64,000 nucleotides of DNA from Macrostomum hystrix (Eukaryota; Animalia; Platyhelminthes). Below the pieces are notes generated by a model that saw nothing but the letters and a program-made list of their open reading frames with translations, did not search any database and was not told the DNA's origin. The position numbers were made by a program, and so were the translations under genes. Location of the stretch: assembly GCA_950097015.1 (NCBI GenBank), contig CATNEN010000005.1, forward strand, positions 5,146,001 through 5,210,000. Direction: 5' to 3'. Positions 1 to 64,000 of this stretch are shown here, one piece after another. The first letter of the stretch is position 1. Each line of letters starts with the position of its first letter.

Positions 1-137
1 GCTAACGTAAGTACACTGCCAGTCCGCTGGATATTGCAAACATGCACGGTAAGATTGGCAGCGCACGGTAATTAGCAGATTTTATTCGCGCTCAACGAGT
101 CCGCCGCGAGAAGGCTGACACATGGGCTCATGAAATT

Positions 138-530
138 AGCGCTTTAAAATGTAGCGCTTCACAGCACATTGAATTGCATGTGCAAAGTGAACTGTAAATA
201 TTTTGCTAGTTGAAAGAAATATGTGTCCAAACTTTGGGCTTACTGGTATTAATTTTAGCGCTCTTAAATTTAACGCTTCACAGCACATTTTATTGCATGT
301 GCAAAGTGACCTGCAAAAAAATTGCTAGTTGAAAGAAATGTGTCCAAATTTTGGGCTTACTGGTATTAATTTTAGCGCTCTTAAACTTAACGCTTCACAG
401 CACATTGTATTGCATGTGCAAAGTGACCTGCAAAAAATTTGCTAGTTGAAAGAAATATGTGTCCAAATTTTGCGCTTACTGGTATTAATTTTAGCGCTCT
501 TAAACTTAACGCTTCACAGCACCCACACAA
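138..530. repeat. Tandem repeat, ~118-bp unit, ~3.3 copies
   Basis: Unit TAGCGCT...CGCTTCACAGCACATT...GCTAGTTGAAAGAAAT...CTTACTGGTATTAATTT recurs at ~138, 256, 374 and 492. Confidence 0.9.
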
Positions 531-620
531 AAGTAGGTGCAGAGTGACTTTACAAGGCAGCGCTTGACTTCAATTAAAGACACAAGTAACGGTGGAATCA
601 TTAGTACACTGGTTGGATAC

Positions 621-1145
621 TTAATCGGAGTCGCTATCAGAAGACCCCGAATATTCTGAAGCAACCGCTTCATTAGCGCTCTGACTCAGTGTGCTTAGGG
701 AGAACTTATTCGCAAGAAGATATTTTACAGCATCAGTCACGCTTTTACTTGCAACATCTTCAAGCAGTCTTCTAAACAATTCCCGAAATTGAGCGGCTAA
801 GCCCGGCTGATTCGCTAAGTCATCACAGAGGCTCTGCAAATTAACCTGAAGGTCAACCCACTCATCTGAAATAATATGCGCTTCTTCTTTTAGGCGTTTA
901 TATTTGTTACTGACGTCTATAGCCCGCTGACGAAATCGGATGGAAAGGTCGGTTCCAGACAAATGTTCATATTTCGCACTACGCGGTTTTTTATATTCAT
1001 CGAAAGAAGCTCTGTCTTCAATTGGAAGACGAGCGTAGAGTTTTTTCATATCGGATGCAGAACTTTTAACCTTTCGCAAGCACATTCTAGTTTGACTTTG
1101 GCCAACTGACTTACCAACCTGTTTACTCCAATGATCTCTGTGCAC
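621..1145 (-). other. Unidentified 174-aa open frame, possibly a terminal exon or TE-gene remnant
   Basis: Non-repetitive ORF with protein-like composition and an acidic Ser/Asp C-terminus; no motif recognised with confidence. Confidence 0.3.
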
Positions 1146-1904
1146 TGCTTTGCTGTTTTGCTGTTTTTATGCAGTATGTGTTAAAAAATTATTTTAGCGA
1201 ACTATTTTCGCTTCAACCTTTCTTTGAAGTTACTTTTATGCTTTAAAAATAATTAATGATTTAATGATTTTTGCCTTGCTGGTCTTTATTTAAAACTTTA
1301 TGGATTACATGTAATGACAAAAATAAGTAGAATGTTTGGTGCAACGATAAATCGAAGACTTTCGTTACGGGTGCTAATAATTTAGACTTTTGCTGAGTAT
1401 TTGTAATATTGACGTTCACCCTTTTGGTTTTTGAAGCTTTGCAGATAAAATTTGGGGACCTGCTGGACCCGATCGTTAGAAAATGGAGCGATTCGCTAGC
1501 TTGCGATATATTTGCTTGCGTTGCTAATATTGCGTTGCGAATTTGATCGCTACGATAACCATTGCTTAAAATAAGTAAGCACAAGCTGCAGCCTGCAGCC
1601 AAAAAAGTATTCGAACGAAAGAATATACTAATAAATAGTAATTCTTCGTTGAATGTGGGCAATGTTATGTGGTGAAACTTGTAGCACGTCTGCCTGACAA
1701 ATGCGGGTCGTTGGTTCGACTCATTTTTTATTTAAATTAATGATTATATGTTTTGCAGAACAACAAGAACATCATATAAGCCTACTCATTTCTTAATCCG
1801 GCTGAGTAAGAAAAAAAGCGGTTTTACGCTGATTTACATAAATATCAGCACTATACAGTACACTCGAAGCACCAAAGGAATCACATACAGTAGGATAGCC
1901 TATA

Positions 1905-2197
1905 TGTTTTGGAAAACTCTTAAATTAAGAAAACTCTTAAAGAATTTATTTTTCCAAACATATCGGCAGCATCCGAACCCCACAGAATTGCCGCACAGAA
2001 CTGCTTTATTCCACGCCAGCCGGAATTATTATTACCCGACGAAATGTCGGTACTCATCTGCAGCTGAGTAGACTGTGTGCACATCAGGGCAAAGCAGCTT
2101 GCCAAGGGCTGCACGAATAGTTCTAGACTAGGTCGGGAGTCGAACCCAGGACCATCTGATCCAGAGTCCGACACCTTACTGACTGAGCTATCCGCCC
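1905..2197 (-). mobile_element. tRNA-derived SINE
   Basis: Minus strand reads GGGCGGATAGCTCAGTCAGTAAGG (A box) ... GGGTTCGACTCC (B box), then a central CCCTTGGCAAG...TACTCAGCTGCAGATGAGTACC domain like conserved invertebrate SINE cores, and a short TTAAGAGTTTTC repeated tail. Confidence 0.75.
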
Positions 2198-2745
2198 TCA
2201 TGGGCAACCTCTCCCCCTCCTCCTTTCCCCCATGAGCTGGGATTCCCCCCATTCCCCCCATGGCCCATGAGCTGCGATCGGCTAGCCCAGCTCACCTCAC
2301 CATGAGGGCACCCTGGCTAGGCGCACGATAAACGCATGAGCTGAGGCCGGCTAGCCCGCGGCCATAGACTGGAGTGGGGACGGAAGCGGGGACGGAGGAG
2401 TCTGAGACTGAGACTGAGAGTCGGATGCGAAATGGGGGCAGGGAAGAGGGAACCGATCATGTCATTGGGAGAGATGGGGGGAGTGGGGTTGTTGTTGTTG
2501 AAGCTTGAAATAAATGTACTTTGGAGACAGACCCGTTACAAAGTAGTGGGGTCAGTCAGCAGGGGAAAGAGAAAAAAGAATGTACATGAACAGATGACAG
2601 TTTTTCTTTGATACTATGAATCGTAGTACAAGGAAATAATCATAGGAAAGAAAACTTATCCCAATCACAGACTGCTACAAGCTGCGCACTGAACAGCTAT
2701 TTTATCCAAAAACACTGCAATATTTCGACAACTAAAGTATTTATT

Positions 2746-4987
2746 ATGGACAAGTGGCTAATAAGGCCAAAAAAGCGCATACGCGAAGATGAGTCAGATG
2801 CAGGAGAAATCCCGATCGCTGTAGCCAGAGAACAACAGCAAGTTGTGCAGCCGGCAGTAGAGCAGCAGAATGCACAATCGGCTGGAGATCAGCAAGCTCA
2901 GCAGCAGACTCGACGAAAATTCTTAAACGAAGTGGCTGACAGACTTCAAATGGACAAAATTTGACGCAGCTAGTAACACTGTTACCTGCAACTTTTGTGT
3001 CGAGCATGGATGTGGCCACTGGAAATCAACCAAGAATGTGCTAACAGCTTGGAAAGAAGGATGGACAAGAAAGCAGCTGCAACAACACGAAGAAAGCGAC
3101 ACACATGTAAGAGCTAAAGAGGCGCAGTATCAGCGACCAAAGGAAGTGCTGCCCAAGAAGATTGTGCAAATGACGGACCAGCAAAGCACTGCGCTATTGT
3201 CGAAATTGCACACTGTACACTTTACAACAAAGAACCTTGCCTCTCAGCACAGAACTACACAGATGCACCAACACGTTTCAAATGAAGTAAAATTCATTTG
3301 TGCCCGTGCTGGCGTCGATGTCGCATTGCCATTGCCAACAGCTGATCACACTTCGAATTGGTCGACCCGACAGTTTGTCTTCGCACTTGCAAGGACTGTG
3401 CTTCTCAGGGATCTTGAGCGGCTGCGCAGTGCAGCTTGTTTCACCATCCATTTTGATGAAAGTACAGATATTACATCCACCAAGAAGTTGCTCATCTATG
3501 TGCAATACCCAGATACTGAGCAGCGCAAGCTTTTTCACAAGTTTTTTAAGCTGGTCGAGCTCGAGGCGACAGATGCTGACTCTATAACAAGAGCTGTGGT
3601 AAGCACTTTCAGCATGAAAACATCGACATCGAAAAATGTGTCATGTGCGTATCCGATGGTGCCAGCGTCATGCTGGGTGCCCGTAATGGTGTCGTAGCTC
3701 GGCTGAAGCGAATTGTTCCTCACATAGTCGAATTCCACTGTCTCGCTCACCGCCAGGCACTGTCAATCGGCGATGCGTTCGACAGCGTTGCTAAGTTTGT
3801 CGAGTTTGAAAGCCGCATTCGAGACCTCGTCCGCTATCTCCATACAACAAAGCACAGGACACAGCTGAAGAAGGTTGGAGAAGTCATCGGTGAGACTGTC
3901 ACAAGTATTGCTACGATTTTCGAGATCCGTTGGCTATCACGAGTAAGTGTAATTCACTCACTGGTTCGAAATCTAAAAGCAATTCAGTCGCTCCTCAACG
4001 ATGCCGCAACCCGTGAAGATTCAGCTGTTGGCCTTTTCAAGCGAGTGACATCCATTGAGTTTTTACTCATGCTACATCATCTGCTGGATGTACTCGTGCC
4101 TCTTGAGGTTCTTTGCAAGCAGTTGCAGGTACGGAATGTTCATCCACTGGATGCATTCTCGTGGATTAAGAGCTGCATAGCCACGCTTACTGAGATGTAT
4201 CTGTGCGATGACGTCGTCGGCGGAAAAAACTACCAAAAAATCGTCGCGGAATTTGCGAAAAGCGACACGGAGGAACGGAAAATTCTCATTCGTGACGACA
4301 ATGAGCCGAATGCTTTTGGTACAGTCAGCGCTGCTGTGCAGGAAGACGTTGTTCAGCTTGTATCAAAGATCTGTCAGTCTCCGTGACAGAGCTGATGCTA
4401 ATAATGCTGTAATTCGTGCTACTGAAATTTTCAAGCCAGAGATCTACCGCGACATGCTGCCAAAGGATCTGCCTGCATATGGTGATGAGCAGCTGCGGCT
4501 ACTGCTTAGTCATTTTAGCAGCTTGCTGAATATCAATGAGAATGAGGCGGTCGATGAGTTCTTGACAGCAAAGAGGCAGATGAGAATGAAGAGAAGCTGG
4601 TCGGACACTCTGTACGACATCGCCACAGATCGAGAGTTGTTTCCCAACTTGCGTAAGCTCGCAGAAGTCCTGCTCTCTTTCGACTCTTCGAAAGAGTCGA
4701 AAGTACTTCGGTCGACGTACAAGGCACCCGAGACCCGCCGCCAGCACGATGTCGAGAATTCACCACTGCTTAAGCGAGGCCGCTACGCCAAGTTCGCAGC
4801 CGCAGGACAGAAGAAGACACCTGGCCATTCTTCTACAGTCGATGCTGCAGAAGCCACCCTTTTAACAGCAGCTGCGGATGAACAAACCTCGGGCGCCATG
4901 GATAATGAGCAGCAAGGTGACGAAGACGACGAGGAATTAGGCAGCTCTGATGACGACCGATGTGGTTGGTGGATTGGCGATGAGTGA
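2746..4987 (+). pseudogene. Frameshifted hAT-superfamily transposase (ZNF862/Charlie-like, DUF4371 + dimerisation domain)
   Basis: Motifs FTIHFDESTDIT, CVSDGASVMLG, FHCLAHRQAL, EIRWLSR and FPNLRKLAEVLL are spread over four overlapping frames; the dimerisation motif is truncated. Confidence 0.9.
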
Positions 4988-5449
4988 TTATGCAGCGCTC
5001 GACGATGATCGGTTATAACAATGTTGCAAAGCTAATGTGCTACTTTATTTATTTATTTTCTCAATCATGTGTCAATGAAAATGCTAATGCATTCTTTTTG
5101 TTCATTCTTTTTAATCAAATATCAAACACCAATACCCATGTCAATGCGCTCTTAAATGTGTTTATTTCTCGATCGTTTGACATTTATACTACGTATTTAT
5201 ACTCGTAATTGCCAACGCACATGTACCGCAGCCTGACTTCCCACAATAAAAAAATCTATGAGTACCATGTTTAGCAAAGTCCTGCAATTACAAAGATTAC
5301 ATAGCATACATTGCAAACCACAAGGTGAAGCAGCTGAACTCGAATTTTAAGGATAATATTTTTGTATTATACATTTCTTTATACTCACTGTCTAAATGCT
5401 CTAAAGTCTACTCGCAGAATAAACGATTAACTTAGGTCGACTAAAAAGT

Positions 5450-5618
5450 GCACACGTTTATGATGGGGTTAATTTTTCCGACATTGGCCATAATTGCATT
5501 TTTATGGAACTTGAAGAATTAGGAATGCCATGGGGTATTGCTCCACCAAAATGGGGTACTACTCGGAAGCTTGATACCCCAATTCGGGTACTACTCAACC
5601 CCGAAAAAAATAACACTG
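5450..5618 (+). mobile_element. Probable hAT right terminus/subterminal region
   Basis: Ends in AACACTG (reverse complement of the CAGTGTT hAT-type TIR) with repeated GGGTACTACTC motifs; the matching left TIR was not found. Confidence 0.5.
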
Positions 5619-7561
5619 CTCTCGGCACCTGTCCTAAAAGGAGGGCCCCAAGGCGGCATCCTCACCCCACTGCTGTGGAATCTCGTCATGGATGAGCTGC
5701 TGAAAAGCACTCGTCCTGACCCAGTCCTGAAGGTGGGATATGCCGACGATGTGACCGCCATCTGCGCGGGCCCCTCGGCGGAAACCACCAGAGACCTCAT
5801 CAAGGGCTTTCTCAACAGGGCGGTGCGCTGGGCGGACCAATGCGGGCTCCGACTCTCTGAGTCCAAGACCGTTGCGGTTATGTTTACCAGCAGACTGCTC
5901 TGGACCATTAAGCCTCTGACTCTCTATGGCAAGAATATTGCCATGGAAAAGCAGGTCCGGTGCCTTGGTCTCGTGCTAGACCATAGGCTTAACTGGACCC
6001 CGCACATCACCACAAAGGCCAAGAGGGCCCTAGCCATACTGGCGCAAGTCAGGCGTGCCGTGGGCACCACTTGGGGGCTAACCCCCAAGAACCTTTGGTG
6101 GATTTACACGGCGATCATTAGACCGTCCGTCGCTTACGCTGGCCTCATCTGGGCCAGCGCCATGGGCATCCAGAAAAACCTGGAGGCGCTTTATAGGGTG
6201 CAGGGCAGAGCCTGTCGTATGACGCTAGGCGCCCCACCCTCCACTCCCTTCGAAGGCATGAATGCTTTCCTCAACGCTACACCCATTGACATTTTCGTCA
6301 AGGGGGAAGCAGCAAAGTCCACCCGTCGTCTTCTTGATGCGGGCGTCTCCTTCCAGAATTCGCGAGCCTTCTCGAAGCGCTCCCTTCTGCCTCACTCTGA
6401 CCTCTGCCTGAAAACTCTGGGCGAGTGCGGAGGGCTCACCATCCTTTCGGACGGGGCCCCGGCCACTTTACTCCGGAGCCACAGGTACAAAGTCAGCATC
6501 TCCCCTCGTAATGAGGTAAAGGACTGCTGGGATGACCCGGCAGTCCACTGTTACACTGACGGCTCTCTGATGAACGGTAAATCGGGATTCGGAGTGTGCG
6601 TCGCCTCGGGTGGTGAGGTCCTCTGGACCCACTCCCAATACTGTGGCAAGAGCTCTAGCGTTTTCCAAAACGAAGTGCTCGCCATCAGCTTCTGTGCGGC
6701 TGAGCTGCGCCAGAGGCAGCTGGCTGGTCGGATGATCTTTTTTCACTCCGACAGTCAAGCAGCCCTCAAGGCCCTCAGCCGCTGCACCTCTCGCTCCAGA
6801 ACCACCTTGGACTGCAACACCCAGTTAAACGGGTTGGCGCAGTCTAACAAGGTGGAGCTGCTGTGGATCCCTGGGCATGCCGGGTTCACAGGGAATGAGA
6901 TGGCGGACCAGCTTGCTAAGGCTGGAGCAGCCAGCTCCCTGATGGGCCCGGGCCCGGAGTCCCCGATCCCCATCTCTGTTGTCAACTCCAGCATCAACCG
7001 CTGGATGGAGACCCAGCACCGGAGGAGGTGGTCCAGCACCCTGAACTGTCGCCAGTCCAGGGCTGCGGTGCCAACCCCCTCTAGTAATCTGCGTAAGGCC
7101 TTACTCAGGCTTAACCGCAGAGACGTTAGAGCAGTCACTATGGCTCTTTCGGGACATGGCTGCTTCACCAGACACCGCTACCTTCAAGGCCAAGTGCCTG
7201 AGGAAACGTGTCCCTTCTGCTGCTCCGGACGCGAAAATGCAGAGCATTTCATCTGCCACTGCCCGGCCTTCACCCGGGCTAGACTAAAACATCTCGGGCC
7301 GGCACCGACTCTCGCCGAAGCCTGCTCGCCCGAGAACATCCCACAGCTCGCCCACTTCCTCCGGGATACCGGTCGAGCTGATTTCTTCCCAGCGTATGGC
7401 GAGGAAGATCGCGCGGCGGAATCGACCGACGGACCACCCTGAGCGGCACCGCCTCGCTGGAGGCTGTCTGGCTGACAGGGGTTAGCGATATGGGCGGCAT
7501 CAGCCGCCTCCTCGCTGCGTCCGTCATGGAGGCTCCCTGCCGCTAAGTCAAGTAAGTCAAG
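5619..7561 (+). mobile_element. 5'-truncated non-LTR retrotransposon (RT C-half + RNase H + C-terminal CCHC; I/R1/LOA-type)
   Basis: [17 protein letters not shown] and GYADDV (RT); [22 protein letters not shown] and [19 protein letters not shown] (RNase H); CPFC...EHFICHC knuckle; stop at 7442; 3' tail (TAAGTCAAG)2 at 7544-7561. Confidence 0.93.
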
Positions 7562-8110
7562 AATAGCTTCCTCGCATAGAAGCTGTGAGTTTAGCAGCAG
7601 TGGATAAGTTTGAAATTGCTCGGCTACACTCATATTTTGGGACACTTGAACCCGGTCCAAAAACGATGAAGTGAGCAAGTCAGAAGCTTCTCTGAATGGT
7701 ACTAGCAGGATACCATTTTTTACCATCAGGGACATCTCTTTGGAGCTGGAGAAGTCCTTGGCATTAGCTTCTTCATGAACTGATGTGGTGGCTGCAATAA
7801 TCGACATGACATCAGCAGCTCGGACACTCTTTGGCGATCCAGCAATGTGTTCACTTTCACTGTCAGATGATTCATTGGCATCAGCTTCACTTTCCAATGC
7901 GTTCAGATTCGATTCTGCATCTTCTGCTGCTGTTGCTGCTGTCCGCTTGCCAAACTTCTCTCGCATTCGTAAAATAGGCTGAGGCAGATCACTGTCCCTT
8001 GCAAATGTCTTTTCTCTCCAAAACTTCAGGCGTCGTCGAATTCCAAGGCGCCAGAAGGAATGGCCTCCACAAGAAAATAAGTCTGCCAGATTTGGGAACT
8101 GGCAACAATG
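7562..8110 (-). pseudogene. Unidentified minus-strand coding remnant cut by the LINE 3' end
   Basis: The frame of ORF 7184-7966 stays open upstream to ~8110 (HCCQFPNLADLFSCGGHSFWRLGIRRRLKFWREK...) and runs directly into the LINE tail. Confidence 0.3.
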
Positions 8111-8475
8111 GAGCTCGAAAAAACTTGCAACTCAGTTGCAGTCAAATTTGGCTTATTTTTATTGACAAATTTGTGTCACCTTTTTTATCATTTTCATTTT
8201 TTTTCTACTTTTTTCATTTTATTAAAGTTTTGTACCTTGTAAATTTATTCTATAATAAATATAAAGTCAAATTAAATAGTTTTATTCCTTAGTGTTGCGT
8301 TGGTGCAGTAAAAAGAATTATAAAATTCCACACCCGTTAAAATATACTCGTAATTGTATATTGTTATTGTTAGTTATTTACTAGCAAGTTTTGCCCCCCT
8401 TCGGGGAGCAGAAATACTTTTGATTCGTCTAGTATATACTTTTTATCAGCTGAATTTACAGCTTTTTAAAGCTAC

Positions 8476-9180
8476 AATGAACCCCCAGTTGACAATGATC
8501 CCCCAGTTGACAATGATCCCCCAGTTAACAATAAACCCCCAGTTGACAATGAACCCCCAGTTGACAACGATCCCCCAGTTGACAATGATCCCCCATTTGA
8601 CAATGATCCCCCAGTTGACAATGATCCCACAGTTGACAATGACCCCCCAGTTGACAAAGATCCCCCAGTTCACAATGATCCCCCAGTTGATGATGATCCC
8701 CCAGTTGATGATGATCCCCCAGTTGAAAATGATCCCCCAGTTGACAATGATCCCCCAGTTAAGAATGATCCCCCAGTTGACAATGATCCCACAGTTGACA
8801 ATGATCCCCCAGTTGACAAAGATCCCCCAGTTCACAATGATCCCCCAGTTGATGATGATCCCCCAGTTGATGATGATCCCCCAGTTGAAAATGATCCCCC
8901 AGTTGACAATGATCCCCCAGTTGAGAATGATCCCCCAGTTGACAATGATCCCCCAGTTGACAATGATCCCCCAGTTGATGAAGTCTCCCCATTGATGATG
9001 ATCCCCAGTTAACAATGTTCCTCCAGTTGACAATGTTCCCCCAGTTGACAATGTTCCCCCAGTTGACAATGATTCCCCAGTTGATGATGATCACCCAGTT
9101 GACAATGATCCCCCAGTTGACAATGATCCCCCAGTTGACAATGATCCCCCAGTTGACAATGATCCCCCAGTTGACAATGA
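8476..9180 (+). repeat. 18-bp minisatellite (GTTGACAATGATCCCCCA)n, unit 1
   Basis: Direct inspection; it produces the LTMIPQ/GIIVNW/QLGDHC pseudo-ORFs. Confidence 0.97.
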
Positions 9181-9800
9181 TTCAAACTCTGGTTTAGCCA
9201 TGATTCAAACTCTGGTTTTGCCATGATTCAAACTCTGGTTTAGCCATGATTCAAACTCTGGTTAGCTATGATTCAAACTCTTGTTTTGCCATGATTCAAA
9301 CTCTGGTTTAGCCATGATTCAAACTCTGGTTTAGCCCATGATTCAGACGCTGGTTTTGCCATGATTTAAACTCTGGTTTAGCCATGATTCAAACTCTGGT
9401 TTAGCCATGATTCAAACTCTGGTTTAGCCATGATTCAAACTTGGGTTTTGCCATGATTCAAACTCTGGTTTAGCCATGATTCAAACTCTGGTTTAGCCAT
9501 GATTCAAACGCTGGGTTAGCCATGATTCAAACTCTGGTTTAGCCATGATTCAAACTCTGGTTTAGCCCATGATTCAGACGCTGGTTTTGCCATGATTTAA
9601 ACTCTGGTTTAGCCATGATTCAAACTCTGGTTTAGCCATGATTCAAACTCTGGTTTAGCCATGATTCAAACTTGGGTTTTGCCATGATTCAAACGCTGGG
9701 TTAGCCATGATTCAAACGCTGGGTTAGCCATGATTTAAACTCTGGTTTAGCCATGATTCAAACGCTGGTTTAGCCATGATTCAAACTCTGGTTTTGCCAT
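9177..9800 (+). repeat. 23-bp minisatellite (GCCATGATTCAAACTCTGGTTTA)n; copies also at 12598-13220, 16019-16642 and 37350-37870
   Basis: Direct inspection; same position relative to the Helitron 5' end in units 1-3 and in the autonomous unit. Confidence 0.95.
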
Positions 9801-9902
9801 TCAAAAGTGAATGAAAAGTTTCCCATTTATTTAAAAAAAATGAAAAAAAATTTTTGCATCCATCACTACTGACTGAAAATTAGTTTAAAAGTATATTAGA
9901 TT

Positions 9903-9977
9903 GACGCAGTGAAGAGTCGAACCAAGGACACTTCGCCTATTCCTATTCCTAGTGCCTACACATCGGCTACTCTGACT
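9903..9977 (-). promoter_or_regulatory. tRNA-like Pol III internal promoter (A/B box) in the Helitron 5' subterminal region; copies at 13324-13398, 16746-16820 and 37955-38026
   Basis: Minus strand GTCAGAGTAGCCGATGTGTAGGCAC...GGTTCGACTC, followed by a TTTT run; the autonomous copy has GTCGGAATAGCCGATGTGTAGG...GGGTTCGATTC. Confidence 0.55.
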
Positions 9978-10555
9978 GTTGGATTGTGGATGCAAAAATT
10001 AGACTTATAAAATGAATTCTGAAAGTTCTGGCTTTGTACAAATCGAGTACATTTTAGTTGTGTACATTCATTTCTAATTTGTGTTTAGATTGTGCAGGCT
10101 TCTAACTCAGTCAGCTAGGGGGTGTTGCGCAAGTTGACGATGCAATTCCAATTCAGAGGCAGTCAGTGAAATTCTGACAAAGGGTGAGAAAAGCTATGAT
10201 GCAATCTATTTAAAAATAAATTCGCACTGACTGTTTCGCCAGTGGGGTTGACGCAGTGAAATTCTTATCAGTGTACTCAATTTAACAAAACTGGCCCTGA
10301 TGCAATCATTAAAATTGGCAGTGGTATGCACGTTGACAAAACTGGCTCTGATGTAATGCATTAAAAATCCTATCTAAAACAGTTTTTCGAATATTTAATC
10401 CCCTTAGCAATAAAGTTAGGCTTAATAAAAATACGTGTAAAATTGTCCCCATATTTGGCATCTTTTGGTGAAGAAATGGTGAAAATCGGTTGAGCCGTTC
10501 GGGAGAAAATCAATTACAAGCAACCAAGCAAGATTTTCATTTTTAGTATATAAGA

Positions 10556-13500
10556 CTAGCAAGTTTTGCCCCCCTTCGGGGAGCAGAAATACTTTTAATT
10601 CGTCTAGTATATACTTTTTAGCAGCTGAATTTACAGCTTTTTAAAGCTACAATGAACCCCCAGTTGACAATGATCCCCCGTTGATGATGATCTCCCAGTT
10701 GATGATGATCCCCCAGTTGACAATGATCCCCCAGTTGACAATGAACCCCCAGTTGACAATAATCCCCCAGTTGACAATGAACTCCCAGTTGACAATGATC
10801 CCCCAGTTGACAATGATCCCACAGTTGACAATAATCCCCCATTTGATGATGATCCCCCCGTTGATGATGATCTCCCAGTTGACAATGATCCCACAGTTGA
10901 CAATGAACCCCCAGTTGACATTGATCCCCCAGTTGATGATGATCCCCCAGTTGACAACGATCCCCCTGTTGACAATGATCCCCCAGTTGACAATGAACCC
11001 CCAGTTGACAACGATCCCCCAGTTGACAATGATCCCCCAGTTGACAATGATCCCCCAGTTGACAATGATCCCCCAGTTGACAAAGATCCTCCAGTTCACA
11101 ATGATCCCCCAGTTGATAATGACTCCCCATTGATGATGATCCCCAGTTAACAATGTTCCTCCTGTTGACAATGTTCCCCCAATTGACAATGATCCCCCAG
11201 TTTATGATGATCACCCAGTTGACAATGAACCCCCAGTTGAAAACGATCCACCAGTTGACAATGATCCCCCAGTTGACAATGATCCCCCAGTTGACAATAA
11301 TCCCCCAGTTGACAATGATCTCCCAGTTGACAATGATCCCCCAGTTGACAATGATCCCACAGTTGACAATAATCCCCCATTTGATGATGATCCCCCCGTT
11401 GATGATGATCTCCCAGTTGACAATGATCCCACAGTTGACAATGAACCCCCAGTTGACATTGATCCCCCAGTTGATGATGACTCCCCATTGATGATGATCC
11501 CCAGTTAACAATGTTCCTCCTGTTGACAATGTTCCCCCAATTGACAATGATCCCCCAGTTTATGATGATCACCCAGTTGACAATGAACCCCCAGTTGAAA
11601 ACGATCCACCAGTTGACAATGATCCCCCAGTTGACAATGATCCCCCAGTTGACAATGATCCCACAGTTGACAATGATCCCCCAGTTGACAAAGATCCCCC
11701 AGTTGATGATGATCACCCAGTTGACAATGATCCCCAAGTTGACCAATGGCGAAATCTGAGTTTGAATCTTGGCTTACCCAGCGTTTGAAAAGAAAAAACA
11801 ACTGAGCTAGTTATCCCCCAGTTGACCATTACCCCCCAGTTGACAATGATCCCCCAGTTGACAATGACCCCCCAGTTGACAAAGATCCCCCAGTTCACAA
11901 TGATCCCCCAGTTGATGATGATCCCCCAGTTGATGATGATCCCCCAGTTGAAAATGATCCCCCAGTTGACAATGATCCCCCAGTTAAGAATGATCCCCCA
12001 GTTGACAATGATCCCACAGTTGACAATGATCCCCCAGTTGACAAAGATCCCCCAGTTCACAATGATCCCCCAGTTGATGATGATCCCCCAGTTGATGATG
12101 ATCCCCCAGTTGAAAATGATCCCCCAGTTGACAATGATCCCCCAGTTGAGAATGATCCCCCAGTTGACAATGATCCCCCAGTTGACAATGATCCCCCAGT
12201 TGATGAAGTCTCCCCATTGATGATGATCCCCAGTTAACAATGTTCCTCCAGTTGACAATGTTCCCCCAGTTGACAATGTTCCCCCAGTTGACAATGATCC
12301 CCCAGTTGATGATGATCACCCAGTTGACAATGATCCCCCAGTTGACAATGATCCCCCAGTTGACAATGATCCCCCAGTTGATGATGATCCCCCAGTTGAA
12401 AATGATCCCCCAGTTGACAATGATCCCCCAGTTGAGAATGATCCCCCAGTTGACAATGATCCCCCAGTTAACAAAGATCCCCCAGTTCACAATGATCCCC
12501 CAGTTGATGAAGTCTCCTCATTGATGATGATCCCTAGTTAACAATGTTCCTCCAGTTGACAATGATCCCCCAGTTGACAATGATCCCCCAGTTGACAATG
12601 ATTCAAACTCTGGTTTAGCCATGATTCAAACTCTGGTTTTGCCATGATTCAAACTCTGGTTTAGCCATGATTCAAACTCTGGTTAGCTATGATTCAAACT
12701 CTTGTTTTGCCATGATTCAAACTCTGGTTTAGCCATGATTCAAACTCTGGTTTAGCCCATGATTCAGACGCTGGTTTTGCCATGATTTAAACTCTGGTTT
12801 AGCCATGATTCAAACTCTGGTTTAGCCATGATTCAAACTCTGGTTTAGCCATGATTCAAACTTGGGTTTTGCCATGATTCAAACTCTGGTTTAGCCATGA
12901 TTCAAACTCTGGTTTAGCCATGATTCAAACGCTGGGTTAGCCATGATTCAAACTCTGGTTTAGCCATGATTCAAACTCTGGTTTAGCCCATGATTCAGAC
13001 GCTGGTTTTGCCATGATTTAAACTCTGGTTTAGCCATGATTCAAACTCTGGTTTAGCCATGATTCAAACTCTGGTTTAGCCATGATTCAAACTTGGGTTT
13101 TGCCATGATTCAAACGCTGGGTTAGCCATGATTCAAACGCTGGGTTAGCCATGATTTAAACTCTGGTTTAGCCATGATTCAAACGCTGGTTTAGCCATGA
13201 TTCAAACTCTGGTTTTGCCATTCAAAAGTGAATGAAAAGTTTCCCATTTATTTAAAAAAAATGAAAAAAAATTTTTGCATCCATCACTACTGACTGAAAA
13301 TTAGTTTAAAAGTATATTAGATTGACGCAGTGAAGAGTCGAACCAAGGACACTTCGCCTATTCCTATTCCTAGTGCCTACACATCGGCTACTCTGACTGT
13401 TGGATTGTGGATGCAAAAATTAGACTTATAAAATGAATTCTGAAAGTTCTGGCTTTGTACAAATCGAGTACATTTTAGTTGTGTACATTCATTTCTAATT

Positions 13501-13976
13501 TGTGTTTAGATTGTGCAGGCTTCTAACTCAGTCAGCTAGGGGGTGTTGCGCAAGTTGACGATGCAATTCCAATTCAGAGGCAGTCAGTGAAATTCTGACA
13601 AAGGGTGAGAAAAGCTATGATGCAATCTATTTAAAAATAAATTCGCACTGACTGTTTCGCCAGTGGGGTTGACGCAGTGAAATTCTTATCAGTGTACTCA
13701 ATTTAACAAAACTGGCCCTGATGCAATCATTAAAATTGGCAGTGGTATGCACGTTGACAAAACTGGCTCTGATGTAATGCATTAAAAATCCTATCTAAAA
13801 CAGTTTTTCGAATATTTAATCCCCTTAGCAATAAAGTTAGGCTTAATAAAAATACGTGTAAAATTGTCCCCATATTTGGCATCTTTTGGTGAAGAAATGG
13901 TGAAAATCGGTTGAGCCGTTCGGGAGAAAATCAATTACAAGCAACCAAGCAAGATTTTCATTTTTAGTATATAAGA
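10556..13976 (-). mobile_element. Non-autonomous Helitron unit 2 (3421 bp)
   Basis: Same termini as unit 1 with a longer 18-bp array. Confidence 0.92.
10651..12600 (+). repeat. 18-bp minisatellite array, unit 2
   Basis: Same unit; interrupted by a ~65-bp unique segment near 11745-11810. Confidence 0.97.
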
Positions 13977-16900
13977 CTAGCAAGTTTTGCCCCCCTTCGG
14001 GGAGCAGAAATACTTTTAATTCGTCTAGTATATACTTTTTAGCAGCTGAATTTACAGCTTTTTAAAGCTACAATGAACCCCCAGTTGACAATGATCCCCC
14101 GTTGATGATGATCTCCCAGTTGATGATGATCCCCCAGTTGACAATGATCCCCCAGTTGACAATGAACCCCCAGTTGACAATAATCCCCCAGTTGACAATG
14201 AACTCCCAGTTGACAATGATCCCCCAGTTGACAATGATCCCACAGTTGACAATAATCCCCCATTTGATGATGATCCCCCCGTTGATGATGATCTCCCAGT
14301 TGACAATGATCCCACAGTTGACAATGAACCCCCAGTTGACATTGATCCCCCAGTTGATGATGATCCCCCAGTTGACAACGATCCCCCTGTTGACAATGAT
14401 CCCCCAGTTGACAATGAACCCCCAGTTGACAACGATCCCCCAGTTGACAATGATCCCCCAGTTGACAATGATCCCCCAGTTGACAATGATCCCCCAGTTG
14501 ACAAAGATCCTCCAGTTCACAATGATCCCCCAGTTGATAATGACTCCCCATTGATGATGATCCCCAGTTAACAATGTTCCTCCTGTTGACAATGTTCCCC
14601 CAATTGACAATGATCCCCCAGTTTATGATGATCACCCAGTTGACAATGAACCCCCAGTTGAAAACGATCCACCAGTTGACAATGATCCCCCAGTTGACAA
14701 TGATCCCCCAGTTGACAATAATCCCCCAGTTGACAATGATCTCCCAGTTGACAATGATCCCCCAGTTGACAATGATCCCACAGTTGACAATAATCCCCCA
14801 TTTGATGATGATCCCCCCGTTGATGATGATCTCCCAGTTGACAATGATCCCACAGTTGACAATGAACCCCCAGTTGACATTGATCCCCCAGTTGATGATG
14901 ACTCCCCATTGATGATGATCCCCAGTTAACAATGTTCCTCCTGTTGACAATGTTCCCCCAATTGACAATGATCCCCCAGTTTATGATGATCACCCAGTTG
15001 ACAATGAACCCCCAGTTGAAAACGATCCACCAGTTGACAATGATCCCCCAGTTGACAATGATCCCCCAGTTGACAATGATCCCACAGTTGACAATGATCC
15101 CCCAGTTGACAAAGATCCCCCAGTTGATGATGATCACCCAGTTGACAATGATCCCCAAGTTGACCAATGGCGAAATCTGAGTTTGAATCTTGGCTTACCC
15201 AGCGTTTGAAAAGAAAAAACAACTGAGCTAGTTATCCCCCAGTTGACCATTACCCCCCAGTTGACAATGATCCCCCAGTTGACAATGACCCCCCAGTTGA
15301 CAAAGATCCCCCAGTTCACAATGATCCCCCAGTTGATGATGATCCCCCAGTTGATGATGATCCCCCAGTTGAAAATGATCCCCCAGTTGACAATGATCCC
15401 CCAGTTAAGAATGATCCCCCAGTTGACAATGATCCCACAGTTGACAATGATCCCCCAGTTGACAAAGATCCCCCAGTTCACAATGATCCCCCAGTTGATG
15501 ATGATCCCCCAGTTGATGATGATCCCCCAGTTGAAAATGATCCCCCAGTTGACAATGATCCCCCAGTTGAGAATGATCCCCCAGTTGACAATGATCCCCC
15601 AGTTGACAATGATCCCCCAGTTGATGAAGTCTCCCCATTGATGATGATCCCCAGTTAACAATGTTCCTCCAGTTGACAATGTTCCCCCAGTTGACAATGT
15701 TCCCCCAGTTGACAATGATCCCCCAGTTGATGATGATCACCCAGTTGACAATGATCCCCCAGTTGACAATGATCCCCCAGTTGACAATGATCCCCCAGTT
15801 GATGATGATCCCCCAGTTGAAAATGATCCCCCAGTTGACAATGATCCCCCAGTTGAGAATGATCCCCCAGTTGACAATGATCCCCCAGTTAACAAAGATC
15901 CCCCAGTTCACAATGATCCCCCAGTTGATGAAGTCTCCTCATTGATGATGATCCCTAGTTAACAATGTTCCTCCAGTTGACAATGATCCCCCAGTTGACA
16001 ATGATCCCCCAGTTGACAATGATTCAAACTCTGGTTTAGCCATGATTCAAACTCTGGTTTTGCCATGATTCAAACTCTGGTTTAGCCATGATTCAAACTC
16101 TGGTTAGCTATGATTCAAACTCTTGTTTTGCCATGATTCAAACTCTGGTTTAGCCATGATTCAAACTCTGGTTTAGCCCATGATTCAGACGCTGGTTTTG
16201 CCATGATTTAAACTCTGGTTTAGCCATGATTCAAACTCTGGTTTAGCCATGATTCAAACTCTGGTTTAGCCATGATTCAAACTTGGGTTTTGCCATGATT
16301 CAAACTCTGGTTTAGCCATGATTCAAACTCTGGTTTAGCCATGATTCAAACGCTGGGTTAGCCATGATTCAAACTCTGGTTTAGCCATGATTCAAACTCT
16401 GGTTTAGCCCATGATTCAGACGCTGGTTTTGCCATGATTTAAACTCTGGTTTAGCCATGATTCAAACTCTGGTTTAGCCATGATTCAAACTCTGGTTTAG
16501 CCATGATTCAAACTTGGGTTTTGCCATGATTCAAACGCTGGGTTAGCCATGATTCAAACGCTGGGTTAGCCATGATTTAAACTCTGGTTTAGCCATGATT
16601 CAAACGCTGGTTTAGCCATGATTCAAACTCTGGTTTTGCCATTCAAAAGTGAATGAAAAGTTTCCCATTTATTTAAAAAAAATGAAAAAAAAATTTTTGC
16701 ATCCATCACTACTGACTGAAAATTAGTTTAAAAGTATATTAGATTGACGCAGTGAAGAGTCGAACCAAGGACACTTCGCCTATTCCTATTCCTAGTGCCT
16801 ACACATCGGCTACTCTGACTGTTGGATTGTGGATGCAAAAATTAGACTTATAAAATGAATTCTGAAAGTTCTGGCTTTGTACAAATCGAGTACATTTTAG

Positions 16901-17398
16901 TTGTGTACATTCATTTCTAATTTGTGTTTAGATTGTGCAGGCTTCTAACTCAGTCAGCTAGGGGGTGTTGCGCAAGTTGACGATGCAATTCCAATTCAGA
17001 GGCAGTCAGTGAAATTCTGACAAAGGGTGAGAAAAGCTATGATGCAATCTATTTAAAAATAAATTCGCACTGACTGTTTCGCCAGTGGGGTTGACGCAGT
17101 GAAATTCTTATCAGTGTACTCAATTTAACAAAACTGGCCCTGATGCAATCATTAAAATTGGCAGTGGTATGCACGTTGACAAAACTGGCTCTGATGTAAT
17201 GCATTAAAAATCCTATCTAAAACAGTTTTTCGAATATTTAATCCCCTTAGCAATAAAGTTAGGCTTAATAAAAATACGTGTAAAATTGTCCCCATATTTG
17301 GCATCTTTTGGTGAAGAAATGGTGAAAATCGGTTGAGCCGTTCGGGAGAAAATCAATTACAAGCAACCAAGCAAGATTTTCATTTTTAGTATATAAGA
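13977..17398 (-). mobile_element. Non-autonomous Helitron unit 3 (3422 bp), near-identical to unit 2
   Basis: ORF track repeats exactly at +3421; the only visible difference is one extra A in a homopolymer near 16685. Confidence 0.92.
14072..16022 (+). repeat. 18-bp minisatellite array, unit 3
   Basis: Copy of the unit 2 array. Confidence 0.97.
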
Positions 17399-17493
17399 CT
17401 AGCAAGTTTTGCCCCCCTTCGGGGAGCAGAAATACTTTTAATTCGTCTAGTATATACTTTTTAGCAGCTGAATTTACAGCTTTTTAAAGCTAC

Positions 17494-20400
17494 AATGAAC
17501 CCCCAGTTGACAATGATCCCCCGTTGATGATGATCTCCCAGTTGATGATGATCCCCCAGTTGACAATGATCCCCCAGTTGACAATGAACCCCCAGTTGAC
17601 AATAATCCCCCAGTTGACAATGAACTCCCAGTTGACAATGATCCCCCAGTTGACAATGATCCCACAGTTGACAATAATCCCCCATTTGATGATGATCCCC
17701 CCGTTGATGATGATCTCCCAGTTGACAATGATCCCACAGTTGACAATGAACCCCCAGTTGACATTGATCCCCCAGTTGATGATGATCCCCCAGTTGACAA
17801 CGATCCCCCTGTTGACAATGATCCCCCAGTTGACAATGAACCCCCAGTTGACAACGATCCCCCAGTTGACAATGATCCCCCAGTTGACAATGATCCCCCA
17901 GTTGACAATGATCCCCCAGTTGACAAAGATCCTCCAGTTCACAATGATCCCCCAGTTGATAATGACTCCCCATTGATGATGATCCCCAGTTAACAATGTT
18001 CCTCCTGTTGACAATGTTCCCCCAATTGACAATGATCCCCCAGTTTATGATGATCACCCAGTTGACAATGAACCCCCAGTTGAAAACGATCCACCAGTTG
18101 ACAATGATCCCCCAGTTGACAATGATCCCCCAGTTGACAATAATCCCCCAGTTGACAATGATCTCCCAGTTGACAATGATCCCCCAGTTGACAATGATCC
18201 CACAGTTGACAATAATCCCCCATTTGATGATGATCCCCCCGTTGATGATGATCTCCCAGTTGACAATGATCCCACAGTTGACAATGAACCCCCAGTTGAC
18301 ATTGATCCCCCAGTTGATGATGACTCCCCATTGATGATGATCCCCAGTTAACAATGTTCCTCCTGTTGACAATGTTCCCCCAATTGACAATGATCCCCCA
18401 GTTTATGATGATCACCCAGTTGACAATGAACCCCCAGTTGAAAACGATCCACCAGTTGACAATGATCCCCCAGTTGACAATGATCCCCCAGTTGACAATG
18501 ATCCCACAGTTGACAATGATCCCCCAGTTGACAAAGATCCCCCAGTTGATGATGATCACCCAGTTGACAATGATCCCCAAGTTGACCAATGGCGAAATCT
18601 GAGTTTGAATCTTGGCTTACCCAGCGTTTGAAAAGAAAAAACAACTGAGCTAGTTATCCCCCAGTTGACCATTACCCCCCAGTTGACAATGATCCCCCAG
18701 TTGACAATGATCCCCCAGTTGACAATGATCCCGCCGGTTGACAATGATCCCACAGTTGACAATGAACCCCCAGTTGATGATGATCTCCCAGTTGATGATG
18801 ATCCCCAGTTGATGATGATCACCCAGTTGACAATGATCCCCAAGTTGACCATGATCCCTCATTTGATGATGATTCCCCAGTTGACAATTATCCCCCAGTT
18901 GACAATGATCCCCCAGTTGACAAAGATCCTCCAGTTCACAATGATCCCCCAGTTGATGATGACTCCCCATTGATGATGATCCCCAGTTAACAATGTTCCT
19001 CCTGTTGACAATGTTCCCCCAATTGACAATGATTCCCCAGTTTATGATGATCACCCAGTTGACAATGAACCCCCAGTTGAAAACGATCTACCAGTTGACA
19101 ATGATCCCCCAGTTGACAATGATCCCCCAGTTGACAATAATCCCCCAGTTGACAATGATCTCCCAGTTGACAATGATCCCCCAGTTGACAATGATCCCAC
19201 AGTTGACAATAATCCCCCATTTGATGATGATCCCCCCGTTGATGATGATCTCCCAGTTGACAATGATCCCACAGTTGACAATGAACCCCCAGTTGACATT
19301 GATCCCCCAGTTGATGATGACTCCCCATTGATGATGATCCCCAGTTAACAATGTTCCTCCTGTTGACAATGTTCCCCCAATTGACAATGATTCCCCAGTT
19401 TATGATGATCACCCAGTTGACAATGAACCCCCAGTTGAAAACGATCTACCAGTTGACAATGATCCCCCAGTTGACAATGATCCCCCAGTTGACAATAATC
19501 CCCCAGTTGACAATGATCTCCCAGTTGACAATGATCCCCCAGTTGACAATGATCCCACAGTTGACAATAATCCCCCATTTGATGATGATCCCCCCGTTGA
19601 TGATGATCTCCCAGTTGACAATGATCCCACAGTTGACAATGAACCCCCAGTTGACATTGATCCCCCAGTTGATGATGATCCCCCAGTTGACAACGATCCC
19701 CCTGTTGACAATGATCCCCCAGTTGACAATGAACCCCCAGTTGACAACGATCCCCCAGTTGACAATGATCCCCCAGTTGACAATGATCCCCCAGTTGACA
19801 ATGATCCCCCAGTTGACAAAGATCCTCCAGTTCACAATGATCCCCCAGTTGATAATGACTCCCCATTGATGATGATCCCCAGTTAACAATGTTCCTCCTG
19901 TTGACAATGTTCCCCCAATTGACAATGATCCCCCAGTTTATGATGATCACCCAGTTGACAATGAACCCCCAGTTGAAAACGATCCACCAGTTGACAATGA
20001 TCCCCCAGTTGACAATGATCCCCCAGTTGACAATAATCCCCCAGTTGACAATGATCTCCCAGTTGACAATGATCCCCCAGTTGACAATGATCCCACAGTT
20101 GACAATAATCCCCCATTTGATGATGATCCCCCCGTTGATGATGATCTCCCAGTTGACAATGATCCCACAGTTGACAATGAACCCCCAGTTGACATTGATC
20201 CCCCAGTTGATGATGACTCCCCATTGATGATGATCCCCAGTTAACAATGTTCCTCCTGTTGACAATGTTCCCCCAATTGACAATGATCCCCCAGTTTATG
20301 ATGATCACCCAGTTGACAATGAACCCCCAGTTGAAAACGATCCACCAGTTGACAATGATCCCCCAGTTGACAATGATCCCCCAGTTGACAATGATCCCAC

Positions 20401-21800
20401 AGTTGACAATGATCCCCCAGTTGACAAAGATCCCCCAGTTGATGATGATCACCCAGTTGACAATGATCCCCAAGTTGACCAATGGCGAAATCTGAGTTTG
20501 AATCTTGGCTTACCCAGCGTTTGAAAAGAAAAAACAACTGAGCTAGTTATCCCCCAGTTGACCATTACCCCCCAGTTGACAATGATCCCCCAGTTGACAA
20601 TGATCCCCCAGTTGACAATGATCCCGCCGGTTGACAATGATCCCACAGTTGACAATGAACCCCCAGTTGATGATGATCCCCCAGTTGATGATGATCCCCA
20701 GTTGATGATGATCACCCAGTTGACAATGATCCCCAAGTTGACCATGATCCCTCATTTGATGATGATTCCCCAGTTGACAATTATCCCCCAGTTGACAATG
20801 ATCCCCCAGTTGACAAAGATCCTCCAGTTCACAATGATCCCCCAGTTGATGATGACTCCCCATTGATGATGATCCCCAGTTAACAATGTTCCTCCTGTTG
20901 ACAATGTTCCCCCAATTGACAATGATTCCCCAGTTTATGATGATCACCCAGTTGACAATGAACCCCCAGTTGAAAACGATCTACCAGTTGACAATGATCC
21001 CCCAGTTGACAATGATCCCCCAGTTGACAATAATCCCCCAGTTGACAATGATCTCCCAGTTGACAATGATCCCCCAGTTGACAATGATCCCACAGTTGAC
21101 AATAATCCCCCATTTGATGATGATCCCCCCGTTGATGATGATCTCCCAGTTGACAATGATCCCACAGTTGACAATGAACCCCCAGTTGACATTGATCCCC
21201 CAGTTGATGATGATCCCCCAGTTGACAACGATCCCCCTGTTTACAATGATCCCCCAGTTGACAATGAACCCCCAGTTGACAACGATCCCCCAGTTGACAA
21301 TGATCCCCCAGTTGACAATGATCCCCCAGTTGACAATGATCCCCCAGTTGACAATGATCCCCCAGTTGACAAAGATCCCCCAGTTGATGATGATCACCCA
21401 GTTGACAATGATCCCCAAGTTGACCAATGGCGAAATCTGAGTTTGAATCTTGGCTTACCCAGCGTTTGAAAAATCAACGTCAACTGGGGAGTCATCATCA
21501 AAATGGGGATCATGGTAAACTGGGGGATAATCGTCAACTGGGGGATCATGGTAAACTGGGGGATAATTGTCAACTGGGGAATCATCATCAAATGGGGGAT
21601 CATGGTCAACTTGGGGATCATTGTCAACTGGGTGATCATCATCAACTGGGGATCATCATCAACTGGGGGATCATCATCAACTGGGGGTTCATTGTCAACT
21701 GTGGGATCATTGTCAACCGGCGGGATCATTGTCAACTGGGGGCTCATTGTCAACTGGGGGATCATTGTCAACTGGGGGGTAATGGTCAACTGGGGGATAA
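17494..21800. repeat. Expanded 18-bp minisatellite with higher-order repeats and a terminal inverted block (~21477-21800)
   Basis: The marker segment recurs at ~18590, ~20480 and ~21425; after ~21477 the repeats read TGGGGGATCATTGTCAAC (reverse orientation). Confidence 0.95.
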
Positions 21801-22125
21801 CTAGCTGCCCTTCGCTACCCTCTGGGTAGCCTACCTTGAGTTCTTATCAGTGCGTTATCAAAATTGGCTCTGATGCAATCATTAAAATTGGCACTGGAGG
21901 CCTCACTGTGCACAAGCTGAAAACAAGAATGCATTAGAAAAGCCTATTTAAAACTGTTTTTCGAATATTTAATCCCCTTGGCAATGGAATTAAGCTTAAT
22001 AAAAATACGTGTACCGATTCCGGCCCATTTGTGATCTTTTGGCGAAGGAATTGTGAAAATCGGTTGAGCCGTTCGGGAGCTAGTCGATTGCAAGCAAGCA
22101 AGATTTTCATTTTTAGTATATTAGA
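21801..22125 (-). mobile_element. 325-bp mini-Helitron of a related subfamily, forming the 5' end of unit 4
   Basis: 5' TCTAATATACTAAAAATGAAAATC; its own 3' hairpin GCTACCC-AGA-GGGTAGC (21814-21830), 9 nt, then CTAG (21801-21804) followed by T. Confidence 0.75.
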
Positions 22126-22937
22126 CTAGCAAGTTTTGCCCCCCTTCGGGGAGCAGAAATAATTAATATTCGTCTAATATATACCTTTTAGCAGGAGTAC
22201 TTTAAGTGTCTTTCTTAAGCTTAAGGTTAAAATATGAATTTTTGGAGATCGTTAATAACGCATTTTAGGTAAAACAAAACTATCAACTTTTTACAGTTTT
22301 TTAGTTTAGAGCTCTGTATATGTCAACGTATTTGATAAAAATTATCTTATTTATTTTATTCATAAAACTGTTAAGAGCACTTTTTTAGTTGTTACTTAAA
22401 ATAAATCAAATGTTATTCCAAGAAATTGCGACTTTCCGAGAAATTACTTGCTTTATTCCGATTTTCTTGTTGCTTGTATTGCTCATGTCGTCATGTGTAC
22501 TACAGTTTTATACACATCCCGAGAAATTTTTTACTTTCTTCATTTGTAAGTGAATTTCTTAGCCCTGCTCATCGTACTAACTGCGACTGCAATGTTCCGA
22601 ACAATAAGTAGCTCAGCATTGCAACTATTGCCCTTGATTGAGGCAATAAATGACTTAAAGAGTCAGTTCAATGCAGCTATCTCATTGTGAATGGACTTTG
22701 CAAAAGCAACTGGAGCTACATCCTTCGACCTTTGGTTTGACACTTTTAATAAAGCTAACATAGGCTATATATAGGCATGATATATGATATATATTATCAT
22801 GCTAAATTCCCCCTTTCTTTTCTAGTCGCACTCCTCAGCAGACTTCTCTTTTCTTATATGCCTCATACACATTGTCAAATCTTATTTTGAATCAAATCCT
22901 ATATGACATAAAAGTCTATTTCAAATTAGATCCCATT

Positions 22938-24050
22938 TTGATAGTTCAAAATGGTTAGCTAATATCAATGGCTAATTAAGTATCAATGGATCAATTTCTA
23001 ATCTCCTTTCTTTTTCTTAATGATTCCAGTTGTGATCAGATCCTATTTCTCATCTGACCTCTTTTCTTAGTAATCCATTTTGTATCATTCTTCATTATAA
23101 ATGCATGCCTGACAATTTATCTTTTAAAATAGAATAAGGCAGGTACCAGGTGTGCAGATTCATGAATCATGGGACTGGTCTTTGTCCACTGAAACATTTT
23201 TTGTATTTCTTCAATTGCAAAACACATTGAAAACAACAAAACAACAACAATTGAGTGAGCATCTGACAAATTTATTATTATACAAATACATATCATTATG
23301 ACGTTATAAGAAAACAAACTCCAAATGTAGAGAATTCAGTTCAATGAAAAAAGAAAGAATTGCATTGCACCTAAAAATATTACCCACAAACAGTAAACAT
23401 GATGAACTTGCAGAAGGCTCCGCCAACAAGACAGTATCATTGCACAGGTCATTGCATTTGACTGCAAGAATAATGGTGTCAATCCTACTGCTTGTTGGCT
23501 TGCTTTACTCTGCACTGCTGGTCAGAGGCATTCACTGGGGCAAGTTAAGTTCACGCACTCAACGTCACACAAAAAGCTTAGCTATCACAAGAGTCTCTAG
23601 GTTTGCTGAAGCTGCTTCAAACCTCTCATGGCTGCATACCCTCAGTTTTAGAGTGGAAGAACCTCTGAATCGTGATAAGCAGCGAACACGTTATTTCAAC
23701 CACAATCTCAAGGCCCATTGATATGCAGCCAACCTGCTATATATTCACCTAATATTTACCTACATTAATTTCACTATTACTTATTAACTTTCATGGCACA
23801 ACTAAATTGGGATCCGATTGTATCCGATCCTATTCTGGTTTGCCTTGATCTCAATCTAGTTATGCGAGGATCTCAATTTAGTTATGCAATAATCCCATTT
23901 TAGTTACGCCAAAAGATCCCAATTTAGCTAAGCAATGATCTCAGTTCTATTATGCAATGAACCCAATTTAGCTAAGCAATGATCTCAGTTCTGTTACGCC
24001 ACAAACAAAATTTAGCTAAGCAATGATCTCAGTTCTGTTATGCTATGAAC
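22938..24050. repeat. ~1.1-kb internal direct duplication, second copy at 27267-28350
   Basis: Offset 4329; ORFs 23117-23317/27446-27646 and 23344-23721/27673-28050 are near-identical. Confidence 0.95.
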
Positions 24051-24335
24051 CCAATTTAGCTAAGCAAAAAAATGATCTCACTTCTATTATGGAATAAACC
24101 CAATTTAGCTAAGCAAAATGATCTCACTTCTGTTATGCCACAAACACAATTTAGCTAAGCAATGATCTCAGTTCTATTATGCCACAAACACAATTTAGCT
24201 AAGCAATGATCTCAGTTCTATTATGCCACAAACACAATTTAGCTAAGCAATGATCTCCGTTCTGTTATGCCACAAACACAATTTAGCTAAGCAATGATCT
24301 CAGTTCTGTTATGCAATGAACCCAATTTAGCTAAT
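23920..24335 (+). repeat. 44-bp minisatellite (CAATTTAGCTAAGCAATGATCTCAGTTCTATTATGCCACAAACA)n; second array ~28260-28840
   Basis: Period 44 (e.g. 24147 to 24191). Confidence 0.9.
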
Positions 24336-24563
24336 CATTTTGCTCAGCTAATCCCTGATCCCAATTCCATTATGATCCCATCTAATTTGAATTTATTAGG
24401 TGAATAAAGCAGGATTTGCCTGATATGTCTCATCGGGCCATTTTATACATATCAGGAGAAACTGCTTGTGATCACTATTAAACACAGATAATGCGACACT
24501 GGCAGACAAACATGTACACAAGCAATACTCACGTTAATTGCATCTTCATTAGTCTTTCAAGTC

Positions 24564-25956
24564 TTACTCGTCCATGTAATCATGTGATGGTCCAGGCTTC
24601 TCGGACACATTGGGCGCCTTAGGGGTTGACATAGCCGGTATCTGCTGACTCCTGTAGATTTGATCTCGAGAAAAAGTCACCTGTGAAAGGAAATTTATAT
24701 ATACCTAATTAATTTTTTTTATTGTTTTTTAAATGCATAAACGTAATCTTTAGAGACAAAAGGCCTCATCGAACCAGTTAATAATGAATCTAAGCAGTCA
24801 ATCACCTAATGCTTCTTTATAGTAGGTTCTCTGACATCATGTTACTATTTAACCCACACGAAATAAAATCAACTTACCTCTTTGTCCCCAAATCGCACTC
24901 TAATTCTTCGCACCTCATCGAATTGGTTGAACATTCGCTCTGGGTACTGCAATACCATTTCGTCGTCACGGATAGCATTTTTCTCCCGCTGGGAGCTTTG
25001 CGTCACGCGTAGCTCCTCGAAGCACTGTTGGCTAGAAACCGCATCCTTGTACCACTGGGTAATGTCGGAGACATCAGCAGAGTCTTCTGGCCAATGCTGA
25101 ATTTCCGCTTTCGAACATCCGAGACTGATTGTCTGAGAATATTCCTGGACTTGAGCACCATGAATCGCTAGAACGTCGCCCACAGACCAGTCATTCACTT
25201 GGGCAGTAGAGCTGGACCAAAATGTGCACGACACGGAGGACCCAGACTGATCAACAAGCGTCACTTTCGCCAGGTTGACAAGTTTTCCGGAACCGGTTTT
25301 AACTTCCGTTGGTTTCTGGACAGCAGAAATCGTGCCATAGACGTTAACATTCCTGAGATATGTGAGGCAAAGGGTGAATTTACAAGAATGCATTAACTCA
25401 TTCACTAAGCAACTTCACTGACTGATTTAAATAAGTTTTCCTAGAAATAATTGGCTAACCTAACAATTAGTGCGAATAAATATTCCAAATCCTTTCCATT
25501 TATTTTTAACAATTGCAACAAGTTAACTTACATTTTCATTTCACAGTCCGAAATCTCTTTTATCTTCTTATAGCCCGGTGCACGTCGAGTGACGGTCTCG
25601 AGGGTCCTCACAATGGTTCCACTTTGGTCAATTGAAACTGTTAGCTCGTGCTCATTGTCCGTAGTGCTGTACCTGGGATCCGCCTTCTTCACCCAGCCGC
25701 CGGATATGCGGACGGCGACGCCCTCACGACACACCTCCAGGAAAGGCTTAAGATCCTTTCCGAACACGCTTACACGTATATCGCCGGTGTCGTCACAGAG
25801 GATAAAGGAAAACACTTGGCCTGGTCCTCTTTTGCCTTCAAAGTCCTTGATTTTGGACAGCCTCATTACGAGGCCAACGATTGCAGCGTGCATCAGGCCC
25901 GGAAGCAGAGCAGAGATACACGCTTTGCTTTTCTTGGCTCCTTCGGTTGACTCCAT
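24564..25956 (-). CDS. RPA70-like ssDNA-binding protein with two OB folds (DBD-A/DBD-B-like), 338 aa, 3 exons: 25956-25532, 25352-24878, 24680-24564
   Basis: GT-AG introns join in frame (425+475+117 nt). OB1: GQVFSFILCDDTGDIRVSVFG...RISGGWVKKADPRYSTTDNEHELTV. OB2: VNVYG...VTLVDQSGSSVSCTFW...VLAIHGAQVQEY...ITQWY. Both match the RPA1 DBD-A/B pattern from memory. Confidence 0.88.
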
Positions 25957-26777
25957 ATTGCTCGATTGATAGTTGTCAAAAATATGGATTATAAAAATTT
26001 CACTGATAAGGTCTTTACGGCTTGTGGTTTGATAGTTTTAGCATCAAGGCCAATTGTGCCAGTTTATATTTCAGCATTTCGGACAACCCCAACTGTGATG
26101 ACTCATGCCAATAGAGGGTGCCATGTAAAGATCAATAATTAGATCTGGCTAACCAATCAGAGAGAGTTTTGTTCTAAAATTTCTAATCCACCCACTGGGC
26201 TACTTGTTGTGGATTGCCTTAGCTTTTACGTTCTTTCTTTATGTACAGTGTGGGGTGTCAAAGTCGAGTGTGGTGCGACTTGTTATGTAATCTGTTTTCG
26301 ACACACTTCAATAATAGGACACCAAAAACATCTTATATCTACAGTGTAATTGGGGTGCAAGTGCGGCGTGTGGCTATAATGAGGCTAAAAATAGAGGGTT
26401 TCAAGTCAGCCAATAGCAGTTAGGTGCATTCAATAAAAGTTATTTCATTAAAGTGCCACCGCAAGCCCCAACCTAGCGAGACTTTTCAGTAATCATCACA
26501 AACAGCTAAAGCCTCATGAAGCTCACCAATGAAGCCTTACCCAATTTTAACTGGGGTTGGGGTGGCCCTAAGCTGGAATTCATTTTTGCCCAAGCTGAAA
26601 CGGGCTTTAAAAAATGAATTGAGTTTCGATTGGTTTACAAACCAATCTCGCTAATCCTTGGCTTGGCTTGAGTGAGCGCATATAAACCAGAGTGAGCGTA
26701 CGTCAGGTCGCAAACCATTAAGAATTCTATTCAACCAATCTATTCTACAACGTCTACAACTCGAATTCGTCTACAAT

Positions 26778-27062
26778 ATGAAAATCAACCAGTTTTACAG
26801 CAGCGGTGGCAACGGTGGCAACAGCCGGCGACGCCGAGGTGGGGGCCAGCGGCCTCTATCGTGCTTTCTTTGCGCGGGGCCACACACAGTGGCCCGCTGC
26901 CCTGCCGTCGCACAAGTGCGGCAGCAGCAGCAGCAGCAGCAGCCGCAGCAGCAGCTACTACTTGGAATTGGAACGAGGCTGCAGCAGCAGCTGCAGCAGC
27001 AGCAGCAGCAGCTGCAGCAGCAGCAGCAGCCGCAGCAGCAGCAGCAGCAGCCTAACAAATAA
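26778..27062 (+). CDS. 94-aa Arg/Gly-rich, CX2CX3HX4C zinc-knuckle, polyQ micro-protein
   Basis: MKINQFYSSGGNGGNSRRRRGGGQRPLSCFLCAGPHTVARC followed by polyQ; TATAAA at 26681; AATAAA overlaps the stop; flanked by 36-bp direct repeats. Confidence 0.55.
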   Translation: MKINQFYSSGGNGGNSRRRRGGGQRPLSCFLCAGPHTVARCPAVAQVRQQQQQQQPQQQLLLGIGTRLQQQLQQQQQQLQQQQQPQQQQQQPNK

Positions 27063-28839
27063 ATCCCAATCCTAAATTCTATTCTACAACGTCTACAATT
27101 CGAATTCGTCTACATTGTGCAAATTGTGCAAATTCCCCAATTGTGCAAATAAATTGAATCGAATTAATATTCACTGGAGAAATAATTGTTTCGTGTTGCT
27201 TTTCCTTATTTCCTACTGAAAATGAGAAACTTAATTGACACAGCTCATTGCAGTTCAAAATTCAAATTGATAGTTCAAAATGGTTAGCTAATATCAATGG
27301 CTAATTAAGTATCAATGGATCAATTTCTAATCTCCTTTCTTTTTCTTAATGATTCCAGTTGTGATCAGATCCTATTTCTCATCTGACCTCTTTTCTTAGT
27401 AATCCATTTTGTATCATTCTTCATTATAAATGCATGCCTGACAATTTATCTTTTAAAATAGAATAAGGCAGGTACCAGGTGTGCAGATTCATGAATCATG
27501 GGACTGGTCTTTGTCCACTGAAACATTTTTTGTATTTCTTCAATTGCAAAACACATTGAAAACAACAAAACAACAACAATTGAGTGAGCATCTGACAAAT
27601 TTATTATTATACAAATACATATCATTATGACGTTATAAGAAAACAAACTCCAAATGTAGAGAATTCAGTTCAATGAAAAAAGAAAAAATTGCATTGCACC
27701 TAAAAATATTACCCACAAACAGTAAACATGATGAACTTGCAGAAGGCTCCGCCAACAAGACAGTATCATTGCACAGTTCATTGCATTTGACTGCAAGAAT
27801 AATGGTGTCAATCCTACTGCTTGTTGGCTTGCTTTACTCTGCACTGCTGGTCAGAGGCATTCACTGGGGCAAGTTAAGTTCACGCACTCAACGTCACACA
27901 AAAAGCTTAGCTATCACAAGAGTCTCTAGGTTTGCTGAAGCTGCTTCAAACCTCTCATGGCTGCATACCCTCAGTTTTAGAGTGGAAGAACCTCTGAATC
28001 GTGATAAGCAGCGAACACGTTATTTCAACCACAATCTCAAGGCCCATTGATATGCAGCCAACCTGCTATATATTCACCTAATATTTACCTACATTAATTT
28101 CACTATTACTTATTAACTTTCATGGCACAACTAAATTGGGATCCGATTGTATCCGATCCTATTCTGGTTTGCCTTGATCTCAATCTAGTTATGCAATGAT
28201 CTCAATCTAGTTATGCGAGGATCTCAATTTAGTTATGCAATAAACCCATTTTAGTTACACCAAAAGATCCCAATTTAGCTAAGCAATGATCTCAGTTCTG
28301 TTACGCCACAAACAAAATTTAGCTAAGCAATGATCTCAGTTCTGTTATGCTATGAACCCAATTTAGCTATTGGGTTGGGAACCCAATTGGCTATTGGGAA
28401 CCCAATCCGATCCTATTCTGGTTTGCCTTGATCCCAACTCGTAGCAGAAAATTTTCATTACCTTACGGACGCCCCTCTTACTAATCATAATTCTGGTAAA
28501 CAATGAATCCAATTTTCCATTCTTCAATGATCCCATTCGTATCATGCCATGAGCCCAATTTCATTATGCGATAATTCCAATTCTGGTTTGCTATGATCCC
28601 AATTTAGTATGCAAGGATCCCAACTTAGTTATGCCAAATGATCCCAATTACGCTAAGCCATGATCTTAGTTCTGTTATGCAATGAACCCAATTAGGCTAA
28701 GCAATGATCTCACTTCTGTTATGCCACAAACACAATTTAGCTAAGCAATGATCTCACTTCTGTTATGCCACAAACACAATTTAGCTAAGCAATGATCTCA
28801 CTTCTGTTACGCCACAAACACAATTTAGCTAAGCAATGA

Positions 28840-30522
28840 TTTAGGATTGATATATAAGATTCTGTGAATTTAGGATTGGGATCTAAGAGATTCTATGAAT
28901 TTAGGATTGGAATCTAAGAGATTCTATGAATTTAGGATTGGGATCTAAGAGATTCTGTGAATTTAGGATTGGGATCTAAGAGATTCAATGAATTTAGGAT
29001 TGGGATCTAAGAGATTCTATGAATTTAGGATTGGGATCTAAGAGATTCTATGAATTTAGGATTGGGATCTAAGAGATTCTATGAATTTAGCATTGGGATC
29101 TAAGAGATTCTATGAATTTAGGATTGGGATCTAAGAGATTCTGTGAATTTATGATTGGGATCTAAGAGATTTTGTGAATTTAGGATTGGGATTTAAGAGA
29201 TTCAATGAATTTAGGATTGGGATCTATGAGATTAGGATTGGGATCTAAGAGATTCAATGAATTGAGGATTGGGATATAAGAGATTCTATGAATTTAGGAT
29301 TGGGATCTAAGAGATTCTGTGAATTTAGGATTGGGATCTCAGAGGTTCTATGAATTTAGGATTGGGATCTAAGAGGTTCTATGAATTTAGGATTGGGATC
29401 TAAGAGATTCTGTGAATTTAGCATTGGGATCTAAGAGATTCTATGAATTTATGATTGGGATCTAAGAGATTCTATGAATTTAGGATTGGGATATAAGAGA
29501 TTCTGTGAATTTAGGATTGGGATCTAAGAGATTCAATGAATTTAGGATTGGGATCTAAGAGATTCTGTGAATTTAGGATTGGGATCTAAGAGATTCTGTG
29601 AATTTAGGATTGGGATCTAAGAGATTCTATGAATTTAGGATTGGGATATAAGAGATTCTATGAATTTAGGATTGGGATCTAAAAGATTCTATGAATTTAG
29701 GATTGGGATCTAAGAGATTCTGTGAATTTAGGATTGGGATATAAGAGATTCTATGAATTTAGGATTGGGATATAAGAGATTCTATGAATTTAGGATTGGG
29801 ATATATCTCTTATATCTCTTGTGAATTTAGAATTGGGATCTAAGAGATTCTGTGAATTTAGGATTGGGATATAAGAGATTCTATGAATTTAGGATTGGGA
29901 TCTAAGAGATTCTATGAATTTAGGATTGGGATATAAGAGATTCTATGAATTTAGCATTGGGATCTAAGAGATTCTATGAATTTAGGATTGGGATATAAGA
30001 GATTCTATGAATTTAGGATTGGGATCTAAGAGATTCTGTGAATTTAGGATTGGGATCTAAGAGATTCTATGAATTTAGCATTGGGATCTAAGAGATTCTA
30101 TGAATTTAGGATTGGGATATAAGAGATTCTATGAATTTAGGATTGGGATCTAAGAGATTCTGTGAATTTAGGATTGGGATCTAAGAGATTCTATGAATTT
30201 AGGATCGGGATCTAAGAGATTCTATGAATTTAGGATTGGGATCTAAGAGATTCTGTGAATTTAGGATTGGGATCCAAGAGATTCTGTGAATTTAGGATTG
30301 GGATCTAAGAGATTCTATGAATTAAGCATTGGGATCTAAGAGATTCTATGAATTTAGGATTGGGATCTAAGAGATTCTGTGAATTTAGGATTGGGATCTA
30401 AGAGATTCTGTGAATTTAGGATTGGGATCTAAGAGATTTTGTGAATTTAGGATTGGGATCTAAGAGATTCTGTGAATTTAGGATTGGGATCTAAGAGATT
30501 CTGTGAATTTAGGATTGGGATC
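28840..30522 (+). repeat. 31-bp minisatellite (GAATTTAGGATTGGGATCTAAGAGATTCT(A/G)T)n, ~54 copies
   Basis: Period 31 (e.g. 28866 to 28897). Confidence 0.97.
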
Positions 30523-30784
30523 TGTTATGCTCAGTTCTGTTATGCCACAAACACAATTTAGCTAATCATTTTGCCTAGGTAATCCCTTATCTCAATTCCA
30601 TTATGATCCCATCTAATTTGAATTTATTAGGTGAATAAAGCAGGATTTGCCTGATATGTCTCAGCGGGCCATTTACATATCAGGATAAACTACTTGTGAT
30701 CACTATTAAACACAGATACCAATGCGACACTCACATACAAAAATGACACAAGTAATACTCACTTCAATGACGCCTGGAAATCGC

Positions 30785-33700
30785 CTAATCTCCAGTGAGC
30801 ACTTCTGGATACACCACGTTCCTGGTCTTGGTTCCGGAAACCCGGACGCGGACATTGGCCGCGTTCTTCGCTCGTGACAGCGCCGTGTACAGCTGACCAT
30901 GAGTGAAGCAACCGACAGCCAGGTCAACGCCAACGGTCTCCAGAGACTGGCCTTGTGCTTTGTGTATTGTAAGGCAGAAGCTCGACTTCACAGGAAACTG
31001 CAGCCGCTTGAAACTCACTGGTAGATCCGCATTGTTTGGAATCAGCGGAATTCGCGGCAGCAGGATCTCGTCTCCAGTGAACTGACCGGCGGCAATCTTG
31101 CAGCGCAGCACATTATCGCCCATCGTGAGAACGATGAGCCGTGTACCGTTGCACAGCCGCGGCGGGTTGATGTTCCGAAGAAGCACCAGCGGCATGCCCA
31201 CCTTGATCCTGAGCAGATAAGTTGGAAAATTCGGGGCATCCAGCTGGTTTAGCAACTCCGTCGGGAAATGCGTAGCGGCCTCCTCATCAGCCAGGCTGTC
31301 TACAGAGCGATACTCTCGCAGGCAACCCGGGAAAATGCCCAGACACGTCTCGTTGATGGCATCAACAGAGTCGTTGTACGGCGCCAGTATCGCTCGACTT
31401 GCAAAATAGTCGTCCCGCTCCGCTGATTCTTCAAACGACGGGTACACGAACTTGATCAGGTCATTCAGCGGAGCCTCTGCAGAAATCACCATCTCAGCGG
31501 GAAGGGACACCTTCTCCTCAGCATCCTGCTCGATTGTCCCGGTTCCGATCTGTGAAAAGAAAAGCAATAAAAACATGAAACATAATATTCGCAATGATTC
31601 GCGAGATTCGAATGATTTTACACCCCATTCTCACCTGCATAAGTAGCTCCGTGAACTTCTGGTACATCGCTGGCTCGGAGCTGCACAGCAGACGAATGTT
31701 TCTCGTCAAGCGATGTCGCTTGAAAAGTTTCCACAGCGAAGATCTGCAGACACACGCCATGACGCTGTTGGCGCGGGTTCCATTCACTACGACAGGCAGG
31801 AGCTGGCGGAAGTCACCGGAACACACCAGAGTGACTCCTCCAAATGGCTTGTCCTGCTTCCGAACGTCTCGCAGACACCTGTCCACGGATTCCAGATCCT
31901 TTCGATTGGTCATGGAGATCTCGTCCCAGACAATCAGCCGAACTCTACGAAACACTTCCGCTTGCTTGGACTGCGCGCCAACAGCGCAGACATCCTTGTT
32001 GGATCGGAGCAGCCGGACTGGGATCTTGAACCTAGAGTGAAGTTGTCATAGGTAGAATCGATTAGAAACGCGACTCTATAAAATTCAGAAGCATTCCCCT
32101 AATCTAAAAAACTTACGTGGAATGCGCAGTCTGTCCGCCTGGCAGCAGAGTCGCTGCGATTCCAGACGCCGCAACTGCCAGGGCGAGTTCACCGCGGCTG
32201 CGCACAAAGGCCAGCAAAACCTCCAGCAGGAAGGTCTTGCCAGTGCCAGCGGGCGCGTCCAGGAAGTGCAAACCGCCCGAGCCGGCCACAAGATCCGCAG
32301 TCACCGACTCGTACACCGCAATCTGCTCCTCCGTCAGCATTGACAGTCTCGCTTCCCGGATCTCGGCCTGTTCAACCGGGTCGAACTGCATCGGTCCGAC
32401 TTGAGGCGGCACGGAGGCCGCAGGCAAGCCGTACTCGGGCAGGCTGTGACCGCCCATGGAGGTCAGCATGCTCTGCAGCTCGCGCAGCGCCAGGTCGGTG
32501 ATTTCCTCAGCGCTCAGATCTCGGTGGTGAAACCGCAGGTCCTCGCACAGATCCTCGGCGAATGTGCACCACAGATCGCTGCCATCCTCAGGGTTGCCCC
32601 AAATCAGAATGACAGCCAGCAGGTGCCTGAGAGCTCTCGGCATTCGCGACTGGACTGCCTCGGCTAGGCAGCGCCGCCAGTGGTCGTCTCGTTGCAGCAG
32701 ACCCAGGGCCGTGCAAGCAGCCTTGGCGCTGGGACACAGCACTCCGTCCACAGTGTGCAGCGCCTCGAAGCTGGTTGGCCCTCTAACCTGCAGGAGGAGC
32801 ATTCGCATATAAAACAGATCCCCTGCTCTCGGACTCACCGTGTACATTCGGGCAATGTTCGTGTTGTGCACAACACCAGGGTGGCCCTCAACTCTCGAAC
32901 CCTTCTTGGCGCGGCGCCACTCCCTCTCGCTGTGGTGCCACACGAAGTAGGACGGCACCTCGGTGTACACCAGGCCTCTAGCGAATTCATCAGTGCGGCA
33001 CAGCTTGAAGAAAGCCGTCAGCGTCGAATCTCTGGGCGCCCTGGCCTTTGTGCTCGCATTTTGCTCGTTGAAATACACGAGCTGCTCGTTAGACTTGTGC
33101 ACGCACAATCGGATCACAGCCGGAAATCTGTTGTGCACCTGTTGTGTTTTAGTTTAAAAACCAAATTATTATTTTCCCATTCTTTGCTCCTAGCACTGCC
33201 TTGCAAACATCTATGACTTACTTCAAAGCCCAAGATGGTATTCACGGCTTCCATTGGGCCTATGTAGCGCGCCAGCAGATACTCCTTGATCTCATTTCGC
33301 CCCTCCTTCTTGGCTTGAGTCGGAGCCTTGCTAGCTGAACCTTCCTGTCGTTCGCCATCCGCAGCCTGCTCTCCTGGCCCGCTCGGCTTCTTGTTTGCCT
33401 CGAACTTGAACGACGCCATGTCGCCGCCTTTTAGCAAGTACTTGATCACGTACTTGACCGACTTGACGGTGGCACAAACTTCAAAGTTCATGTGGCATTC
33501 GAAAAGGAGCAGCAGGCCCGGGTTGTATGGTACAACCCACCTGTATTTGTGCCAGGAAAAGAATTGCTAATTAATGATTTATGTATTCTAGCAATGGTAA
33601 ATTAAACTTACAGTAAATAAACAATTTAGCAATATAAATAAACTAAACACAAGGCTAAACTAAGTACTTTGCTTTCGTATTAAAGAATCAACCTTTCAAT

Positions 33701-36700
33701 CAAGTCTGAAAAAACACCAACACCTCCTCACTCACCTGTTGTCCATGCGAATGCTGCGGCCTTTGAATAGTTTGTCCACCGTGAATCCGCCCATCTCAGG
33801 GGACAGCCTGCGATACAATGGGTAGCCAGTATCGCTGGTTAGAGTCGCCTGCTGGAACTCCTTCGGGAAGCCCTTGCTGCACTGGCCGTCCACCATGCAC
33901 GGGCAGGCTGGATTTACCACGCCGCAGGGGCCATGGATCATGTGAGTCTTCACCAGCTCGTGCAGCCTCGGCTGCTGCTGTGGGTCCGGGATCTCAGCGG
34001 ACACGATTTTGTCGTAGCGGTCCGGAGTCACTCTCTGTCCACTGACCAGCCAGAGCAGAAAGTGCACATGGGGGAGACCTGTGGAAGACATAAATAAATA
34101 AGTGATTCAAAGCAACGTATGATTGCGAAATCCCTTGCATAAAAATATGGATAGCTAAACCTGGAATGTATAGCAATGCAATCCTTGAACTCAAAAGTCT
34201 GTAATTACAGAAAGAAAATTGAAACCGCAAATCGCTCACTTACCGCGCTTCTGATACTCCAGAGAGCAAACATGTGCGGCCTCCTTTCCAAAGCGCTTCC
34301 TCAGCTCGGCAAGCAGAGCCTTCTTCTTCAGCTCGAAAACGCGCGTGACAATATCCGGCCGGTCCTCAGGTCGCTGTCCAGGTAGCAGCTGTGCGCTGAT
34401 TTCCGTCCACTTAGGGTTGCACGTCGCCGTGACAAACAGGTCCGGCTTGCCAAACTTTTGTACGTAGGTCATGGCGTCTTGCAGTCTCTCCATCAGGTAC
34501 CTTGGCCCGCCAACGAAGCTGGAGGACAGGAATACGTGCGCAGGCTTGCCAACATCAGTCGGATTTGTGTCGGTCGACCTGCCATCAGCAGCGAATAGAG
34601 CGTCTCGCAGACCGCTGTACGTCTCACTGCGCAGGTCGCTCTGATGGGTCCGCAGATAGAGCAGCCTCTCTGACTCAATCTTGGCGCACATATCCACCAG
34701 GTACTGCTGGAACAGCCTCCGTCCGTAGTGCAGCAAGCTGCTCTGGCCAGCTCGCACCATGATTTCGCTGGCATAGTACTTCATCGGCGTCAGCTTGCGG
34801 CCATTGCTCATGCGCAGCTCAGGGTGCCAGCCGTCCTCGCCATGGGGGAACAGCAACACGTACTCCAGTGCATCATACGATCGGTGCGTTTTGCTAATCC
34901 TCTTGTAGCCGCCACCCCGCAGTTGAATGACAACATCTCGGCTAGTTGCTGGCTCATCACCGTCTTCAGGGGCCTCAGTATCCTCAGTGTCCTTAACAAT
35001 GAGGATGCCGACCTCGTTTGCCGTGGGCAAATTGTAGCGCCTGATTTTGAACGGTAGTAACAAATGCTTTTAACAAAACTCTTTACAACGGTAAACATTT
35101 CTGTGTACACAGGCACAAAGCTTTAAAAGACAGGTTTTAAAATGTGTTCGAATCCCTTTTCAGTTATTGTTAGCTCACCGAATGTGTTCCCCAGAAGGCC
35201 TCCGGTCCGGGTGAATCACGATTCGCGCATCCACAAGCTCCGGATCCTCCATGATCCGCTGTGCTGCAGCCTTCAGGCTCCGAACGTAAAGGTTGCACTC
35301 GTGAAGCAACGTCTGTAGCAGCTCATGTAGCTCTGGCTTCACCCTATCGCTCAGACTCTGCTGGCTTTCGAGTTCGCGGTCAGTGAAGTACACCTGCCAG
35401 CCGCGAGGAACAGCAGACGCTTCAGCAAACAGCGGCATAGCAGTGTGGTGCAGCTGACCGCTGATGATGTAGCTGGGATTCCAGCCTGGCACCAACCGCG
35501 GCTTGGCACTCAGCGAGGTCAGGTGCAGCACAGAGTTGTAGCTCCGGATGTTGGTCAGGAACTCTGAGCTCATGCCATGCCGGCCCATGTACAGGTCAGC
35601 CAGCAGCTGTGGCACAGTCCGGGTGGGCAGCTTCACCTTGCCGCCAGCACAGCAGAAATTGCCCGTCTCCATGCGGAACAGCTTGGCACCGCAATGGTTG
35701 CATGCCCAGTCCATTGGCCCGCAGTCATGGGCTGGGGCTTCTGGCCTCGCCATCGTCTCAGGTCTGATAAAAAATGGAATGTATCTCTTAGTAACTGTTA
35801 AATGTAAATGTAACTGTTAATTGTGTGTCAGTTTACCTTGCAGTACCGGGTCCGTCTTCAGCGCGGCCCGCAGTCTCATGTTCCGCCGGCATCGCGCTGG
35901 GGCCCTTGGCCTTTTTGGTCTTCTTGGCAGGAGTTCTGCTTGCTGCCAGGCTTGGGAACTCAGCATCTGTAAAGGCTTGCAAAGGCTCTCGAAGTCTCAG
36001 TGACTCGTAATGTTCATGGCGCAAAAGCACACGCACAATGGCATTAGGAGGGCGCAAATTAGCCCTGAAATATTGCATCACACTACCATTGGCCTGGTAA
36101 ATGACCAGGTCCACATTAAAGCAGCGGCTCAACAAAGAGGCAACTTCATCTGAAACATAAATTCCTGCTTGAAAAGAGGAATTCACGATCTCATCAGCAC
36201 TTTCAGGTGCAATAAGGCCATCTGCAACCAGCTGTGGCATGAGTTCTGCAACACGGCAAGACAAGTCCTGCCGCAGGGAGGCTGCGTCAGTTTCCAGCGG
36301 GGTTCCACGCAGCTGATCACACACAGCATAAAAAAAGCAATTGCCATCACCAACAATGGGGATTACCTGCAACTGCTCAAAGGGTACAATAGATTCTGTA
36401 CCTTGCTGCTGGGTGTCCGACCTAAGGGGCAATGGGTGAACGTAAGCATTCATCTCTTGGAGTCTGAACGTTGGCTTTTTAAGACAATTCATTTCTCAAA
36501 AATCGTTGTTCGCTTAATTTATACAGAATAAAATGGATACTACAAATTATCCCCTTCAAGGCAATTCAGAAAAAAAGAAAAATAAAGACTTGTTATAAAA
36601 CGGCCATAAAACTCACCTAGAAACCACAGCTCCACGGCGACGAATGCGATCGGCTTCCAATCGGGCAGCCTGCTCTGCCTCAGTCTCAGCATGTCTGCGC

Positions 36701-36957
36701 TGAGCATTCCGCTGCCGCTGTTCTTCCAATCGGTCAGCCTGCTCTGCCTCAGTCTCAGCATGTCTGCGCTGAGCATCCCGCTGCCGCTGTTCTTCCAGTC
36801 GGGCAGCCCACTCTGTCTCAGTCTCAGCATGTCTGCGCTGAGCATTCCGCTGCCGCTGTTCTTCCAGTCGGGCAGCCCGCTCTGCCTCGGATTCTGCCTG
36901 TCGCCGTCGCTTGGCATCGCGGCTCTTCTTTAAACTGCTGGCGCCGCGTCGAACCAT
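30785..36957 (-). CDS. Helitron RepHel, ~1717 aa, 9 exons: 36957-36617, 36421-35837, 35763-35179, 35040-34244, 34078-33736, 33540-33222, 33138-32117, 32031-31635, 31549-30785
   Basis: All 8 introns are GT-AG and phase-compatible; exon total is 5154 nt. Domains: 23-aa STPR-like repeats, OTU (GDGNCFFYA...HEHY), Zn finger (CNHC...CCAGGKV), Rep motifs FVTATCNPKW / EYQKRGLPHVH / KYVIKYLLKG, and Pif1 motifs DAPAGTGKT, WDEISM, GDFRQLLPV, TIHKAQGQS, HGQLYTALSR. Confidence 0.95.
36660..36900 (-). repeat. 69-bp coding tandem repeat (ETEAEQAARLEEQRQRNAQRRHA), STPR-like, ~3.5 copies
   Basis: 23-aa periodicity in RepHel exon 1. Confidence 0.85.
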
Positions 36958-37349
36958 GATTGAGAAATGAGAAGCAAAATGAAATAGTTGAGAAAGAATG
37001 ATAGGGTTTGAAAGATGAAACTTTGTGAATTCGGATGTCTGAAGAATCAGATAAGGCGCCCTTATAGCCAAACTAATTTGCAGGCTTTTTATCATCCAGT
37101 GGGCTGAATCGGAGCTTATCTTAAGACGCAGGGTAAAAACTGAAAAATCAATAAAGAAAACAGGGGTCTAAATCTAAAAAACCTATGATTTGGGGTGTGG
37201 GCTCCCCAGGCCCGTGCGTCCACATTCCGGGGCAGAGGGCTCACAATGTACACTGGTCTGCGCCAGCCAGAGAGAAAAGCTGTGATGTAATCTATTTATA
37301 AATTCGCACTGACTGTCTCGCCAGTGGGGTTGACACAGTTATGTACATT

Positions 37350-37870
37350 TGACACACTGATTCAAACTCGGGTTTTGCCATGATTAAGACTCGGGTTTTG
37401 CCATGATTAAGACTCGGTTTTTGCCATAATTAAGACTCGGGCTTTGCCATGATTCAAACGATGGTTTAGCCATGATGGTTTATTTATGATTCAAACTCTA
37501 TGATTCAGACTCTGGTTTAGCCATGATTCAGACTCTGGTTTAGCCATGATTCAGACTCTGGTTTTGCCATGATTCAGACGCTGTTTTAGCCATGATTCAA
37601 AGTCTGGTTTAAGCATGATTCAAACTCTTGTTTAGCCATGATTCAAACGATGGCTTAGCCATGATTCAAACGATGGTTTAGCCATGATTTTAAACGATGG
37701 TTTAGCCATGATTCAAACTCTGGTTTAGCCATGATTCAAACGATGGTTTAGCCATGATTGAAACTCTGGTTTAGCCATGATTCAAACTCTGGTTTAGCCA
37801 TGATTTAAACGCTGGTTTAGCCATGATTTAAACGCTGGTTTAGCCATGATTCAAACTCAGATTTGCTATG
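37350..37870 (+). repeat. 23-bp minisatellite in the autonomous Helitron, upstream of RepHel
   Basis: GCCATGATTCA(A/G)AC(T/G)(C/A)TGGTTTA units. Confidence 0.93.
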
Positions 37871-38480
37871 ATTTATGATATTTTATTTACAAAATGAAAA
37901 AATAAATTAAAATAATCTTCAATCACTACTGGCTGAAAATTAGTCTAAATGATTTGACGCAGTGCAGAATCGAACCCTAGCCTAGCCTAACCTATTCCTA
38001 GTGCCTACACATCGGCTATTCCGACTGTTGGTTAGTGCGTGCAAAATATAGCCTTATAAAATGAATTCTCAAAGTTCTGGCTTTGTACAATGAAGTAAGA
38101 AAATAGAGTACACTCAGTCTCGCGGTTGGTTGTGTACATTTATTTCCAATTTGTCTCCAGAGTGCAGGCTTCAAATTCAATCAGCTAGGGGTTGTTGCGC
38201 AATTTGACGATGCAATTCTAATTCAGTGGCAGTGAGTAAAATTCTCAATAGGCCACGATGTTTGACCTTTGAAAAGTCATGTTTTTCGAATATTTAATCC
38301 CTTTAGAAATAAAGTTAAGCTTAATAAAAATACGTGTATAATTGTCCCTATATTTGGCATCTTTTGGTGAAGAAATTGTGAAAATCGGTTGAGCCGTTCG
38401 GGAGAAAATCAATTACAACCAAGCAACCATTTCATTTTTAGTATAGTGGAAGAAGAAGATATATAAGATTATTTTCCCAC

Positions 38481-38809
38481 GCTTTGTAGTGGGGGGCAAA
38501 AATATCTAATCCATGCACGGCTAGCTAAAAATTAAGTTACTTTTTCAGCCCCTAAGTGGCCGAAAGGTGGCCGGAGGTAAGTGGCAGGCTAGTGGCCAAA
38601 TGTGTCCTGTGAAGTGGCCTCTATGGCCGTTTTTTTGTCCACTTAGGTGGCCGTACGCGAGACACGTTCGGCCACTTGCCGGCCACTTACATTCGGCCAC
38701 CTTTCGGCCACTTAGGGGCTGAAAAAGTAACTTAATTTTTAGCTAGCCGTGCATGGATTAGATATTTTTGCCCCCCACTACAAAGCCCCCCACTTTATTT
38801 TTTACAGTG
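38481..38809. mobile_element. Palindromic MITE-like element with a CACTGTAAAAAA-type right terminus; left terminus missing
   Basis: ~95-bp near-perfect inverted repeat (38481-38575 vs ~38692-38786); the right end reads CACTGTAAAAAATAAAGTGG on the minus strand and cuts the Harbinger ORF. Confidence 0.75.
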
Positions 38810-38810
38810 T

Positions 38811-39527
38811 AGGTAGTCTCTATTTGGGTAGCCGCTGTCACCAAGGAGATAGCCGTTCGGGTGAGGCCTCCATCCAGCTTCCAACAGCTCCTGCAGTGTG
38901 CTTCGCCGAAAAACTCTAGCGTCGTTCACCGCCCCGGGCCACTTCGCGGATATGAACAAGAAGCGATGACCGGGATCGCACACCAGCATCACGTTCACAG
39001 ATTTGTTGCCGTGGCGATTAACAAACTGCCCCGGATTGACATGCGGTTTTCTTATTTGTACATGGGTGCCGTTGATGCAGCCGATCACGCGTGGCAGGCC
39101 AGCGATATCTCGGAACTCCAGCAGACACTCGATTCATGTTGGCATCCTCTGGCCACTTCACCAGCTCCGGCAGAAGTAGCTCGTTGACTGCACCAACTAC
39201 TCGATGCACAGCTCTGCTCACTGTTGGTTTTGTCACACCGTGAGCATCGGCAATGGTGCTGTAGTTTGCACCGGTTGCGAGGAACCGCAATGCTACTCGC
39301 ACCTGCTGCGACGGCTCCAGAGCAGCATTTGATCGAGTGGGGTGTTGCAGTCGATGTCCAATTGCCGTGCATACTGTCTCCACGTCCTCCTTTATCAGTC
39401 GAAATCGGGATTGATGATTGTCAGGGCGATCTTCAAATTGAAAATTTATCCGCGGTTTGAACATTCGTGGTCGCCTTGCAGCGTTCTGAGGCTGATCCTC
39501 CTCGTCTGAGGAGTCCGACTCGAACAT
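38811..39527 (-). pseudogene. Harbinger (HARBI1-like) DDE transposase, frameshifted and truncated
   Basis: ALRFLATGANY...HGVTKPTVSR, IGCINGTHV (first catalytic D mutated to N), VCD...F...WPGAVNDARVF, LLGDSGYP; frameshift near 39110; truncated after RDYL. Confidence 0.92.
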
Positions 39528-39608
39528 AGTGACTCGATTAGTGACTATGACTGCCGTAAGATCGCTGAGTTAAAAGCTCGACAAGAAGAAACAGATTATT
39601 CAGACTAT

Positions 39609-41887
39609 TGAAATGGGAGGGTCTTTTGCAAGCGCCGACCTGCACTCATGAGAGAAGATTCCTAGGGCGGGCGACAGAGTCGACTTAAATGACCGCTTAG
39701 CTACACGCGAGATTTCGCGGAAAGAGAGAGGAGATGCAGGGAGGTTCAGCGGATGCAGGGAGTAGTCCTATCGGCCTCAGGCTGGCCAGTTCCACTCGTC
39801 CCATAGGCCACAGGTATGACGGCCGTGCCTACCCCAAGCAATGCTCGAAACCGGCTAAAAGTCTAAAGTGAGGGGTCGGACTATCCGTAGTCAGACAGGA
39901 CAGGGCTAGCCAGCCTACTGCCGTCAGTAGCATGTAAGTAACCGACTCCTAACCTAGGTAGCGGTGGTCGAAACGGCCCAGGCTCTTGTCACAGAAATGC
40001 GGAAAGGCTATTGGCAAAGCGGAAAATGATCTAGGGTAGCGCCACCACCCAATGCGCCTACGTTGCCACCGCAGACATTTGGGAACTTGGGTCCCCGGAG
40101 TACACCGCTCCTAGTTTATCACGTAGATCTAGACAAGCCGAAAAATAGGGCATTCTGCAACTTCCGTTTTAGACTGGGGTGAGAGCCCCAGAATGGATCG
40201 AGACACGCCTCAAAAGGGGATTCCTGAATTCGCGCTACAGGGGTCTAGGAAGGTGGTACTCAGAACTCGAATGAAAATCCATAGCCGGAACCCTACTCAT
40301 GAGACATCAGACACGTTCTTTACATTAGACTGCAGCCTACACATTAGGTAACTAGCAAATCCGAATCTGTGTGAGATGAGGAAATCAGAGACTGGAGAGA
40401 TAAAACAGAACACTGGCTGAGTGATTACGCAAGCGCAAGATTATTGGATCATCACTCTCGCTCCTGTGGCGGCAGTTGCGAGAGGGGGATAAGGGAAAAC
40501 TCCATTGGAAAGGGAGTTCGACACGTACACCTTGAACCCGCCCGAGAGGAAGAAGGAAAGCCCGCAAAGGATTCCCCCGACCTACTGGGAAGAAATGCAC
40601 GCCCTACACTCCGCATTTTACCCGCGAATCCCTAGCTCCATATTACTCTCATGCGCGCTTACAGTCGTCTTCCTGCCGCAGCTTTCAGCTCAGCATCACC
40701 AGAGCCCACCCCCTTAGGAGATTAGCCACTCATCTCTGAGGGCTGTCTAATAGAGAAAATAAAAATGAGGCGGACACGAAATGAAAGGATTTAATTTGTA
40801 GTTAAAGTTCGCCTAGTGTGAAATTAATTGGCTAATCGTTATTAGTTTATTAGGCTAGGAATTCTAAAGCCCCTCCCACTACTGTGCCGCCTAGCTAGGA
40901 GAATAGGTCCTTTAGGAGCAAAAATTAGAAACCGCTGCGCGGGTTACTTAGCTGGAGTCGTTCGGCCGCGTGCTGCAATCCCGTAGTTCTCGGGGAGAGG
41001 CAGGGCAAGATAGCAAAGGCAGAGGAAGGACAGATTATGTCGATGCGGGCAGGGGCCGACGCACCAGGAGCTCAAAGGCTCAATTAGAGTGCTCACCTAA
41101 AGAGGTGGCTGTCGCTACCAGGGGGAAGGAAACAGGCAATGGGCCTGTGAGCGCTAAATCTGAGCTTATAGCTCTGGGGTCTAAGCCCTATGTGGAGAAT
41201 TGGGTCCGGGATAAGCGCTCTGGGTCCGGTGGGAGTCCGGCCCGGCAAAGGTAATGTCGGAGATAGTCCGCCGGGCAGGTCCAGGTCCTAGAGGGAGCAG
41301 CGCAGCGCGCTTGCTTAAATAGTCCTGCAGCACGCCAACCTCGACATCCATCAAAATAACCCACATTCGCGCCAGCCTGTCAACGGGGAATCGAAGCGGC
41401 GATGGGCCACCCCAATTACCCAATGAACCGACGGCGGGAAACGACAGATGTTCTGCGCGAACAGCCGCCGGCAGTCGGCCAATGATTGTTACTCCGCCGG
41501 GACAATGGGAAGCGCAGGCGCCGACCTGCCTACAGTGACATTTACATGTATCTAAAGGAGGGAGGTCATAAAGTCGAGCTGGGCTCGAATACTGTAAAGA
41601 AGTGGGGACATGAAGAATTAATGATCACTCAACTACCTCAATGACCTAAACTACTCATACAATGAAAGCTATGGCCGCGATCAGTCATTCCTGCAGGGGT
41701 CTAGACAGATCCAGGGAAATGGGATTCGACGGCTACTTAATTCACCGCCGCCCAAAACCCGGCCCTAAGATTAATGATCTTGTTTGCGGCCAGCTGCTAT
41801 GTGGGTCGCAATTATTAGGTACTTAAAAATTTGAAAAATTCTGCTGGCTTACATTCCCACTCGATTCCCGCAGCACACTCCACATCA
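39609..41887 (-). mobile_element. Solo LTR 1 (2279 bp), probably Gypsy-type
   Basis: TGAAATGG...CCACATCA termini, 4-bp TSD CTAT (39605-8 / 41888-91); TATA-like TATTTAAG (41314-21) and AATAAA (40846-51) on the minus strand; no internal domain. Confidence 0.85.
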
Positions 41888-43020
41888 CTATTTATCTCCA
41901 GACGGCTGCTCACTCATCCAGGCGCGCTGTCTATGAAACAAACCGCTTGTAACTGGCACTTGTCACTACTCGCTTGTCACTTGTTGGAGCTTGTAACTTG
42001 TAAAAATTCTATGTAACGAAAATCGCTGCTCACTGCTCACTTGTCACACTTGTAACTCCGACAAGTGCTCTATTAAACGGGGCCCTGGATGCTGGCCATC
42101 ATCAATCGGCAGGGTAAATCCAAAATTTCCGACACAATGGTAAAAAATTGTGTCCTAGGACTGCCAAAAGTAATAGGACCAACGATGGTCATAAAGAATG
42201 GTCTTAAATAAGACATATAAGTGTATTCTATTTAGAAAATCAAGAGTTAAAGGCGAAAACATTCCCAACAAAATTCCTGGAATGCAAATTGTAAAAAAAA
42301 AAGGTTTTTTTAGTGTCCCACGCGTAAATTTTTTTTCAAATAAAAAAATTATTATTTGAACTGCTTATAATCATTTGCTCTTTGCTTTTTTTGCTTGCTA
42401 ACATACTAAACAGTATTGTTTTAATGCACTCGTTTTTCAAGTGGCTAATTTCAGACTAATTTTCTGCCATTTTGTTCTGTCCCAACAATTCACTGTTGTT
42501 GTGATAAGTCACATAGCCGACGCTTGATTGAAGCAATCTGTAAGTCAATTTATGCTTATGAGAATGTCTTTTTATACACCTACTATCACTGTACAATGGT
42601 CACTAAGTGGAATTTCTATATCTGTAATATGCTTAAAGCAGTTACTGATTCAATGCAGTATCGTGATGTAATAGGCACAATTTGTCACATAGCCGACGCC
42701 ACTCGTTTTCAAATCTCTTTCTGATGCTTTACTGTAAGTTTGTTTTCTGTTTTTATTTTCTTTTATTGACCTCTGGGCTACAAGTTTTTATGATTTGCGA
42801 AAATAATCTTTAAAGCAATACTTTTTTAGTATATTAGCACAACTTGTCACAGCCGATGGCGTCGGCTGTGTGACAGGTAGCGTCGGCTATGTGACAGGTA
42901 ACATTAACTATAGTAGGAAGCACATGGAAGTCTGGAACTGGAAGTCTAGCCTTGGAAATATGATTTACTACTTTACTAGCATTAAACAATACTTTCATTA
43001 TTTACCCACAGCTTGCAAGG

Positions 43021-46000
43021 ATGGTAATCGATATCGAAAAAAAGCGAGAGCGGGATCGGCGCTATCGCGAAAAGCAGCGGCTAGAAAATAAGGAAAACTT
43101 CAATTCAAAAAGGAAAGAGACTGCGAAGAAATGCCGCCAGAAGAGAGCAGAAAAAATGACTCCTCGAGATAGAAGAGCAGATCAGAAGTCTGCCAGAGAG
43201 AGAAAGAGACTGGAGCGTTGCAGGAAGAAGCAGCAAGCTGCAGCTGCAATGACGCAGCTAGTCCAACAAGATACTCCTGATGCTGCTGCCGACATCCCTA
43301 GCAGCAGCACCTGCCTGGCATCTGGTAGTGAAGGTCTGACGGCGATGGCGAGTCCGATGGCAACAGCAAGGACTCCGACTACTTCGGCGATTGTAGTTTC
43401 GACTCCAAGTCCAAGAACCAGGGCGATGGAGCAACTAACTCCAGGAAGTACATCGACTATTCCGTGGTGAAGTGGGTGGGTGTTTGCAATCCGATGACCT
43501 GTCCTCATGAGAGAAGAGAGTGTGGGAATGGCGATAGAGTCAGAAGTCGTACCGCAAAGCCTCGCGATTTGTCGCGGAAAGAGGGATGAAGGGAGAGATG
43601 AAGGGAGAGACAGTGGATGCAGGGAGTGGTCCTCTCGGCCTCAGGCTGGCCAGTCCCACTCAACCCATAGGCCACAGGCATGACTGCCGTGCCTACCCCA
43701 AGCAGTGCTCGAAACCGGCTAAAGTCCAAGAGATATCGGACTACCCGCAAGCAGGTAGGACAGGGCTAGATAGCCTACTGTCATCAGTAGCATGTACATA
43801 ACTGACTCCTAACAGTGGTAGCAGTGGTCGATTCGGCCTAGGCTCTTGTCTTAGAAATGCGGAAAGGCTATTGGCAAAGCGGAAAATGATCTAGGGTAGC
43901 GCCACCACCCAATGCGCCTACGTTGCCACCGCAGACATTTGGGAACTTGGGTCCCCGGAGTTCACAGCTCCTAGTTTGTCACACAGATCTCAGACAAGCC
44001 GAAAAATAGGGCATTCTGTAACTTCCGTTTTAGACTAGGGCGAGGACCCCAGAATGGATCGAGACACGCCTCAACAGGGGATTCCTGAATCTGCGCTACA
44101 GTGGTCTAGAAAGGTGGTACTCAGAACCTGAATGAGAAACCCATAGCCAGAATCCTACTCATGGGACATCAGACACATTCTGTACATTAGACTACAGCCT
44201 ACACATTAAATAACTAGCAAATCCGAATCCGTGTGAGTGGAGGAAAACAGAGGCAGGAGAGGTTAAGCAGAACACTGGCTGAGTGATTATGCAAGCGAAA
44301 GATTAAATGATCGTCGCCCTCGCTCCCGTGGCGGCAGCAGCGAGAGGCGGGGAACAGAAGGGAAACTTAATTGGCAGGGGAGGTTGACACGTACTCCTTG
44401 ATCCGCCAGGAAGAGAGGAAAAACCCGCCAAGGAATTCCCCACCCCTAGCAGAGAAACACATGCTACGCTCCGCATATTACTCGCAAATCCCTAGCTCCA
44501 TATTACTCTCATGCGCGCTCACAATTGTCTTCCTGCCGCAGCTTTCAGCTCGGCATCACCAAAGCCCACCCCCTAATGAGTTAGCCACTCATGATTGAGG
44601 GCTGTCTAATGGAAAAATAAGAGGAAAAGAACAGCATGATAAAAAGGTTTAGTTGTTATTAAATTGGCCTAATTATTAAAGCGGCAATCCGTTAATAAAT
44701 GGTTTATTAGGCTAAAATACCGCCCTTGCCCCGATTGTCCCACTAGCTAAATAATAAATCCCTTAAGGATAACAATTAAAATCCGCTGCGCGGGTTACTT
44801 AGCTGATTGTTGGTTTGACTTCGCTGCAGGCCGTCGTTCTCGCGGGGATTGGCATACGAAAAGGGAAAGAGGAAGGGGATTTCTAAGTGCAGCTGGCAAG
44901 GGGCCAAACTGCAGGGAGCTCAAGGCTCAATTTAGGCTCACCTTAGGAGGTGGCTTGCGCTCGAGGACTCTAGCAGGTATTGACCTGCGACTATACTTTG
45001 GAGCCTTAGGCTCAGGGACTAAGCGCTAGACTCTAAGGGGGGAGTCCACGGACCGAGCTCCGGGACCGGACAGGGGGAAAAGGTATGGGGGAAGGAGAAA
45101 GGTTGAAAAGGAAGGGTTCAAAAAAAAGGTCCAAAGGGAGGTTCCTCTAGGGGCAGCGCAGCGCGCTTTCTTAAATAGTCCTGCAGCTCCGTCAACCCCG
45201 CATTCATCAAAGCAACCCACATGCTCGCCAGCCTGTCAGCGAGGAATCGGGTCGGCATTATGCCACCCCAATTGCCCACTGAAGCGGCGGCGAGAATCGC
45301 CAGATGCCCCACTAGGAGCGTCTGCCGGCAGTCGGCCAATGATTGTGATCCCGCCGGGATATGGGAAGCGCAGGCGCCGACCTGCCTATAGTGTCGTTAC
45401 ATGTATCTAAAGGGGGAAAAGGTCATAATCGAGCTTCGGCTCGGGTTACAGTAAAGAAAAGGGGACATGAAGAATTAATGCTCGCTCTAGACGCATGAGT
45501 GATCCCTACAATCTGATCGCGGTTTGGAGGGGAATTATGACCTAAACTAGTCCATACAGTATTGCTATGGCCGCGATCAGTCACTTCTACAGGAGACTAG
45601 ACAGATCCGAGGCAAGGGGAATCGGCGGCTACTTAATTCACCTCCGCCCCAAGCCTGGCCCTAAGATTAATGATTGTGTTCTGCGGCCAGCTGCTATGTG
45701 GGTCGCGATTATTTGGCTACTAAAAATTTGAAAAATTATGCTGGCTCACACTCCCACTCGATTCCCGCAGCACACTCCACATCAGTGGACAGATCTTTCT
45801 GCCAGGAGTGTGGCTGCACGTGCTCGTGAAAGCGACCGCGCCAGGCAGCAGCTCAAGCAGGCATTAGACACCAACAAGCAGCTCAAGAGGGATTCTGAAC
45901 GCTACAAGAAGCGCTATTATCGCTTGGTGAGTCATAATTTGATATGACTTTAAAGTAATATTAAATATATGATTAATTTTTTTCTGTCTTGATAGCATGG

Positions 46001-48865
46001 CAGATTTTATGGCAGATGCTTTATGGCAGATGCTTAAGAGCCAGAAAGCTCCATCTGCCAATTTGCGTCAGCGACGAGTAAAATCGGATTTTCGGTCGGG
46101 TCTCAAAAGTGCCTGCTTCAAGCAGCTGCAGCTGCATATTCGCCGGGTCCGCACTTCGCGCGCACTGTCCGACGCTTCCGTGTCCGCAAGTGATGTAGCT
46201 CTCGATGTGCTAGCCGGATTTCGGCGCACACGTGCAGTTGTGCTCATCATGAAGAAGGTAAAATCGATTATAGCTAAGTTGGGTCTGGTGTTTCATCAGT
46301 TGGACAATTACTTATCAGTTGAATATGATTACTCTACATTTCTGTAATCGAACATAATAGATAGAGCAGGATAGAGAAGTAGAGTAGACAGAGTTGGAAT
46401 TAGGCTCGGAGTTATCTTCTAGCTGTAGCAAAGTTATAATCTATCACTCAATATCACTCAATCACTCAATAATCTATCTTATTACATGTACTTAATGCAC
46501 AGATCTGCCAGAATGTTCATCGCGGTGCAAGGCGTCACGTGATGAGGAAACTGCGGATCGGTTACCGCACACTCAGCCAGCCTGACCGACCGGCCAATGC
46601 TCAGCGAGCACCAACGGCTCTTGAGTCCAAGATAATTGATTTTGTCACGCGCGATGACAATTCGCGCCTGACGTCCGGAAGAAAGGACACTGTGCCGGCC
46701 GGTGGCGGCACTCAGATCCAGAAGCGATTTCTGAACTTCTCCGTCGACTTCCTATATGAGAAATTCCTCTCAGAGAACCCGGAGTTAAAAATCGCTCGAT
46801 CGACGTTCTATTTTCTCCGGCAGAAGGCCTTCTATGTAAAGCCGCCGCGCCTGTGCGACCGGCGCCAGTGCATGTGTTCACGCTGCGCCAATCTTGATGT
46901 GAGTTTGCAACTTAACTTTTTTAGACTTAACTTGTAATTTTTTATTTACCAGAAGTCTGCATTCCATTCTCAAAAACAAACTTAACATAATCCCAAATGC
47001 AGCTACTCGTCGATGCACTTTTCTGCCGGAAAATGCTGGGCTGTCGCGACAAACACCGGCTTCTTCAGGCAATAGTCTGCAAGAACGATGCGTACGCCTG
47101 CATGTACCGCGAGTGTGCGCAATGTCGTGAAAAGACAGTTGTCCCACACATGCCAGATGGCGCCAGAGACGACGATTTGACTTACCACCAGTGGGAGTTG
47201 ACGCAAAACAGAGCCACAGGCTTCAAGTCGACACAGTGCGTGGAGAAGTCCGACAGTCTGCCTAACGCATTCGACAAGTTTCGCCAGTTGCTGACTGAGT
47301 TCGCGGCGCACTCTTATCGAGTGCACCATCAGCTGGACGCTATGCGGCAGATACGCAGCACTGCAGCCCCTGGCCACATTATTCTGCACGTCGACTTTTC
47401 CGAGAATTACTCGGGAAAGTTTGGTCGTGAAGTACAGTCTGCCCACTTTGGTTTCCGTCAGGAGATCACGATTCATCAGGGTATTCTGTACAGGGTGGTA
47501 AGCTTTCATAGGGATAACCTAGTAACTCAATCATTTTGTTTGATATCTCATGAAAGGTTGGAAAGGATTTGATCAATGAATCGTAATTAAATTGATTTCA
47601 CATTCACTTTTATTTCACATGCTTTTCCCCATTCAGAACTCCGATCCCGTGCCGTTTGCGACGCTGTCGGAAGAAAAGACGAAGACATCGGAGGCCGTCT
47701 TGGCCCATCTACGGCCGATTCTCGACTTCAGCCAGTTAAACGGCCCAGTCGAACAAGTGACTGTTATTACGGATTCGCCGTCGTCCCAATATCGTAACAG
47801 AAACACAATGTTTCTGTTTCAGCGCGAGATGGCCATCCGAGGCATCGACTCCTGGCAGTGGCTATTTTCAGAAGCCGGGCATGGCAAAGGTGCTCCGGAT
47901 GGCGTTGGTGCTGTAATAAAGCGCAGCTGTGATCGCGCAGTGGCCAATGGTCACTCAGTGAATAACGTCTCAGAGGTCGAAGCTGCAATGAACGGCCAGC
48001 TTAGCGAGTCGCGCATTCTGCTGATGCGGGTAATAATATAGTTTGAGTAAATTGTATCATTGCTAAAAATGTACTTGTCACATCTTGGGGGAATAAAAAG
48101 CAGAGCTTATGATCTTATTGTTTTATCAACTTATTGATCAGGTACTTGCAGGTGACATTGCTGATGTTGCTATGGTACTCGAGGCAAACCGCCACACCAT
48201 CCCACCAATGCCGGGCCTTACCAAGACGCACCATGTCATGAAGGTTAACGAGTCCGCTCCAATCGTTTACCGCGAGCTTTCCTGCATTTGCGCTGATGCC
48301 TGCGTCTGCTTTGGCGCAAAGCAGTGGCATCCAAGACACCCCGATGCGGCACAATCGGAAGAGCATCCTGAGCACACAATGACTGACTGTCGACAAAATT
48401 GTTGAGCTGCCACTACCGAAGTCTGCACAGCCTACAGTGAACGACTTTGTCGCGGTCGTTTACGAGGACACGTGGTACCTCGGCCAAGTCACGGCTGTCA
48501 ATGGCGCCATGATAGCCGTCTCGTATATGCGTCGTGAGCATGATAACAACAGGTATGATGTATATGTATGCTGATGCATGATGTATGATGTATGCGCATA
48601 CTGTTAACAGAATACAACATTACTGAACTAATTAAATTCTTGTTTGCTCTTTCCCTTTGCCTCAAAACACCCATCTAGGTTCATCTGGCCCTCAAAGCTG
48701 GACAATGACAATATTCAAGCAGAGTCAATTCTGACTGTGTGCAGGGCGACGCCGGAACTGTTGCCTGGCAGCTCAAAACGCCGTTGTGCAATGGGCCTCC
48801 CAGATTGCGAGTATCGGCGCATCCAGGCGTGCTACCAGACGATGGAAGTCACCACTGGGGTGTAG
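43021..48865 (+). pseudogene. Multi-exon Sola2-like DDD transposase disrupted by a solo LTR and an apparent frameshift near 48395
   Basis: HVDFSENYS...EVQSAHFG, ITDSPSSQYRN, FSEAGHGKGAPDGVGAVIKR; C-terminal FVAVVYEDTWYLGQV...FIWP module; GT-AG introns visible. Confidence 0.85.
43468..45784 (-). mobile_element. Solo LTR 2 (2317 bp), same family as LTR 1
   Basis: TGAAGTGG...CCACATCA termini, TSD GTGG (43464-7 / 45785-8); removing it restores the frame TIPW-TDLSARS. Confidence 0.88.
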
Positions 48866-49437
48866 AGTTTCTTGTGGGCTGCTGGTTCGTTTTTCTATTT
48901 TTGTGACATCAAACATTATGGTATAGGGCCTTTGCTTAGTTGCGTTTTATGCGCCTTTTATGCAATTTATGCGCCTCCAATATGCTGCCATATACCTTCT
49001 GCTCTCTGATAGTCGCTGTTTTACTTTATCAATTCTTTCAATATATTCGATTCTCTACTAACGAAGCCACTTTGAATTGAATGGGAAGCCTTTTTGACAG
49101 GAGAACTTTTCTGTTAGTAATTTCGAGCATATCCAAGTATTTATTTCATGCAGACAACACTTAAAATTTCACTGCCAACAAGTGGTGTCACATAGCAGAC
49201 GCTTGATGTCACATAGCCGACGCTTGATGTCACATAGCCGATGCTTGATGTCACATAGCCGACGCTTGAAATATCTGAAAATGAGAAAATAATGAGTTAT
49301 ATCCATTTCTTGTGTTTTTCTTTATGATTTTCTTGATCTCAATATAATTTTCTTCTAACTAACAAAGAATTATGACAATAGAAAGTGGTAAAGTCTTAGG
49401 ACAAGATTTCTGTCAATAATTTTGGATTTACCCGGCA

Positions 49438-51230
49438 CAGTGGCTGGATCTACGCAATTTGTGGCACGTGCAGATTCGCTCTGCAGCAGCTGGAGAAGGG
49501 CAAACATGCCATCGTTTGCCCTTCGATGTGCCATCGAAATGTGCCATCGATGTATGACTTCAGGGACGTGCAGCCACTGCCGGTGACCCGATCAGTGGGC
49601 CAAGATGGATGCGACTGTAAGATCTGCAGCACTGCCAGATGCAGAGTCCATCCTCCAGAAGCCAACGTCCCAAAGCGGTCTGTTGGGCGGCCGAGTTTGA
49701 CGGCGGACGAGGCTACAACGCCCAAGCCCGAAATGGTCAAGGTCTGCTCCTTCTGCATCAGTCCTATTGGCAGGGGCAAGCCGCACACATGCAACAGACC
49801 CACAAGACTGCAGAATGCGCATGCCCTGATGCAGGCAGCGTCGCCGGAATTCCCAGAGCGGCTCGCCACAACGATTGTGCGGCAGAAACTTATTACTTCA
49901 GGCTCCGGAGACAGCCTCGGGCATCACCGTGCTGGCATCCAACGCTGGACCATCAATGAGGTTGGCCGTGAATCCGCCGCCTCCGAAGCCAACAGTGGTC
50001 TTCACGGCGGATAATAATATGCGTCATCTGCAAGGTGAGCTGGGTCTCAGTGCGCACAAAATGGAGGTTGTACTTCGAAATCTTCGGTCTTCGATTGGCG
50101 CTTCAGCTGTCCAGAGCAACATCCGGCAGACATTGAGGGAGATGGGTCACGAACTGGATGACCTCTTCCAAGCGAAGCAGCTGGCGTTTATCCGCGAAGA
50201 GAGGGGAAGGCAGACTCCAGCTGAGCACTGGGCTGTTGTCTGCACTGATGTGGTTGAGCTCCTGGGCCGCATAATTTGCAAACCGCCGGCTGATGGATGG
50301 TGCTTCCACAGTCGTCAGAATTGGAATAGATAGTGGATGCGGGTTCTTGAAGCTCTCGATATCCGTTTTTGACCTGTGCGTGTGTGCTGGTGAGGAGCAG
50401 CAGAAGGGGGCTGATCGCCGAATCCTCGACACTGGCGTGCATCGGGCCGTCATCCTTGGCATCGCTCCCAACACGCAGGAGAACCACAGGAACCTGGAGT
50501 GTCTCTGGGAGAGCTGCTGCCTGCAGCTTCTGTCGGCAAACATCAGCATCGCGTGTGACCTGAAGCTTGCCAACATCCTGCTCGGCTTGATGGCCCACAG
50601 CAGCTTGCATCCCTGCACCTGGTGCAACATCAATAAAGGGAGCCTTGACAGCTGCGACGAGCAAAGGACCTTTGGCAGCCTCAGTGAGAAATACCAGGCC
50701 TACCTGGCTGCTGGTGGTGAACGCCAACTAGCTAAGCACTTCGATAATGTCGTCCAGCCCAGCATCTTTTCCGCTGGAGTTGAAATCCCGGTGTTGCACA
50801 TTGTCCCTCCACCAGAGCTGCACCTGCTGACCGGTGCGGTCCATGTGCTGTATGAGGGTCTGCATGGTGTGTGGCCCGAGAGCAAAGCTTGGCTTACAGC
50901 TTGCAATGTCCAATGTGACCAGCATCACGGTGGCAGCTTCACTGGCAATGCGAGCCGCAAGTTGCATGCACAATGTGGACCTGCTTGAAGCGATGTGCCC
51001 AATGGCAGTGCTGCCGTTTGTTGCCGTCCTTTGAGCGTTGAACTCGGTTGTGGTGTCAAGCTTCAGGAGTGAGCTGCGTCCCAATTTTGAGCAGGCGATT
51101 CAGGAATTTCGCACCAGTTATGCCAATCTCAGCATTTCCATCAATCCAAAAATGCATATGTTTGGCCTCTTTTTTGTCAGGAAATCCAGCCCAAATTAAT
51201 CAAATTTCTTTTTGGTTTGATGCTAGATGA
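49438..51230 (+). pseudogene. Chapaev/CMC-like transposase remnant (its N-part continues at 42086-42111)
   Basis: ICGTC...CDCKIC...CSFC...HTC Zn motifs; IGIDSGCGFLK, QENHRNL, CDLKLANILLGL...HPCTWC, PPPELHLLTG, HGGSFTGNASRKL; several frameshifts. Confidence 0.7.
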
Positions 51231-53237
51231 AATTCCCCACCAGTGATGAAAGGTATTTTCAGACCAAATGGCTTTCCACTCAAGTTTTGTTCCAGTTTTT
51301 TATTTTCAATGCAAAATCACTACCTCCTACTGGACAAAATCTATAACTTAACCTGTATAATGTCTAGACCAAAATAGCCACACGGGAAATTTATGTCTTC
51401 AATTTGACTTTGGAAAGTCCCATTTTTGGCACTCACCTAATCATAAATAAACAATTAGCAGTAGCTACTCAAAAGTAGCTAACAACTACATAGATAAAAT
51501 ATAGCTTAATTTTGAATATACATTAACTTATTAATTGCAAACTTATTAAATTACTCTTGATATATAAGCTAGAGAAATATACCCATGCTTAGAAGGATTT
51601 TTTCCGTACTTAAAAAGTGATATCTGAATCAAATAATATATTATCCTAGGCCTACTACCAGTGAAAAAGACAAGTTAACATTAATTCACTTAAAATTAGC
51701 AAAAAGAGGAGAATTTTATGTCATTTGTAGGGCATTTCTATTTGTTTTAACAGAAAAAATCATTCAAATCATCAGTATCAGTATCAGCATAAACTCTACT
51801 TTCTATATTTTTCTATAGATCTATAGGCCTAGCTTTATATATGTTATTGTTATGGTTGTTACTATCTGAGGTGATTGTAATCCTAAATAATGCCAAAATA
51901 GCTAGTTACCTTTTAGTAGTGAAAAAAGTAGCCACAAAAAAATAATTTAGTGATTTTTACTTACCATTACCATGATTTTGTTCAACAAACTGTAGGAGTG
52001 ATGGCTACTTGTTTATTGATTATCATAAAGTCGATCAGCTATTATATGATGACTAAGTACACTCTATGTTATCCTTATAGGGTGTACCAAGTAATTAAAA
52101 TTTAAATGTTTCGGAAAAAAATATTTCGACTGGGATTGGGAACCTTAAGAGTCTGAGCAAATGACTCAGGTTTCACTAGCGACTCGCTATAAACCCACTG
52201 TTTAAAAAATCGTTCGCCACAAATGAAAAACTACTTTTCTACTAGATCTTGATATAACTCTTATTCGCCACTAATTTTTTAAGCAGCGATGTTACTTATA
52301 ACTTAGTCTGGTCGTTCAAAAAACCAACTTCGGCTTATAACGGGTTTATGAGCGGTTTATAAGCCCCTACGATAAGAGATTTATACGAAAGCTTTAACTA
52401 GCAAATGGGCCTAGTTAAAACTCTCGGAACTTACAAGGAATAAGGATAAAACCCAAGCGTACATCTTACGTCTTTACGCCTAATTAAGCTTGCAATCTGT
52501 AGTCTTTTTTGTATTGTACTTTAAATTTCAGTGTGACGATTTTCGAATCGATAATTTTAGAGGTCGTCATAATTAGTTATAACGGATTTAAATACATAAC
52601 AAATATTTAATGTATACTGTAGTGGAGCGTAGATTACTTATCGGTTATCGAGGTCGAGGTTCATGCGTGTCTTGACTCGTTGACACTCATGGGTATTACT
52701 ATGAGTAGAAAAAACAATATTTTCAGAATTAGTTGTCTAATTACAAATTATTTAGGATGGCCAACGGTGCTACGTACGACAAGCCTCGACTATTAGACTA
52801 CGGTTGTGCGATTTTCCTACCATATTTGAATGTGCCGTTTACTGTCCATTTTTATACTGTTTTTATACTTTTATAATTCTCATATTTACACTGTAATTTG
52901 CGATGTTTACATATTATATATTAGTCGATATTCTATTCGTGCTGTTCTTCCTTTCTCTGTATCGCGTCTACTGTACTTTACTGTAATGTTGCTTAAATAC
53001 TTCACAGTCATCGCGAACACTTACTATACGCTGATTCTATACATCTATATAGAATATATCTATATAGAATATATAGATATATTCTATACGCTGATCGGCT
53101 CAGTTTGTATTTAAGTACACTCAACGTGTGATTGGCGACCTTCTGGACCCGTGCGGCTAGCGTGTAAGAAAAACTTGACGTCGAATTAAATTATATTTGA
53201 GTCTTCATGATTTGAAAGCGACTCGGTAACCTAAAAT

Positions 53238-54463
53238 TACTGCTAGGCGAATTCCGGTCAACCGGTACTTTGGAAGTTCCTTTTTTAGGTACCGGACTAT
53301 GGTACCGGAAGTTATACTTTTTAGTAAGTCCGGCACTTCCGGCACTTCCGGCACTTCCGGCACTCACTATATATATTTTTACGCAGAGTAGAAAAAAGAC
53401 AAAAAAAATACAAAATCTATGAATTGCAAATGCAGTGCTTTATATGAGACAATTAATGTATAGCGTTGTCACGAAGCTGGAGGACGTCAAGGGGCAGCCA
53501 CTGGACTATTGTGAAGAGCTGGTGGGATTCCTTCAGGCTGCCATCCGTCGTCGATTTGAATCTGCCTTTTCCAGCACGGAGTGTTTGCTGGCTGCCGCGT
53601 TTCATCTCAGATTCCGCCTGACGAGGCTTCAGAAGTACGTCTTCTCGAAGGTTTCGCTCGTCCGACGTCTGATGGAGGACGCTGTCGAGAAGAAGCTGCA
53701 AAAACAGACCCAGAAGCGGATGTCAGCAGCAGCTCCGGCAACAGCAAAGACAACTTACTCGACGGCGTCAGCCACCCACAGAAGTGCACGAAGGACAGGG
53801 CGTCAAGCTCACGGAGCAGGGCTCGCGAAATAATTCGAGACTGGTTGAATGGCGCGTGGAGGCCTGTAGACGGCATTTCGGAGCGGGCCTTCAATGGTGT
53901 CCCCGAATAAAATGCCCTCTTTGTGCGCTGCAACACTGGTATTCCATCGAGTGCAGCAGTCGAGCTGAATTGCCGTAAAAATTCTCGATGGCAAAAGACG
54001 TGCTTCGTGCGAAGCGAGCACCGCTCGCCGACGCCACGCTGTCGCGCCTCCTGCTGCTGCGGGGGAACAAGTACTTGGTGCCAGACAGCCGCAGGCGAGA
54101 TATTTTATATATTTTATACGATTATTTCTCATTCTCTATCGTATTTCTCAGCTAGTTGTTATTGTAAAAGGAATGATAAATTAGTGCACCAGCTAGCAGA
54201 CTTATTTGCAAGTTTTTGTTATAGCGCTGCAAAAACAATAATTTTTTTTTGTTTGCAGTGAAGAAAAAAATAATTTGTTAGTAGTAAACTTTTTTAAAGC
54301 TCAAAACACGTCAATTTAATGATAGATAAAAGAGCCGGTACCGAAGGACCAGAAGTTACTTTTTCGAAGTACTGGTAACAGAAAAGTGCCGGAAGTTACT
54401 TTCTTCAGTGCCGGAAGTTACTTGACCGAAAGTTACTTTGTAAAAGCAGCTTGCCCAACACTG
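53238..54463 (+). mobile_element. Internally deleted hAT element
   Basis: 8-bp TSD CCTAAAAT (53230-7 / 54464-71); right TIR TTGCCCAACACTG; CCGGCACTT subterminal repeats; ORF pieces LLAAAFHLRFR and NTGIPSSAAVE (dimerisation domain). Confidence 0.85.
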
Positions 54464-54479
54464 CCTAAAATGGTTACAA

Positions 54480-54745
54480 TGGCGAACACGCCACGACGAG
54501 CTTCAAACAATTATCAGTGAGCCCATGTGACGAAGACACAGATAGGGACGACGTGGACTGGGACGACTTTGACTCGACCTGGGATGAGGATGACTAGCCG
54601 CTGTGTCCTATGCAAGCGGAAGGCGGATTGTGGCCGATGTGACGTCTGCCTGCACCAACCTACTCTGAAGTCAGGCTGCCAATTGCGCTGTTGTGCCAAT
54701 CCTCATCTGCAAAGGACCAGCTGTCCTGTCCGCTGTCCTGTAAGT
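54480..54745 (+). pseudogene. Acidic stretch plus CXXC-type zinc-finger relic
   Basis: CVLC-KRKAD-CGRCDVC-LHQPTLKSG-C-QLRC-C has the Cys spacing of short-linker zf-CXXC; an upstream acidic frame (DEDTDRDDVDWDDFD) is out of frame with it. Confidence 0.5.
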
Positions 54746-57700
54746 TAGCGCGCAGGGCGACCTGTGCGGGGCCGTCGCGATCATCGGCGATGCAGTGGGC
54801 TTGAATGGCGGTGAGTGGAGCCAGTGGGGGAGCCAGTGGATGGGAGCCAGTGGCCGGCGTGTGGGTGACTCCATGGGAGGCTGGTCGGTCATTCCACCAG
54901 CGCCATCTGCCGCAGTGTGTTACCGCCGGAGGGGCGTGATGATCGATGGCAGACGCCACCCGGTTTCGCCGATGCTCGACCCCCGGCTGGCTCAGGATTC
55001 GCACAGAGTGAATGCGCACCTTCGGATCCAACTGCTGTCTTCTGCCTTCGGTAAATGCCTCTGGTCTCTGGACTACTATATTCTCTAGGTTCGTGGCTTA
55101 AAGTGCGTTTTTTATAGCGCTTGACTTGGCTCTGGCTTTGGCAGTCCAGAACATTGTTCTTTGGACTTCTGCCTTAGCGCATGCTTTTTTGCTGCATGTG
55201 TTGTGACAAAGCCGGATCGCCTTCTGATCCTGTCTTCCAGTGAGCGAGCACGAGGGTGGCGTCAGCCCGCTGGTCGGACTGACTTCGGAATCCGAGCGTG
55301 GGGTCGCGTCAGGAGACTTGATCAGTCCGTCCCTATGGTGCAGTTCAGTCCCAGCCAGACCCGCAAATGAGTGACAAAAAGACCAAAGTTACTCACTTAA
55401 CAGTTTCTTAGACTGCAACTTTAACTGTGCGGTGGTCGCCGATGGGGGACTCGGTCGGTACTACCTTAAGGTACAATCTTAATTAGTCTCAGATTCGGTT
55501 GGAGGGTTAGGGTTGAGCAAACGGTCGAAGGAGCCCCTCACCGGCGCCACTCAAATATATATTTTAGGCTGGCCGGGCTAAGCCGCGGGTATCGCTACCC
55601 CGGGCCCACCCGGCCACCCACACAACCAGTTTAGAAGATAACAGCGAGAAGGCTGCTGATTGGCCGGCGCGCGAGAGAGGCGGCCCGGACCAATCAGCAG
55701 CTGCGCGAGCATGTTAACACTTGGGGTTTTAAAGGTAGTCGGGAGGGTGGGGCGATAACAGGCTGGGGGGACGCGTTGAGAGGGGTGGGGCAGCTAGCCA
55801 AGCCAGCGAGCCCCGACAGACTGGGGTGAGTGGAGCATAAACAGCCGAGGAGGGAAAGTACAGTGCCCAGTGCGCCAATCAACTGCAAGCCTGAGATCGC
55901 TAAGCAGTGAAAGTACACCACGGCACAACACATGTACTATTCCCCAAAGACAAAGAGCCTTTGACTAGATTCAGGCTCGTGCTCCTCTTGTGACCGGGCC
56001 GCATTTTTCGGCCCTGTTTGCTGTTGTGCCGTTGCTTTAAGTAGCAGTTGTATGTACTGGCTGGCTTACTATTGCTCGGATCAGGCGCGATTTGAAAAGA
56101 CCTTTGTGCGCCTGTGCTACCCTACCTACTTATCAGTAGTGTGTTGTGTTTAGCTGCAGTTCGCAGGCCAGTGTACATGGAATTTGCTTTTTTATTTCTT
56201 TCCTGTGATTGTTTTAATACAATACTAAAATTTATTGATATTCCCCGATCAAAAATACTCAAATATTTTCAGAATTTTTTTGTTTTGATCTCTGCAAATA
56301 CTCTATCGCCTTCTCAACTCGTTAATCTGCTTATCGTTACTTGAATGTTGTAAAAATCAATGAGGACAGATTTTTGGCGGAGGAGAGCATTTTTACGCGA
56401 TTTTCCTGCCACACTTTAATGTGCGCTTTTACTGTAACTTTTTATATTTACACAGTAATTCGCGTTGTTTATTGATATACTGTATTCGCACTGTACTTCC
56501 TTTATTTGTAAGGCGTTTACCGTACTTTATTGTATTCAAATTTGTTTTACTGAATGTTATATAAATACTGCACAGTCATTGCGTACGCTGATTTGAAAAG
56601 CGGCTCGGTAACCCGAAATTGTTACGCTACGACAAGAAAAACACGCAGGCATATCTCAATTTGAATTATATCATTTATTTAATCAACAACGAAACCGCAA
56701 CATCACGCCAAATAAACAAAATTATTAACGACATAAATATTTTGTATTTAATTTGTCCACGAAATAAAAATTCTGGTACATCGTTACAAAAACTATTCTC
56801 ACTCTGCTAGACCTTTATAGGCCTATGGTCTATAGCTAAATAAGTAGACATTAGATAATTATCCTTATACCAGGATTGAATCAAGAATACTTTTTACAAG
56901 TAATTGTGTTGAGCCTAAAAAAGCCTTATACGCTTTGTTTTCATTTGTAGGGCATATCAATGTTACTATACTGGACGCAGTTGCTTTGTATCAAACAATA
57001 AATTTGATACAAGTAACAAATATGCAAGTTAAATTGCTCGCCTTACAAAAAGTCTAAAACTGATTTACAAATTAGAAATATTAAATTCGTGAACTGGATG
57101 AATAAAATCAAGAATAAATTAATGCATTTCGCGGTATGAGGGGTAGTTACCGTTTTTGTTAATTTTTTTATTAAACAATCATTACCTATGCACTTTTCTT
57201 TTGCATTTCATTACATTGCATACATTACCAAATTAGCGATCCCAACATGTAATAACAGAAGTGCAGCAAGCCGCGGCACAATGGATACGATTCAACCAGA
57301 GGAAATCTCAAGAGACCTAGCAAAGCCCAGATTGGCTTTGCAGTTGGCTGAAAAAATGTGAAAATGCAGGGGCACAAAATAAGCATGGAAATATTCATGC
57401 GCCAGTGAACTCGCTAGGAAAATGATAGGAGGAGGAAAATATTCAGTTAGGTTTAGAATAGATGAAAAATATAATTGTATTTTCCGCTATGATTATATTC
57501 ATTTGTCTTATCTAGGAGAAATGCTAATTGATTTAGGCGCCCTCAATCAAGTAAATATTTGATTGAGGTATTTATTTTATCATATTATTTCAAATGTTCT
57601 TAGTAGGACAAATATGGTCGATTCGCACGCTAATTGGTACCCCTAGAAGAATAAGTCAGTTATAAAAGCAGTTAAAGCTTTAGAAAATCCTATTTATCAT

Positions 57701-57814
57701 ACAGGACCATGACTGATGAGCAACTGATGAGCAGTTGCTAGCGTTTATGATTGGCATTTTCGACTGCGCGAATAGAATCATTAATGGCTTCAATTAGAAT
57801 TGAAACTGCTTTCA

Positions 57815-58610
57815 TAACCGTCCTCACCGCCATTCTGCCCCTCTTCACTGCATTCTGCCACCTCCTTAATGCCATTCTGCCACCTCCTCAACGCCATTCT
57901 GCCACCTCCTCAACGCCATTCTGCCACCTCCTCACTGCCATTCTGCCACCTCCTCAACGCCATTCTGCCTCTCCTCAACGCCATTCTGCCTCTCCTCAAC
58001 GCCATTCTGCCACCTCCTCACTGCCATTCTGCCACCCCCTCAATGCCATTCTGCCACCTCCTCAACGCCATTCTGCCACCTCCTCAACGCCATTCTGCCA
58101 CCTCCTCACTGCCATTCTGCCACCTCCTCAATGCCATTCTGCCACCTCCTCAACGCCATTCTGCCACCTCCTCACTGCCATTCTGCCTCTTCTCACCGCC
58201 ATTCTGCCCCTCCTCACTGCCATTCTACCTCTTCTCACCGCCATTCTGCCACCTCCTCACCGCCATTCTGCCACCTCCTCACCGCCATTCTGCCACATCC
58301 TCACCGCCATTCCGTCACCTCCTCACCGCCATTCTGCCACATCCTCACCGCCATTCTGCCCCTCCTCACTGCCATTCTGCCACCTTCTCACCGCCATTCT
58401 ACTCCATTCTCTATGCCCTTCAACTCCAGTCTCTATGCGATTGTACTCTATCCTCCGCCATTCTACTCTATCCTCTGCCATTCTTCTCTATCCTCTGCCA
58501 TTCTACTCTATCCTCTGCTATTCTACTCTATCCTCTGCCATTCTACTCTATCTTCCGCCATTCTACTGTATCTTCCGCCATTCTACTCTCTCTTCCGTCA
58601 TTCTACTCCA
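57815..58610 (+). repeat. CT-rich 21-22-bp minisatellite (GCCATTCTGCCACCTCCTCAAC-type)
   Basis: Direct inspection; degrades into CCATTCTACTCTAT variants. Confidence 0.95.
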
Positions 58611-59109
58611 TCAATCCTACCCCCACCTTTCCAGTGCATCAGTCTCCCTAAGTGTCCATATTACATCAACTTTAGCTAGCAGATTTCACGGAATGAGTAA
58701 GAAGGGCTTTTTGGTAGGTGAATGTGCATCTTATTGAGTCTTTCCTCATTCGCCTAAGCGATCATAAAGCATTAGGACAACGTATTGGAGACGAGGTTCA
58801 GGGAGAGAAGATGTGCAAGCTGATGGTAGAGCATGGCATAAAATATTTTATGATTTGCAGCCAGAAAGATAGAGACAAGGAAAAGCGCACAGCACATTAG
58901 ATTTAAGTAGCAAGCTCGCGGTTGTTGCTTTAGTGATTTGAGCAACAAAATCTAGCTAAAACAAGAGATTGCTGGACCGAAGATTTTAATCAGGTTTTCC
59001 TGCCGAATTTCCCCAATTTGAAATCCGATTTTGAAATTTGGTAAGCTAATGATAAAAACTATTTTTTGTTTTTCGGTTAAATACATGGATTCTTAGTTAA
59101 CAGGTGTAT

Positions 59110-61610
59110 ACGATTTCGCCATTCTGCCACATTCACACCGCCATTCTACCCCCTCAACGCCATTCTACCCCCTCACCGCCATTCTACCCCCTACTCACCC
59201 CATTCTACCCCGTCACCGCCATTTTACCCCCTACTCACCCCATTCTACCCCCTCACCGCCATTCTACCCCCTACTCACCTCATTCTACCCCCTCACCGCC
59301 ATTCTACCCCCTACTCACCCCATTCTACCCCCTCACCGCTATTCTACCCCCTCCTCATCCCATTCTACCCTCTCACCGCCATTCTACCCCCTACTCACCC
59401 CATTCTACCATTCTGCCACCCTATCTCCGCAATTCTGCACCATCCTCACCGCCATTTTGCCACATCGTCACTGCCATTCCGCCCCCTCCTCACTGCCATT
59501 CTGCCTCTCCTCAACGCCATTCTGCCACCTCCTCACTGCCATTCTGCCACATCCTCTCTGCCATTCTGCTACCTCCTCAATGCCATTCTGCCACCTCCTC
59601 AACGCCATTCTGCCTCTCCTCAACGCCATTCTGCCACCTCCTCACTGCCATTCTGCCACATCCTCTCCGCCATTCTGCCACATCCTCTCTGCCATTCTGC
59701 TACCTCCTCAATGCCATTCTGCCACCTCCTCAACGCCATTCTGCCTCTCCTCAACGCCATTCTGCCACATCCTCACTGCCATTCTGCCACATCCTCTCCG
59801 CCATTCTGCCACATCCTCTCTGCCATTCTGCCACATCCTCTCCGCCATTCTGCCACATCCTCTCCGCCATTCTGCCACATCCTCTCTGCCATTCTGCCAC
59901 ATCCTCTCTGCCATTCTGTCACCTCCTCAATGCCATTCTGCCACCTCCTCAACGCCATTCTGCCTCTCCTCAACGCCATTCCGCCCCCTCCTCATCGCCA
60001 TTATGCCACATCCTCTCCGCCATTCTGCCACATCCTCTCCGCCCTTCTGGCACATCCTCTCTGCCATTCTGTCACCTCCTCAATGCCATTCCGCCCCCTC
60101 CTCATCGCCATTATGCCACATCCTCTCCGCCATTCTGCCACATCCTCTCTGCCATTCTGCCACATCCTCTCTGCCATTCTGTCACCTCCTCAATGCCATT
60201 CTGCCACCTCCTCACTGCCATTCTGCCTCTCCTCAACGCCATTCTGCCTCTCCTCAACGCCATTCTGCCACCTCCTCACTGCCATTCTGCCACATCCTCT
60301 CTGCCATTCTGCTACCTCCTCAATGCCATTCTGCCACCTCCTCAACGCCATTCTGCCTCTCCTCAACGCCATTCTGCCACCTCCTCACTGCCATTCTGCC
60401 ACATCCTCTCCGCCATTCTGCCACATCCTCTCTGCCATTCTGCTACCTCCTCAATGCCATTCTGCCACCTCCTCAACGCCATTCTGCCTCTCCTCAACGC
60501 CATTCTGCCACATCCTCACTGCCATTCTGCCACATCCTCTCCGCCATTCTGCCACATCCTCTCTGCCATTCTGCCACATCCTCTCCGCCATTCTGCCACA
60601 TCCTCTCCGCCATTCTGCCACATCCTCTCCGCCATTCTGCCACATCCTCTCCGCCATTCTGCCACATCCTCTCTGCCATTCTGTCACCTCCTCAATGCCA
60701 TTCTGCCACCTCCTCAACGCCATTCTGCCTCTCCTCAACGCCATTCCGCCCCCTCCTCATCGCCATTATGCCACATCCTCTCCGCCATTCTGCCACATCC
60801 TCTCCGCCCTTCTGGCACATCCTCTCTGCCATTCTGTCACCTCCTCAATGCCATTCTGCCACCTCCTCAACGCCATTCTGCCTCTCCTCAACGCCATTCT
60901 GCCACCTCCTCACTGCCATTCTGCCACATCCTCTCCGCCATACTGCCACATCCTCTCTGCCATTCTGCCATATCCTCTCCGCCATTCTGCCACATCCTCT
61001 CCGCCCTTCTGGCACATCCTCTCTGCCATTCTGCCACATCCTCTCCGCCATTCTGCCACATCCTCTCCGCCATTCTGCCACATCCTCTCCGCCATTCTGC
61101 CACATCCTCTCCGCCATTCTGCCACATCCTCTCTGCCATTCTGCCACATCCTCTCTGCCATTCTGCCACATCCTCTCTGCCATTCTGCCACATCCTCTCT
61201 GCCATTCTGCCACATCCTCTCCGCCATTCTGCCACATCCTCTCCGCCATTCTGCCACATCCTCTCCGCCATTCTGCCACATCCTCTCCGCCATTCTGCCA
61301 CATCCTCTCCGCCATTCTGCCACATCCTCTCTGCCATTCTGCCACATCCTCTCTGCCATTCTGCCACATCCTCTCTGCCATTCTGCCACATCCTCTCTGC
61401 CATTCTGCCACATCCTCTCCGCCATTCTGCCACATCCTCTCCGCCATTCTGCCACATCCTCTCCGCCATTCTGCCACATCCTCTCCGCTATTCCTCTCCT
61501 CTATTCTGTCGCATTCTCTCCGCCATTCAGCCATTCCTCACCGCCATTCTGCCCCGTCCTCACCGCCATTCTGCCACCTCCTCATCGCCATTCCGCCACC
61601 TCCTCTCCTC
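59110..61610 (+). repeat. CT-rich 19-22-bp minisatellite (GCCATTCTGCCACATCCTCTC(C/T))
   Basis: Direct inspection; source of the 635-836 aa pseudo-ORFs. Confidence 0.97.
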
Positions 61611-61663
61611 ATAGCTAATAGAGTAAAGCCTAGTTTCCCTGACCTTCCAGTCCAAGCTGCTGG

Positions 61664-61963
61664 ATGTCATCGCTACTGCTTCCATTCTGCTGGCTGCTCG
61701 GCGCCTGCTTGGCGGCTCACTCATCAGCCGCTCCTGCTAAGCGTCATGGCGAGGACTTTCAGAGCCGTCTAGTAGCCGATATCGAGCTGCTGAACAGGAT
61801 GGAGCAGCAGCGAAGGCTTGGCCATCAGGCTGAGAACCCTGTGCCATTCTTCTTCATGCTGAAGCGTCTATCCAAGGTTGAGGAGCAGTTCGATCATCCT
61901 TGGCATCAACTCGGAGGACCTCAACGTGATGCCATCCTTCTTGGAAAGAGCTTCAATCACTAG
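61664..61963 (+). CDS. Candidate secreted neuropeptide/prohormone precursor, 99 aa
   Basis: Hydrophobic signal-like N-terminus ending SSA-AP; dibasic sites KR, RR, KR; upstream splice acceptor CCTTCCAG at ~61650; AATAAA signals at ~62170-62250. Confidence 0.55.
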   Translation: MSSLLLPFCWLLGACLAAHSSAAPAKRHGEDFQSRLVADIELLNRMEQQRRLGHQAENPVPFFFMLKRLSKVEEQFDHPWHQLGGPQRDAILLGKSFNH

Positions 61964-62287
61964 CGGGCTCACCGTTGGCAATGAAAATAGTGAATTGTTT
62001 TTGTCACCTTTTCTTGTGGCTAAATTGTGCGTCATGTTAATATTTGTTGATAAAAAGCTGCTTTGCTTTGCGAATATGGGACTGCTGATCAGAGGAATTC
62101 CAAGTGCGCAATGCACAATAGTTCAAGACTGGACACTTGGCACTCTATGCAGCAAATTTATTTACGCATGCAATAAAAAAGGCATCCACAAATAAAAGTG
62201 CTTCTGTCTGCATCATACTACTGTGCAAGTAGCTCGTTCCGCTGGCAAATAAATCTCTGAACTGAAAGTGAAATTTAGAATCTAGAT

Positions 62288-63089
62288 CAGGGGTCGGCAA
62301 ACTCCGGCCCGCGGGCCAGATGCGGCCCTCGAAGCTCCCAAATCCGGCCCGTTGCCCATTCTGACATCTACAGTGTCCTGTTTCATCTCTTTCGTGTCTA
62401 ATCTCTCCCGTGTCTAATCTCTCCTGTGTCTAATCTCTCCCGTGTCTAATCTCCCGTGTCTAATGTCTCCCCTGTCTTACCTCTCCCGTGTCTCATCTCT
62501 CCCGTGTCTCATCTCTCCCGTGTCTTATCTCTCACGTGTCTCATCTCTCCCGTGTCTCATCTCTCCCGTGTCTCATCTCTCCCGTGTCTCATCTCTCCCG
62601 TGTCTCATCTCTCCCGTGTCTCATCTCTCCCGTGTATCATCTCTCCCGTGTCTCATCTCTCCCGTGTATCATCTCTCCCGTGTCTCATCTCTCCCGTGTA
62701 TCATCTCTCCCGTGTCTCATCTCTCCCGTGTCCCATCTCTCACGTGTCTCATCTCTCCCGTGTCTCATCTCTCCCGTGTCTCATCTCTCCCGTGTCTCAT
62801 CTCTCCCGTGTCTCATCTCTCCCGTGTCTCATCTCTCCCGTGTATCATCTCTCCCGTGTCTCATCTCTCCCGTGTATCATCTCTCCCGTGTCTCATCTCT
62901 CCCGTGTCTCATCTCTCCCGTGTCTCATCTCTCCCGTGTCCCATCTCTCACGTGTCTCATCTCTCCCGTGTCTCATATCTCATATTTATCTCCCCTATCT
63001 CATATTTATACTGTCAATGCGGCCCGCTGTCGTCTTTTAGGTTCTCTCTTTGGCCCGCCAGCAAATAAGTTTGCCTATCTAATCTAATA
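62288..63089 (+). mobile_element. hAT-Charlie-type non-autonomous element with an internal 16-bp minisatellite
   Basis: Left end CAGGGGTCGGCAAACTCCGGCCCGCGGGCC; degenerate right end AAGTTTGCC; 8-bp ATCTAGAT on both sides (62280-7 / 63090-7), matching the NTCTAGAN Charlie target. Confidence 0.75.
62380..62975 (+). repeat. 16-bp minisatellite (CTCATCTCTCCCGTGT)n
   Basis: Period 16 (62541, 62557, 62573...). Confidence 0.97.
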
Positions 63090-64000
63090 ATCTAGATAAT
63101 ATGTTTAGCTATTTTACAAACTAGAAATAGTCGCAAAGTCTAAATAAATTTAATTTTATGAGTATAAACGCGAAATCAGCGACTCTTAATACCAATATCC
63201 GCTATAAGTCATAAATGGCTGATAAATTAGCATATTTTCAACTTTTTTCTAAACGGAATTAATGTAGCAATCGGTCTGTGAGACCACATTTTTCAAGTTA
63301 ATTCCCTTATAAGTAGTCAGCAGCGCGTTTGACGTCAGTCAGCAGAGGCGAGTGACTTCAAAGGCGAGAGGTGTGCACAGCGGTCTTCGAAGACTGGTCG
63401 ACGGCCCTCTTAGCGGGTTTGTCTCTTCATTTTTCTCTCTCTTCACTTTGATGTACTCGCCTAGTTAATTAATAAGCCGAACTTCGGTCGCTATTTAAGC
63501 CTTATTTAGTACTCGTATATTCTAGGTATTTAGATGTAGAAATACATTTTAATCCTCATAACATTGAGCGCGTTCTCAAGTGTGTTTTTGCTAAATGAAA
63601 TTTATCAGACTTCTACAATTAAAAGATGAAGAATTACGCTCGTATTTGTGAAATATTATGAAATGCCCTTCAAAGCTTAAATATTGAAAGATTCTCCCAG
63701 TCAAAAGCTCTAACCACTGCATCGGCTAAGAGGCTGCACAAATAGGAGTAATTAAAAGTTTGAATTGTGCGAAATCTCGTGATAAACGCAAACAGATAGA
63801 GCAATTCTGTGTTCTACAATACGAAACATTTTCTTTCTACATTTCATTTTTTGCTTGCCTTCACCTTTCGATTGTCACTAGGGCTGAGCATATTAGCGCA
63901 TAACAATTCGTATCATAGGCGCATCAGCGACTCGGGGAAGAGTTTAAAACGAAAGCATTTGAGAGCATGTTAATAGAATGGAAAATTCTATTGCCTAGTT

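Follow-up and report, generated by a model that had tools for sequence, protein, structure and literature searches.

A recently copied Macrostomum Helitron in which a mini-RPA gene and a conserved micro-protein gene form what appears to be a new pair

The window analyzed here, a stretch of 64,000 nucleotides from Macrostomum hystrix (contig CATNEN010000005.1), raises the question of whether one animal Helitron can carry, beside its RepHel gene, an RPA-like gene and a zinc-knuckle micro-protein gene of its own, and whether such a set would amount to a self-contained replisome, as was originally predicted. Our reading, which we consider likely, is that the canonical (HLE1) Helitron of the window, from a Macrostomum-type flatworm, is young, structurally intact, and autonomous and is built as one TC...CTAG unit with three genes. 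The limits of this unit and a short stub beside it lie at these positions of the window:

22126..38450, minus strand: whole element, probably an autonomous Helitron, 16,325 bp; ends placed by comparison with seven other copies and by a fuzzy terminus search
38449..38450, minus strand: 5' terminal TC; the element begins TCCACTATAC...
22126..22153, minus strand: 3' terminus; hairpin 22139-22153, 9-nt spacer, CTAG 22126-22129
38451..38468, minus strand: stub of 18 nt outside the corrected 5' end; opens with the first 9 nt of a different Helitron family, then TCT three times

The 3' end had been placed exactly by the original prediction, with a hairpin and CTAG at 22129-22126 on the minus strand. 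The hairpin has a 6-bp stem that includes one G-T pair, a GAA loop, and a position 9 nt ahead of CTAG, and the terminus is identical across all copies and near-identical in one contig of M. lignano. The 5' end had been put at 38468, which is the first base of the stub; homology to the seven other copies begins at 38450, the TC start is common to copies c2, c3, c5, c8, c9, and c10, and copy c4 begins with the variant TCTAATAT. The units at 17398, 13976, and 10555 begin with the 9-mer found in the stub. The base before the 5' end is A in four copies elsewhere (c3, c4, c8, and c9), and in c3 and c8 the joints read A/TC...CTAG/T between unrelated flanks, the T being non-Helitron sequence in these two copies. 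Read from the copy flanks, insertion is thus between A and T without target-site duplication. Each copy has a single TC end and a single hairpin-CTAG end. There is no terminal inverted repeat in the element (22126..38450), and an Rfam search of the whole window returned no family.

The RepHel gene is read as nine exons on the minus strand:

36617..36957, minus strand: exon 1; probable start ATG 36957; basic 23-aa repeats
35837..36463, minus strand: exon 2; OTU-like cysteine protease domain; an alternative acceptor gives start 36421
35179..35763, minus strand: exon 3; N-terminal Cys-rich region; in-frame ATG 35753 is an alternative RepHel start
34244..35040, minus strand: exon 4; Rep, Pfam Helitron_like_N E=1.6e-45; Helraiser 318-589, E=2.6e-45
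33736..34078, minus strand: exon 5; Rep HUH motif (HVH); Helraiser 591-684, E=7.5e-30
33222..33540, minus strand: exon 6; Rep two-tyrosine motif YxxxY; Helraiser 698-743, E=7.8e-13
32117..33138, minus strand: exon 7; linker and start of Pif1-like helicase, Walker A; Pfam PIF1; Helraiser 777-1107, E=2.8e-46
31635..32031, minus strand: exon 8; PIF1 helicase core, Walker B; Pfam PIF1 E=1.5e-32
30785..31549, minus strand: exon 9; Pif1 2B domain and helicase C-terminus; stop 30785; Pfam Pif1_2B_dom, UvrD_C_2

All searches were run exon by exon, and frame continuity was derived from coordinate arithmetic. The uninterrupted nine-exon RepHel proposed earlier holds as a predicted model: the nine open segments are joined by eight predicted GT(A/G)AG...AG introns in compatible frames, the ORFs end on frame-compatible GT(A/G)AG donors in all eight cases, the segments tile Helraiser gap-free, and the helicase motifs GTGKT and DE can be read directly in the translations. 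Rep and helicase probably group with HLE1, Helraiser being the only PDB match at E <= 0.001; no exon has a Pfam match to Exo_endo_phos or DUF6570, the marks of HLE2. Between copies, pS exceeds pN about tenfold in exon 4 (0.08-0.09 versus 0.007-0.010) and exon 9 (0.072-0.077 versus 0.005-0.007), and exons 2-9 are without stop or frameshift in five of eight copies. Exon 1 contains three 69-bp (23-aa) repeats at 36654-36902, where pN is not below pS, and these have no Pfam match to STPR; at E values up to 10, Pfam returned nothing for the 23-aa repeats or for the Cys-rich exon 3. ATG 37095 is unlikely to be the RepHel start, given that copies c3 and c8 have a 1-bp indel at 37064.

Downstream of RepHel lies the accessory module, which consists of an RPA-like gene (mini-RPA) and the micro-protein gene:

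25532..25956, minus strand: RPA-like exon 1; OB fold corresponding to RPA70 DBD-A; human RPA70 176-283 E=4e-8; Pfam OB fold 7.5e-9
24878..25352, minus strand: RPA-like exon 2; OB fold corresponding to RPA70 DBD-B; Pfam REPA_OB_2 4.7e-10; PDB 1jmc 142-217
24564..24680, minus strand: RPA-like exon 3; 38-aa tail and stop
26778..27062, plus strand: micro-protein gene; 94 aa; MK..Q N-terminus, RGG box, CX2CX3HX4C knuckle, polyQ tail

The two OB folds of the predicted three-exon gene were matched to DBD-A and DBD-B, and its exon borders coincide residue for residue with those of the M. lignano gene model P0002: exon 2 is 68% identical to residues 146-302 of this homologue, and exon 3 begins exactly at residue 303. 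The model comprises 337 aa, with the 38-aa tail following DBD-B, and Pfam at E up to 10 returned nothing for exon 3. Neither the mini-RPA nor the M. lignano homologue has a Pfam match to Rep_fac-A_C. Judged from its domains, the mini-RPA is a derivative of RPA70 and not its orthologue, given that the N-terminal DBD-F and the C-terminal DBD-C with its zinc ribbon (which the RPA trimer requires) are missing. The coding sequence is under purifying selection. No indels occur in exons 1 and 2, and the single one in exon 3 is a 1-bp deletion in c10, compared with some 55 indel positions across the introns and flanks of the gene; exon 3 shows seven synonymous versus three nonsynonymous changes and zero indels in c8, c9, L015, and L017. 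The mini-RPA lies downstream of RepHel in at least eight copies. The genome contains 56 DBD-A matches (47 without stops), among them 50%-identical ones that adjoin RepHels of a second family (family 2, ~75% nucleotide identity).

The micro-protein gene is antisense to the RepHel and RPA genes and stands head-to-head with the latter, the two ATGs being 822 bp apart. Of the zinc-knuckle ORF originally proposed, the ORF itself is conserved and selected; what failed to appear is a true zf-CCHC signature, because the spacing in every variant is CX2CX3HX4C, which has one residue fewer than the canonical CX2CX4HX4C, and the protein has no Pfam match even at E up to 10. The nearest ESM-Atlas clusters are zf-CCHC proteins (scores 0.79-0.82), which serve as a lead only. 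Family 2 also has the micro-protein. Among 39 genome matches, 37 are without stops, and 36 have an RPA exon 0.6-7.5 kb away, head-to-head in 31 of those 36 by coordinate comparison. Taken together at the level of sequence, the micro-protein ORF is real, conserved, under purifying selection, and predicted to be expressed.

That the micro-protein ORF is instead noncoding and arises by chance from GC-rich sequence and a CAG repeat is, in our estimation, extremely improbable. The polyQ tail is indeed encoded by a simple CAG/CAA tract with several open frames, the knuckle spacing and the blank Pfam result fit such an origin, the single-sequence AlphaFold model (pLDDT 57) is too poor for a fold search, and a word-based search of a public protein collection with residues 1-52 found no relatives, which by the limits of the method itself is a weak test. 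However, protein-level matches outlast DNA similarity (43-73% amino-acid identity), and three diverged variants retain the N-terminus, the RGG box, the C-C-H-C residues, the polyQ tail, and the position of the stop. The pN/pS ratio is 0.34-0.47 (Fisher p = 2e-7, 0.006, and 0.015), and the ORF keeps a constant place and orientation beside the RPA gene. CAG-tract noise was rejected on the genome matches, the conservation among variants, and pN/pS. The six best PDB matches to the OTU exon by phmmer are all OTU proteases (OTUD3 at E=0.0018, nairovirus OTUs at E=0.0027-0.16), with the DGNC and HY catalytic motifs aligned, and the exon is free of stops and frameshifts in six copies; the Pfam OTU match on exon 2 is below threshold (E=0.12, 13 versus 23 bits), and the AlphaFold single-sequence model (pLDDT 38) is too poor for a fold search. 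The RepHel protein probably has an N-terminal OTU-type deubiquitinase part, both the fusion and the biochemical role being predicted from these alignments and splice signals. We consider it doubtful, while giving it some weight, that the OTU exons are a separate upstream gene, that RepHel starts at ATG 35753, and that the OTU would be a fourth, unfused protein. This ATG sits 10 nt past the predicted acceptor, family 2 shows no conservation of the end of the OTU exon, and in the accessible part of the HELIANO paper (PMC11417382), which does not assign OTU to either group, ORFs separate from the transposase hold 17 of 20 extra domains. Set against these points, the OTU ORF ends exactly on an AAG/GTAAAC donor, a strong, pyrimidine-rich acceptor in compatible frame follows 73 nt beyond it, and just 80 nt separate the OTU stop from ATG 35753, which leaves little promoter room for a separate RepHel gene.

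The interior of the element also contains repeats that bear on whether it is one unit:

37315..37925, minus strand: 23-bp satellite of the 5' region; copy number differs between copies
28700..30650, no strand: 31-bp satellite between RepHel and the accessory module
27267..28369, no strand: internal direct repeat, copy 1; brackets the accessory module
22938..24062, no strand: internal direct repeat, copy 2; continues into the 3' region

It could be argued that the RPA and knuckle genes are a separate nonautonomous Helitron lying head-to-tail behind a RepHel-only Helitron, so that the three-gene element would be a reading artifact. Helitron trains do occur in this genome, with four further units following directly downstream in the window at exact CTAG/TC joints. 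The 1.1-kb direct repeat brackets the accessory module, and its two copies are 100% identical over a 300-nt repeat family. A 23-bp satellite of the 5' type directly precedes the RPA gene in c8 and c9, the truncated RepHel of c10 is separated from its RPA by a degenerate 3' end, and RPA and knuckle pairs are also found away from RepHel matches. We nevertheless regard this explanation as very unlikely. A search with the 34-nt 3' terminus (up to six errors) and the 13-nt 5' core (one mismatch) found no terminus between RepHel and RPA in the window, c2, c3, c4, c5, c8, or c9, and a separate unit was rejected on this absence of internal ends in seven copies. Moreover, at least six insertions at different sites have different flanks and the same outer ends around all three genes, and family 2 retains the gene order of the window element; family-2 elements and diverged RPA/knuckle pairs were judged from genome search tables. 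The element thus moves as one unit. A past fusion of two units is a possible origin, and the variation in internal organization among copies (satellites, the 1.1-kb direct repeat, and swapped RPA types) suggests that recombination may reshuffle the accessory module, which would then not be passed on faithfully. A further explanation, that the family is no longer mobile and that its members are recent relics kept similar by gene conversion or segmental duplication, is unlikely in our view. Identity among the RepHel copies, of which there are at least 10, is 94-100%, and between the window copy and c2 it is 98.9-99.6%. Synonymous divergence is a mosaic, with ~8% in exons 4 and 9 and 0-1% in the other exons, which indicates recombination between lineages, and a gene is broken in four of the eight full-length copies examined; both observations would suit relics. 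The flanks, however, differ site by site with clean A/TC and CTAG/T joints, the other four copies have all three genes intact, and the coding regions are under purifying selection, which acts only on elements still replicating. We conclude that the element was recently copied and is structurally intact, and its sequence is consistent with present-day activity.

The canonical Helitron with initiator-helicase, OTU-like domain, RPA, and knuckle protein was borne out, and its architecture is found again at independent insertion sites and in elements of a second RepHel family. The self-contained replisome did not survive: the element has no polymerase, ligase, or clamp gene, and host replication would therefore still be required. 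We propose that the HUH/two-tyrosine nuclease of RepHel would nick and join the element ends and that its Pif1-like 5'-3' helicase would peel off one strand. The mini-RPA, with two putative high-affinity ssDNA-binding OB folds, could coat the displaced strand or circle without RPA32/RPA14, and the micro-protein, apparently transcribed divergently from it, may chaperone the ssDNA intermediate or provide a scaffold for it. The host would supply DNA synthesis and ligation. We infer the splice pattern and these biochemical roles of the mini-RPA and the micro-protein from sequence.

Plant Helitrons with RPA-like genes were reportedly described by Kapitonov and Jurka in 2001. The flatworm element resembles plant Helitrons (rice Mothra family, PMC4683698) in being canonical and in having an RPA70-derived ssDNA-binding gene downstream of RepHel, and RPA-only "semi-autonomous" relatives occur in both. 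The RPAs of plant Helitrons form a clade restricted to flowering plants (PMC4683698), whereas the flatworm RPA consists of DBD-A and DBD-B alone (337 aa), occurs in an animal, and is paired with a knuckle gene. Aside from the few closest, the best 150 protein matches to the mini-RPA are 200-1100 aa long with one to five OB stretches. The element shares with Helibat/Helraiser (HLE1, PDB 7lcc) the 5' TC, the 3' hairpin and CTAG, A/T insertion without duplication, and a RepHel with HUH motif, two tyrosines, and Pif1-like helicase (aligned over 318-1107, E down to 1e-46). Helraiser-type animal Helitrons have one RepHel ORF only (PMC4067079), in contrast to the flatworm element, which adds an OTU-like domain, a spliced mini-RPA, and the knuckle gene and carries three satellites. 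The accessible text of HELIANO 2024 (PMC11417382) describes canonical HLE1 Helitrons with RPA downstream and OTU upstream of RepHel, the arrangement of the flatworm element, and STPR repeats as almost exclusive to HLE1; a flatworm is not mentioned in that text, and its 20 recurrent domains include neither a zinc knuckle nor a CCHC domain. A two-OB mini-RPA and, putatively, an OTU protease are also shared with Helentrons (HLE2): in the mite Helentron-Mo-1A an OTU protease and a 358-aa mini-RPA of DBD-A and DBD-B are accessory genes (PMC4067079). Helentrons have subterminal inverted repeats, T/T insertion, and often an AP endonuclease, all three of which the flatworm element lacks. Retroviral and retrotransposon zf-CCHC nucleocapsids are likewise small basic proteins with C-C-H-C beside an RG-rich stretch, but the flatworm knuckle protein is encoded by a gene of its own within a DNA transposon and has a polyQ tail, CX2CX3HX4C spacing, and no Pfam match.

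The claim that this architecture had not been described before therefore needs to be divided. The OTU and RPA parts were already on record (PMC4067079 and the accessible text of PMC11417382); for the knuckle micro-protein, and for the constant association of its gene with that of the RPA, we found no published description in the literature searched. The conserved gene pair appears to be the new part, and the mini-RPA a known kind of cargo. More tentatively, and as a possibility only, the head-to-head pair could be a dedicated ssDNA-handling module of Macrostomum Helitrons that moves between families as a cassette, with the micro-protein as a new class of accessory factor needed for efficient transposition. 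If this were true, the micro-protein might chaperone or condense the RPA-coated strand or recognize the terminal hairpin.

In summary, a two-OB RPA and a conserved micro-protein travel with the transposase in this flatworm Helitron and are retained by selection. To our knowledge, Helitron transposition has been experimentally rebuilt only from the single-protein bat element. The family described here supplies several naturally occurring copies that appear intact, in a flatworm lineage that is small and tractable, and since the accessory genes are kept with the transposase in intact copies, the hypothesis that they are helpers is directly testable. Collectively, our findings extend the set of Helitron accessory genes by one new candidate and leave the picture of what a Helitron is unchanged.

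The element is a canonical (HLE1) Helitron: its termini, its nuclease-helicase and its two accessory genes are conserved and travel as one. It is 16,325 bp long and reads from high to low coordinates, given that its long coding segments, at 30.7-37.1 kb, are all on the minus strand. The 3' end was recovered at the position originally predicted, whereas the predicted 5' end at 38468 was 18 bases too far out: similarity to seven other copies in the same genome stops at 38450, where the element starts with TCCACTATAC. A comparison of the two ends found no terminal inverted repeat.

Features of the element and adjoining DNA (window coordinates)
38451-38468, minus strand: stub, the opening 9 nt of another Helitron family, then TCT three times
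26778-27062, plus strand: knuckle micro-protein ORF, 94 aa, head-to-head with the mini-RPA gene, ATG-ATG distance 822 bp
25956-25532, minus strand: RPA-like exon 1, aligning to human RPA70 residues 176-283 (DBD-A)
RPA-like exon 2, minus strand: aligning to RPA70 DBD-B
22938-24062 and 27267-28369: 1.1-kb internal direct repeat bracketing the RPA and knuckle module, identical throughout the 300 nt reported
22139-22153 and 22129-22126, minus strand: element 3' end, a 6-bp GC-rich hairpin, nine bases, then CTAG
8381-22125: four downstream Helitron units, head-to-tail after the element, about 4.7, 3.4, 3.4 and 2.2 kb

The main doubt over the element was whether it is a single mobile unit, because another Helitron start directly abuts its 3' CTAG within a train of exact CTAG/TC joints (22126, 17399, 13977 and 10556), the 1.1-kb repeat brackets two of its genes, and internal organisation varies from copy to copy. 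The downstream units have their 3' ends at 17399, 13977, 10556 and 8381, and the base following the last CTAG is a non-Helitron T. We applied a fuzzy terminus search (34-nt 3' terminus with 6 errors allowed; 13-nt 5' core with 1 mismatch) to the window element and to copies c2, c3, c4, c5, c8 and c9. In all seven, RepHel and RPA were framed by exactly one 5' and one 3' terminus, and no internal termini were found. The base before the 5' end was A in four of the searched copies, of which c3 and c8 also had a non-Helitron T after the 3' end, and the flanks differed at each site. Given these A/T joints, the site-specific flanks and the lack of internal ends, the three-gene unit has been inserted repeatedly as a whole, at an A/T target and without duplication. 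The 18-nt stub fits new copies landing just inside a resident copy's start.

Copy lengths ranged from 16.3 to 20.9 kb, with satellite length and internal rearrangement making up much of the spread. Our search of the genome (220 Mb, 42 contigs) returned at least 10 RepHel copies at 94-100% identity and at least 12 copies of a second RepHel family (family 2) at about 75-84%; copy c2 was 98.9-99.6% identical to the window copy. The element is real, intact and multi-copy, and of a kind already known. Several repeats were also seen: an 18-bp satellite, open in several frames, inside the four downstream units; a 125-aa plus-strand ORF with no Pfam match in both 1.1-kb repeat copies (23344-23721 and 27673-28050); and a 45-nt motif shared by the region following the RepHel stop (30674-30718) and the one following the RPA gene (24446-24490).

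Successive RepHel ORFs matched the Pfam profiles Helitron_like_N (1.6e-45), PIF1, Pif1_2B and UvrD_C_2, and the HVH, YxxxY, Walker A and Walker B motifs were all legible in their translations. Given that 8 of 8 ORF ends carry a GT[A/G]AG-type donor with a frame-compatible AG acceptor 73-195 nt on, RepHel is predicted to comprise nine exons, the same model as originally proposed, introns again being predicted. Exons were searched singly against solved structures, and frame continuity was followed by arithmetic.

Structure-sequence matches of RepHel exons to Helraiser, the bat Helitron transposase
Exon 4: residues 318-589
Exon 5: residues 591-684
Exon 6: residues 698-743
Exon 7: residues 777-1107

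Translation probably begins at the ATG at 36957 rather than at 37095, since the residues ahead of 36957 look like non-coding sequence and a 1-bp indel is present at 37064 in c3 and c8. Examined exon by exon, exons 2-9 were free of stops and frameshifts in the window, c2, c3, c5 and c8. Differences between sub-lineages in exons 4 and 9 were about 10 times greater at synonymous than at non-synonymous sites. Divergence of c3, c4, c8 and c9 from the window was mosaic, with synonymous values of about 8% in exons 4 and 9 and 0-1% in neighbouring exons, which points to recombination between lineages. Modules also seem to have been exchanged between Helitron lineages. One RepHel copy (C1:8284584-8291293, 99% identical) precedes a 69%-identical RPA type.

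RepHel exon 2 is likely an OTU domain. It scored below threshold against Pfam OTU (E=0.12); its six best PDB matches were all OTU proteases (OTUD3, 0.0018; nairovirus OTUs, 0.0027-0.16), and the DGNC cysteine and HY histidine of the catalytic motifs were both aligned. A single-sequence structure model of this exon was unusable. Fusion of the OTU to RepHel, across a junction of 35837 with 35763, is only predicted, because an in-frame ATG at 35753 permits a separate RepHel start. Upstream of the OTU exon lie basic 23-aa repeats with the STPR period, to which the Pfam STPR profile gave no match.

An exhaustive protein search with RPA-like exon 1 found P0002, a 370-aa protein with 62% identity, whose gene is on a contig of assembly GCA_002269645.1, which we take to be Macrostomum lignano. 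Residues 7-143, 146-302 and 303 onward of P0002 are covered in turn by the three window exons, so both predicted junctions are those of the M. lignano gene model, and the three-exon, two-OB-fold gene of the original prediction holds, its folds being DBD-A and DBD-B. A domain search found neither DBD-F nor DBD-C; on its domain content, the mini-RPA would therefore be unable to form an RPA trimer, and it presumably binds ssDNA alone. Between sub-lineages, exons 1 and 2 had no indels and exon 3 had only one, a deletion of 1 bp in c10, which is a broken copy, against about 55 indel positions in the flanks and introns; exon 3 changes were synonymous in 7 cases versus non-synonymous in 3. The genome held 56 DBD-A matches in identity classes from 100% to 30%, among them genes at 50% identity downstream of RepHels of family 2. 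A second database protein, P0001 (4022 aa), gave 26 separate matches to the DBD-A exon (E=1e-90) and is a giant multi-OB-fold protein.

Residues 1-51 of the knuckle micro-protein had 39 genome matches at 43-100% identity. Stops were lacking from 37 of these and from 47 of the 56 DBD-A matches. By hand comparison of coordinates, an RPA-like exon lay within 0.6-7.5 kb of 36 of the 39 matches, head-to-head in 31 of those pairs; in family-2 elements the knuckle gene sits between RepHel and RPA. Among the examined copies, three diverged variants share the start MK-[IF]-[NT]-Q, the RGG box, C-x2-C-x3-H-x4-C, and a polyQ tail of variable length with the stop just beyond it. Over 50 codons, pN/pS was 0.34-0.47 (Fisher p = 2e-7, 0.006 and 0.015), with synonymous sites near saturation. 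Noise as an explanation of the ORF was ruled out by the genome matches, variant conservation and pN/pS. The predicted zinc-knuckle micro-protein therefore stands as a conserved gene but not as a canonical knuckle: the motif is one residue shorter and Pfam gave no match, so that zinc binding can only be inferred. A 47-nt direct repeat (26739-26785 and 27078-27124, 91% identical), which includes the start codon, brackets the ORF and suggests that part of the gene was duplicated in tandem.

A word-based search with residues 1-52 found no relatives in the public protein collection. The M. lignano contig encoding P0002 (NIVC01004209.1 of GCA_002269645.1; positions 6412, 20792-20798 and 8590-9082) has Helitron ends near-identical to the element's, with CTAG/TC joints, and the RepHel fragment closest to its RPA homologue lies on the opposite strand. 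Head-to-head with that homologue and 1-1.4 kb upstream lie a PY-rich/polyQ ORF and a knuckle of canonical CX2CX4HX4C spacing, with RS repeats behind it; the chance expectation of such a motif in the locus was estimated at about 0.06. This offers a lead that the knuckle/RPA pairing may predate this species.

The following steps draw on established Helitron and HUH biology. RepHel would nick at the 5' TC, its Pif1-like helicase would unwind 5' to 3', the mini-RPA would coat the displaced strand, and the 3' hairpin-CTAG would signal termination; CTAG/TC trains would arise from a missed stop or from landing on a resident start. DNA synthesis would fall to host enzymes, and the description "self-contained replisome" was overstated for a gene set without a polymerase. 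Speculatively, the OTU might protect RepHel, or replication factors, against regulation through ubiquitin, and the RGG/knuckle/polyQ protein might chaperone or condense the single strand.

Animal Helitrons were described as encoding RepHel alone, with RPA found in plant Helitrons and OTU plus RPA in Helentrons (Thomas et al. 2014, PMC4067079); the mini-RPA of a mite Helentron (358 aa) likewise has DBD-A and DBD-B (PMC4067079). The claim that the architecture was not previously described fails for OTU and RPA, because the HELIANO paper (PMC11417382) already reports HLE1 elements with OTU upstream and RPA downstream of RepHel, the relative positions that the likely OTU exon and the mini-RPA have here, and STPR repeats nearly confined to HLE1. 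"Zinc", "knuckle" and "CCHC" are absent from its text (PMC11417382). A literature search for Helitron, zinc knuckle and RPA together gave no match, and one of the papers with both Helitron and CCHC applies the latter to retrotransposon nucleocapsids only. In the literature searched, no zinc-knuckle/CCHC gene was tied to Helitrons, and what appears new is the conserved knuckle-protein/RPA gene pair.
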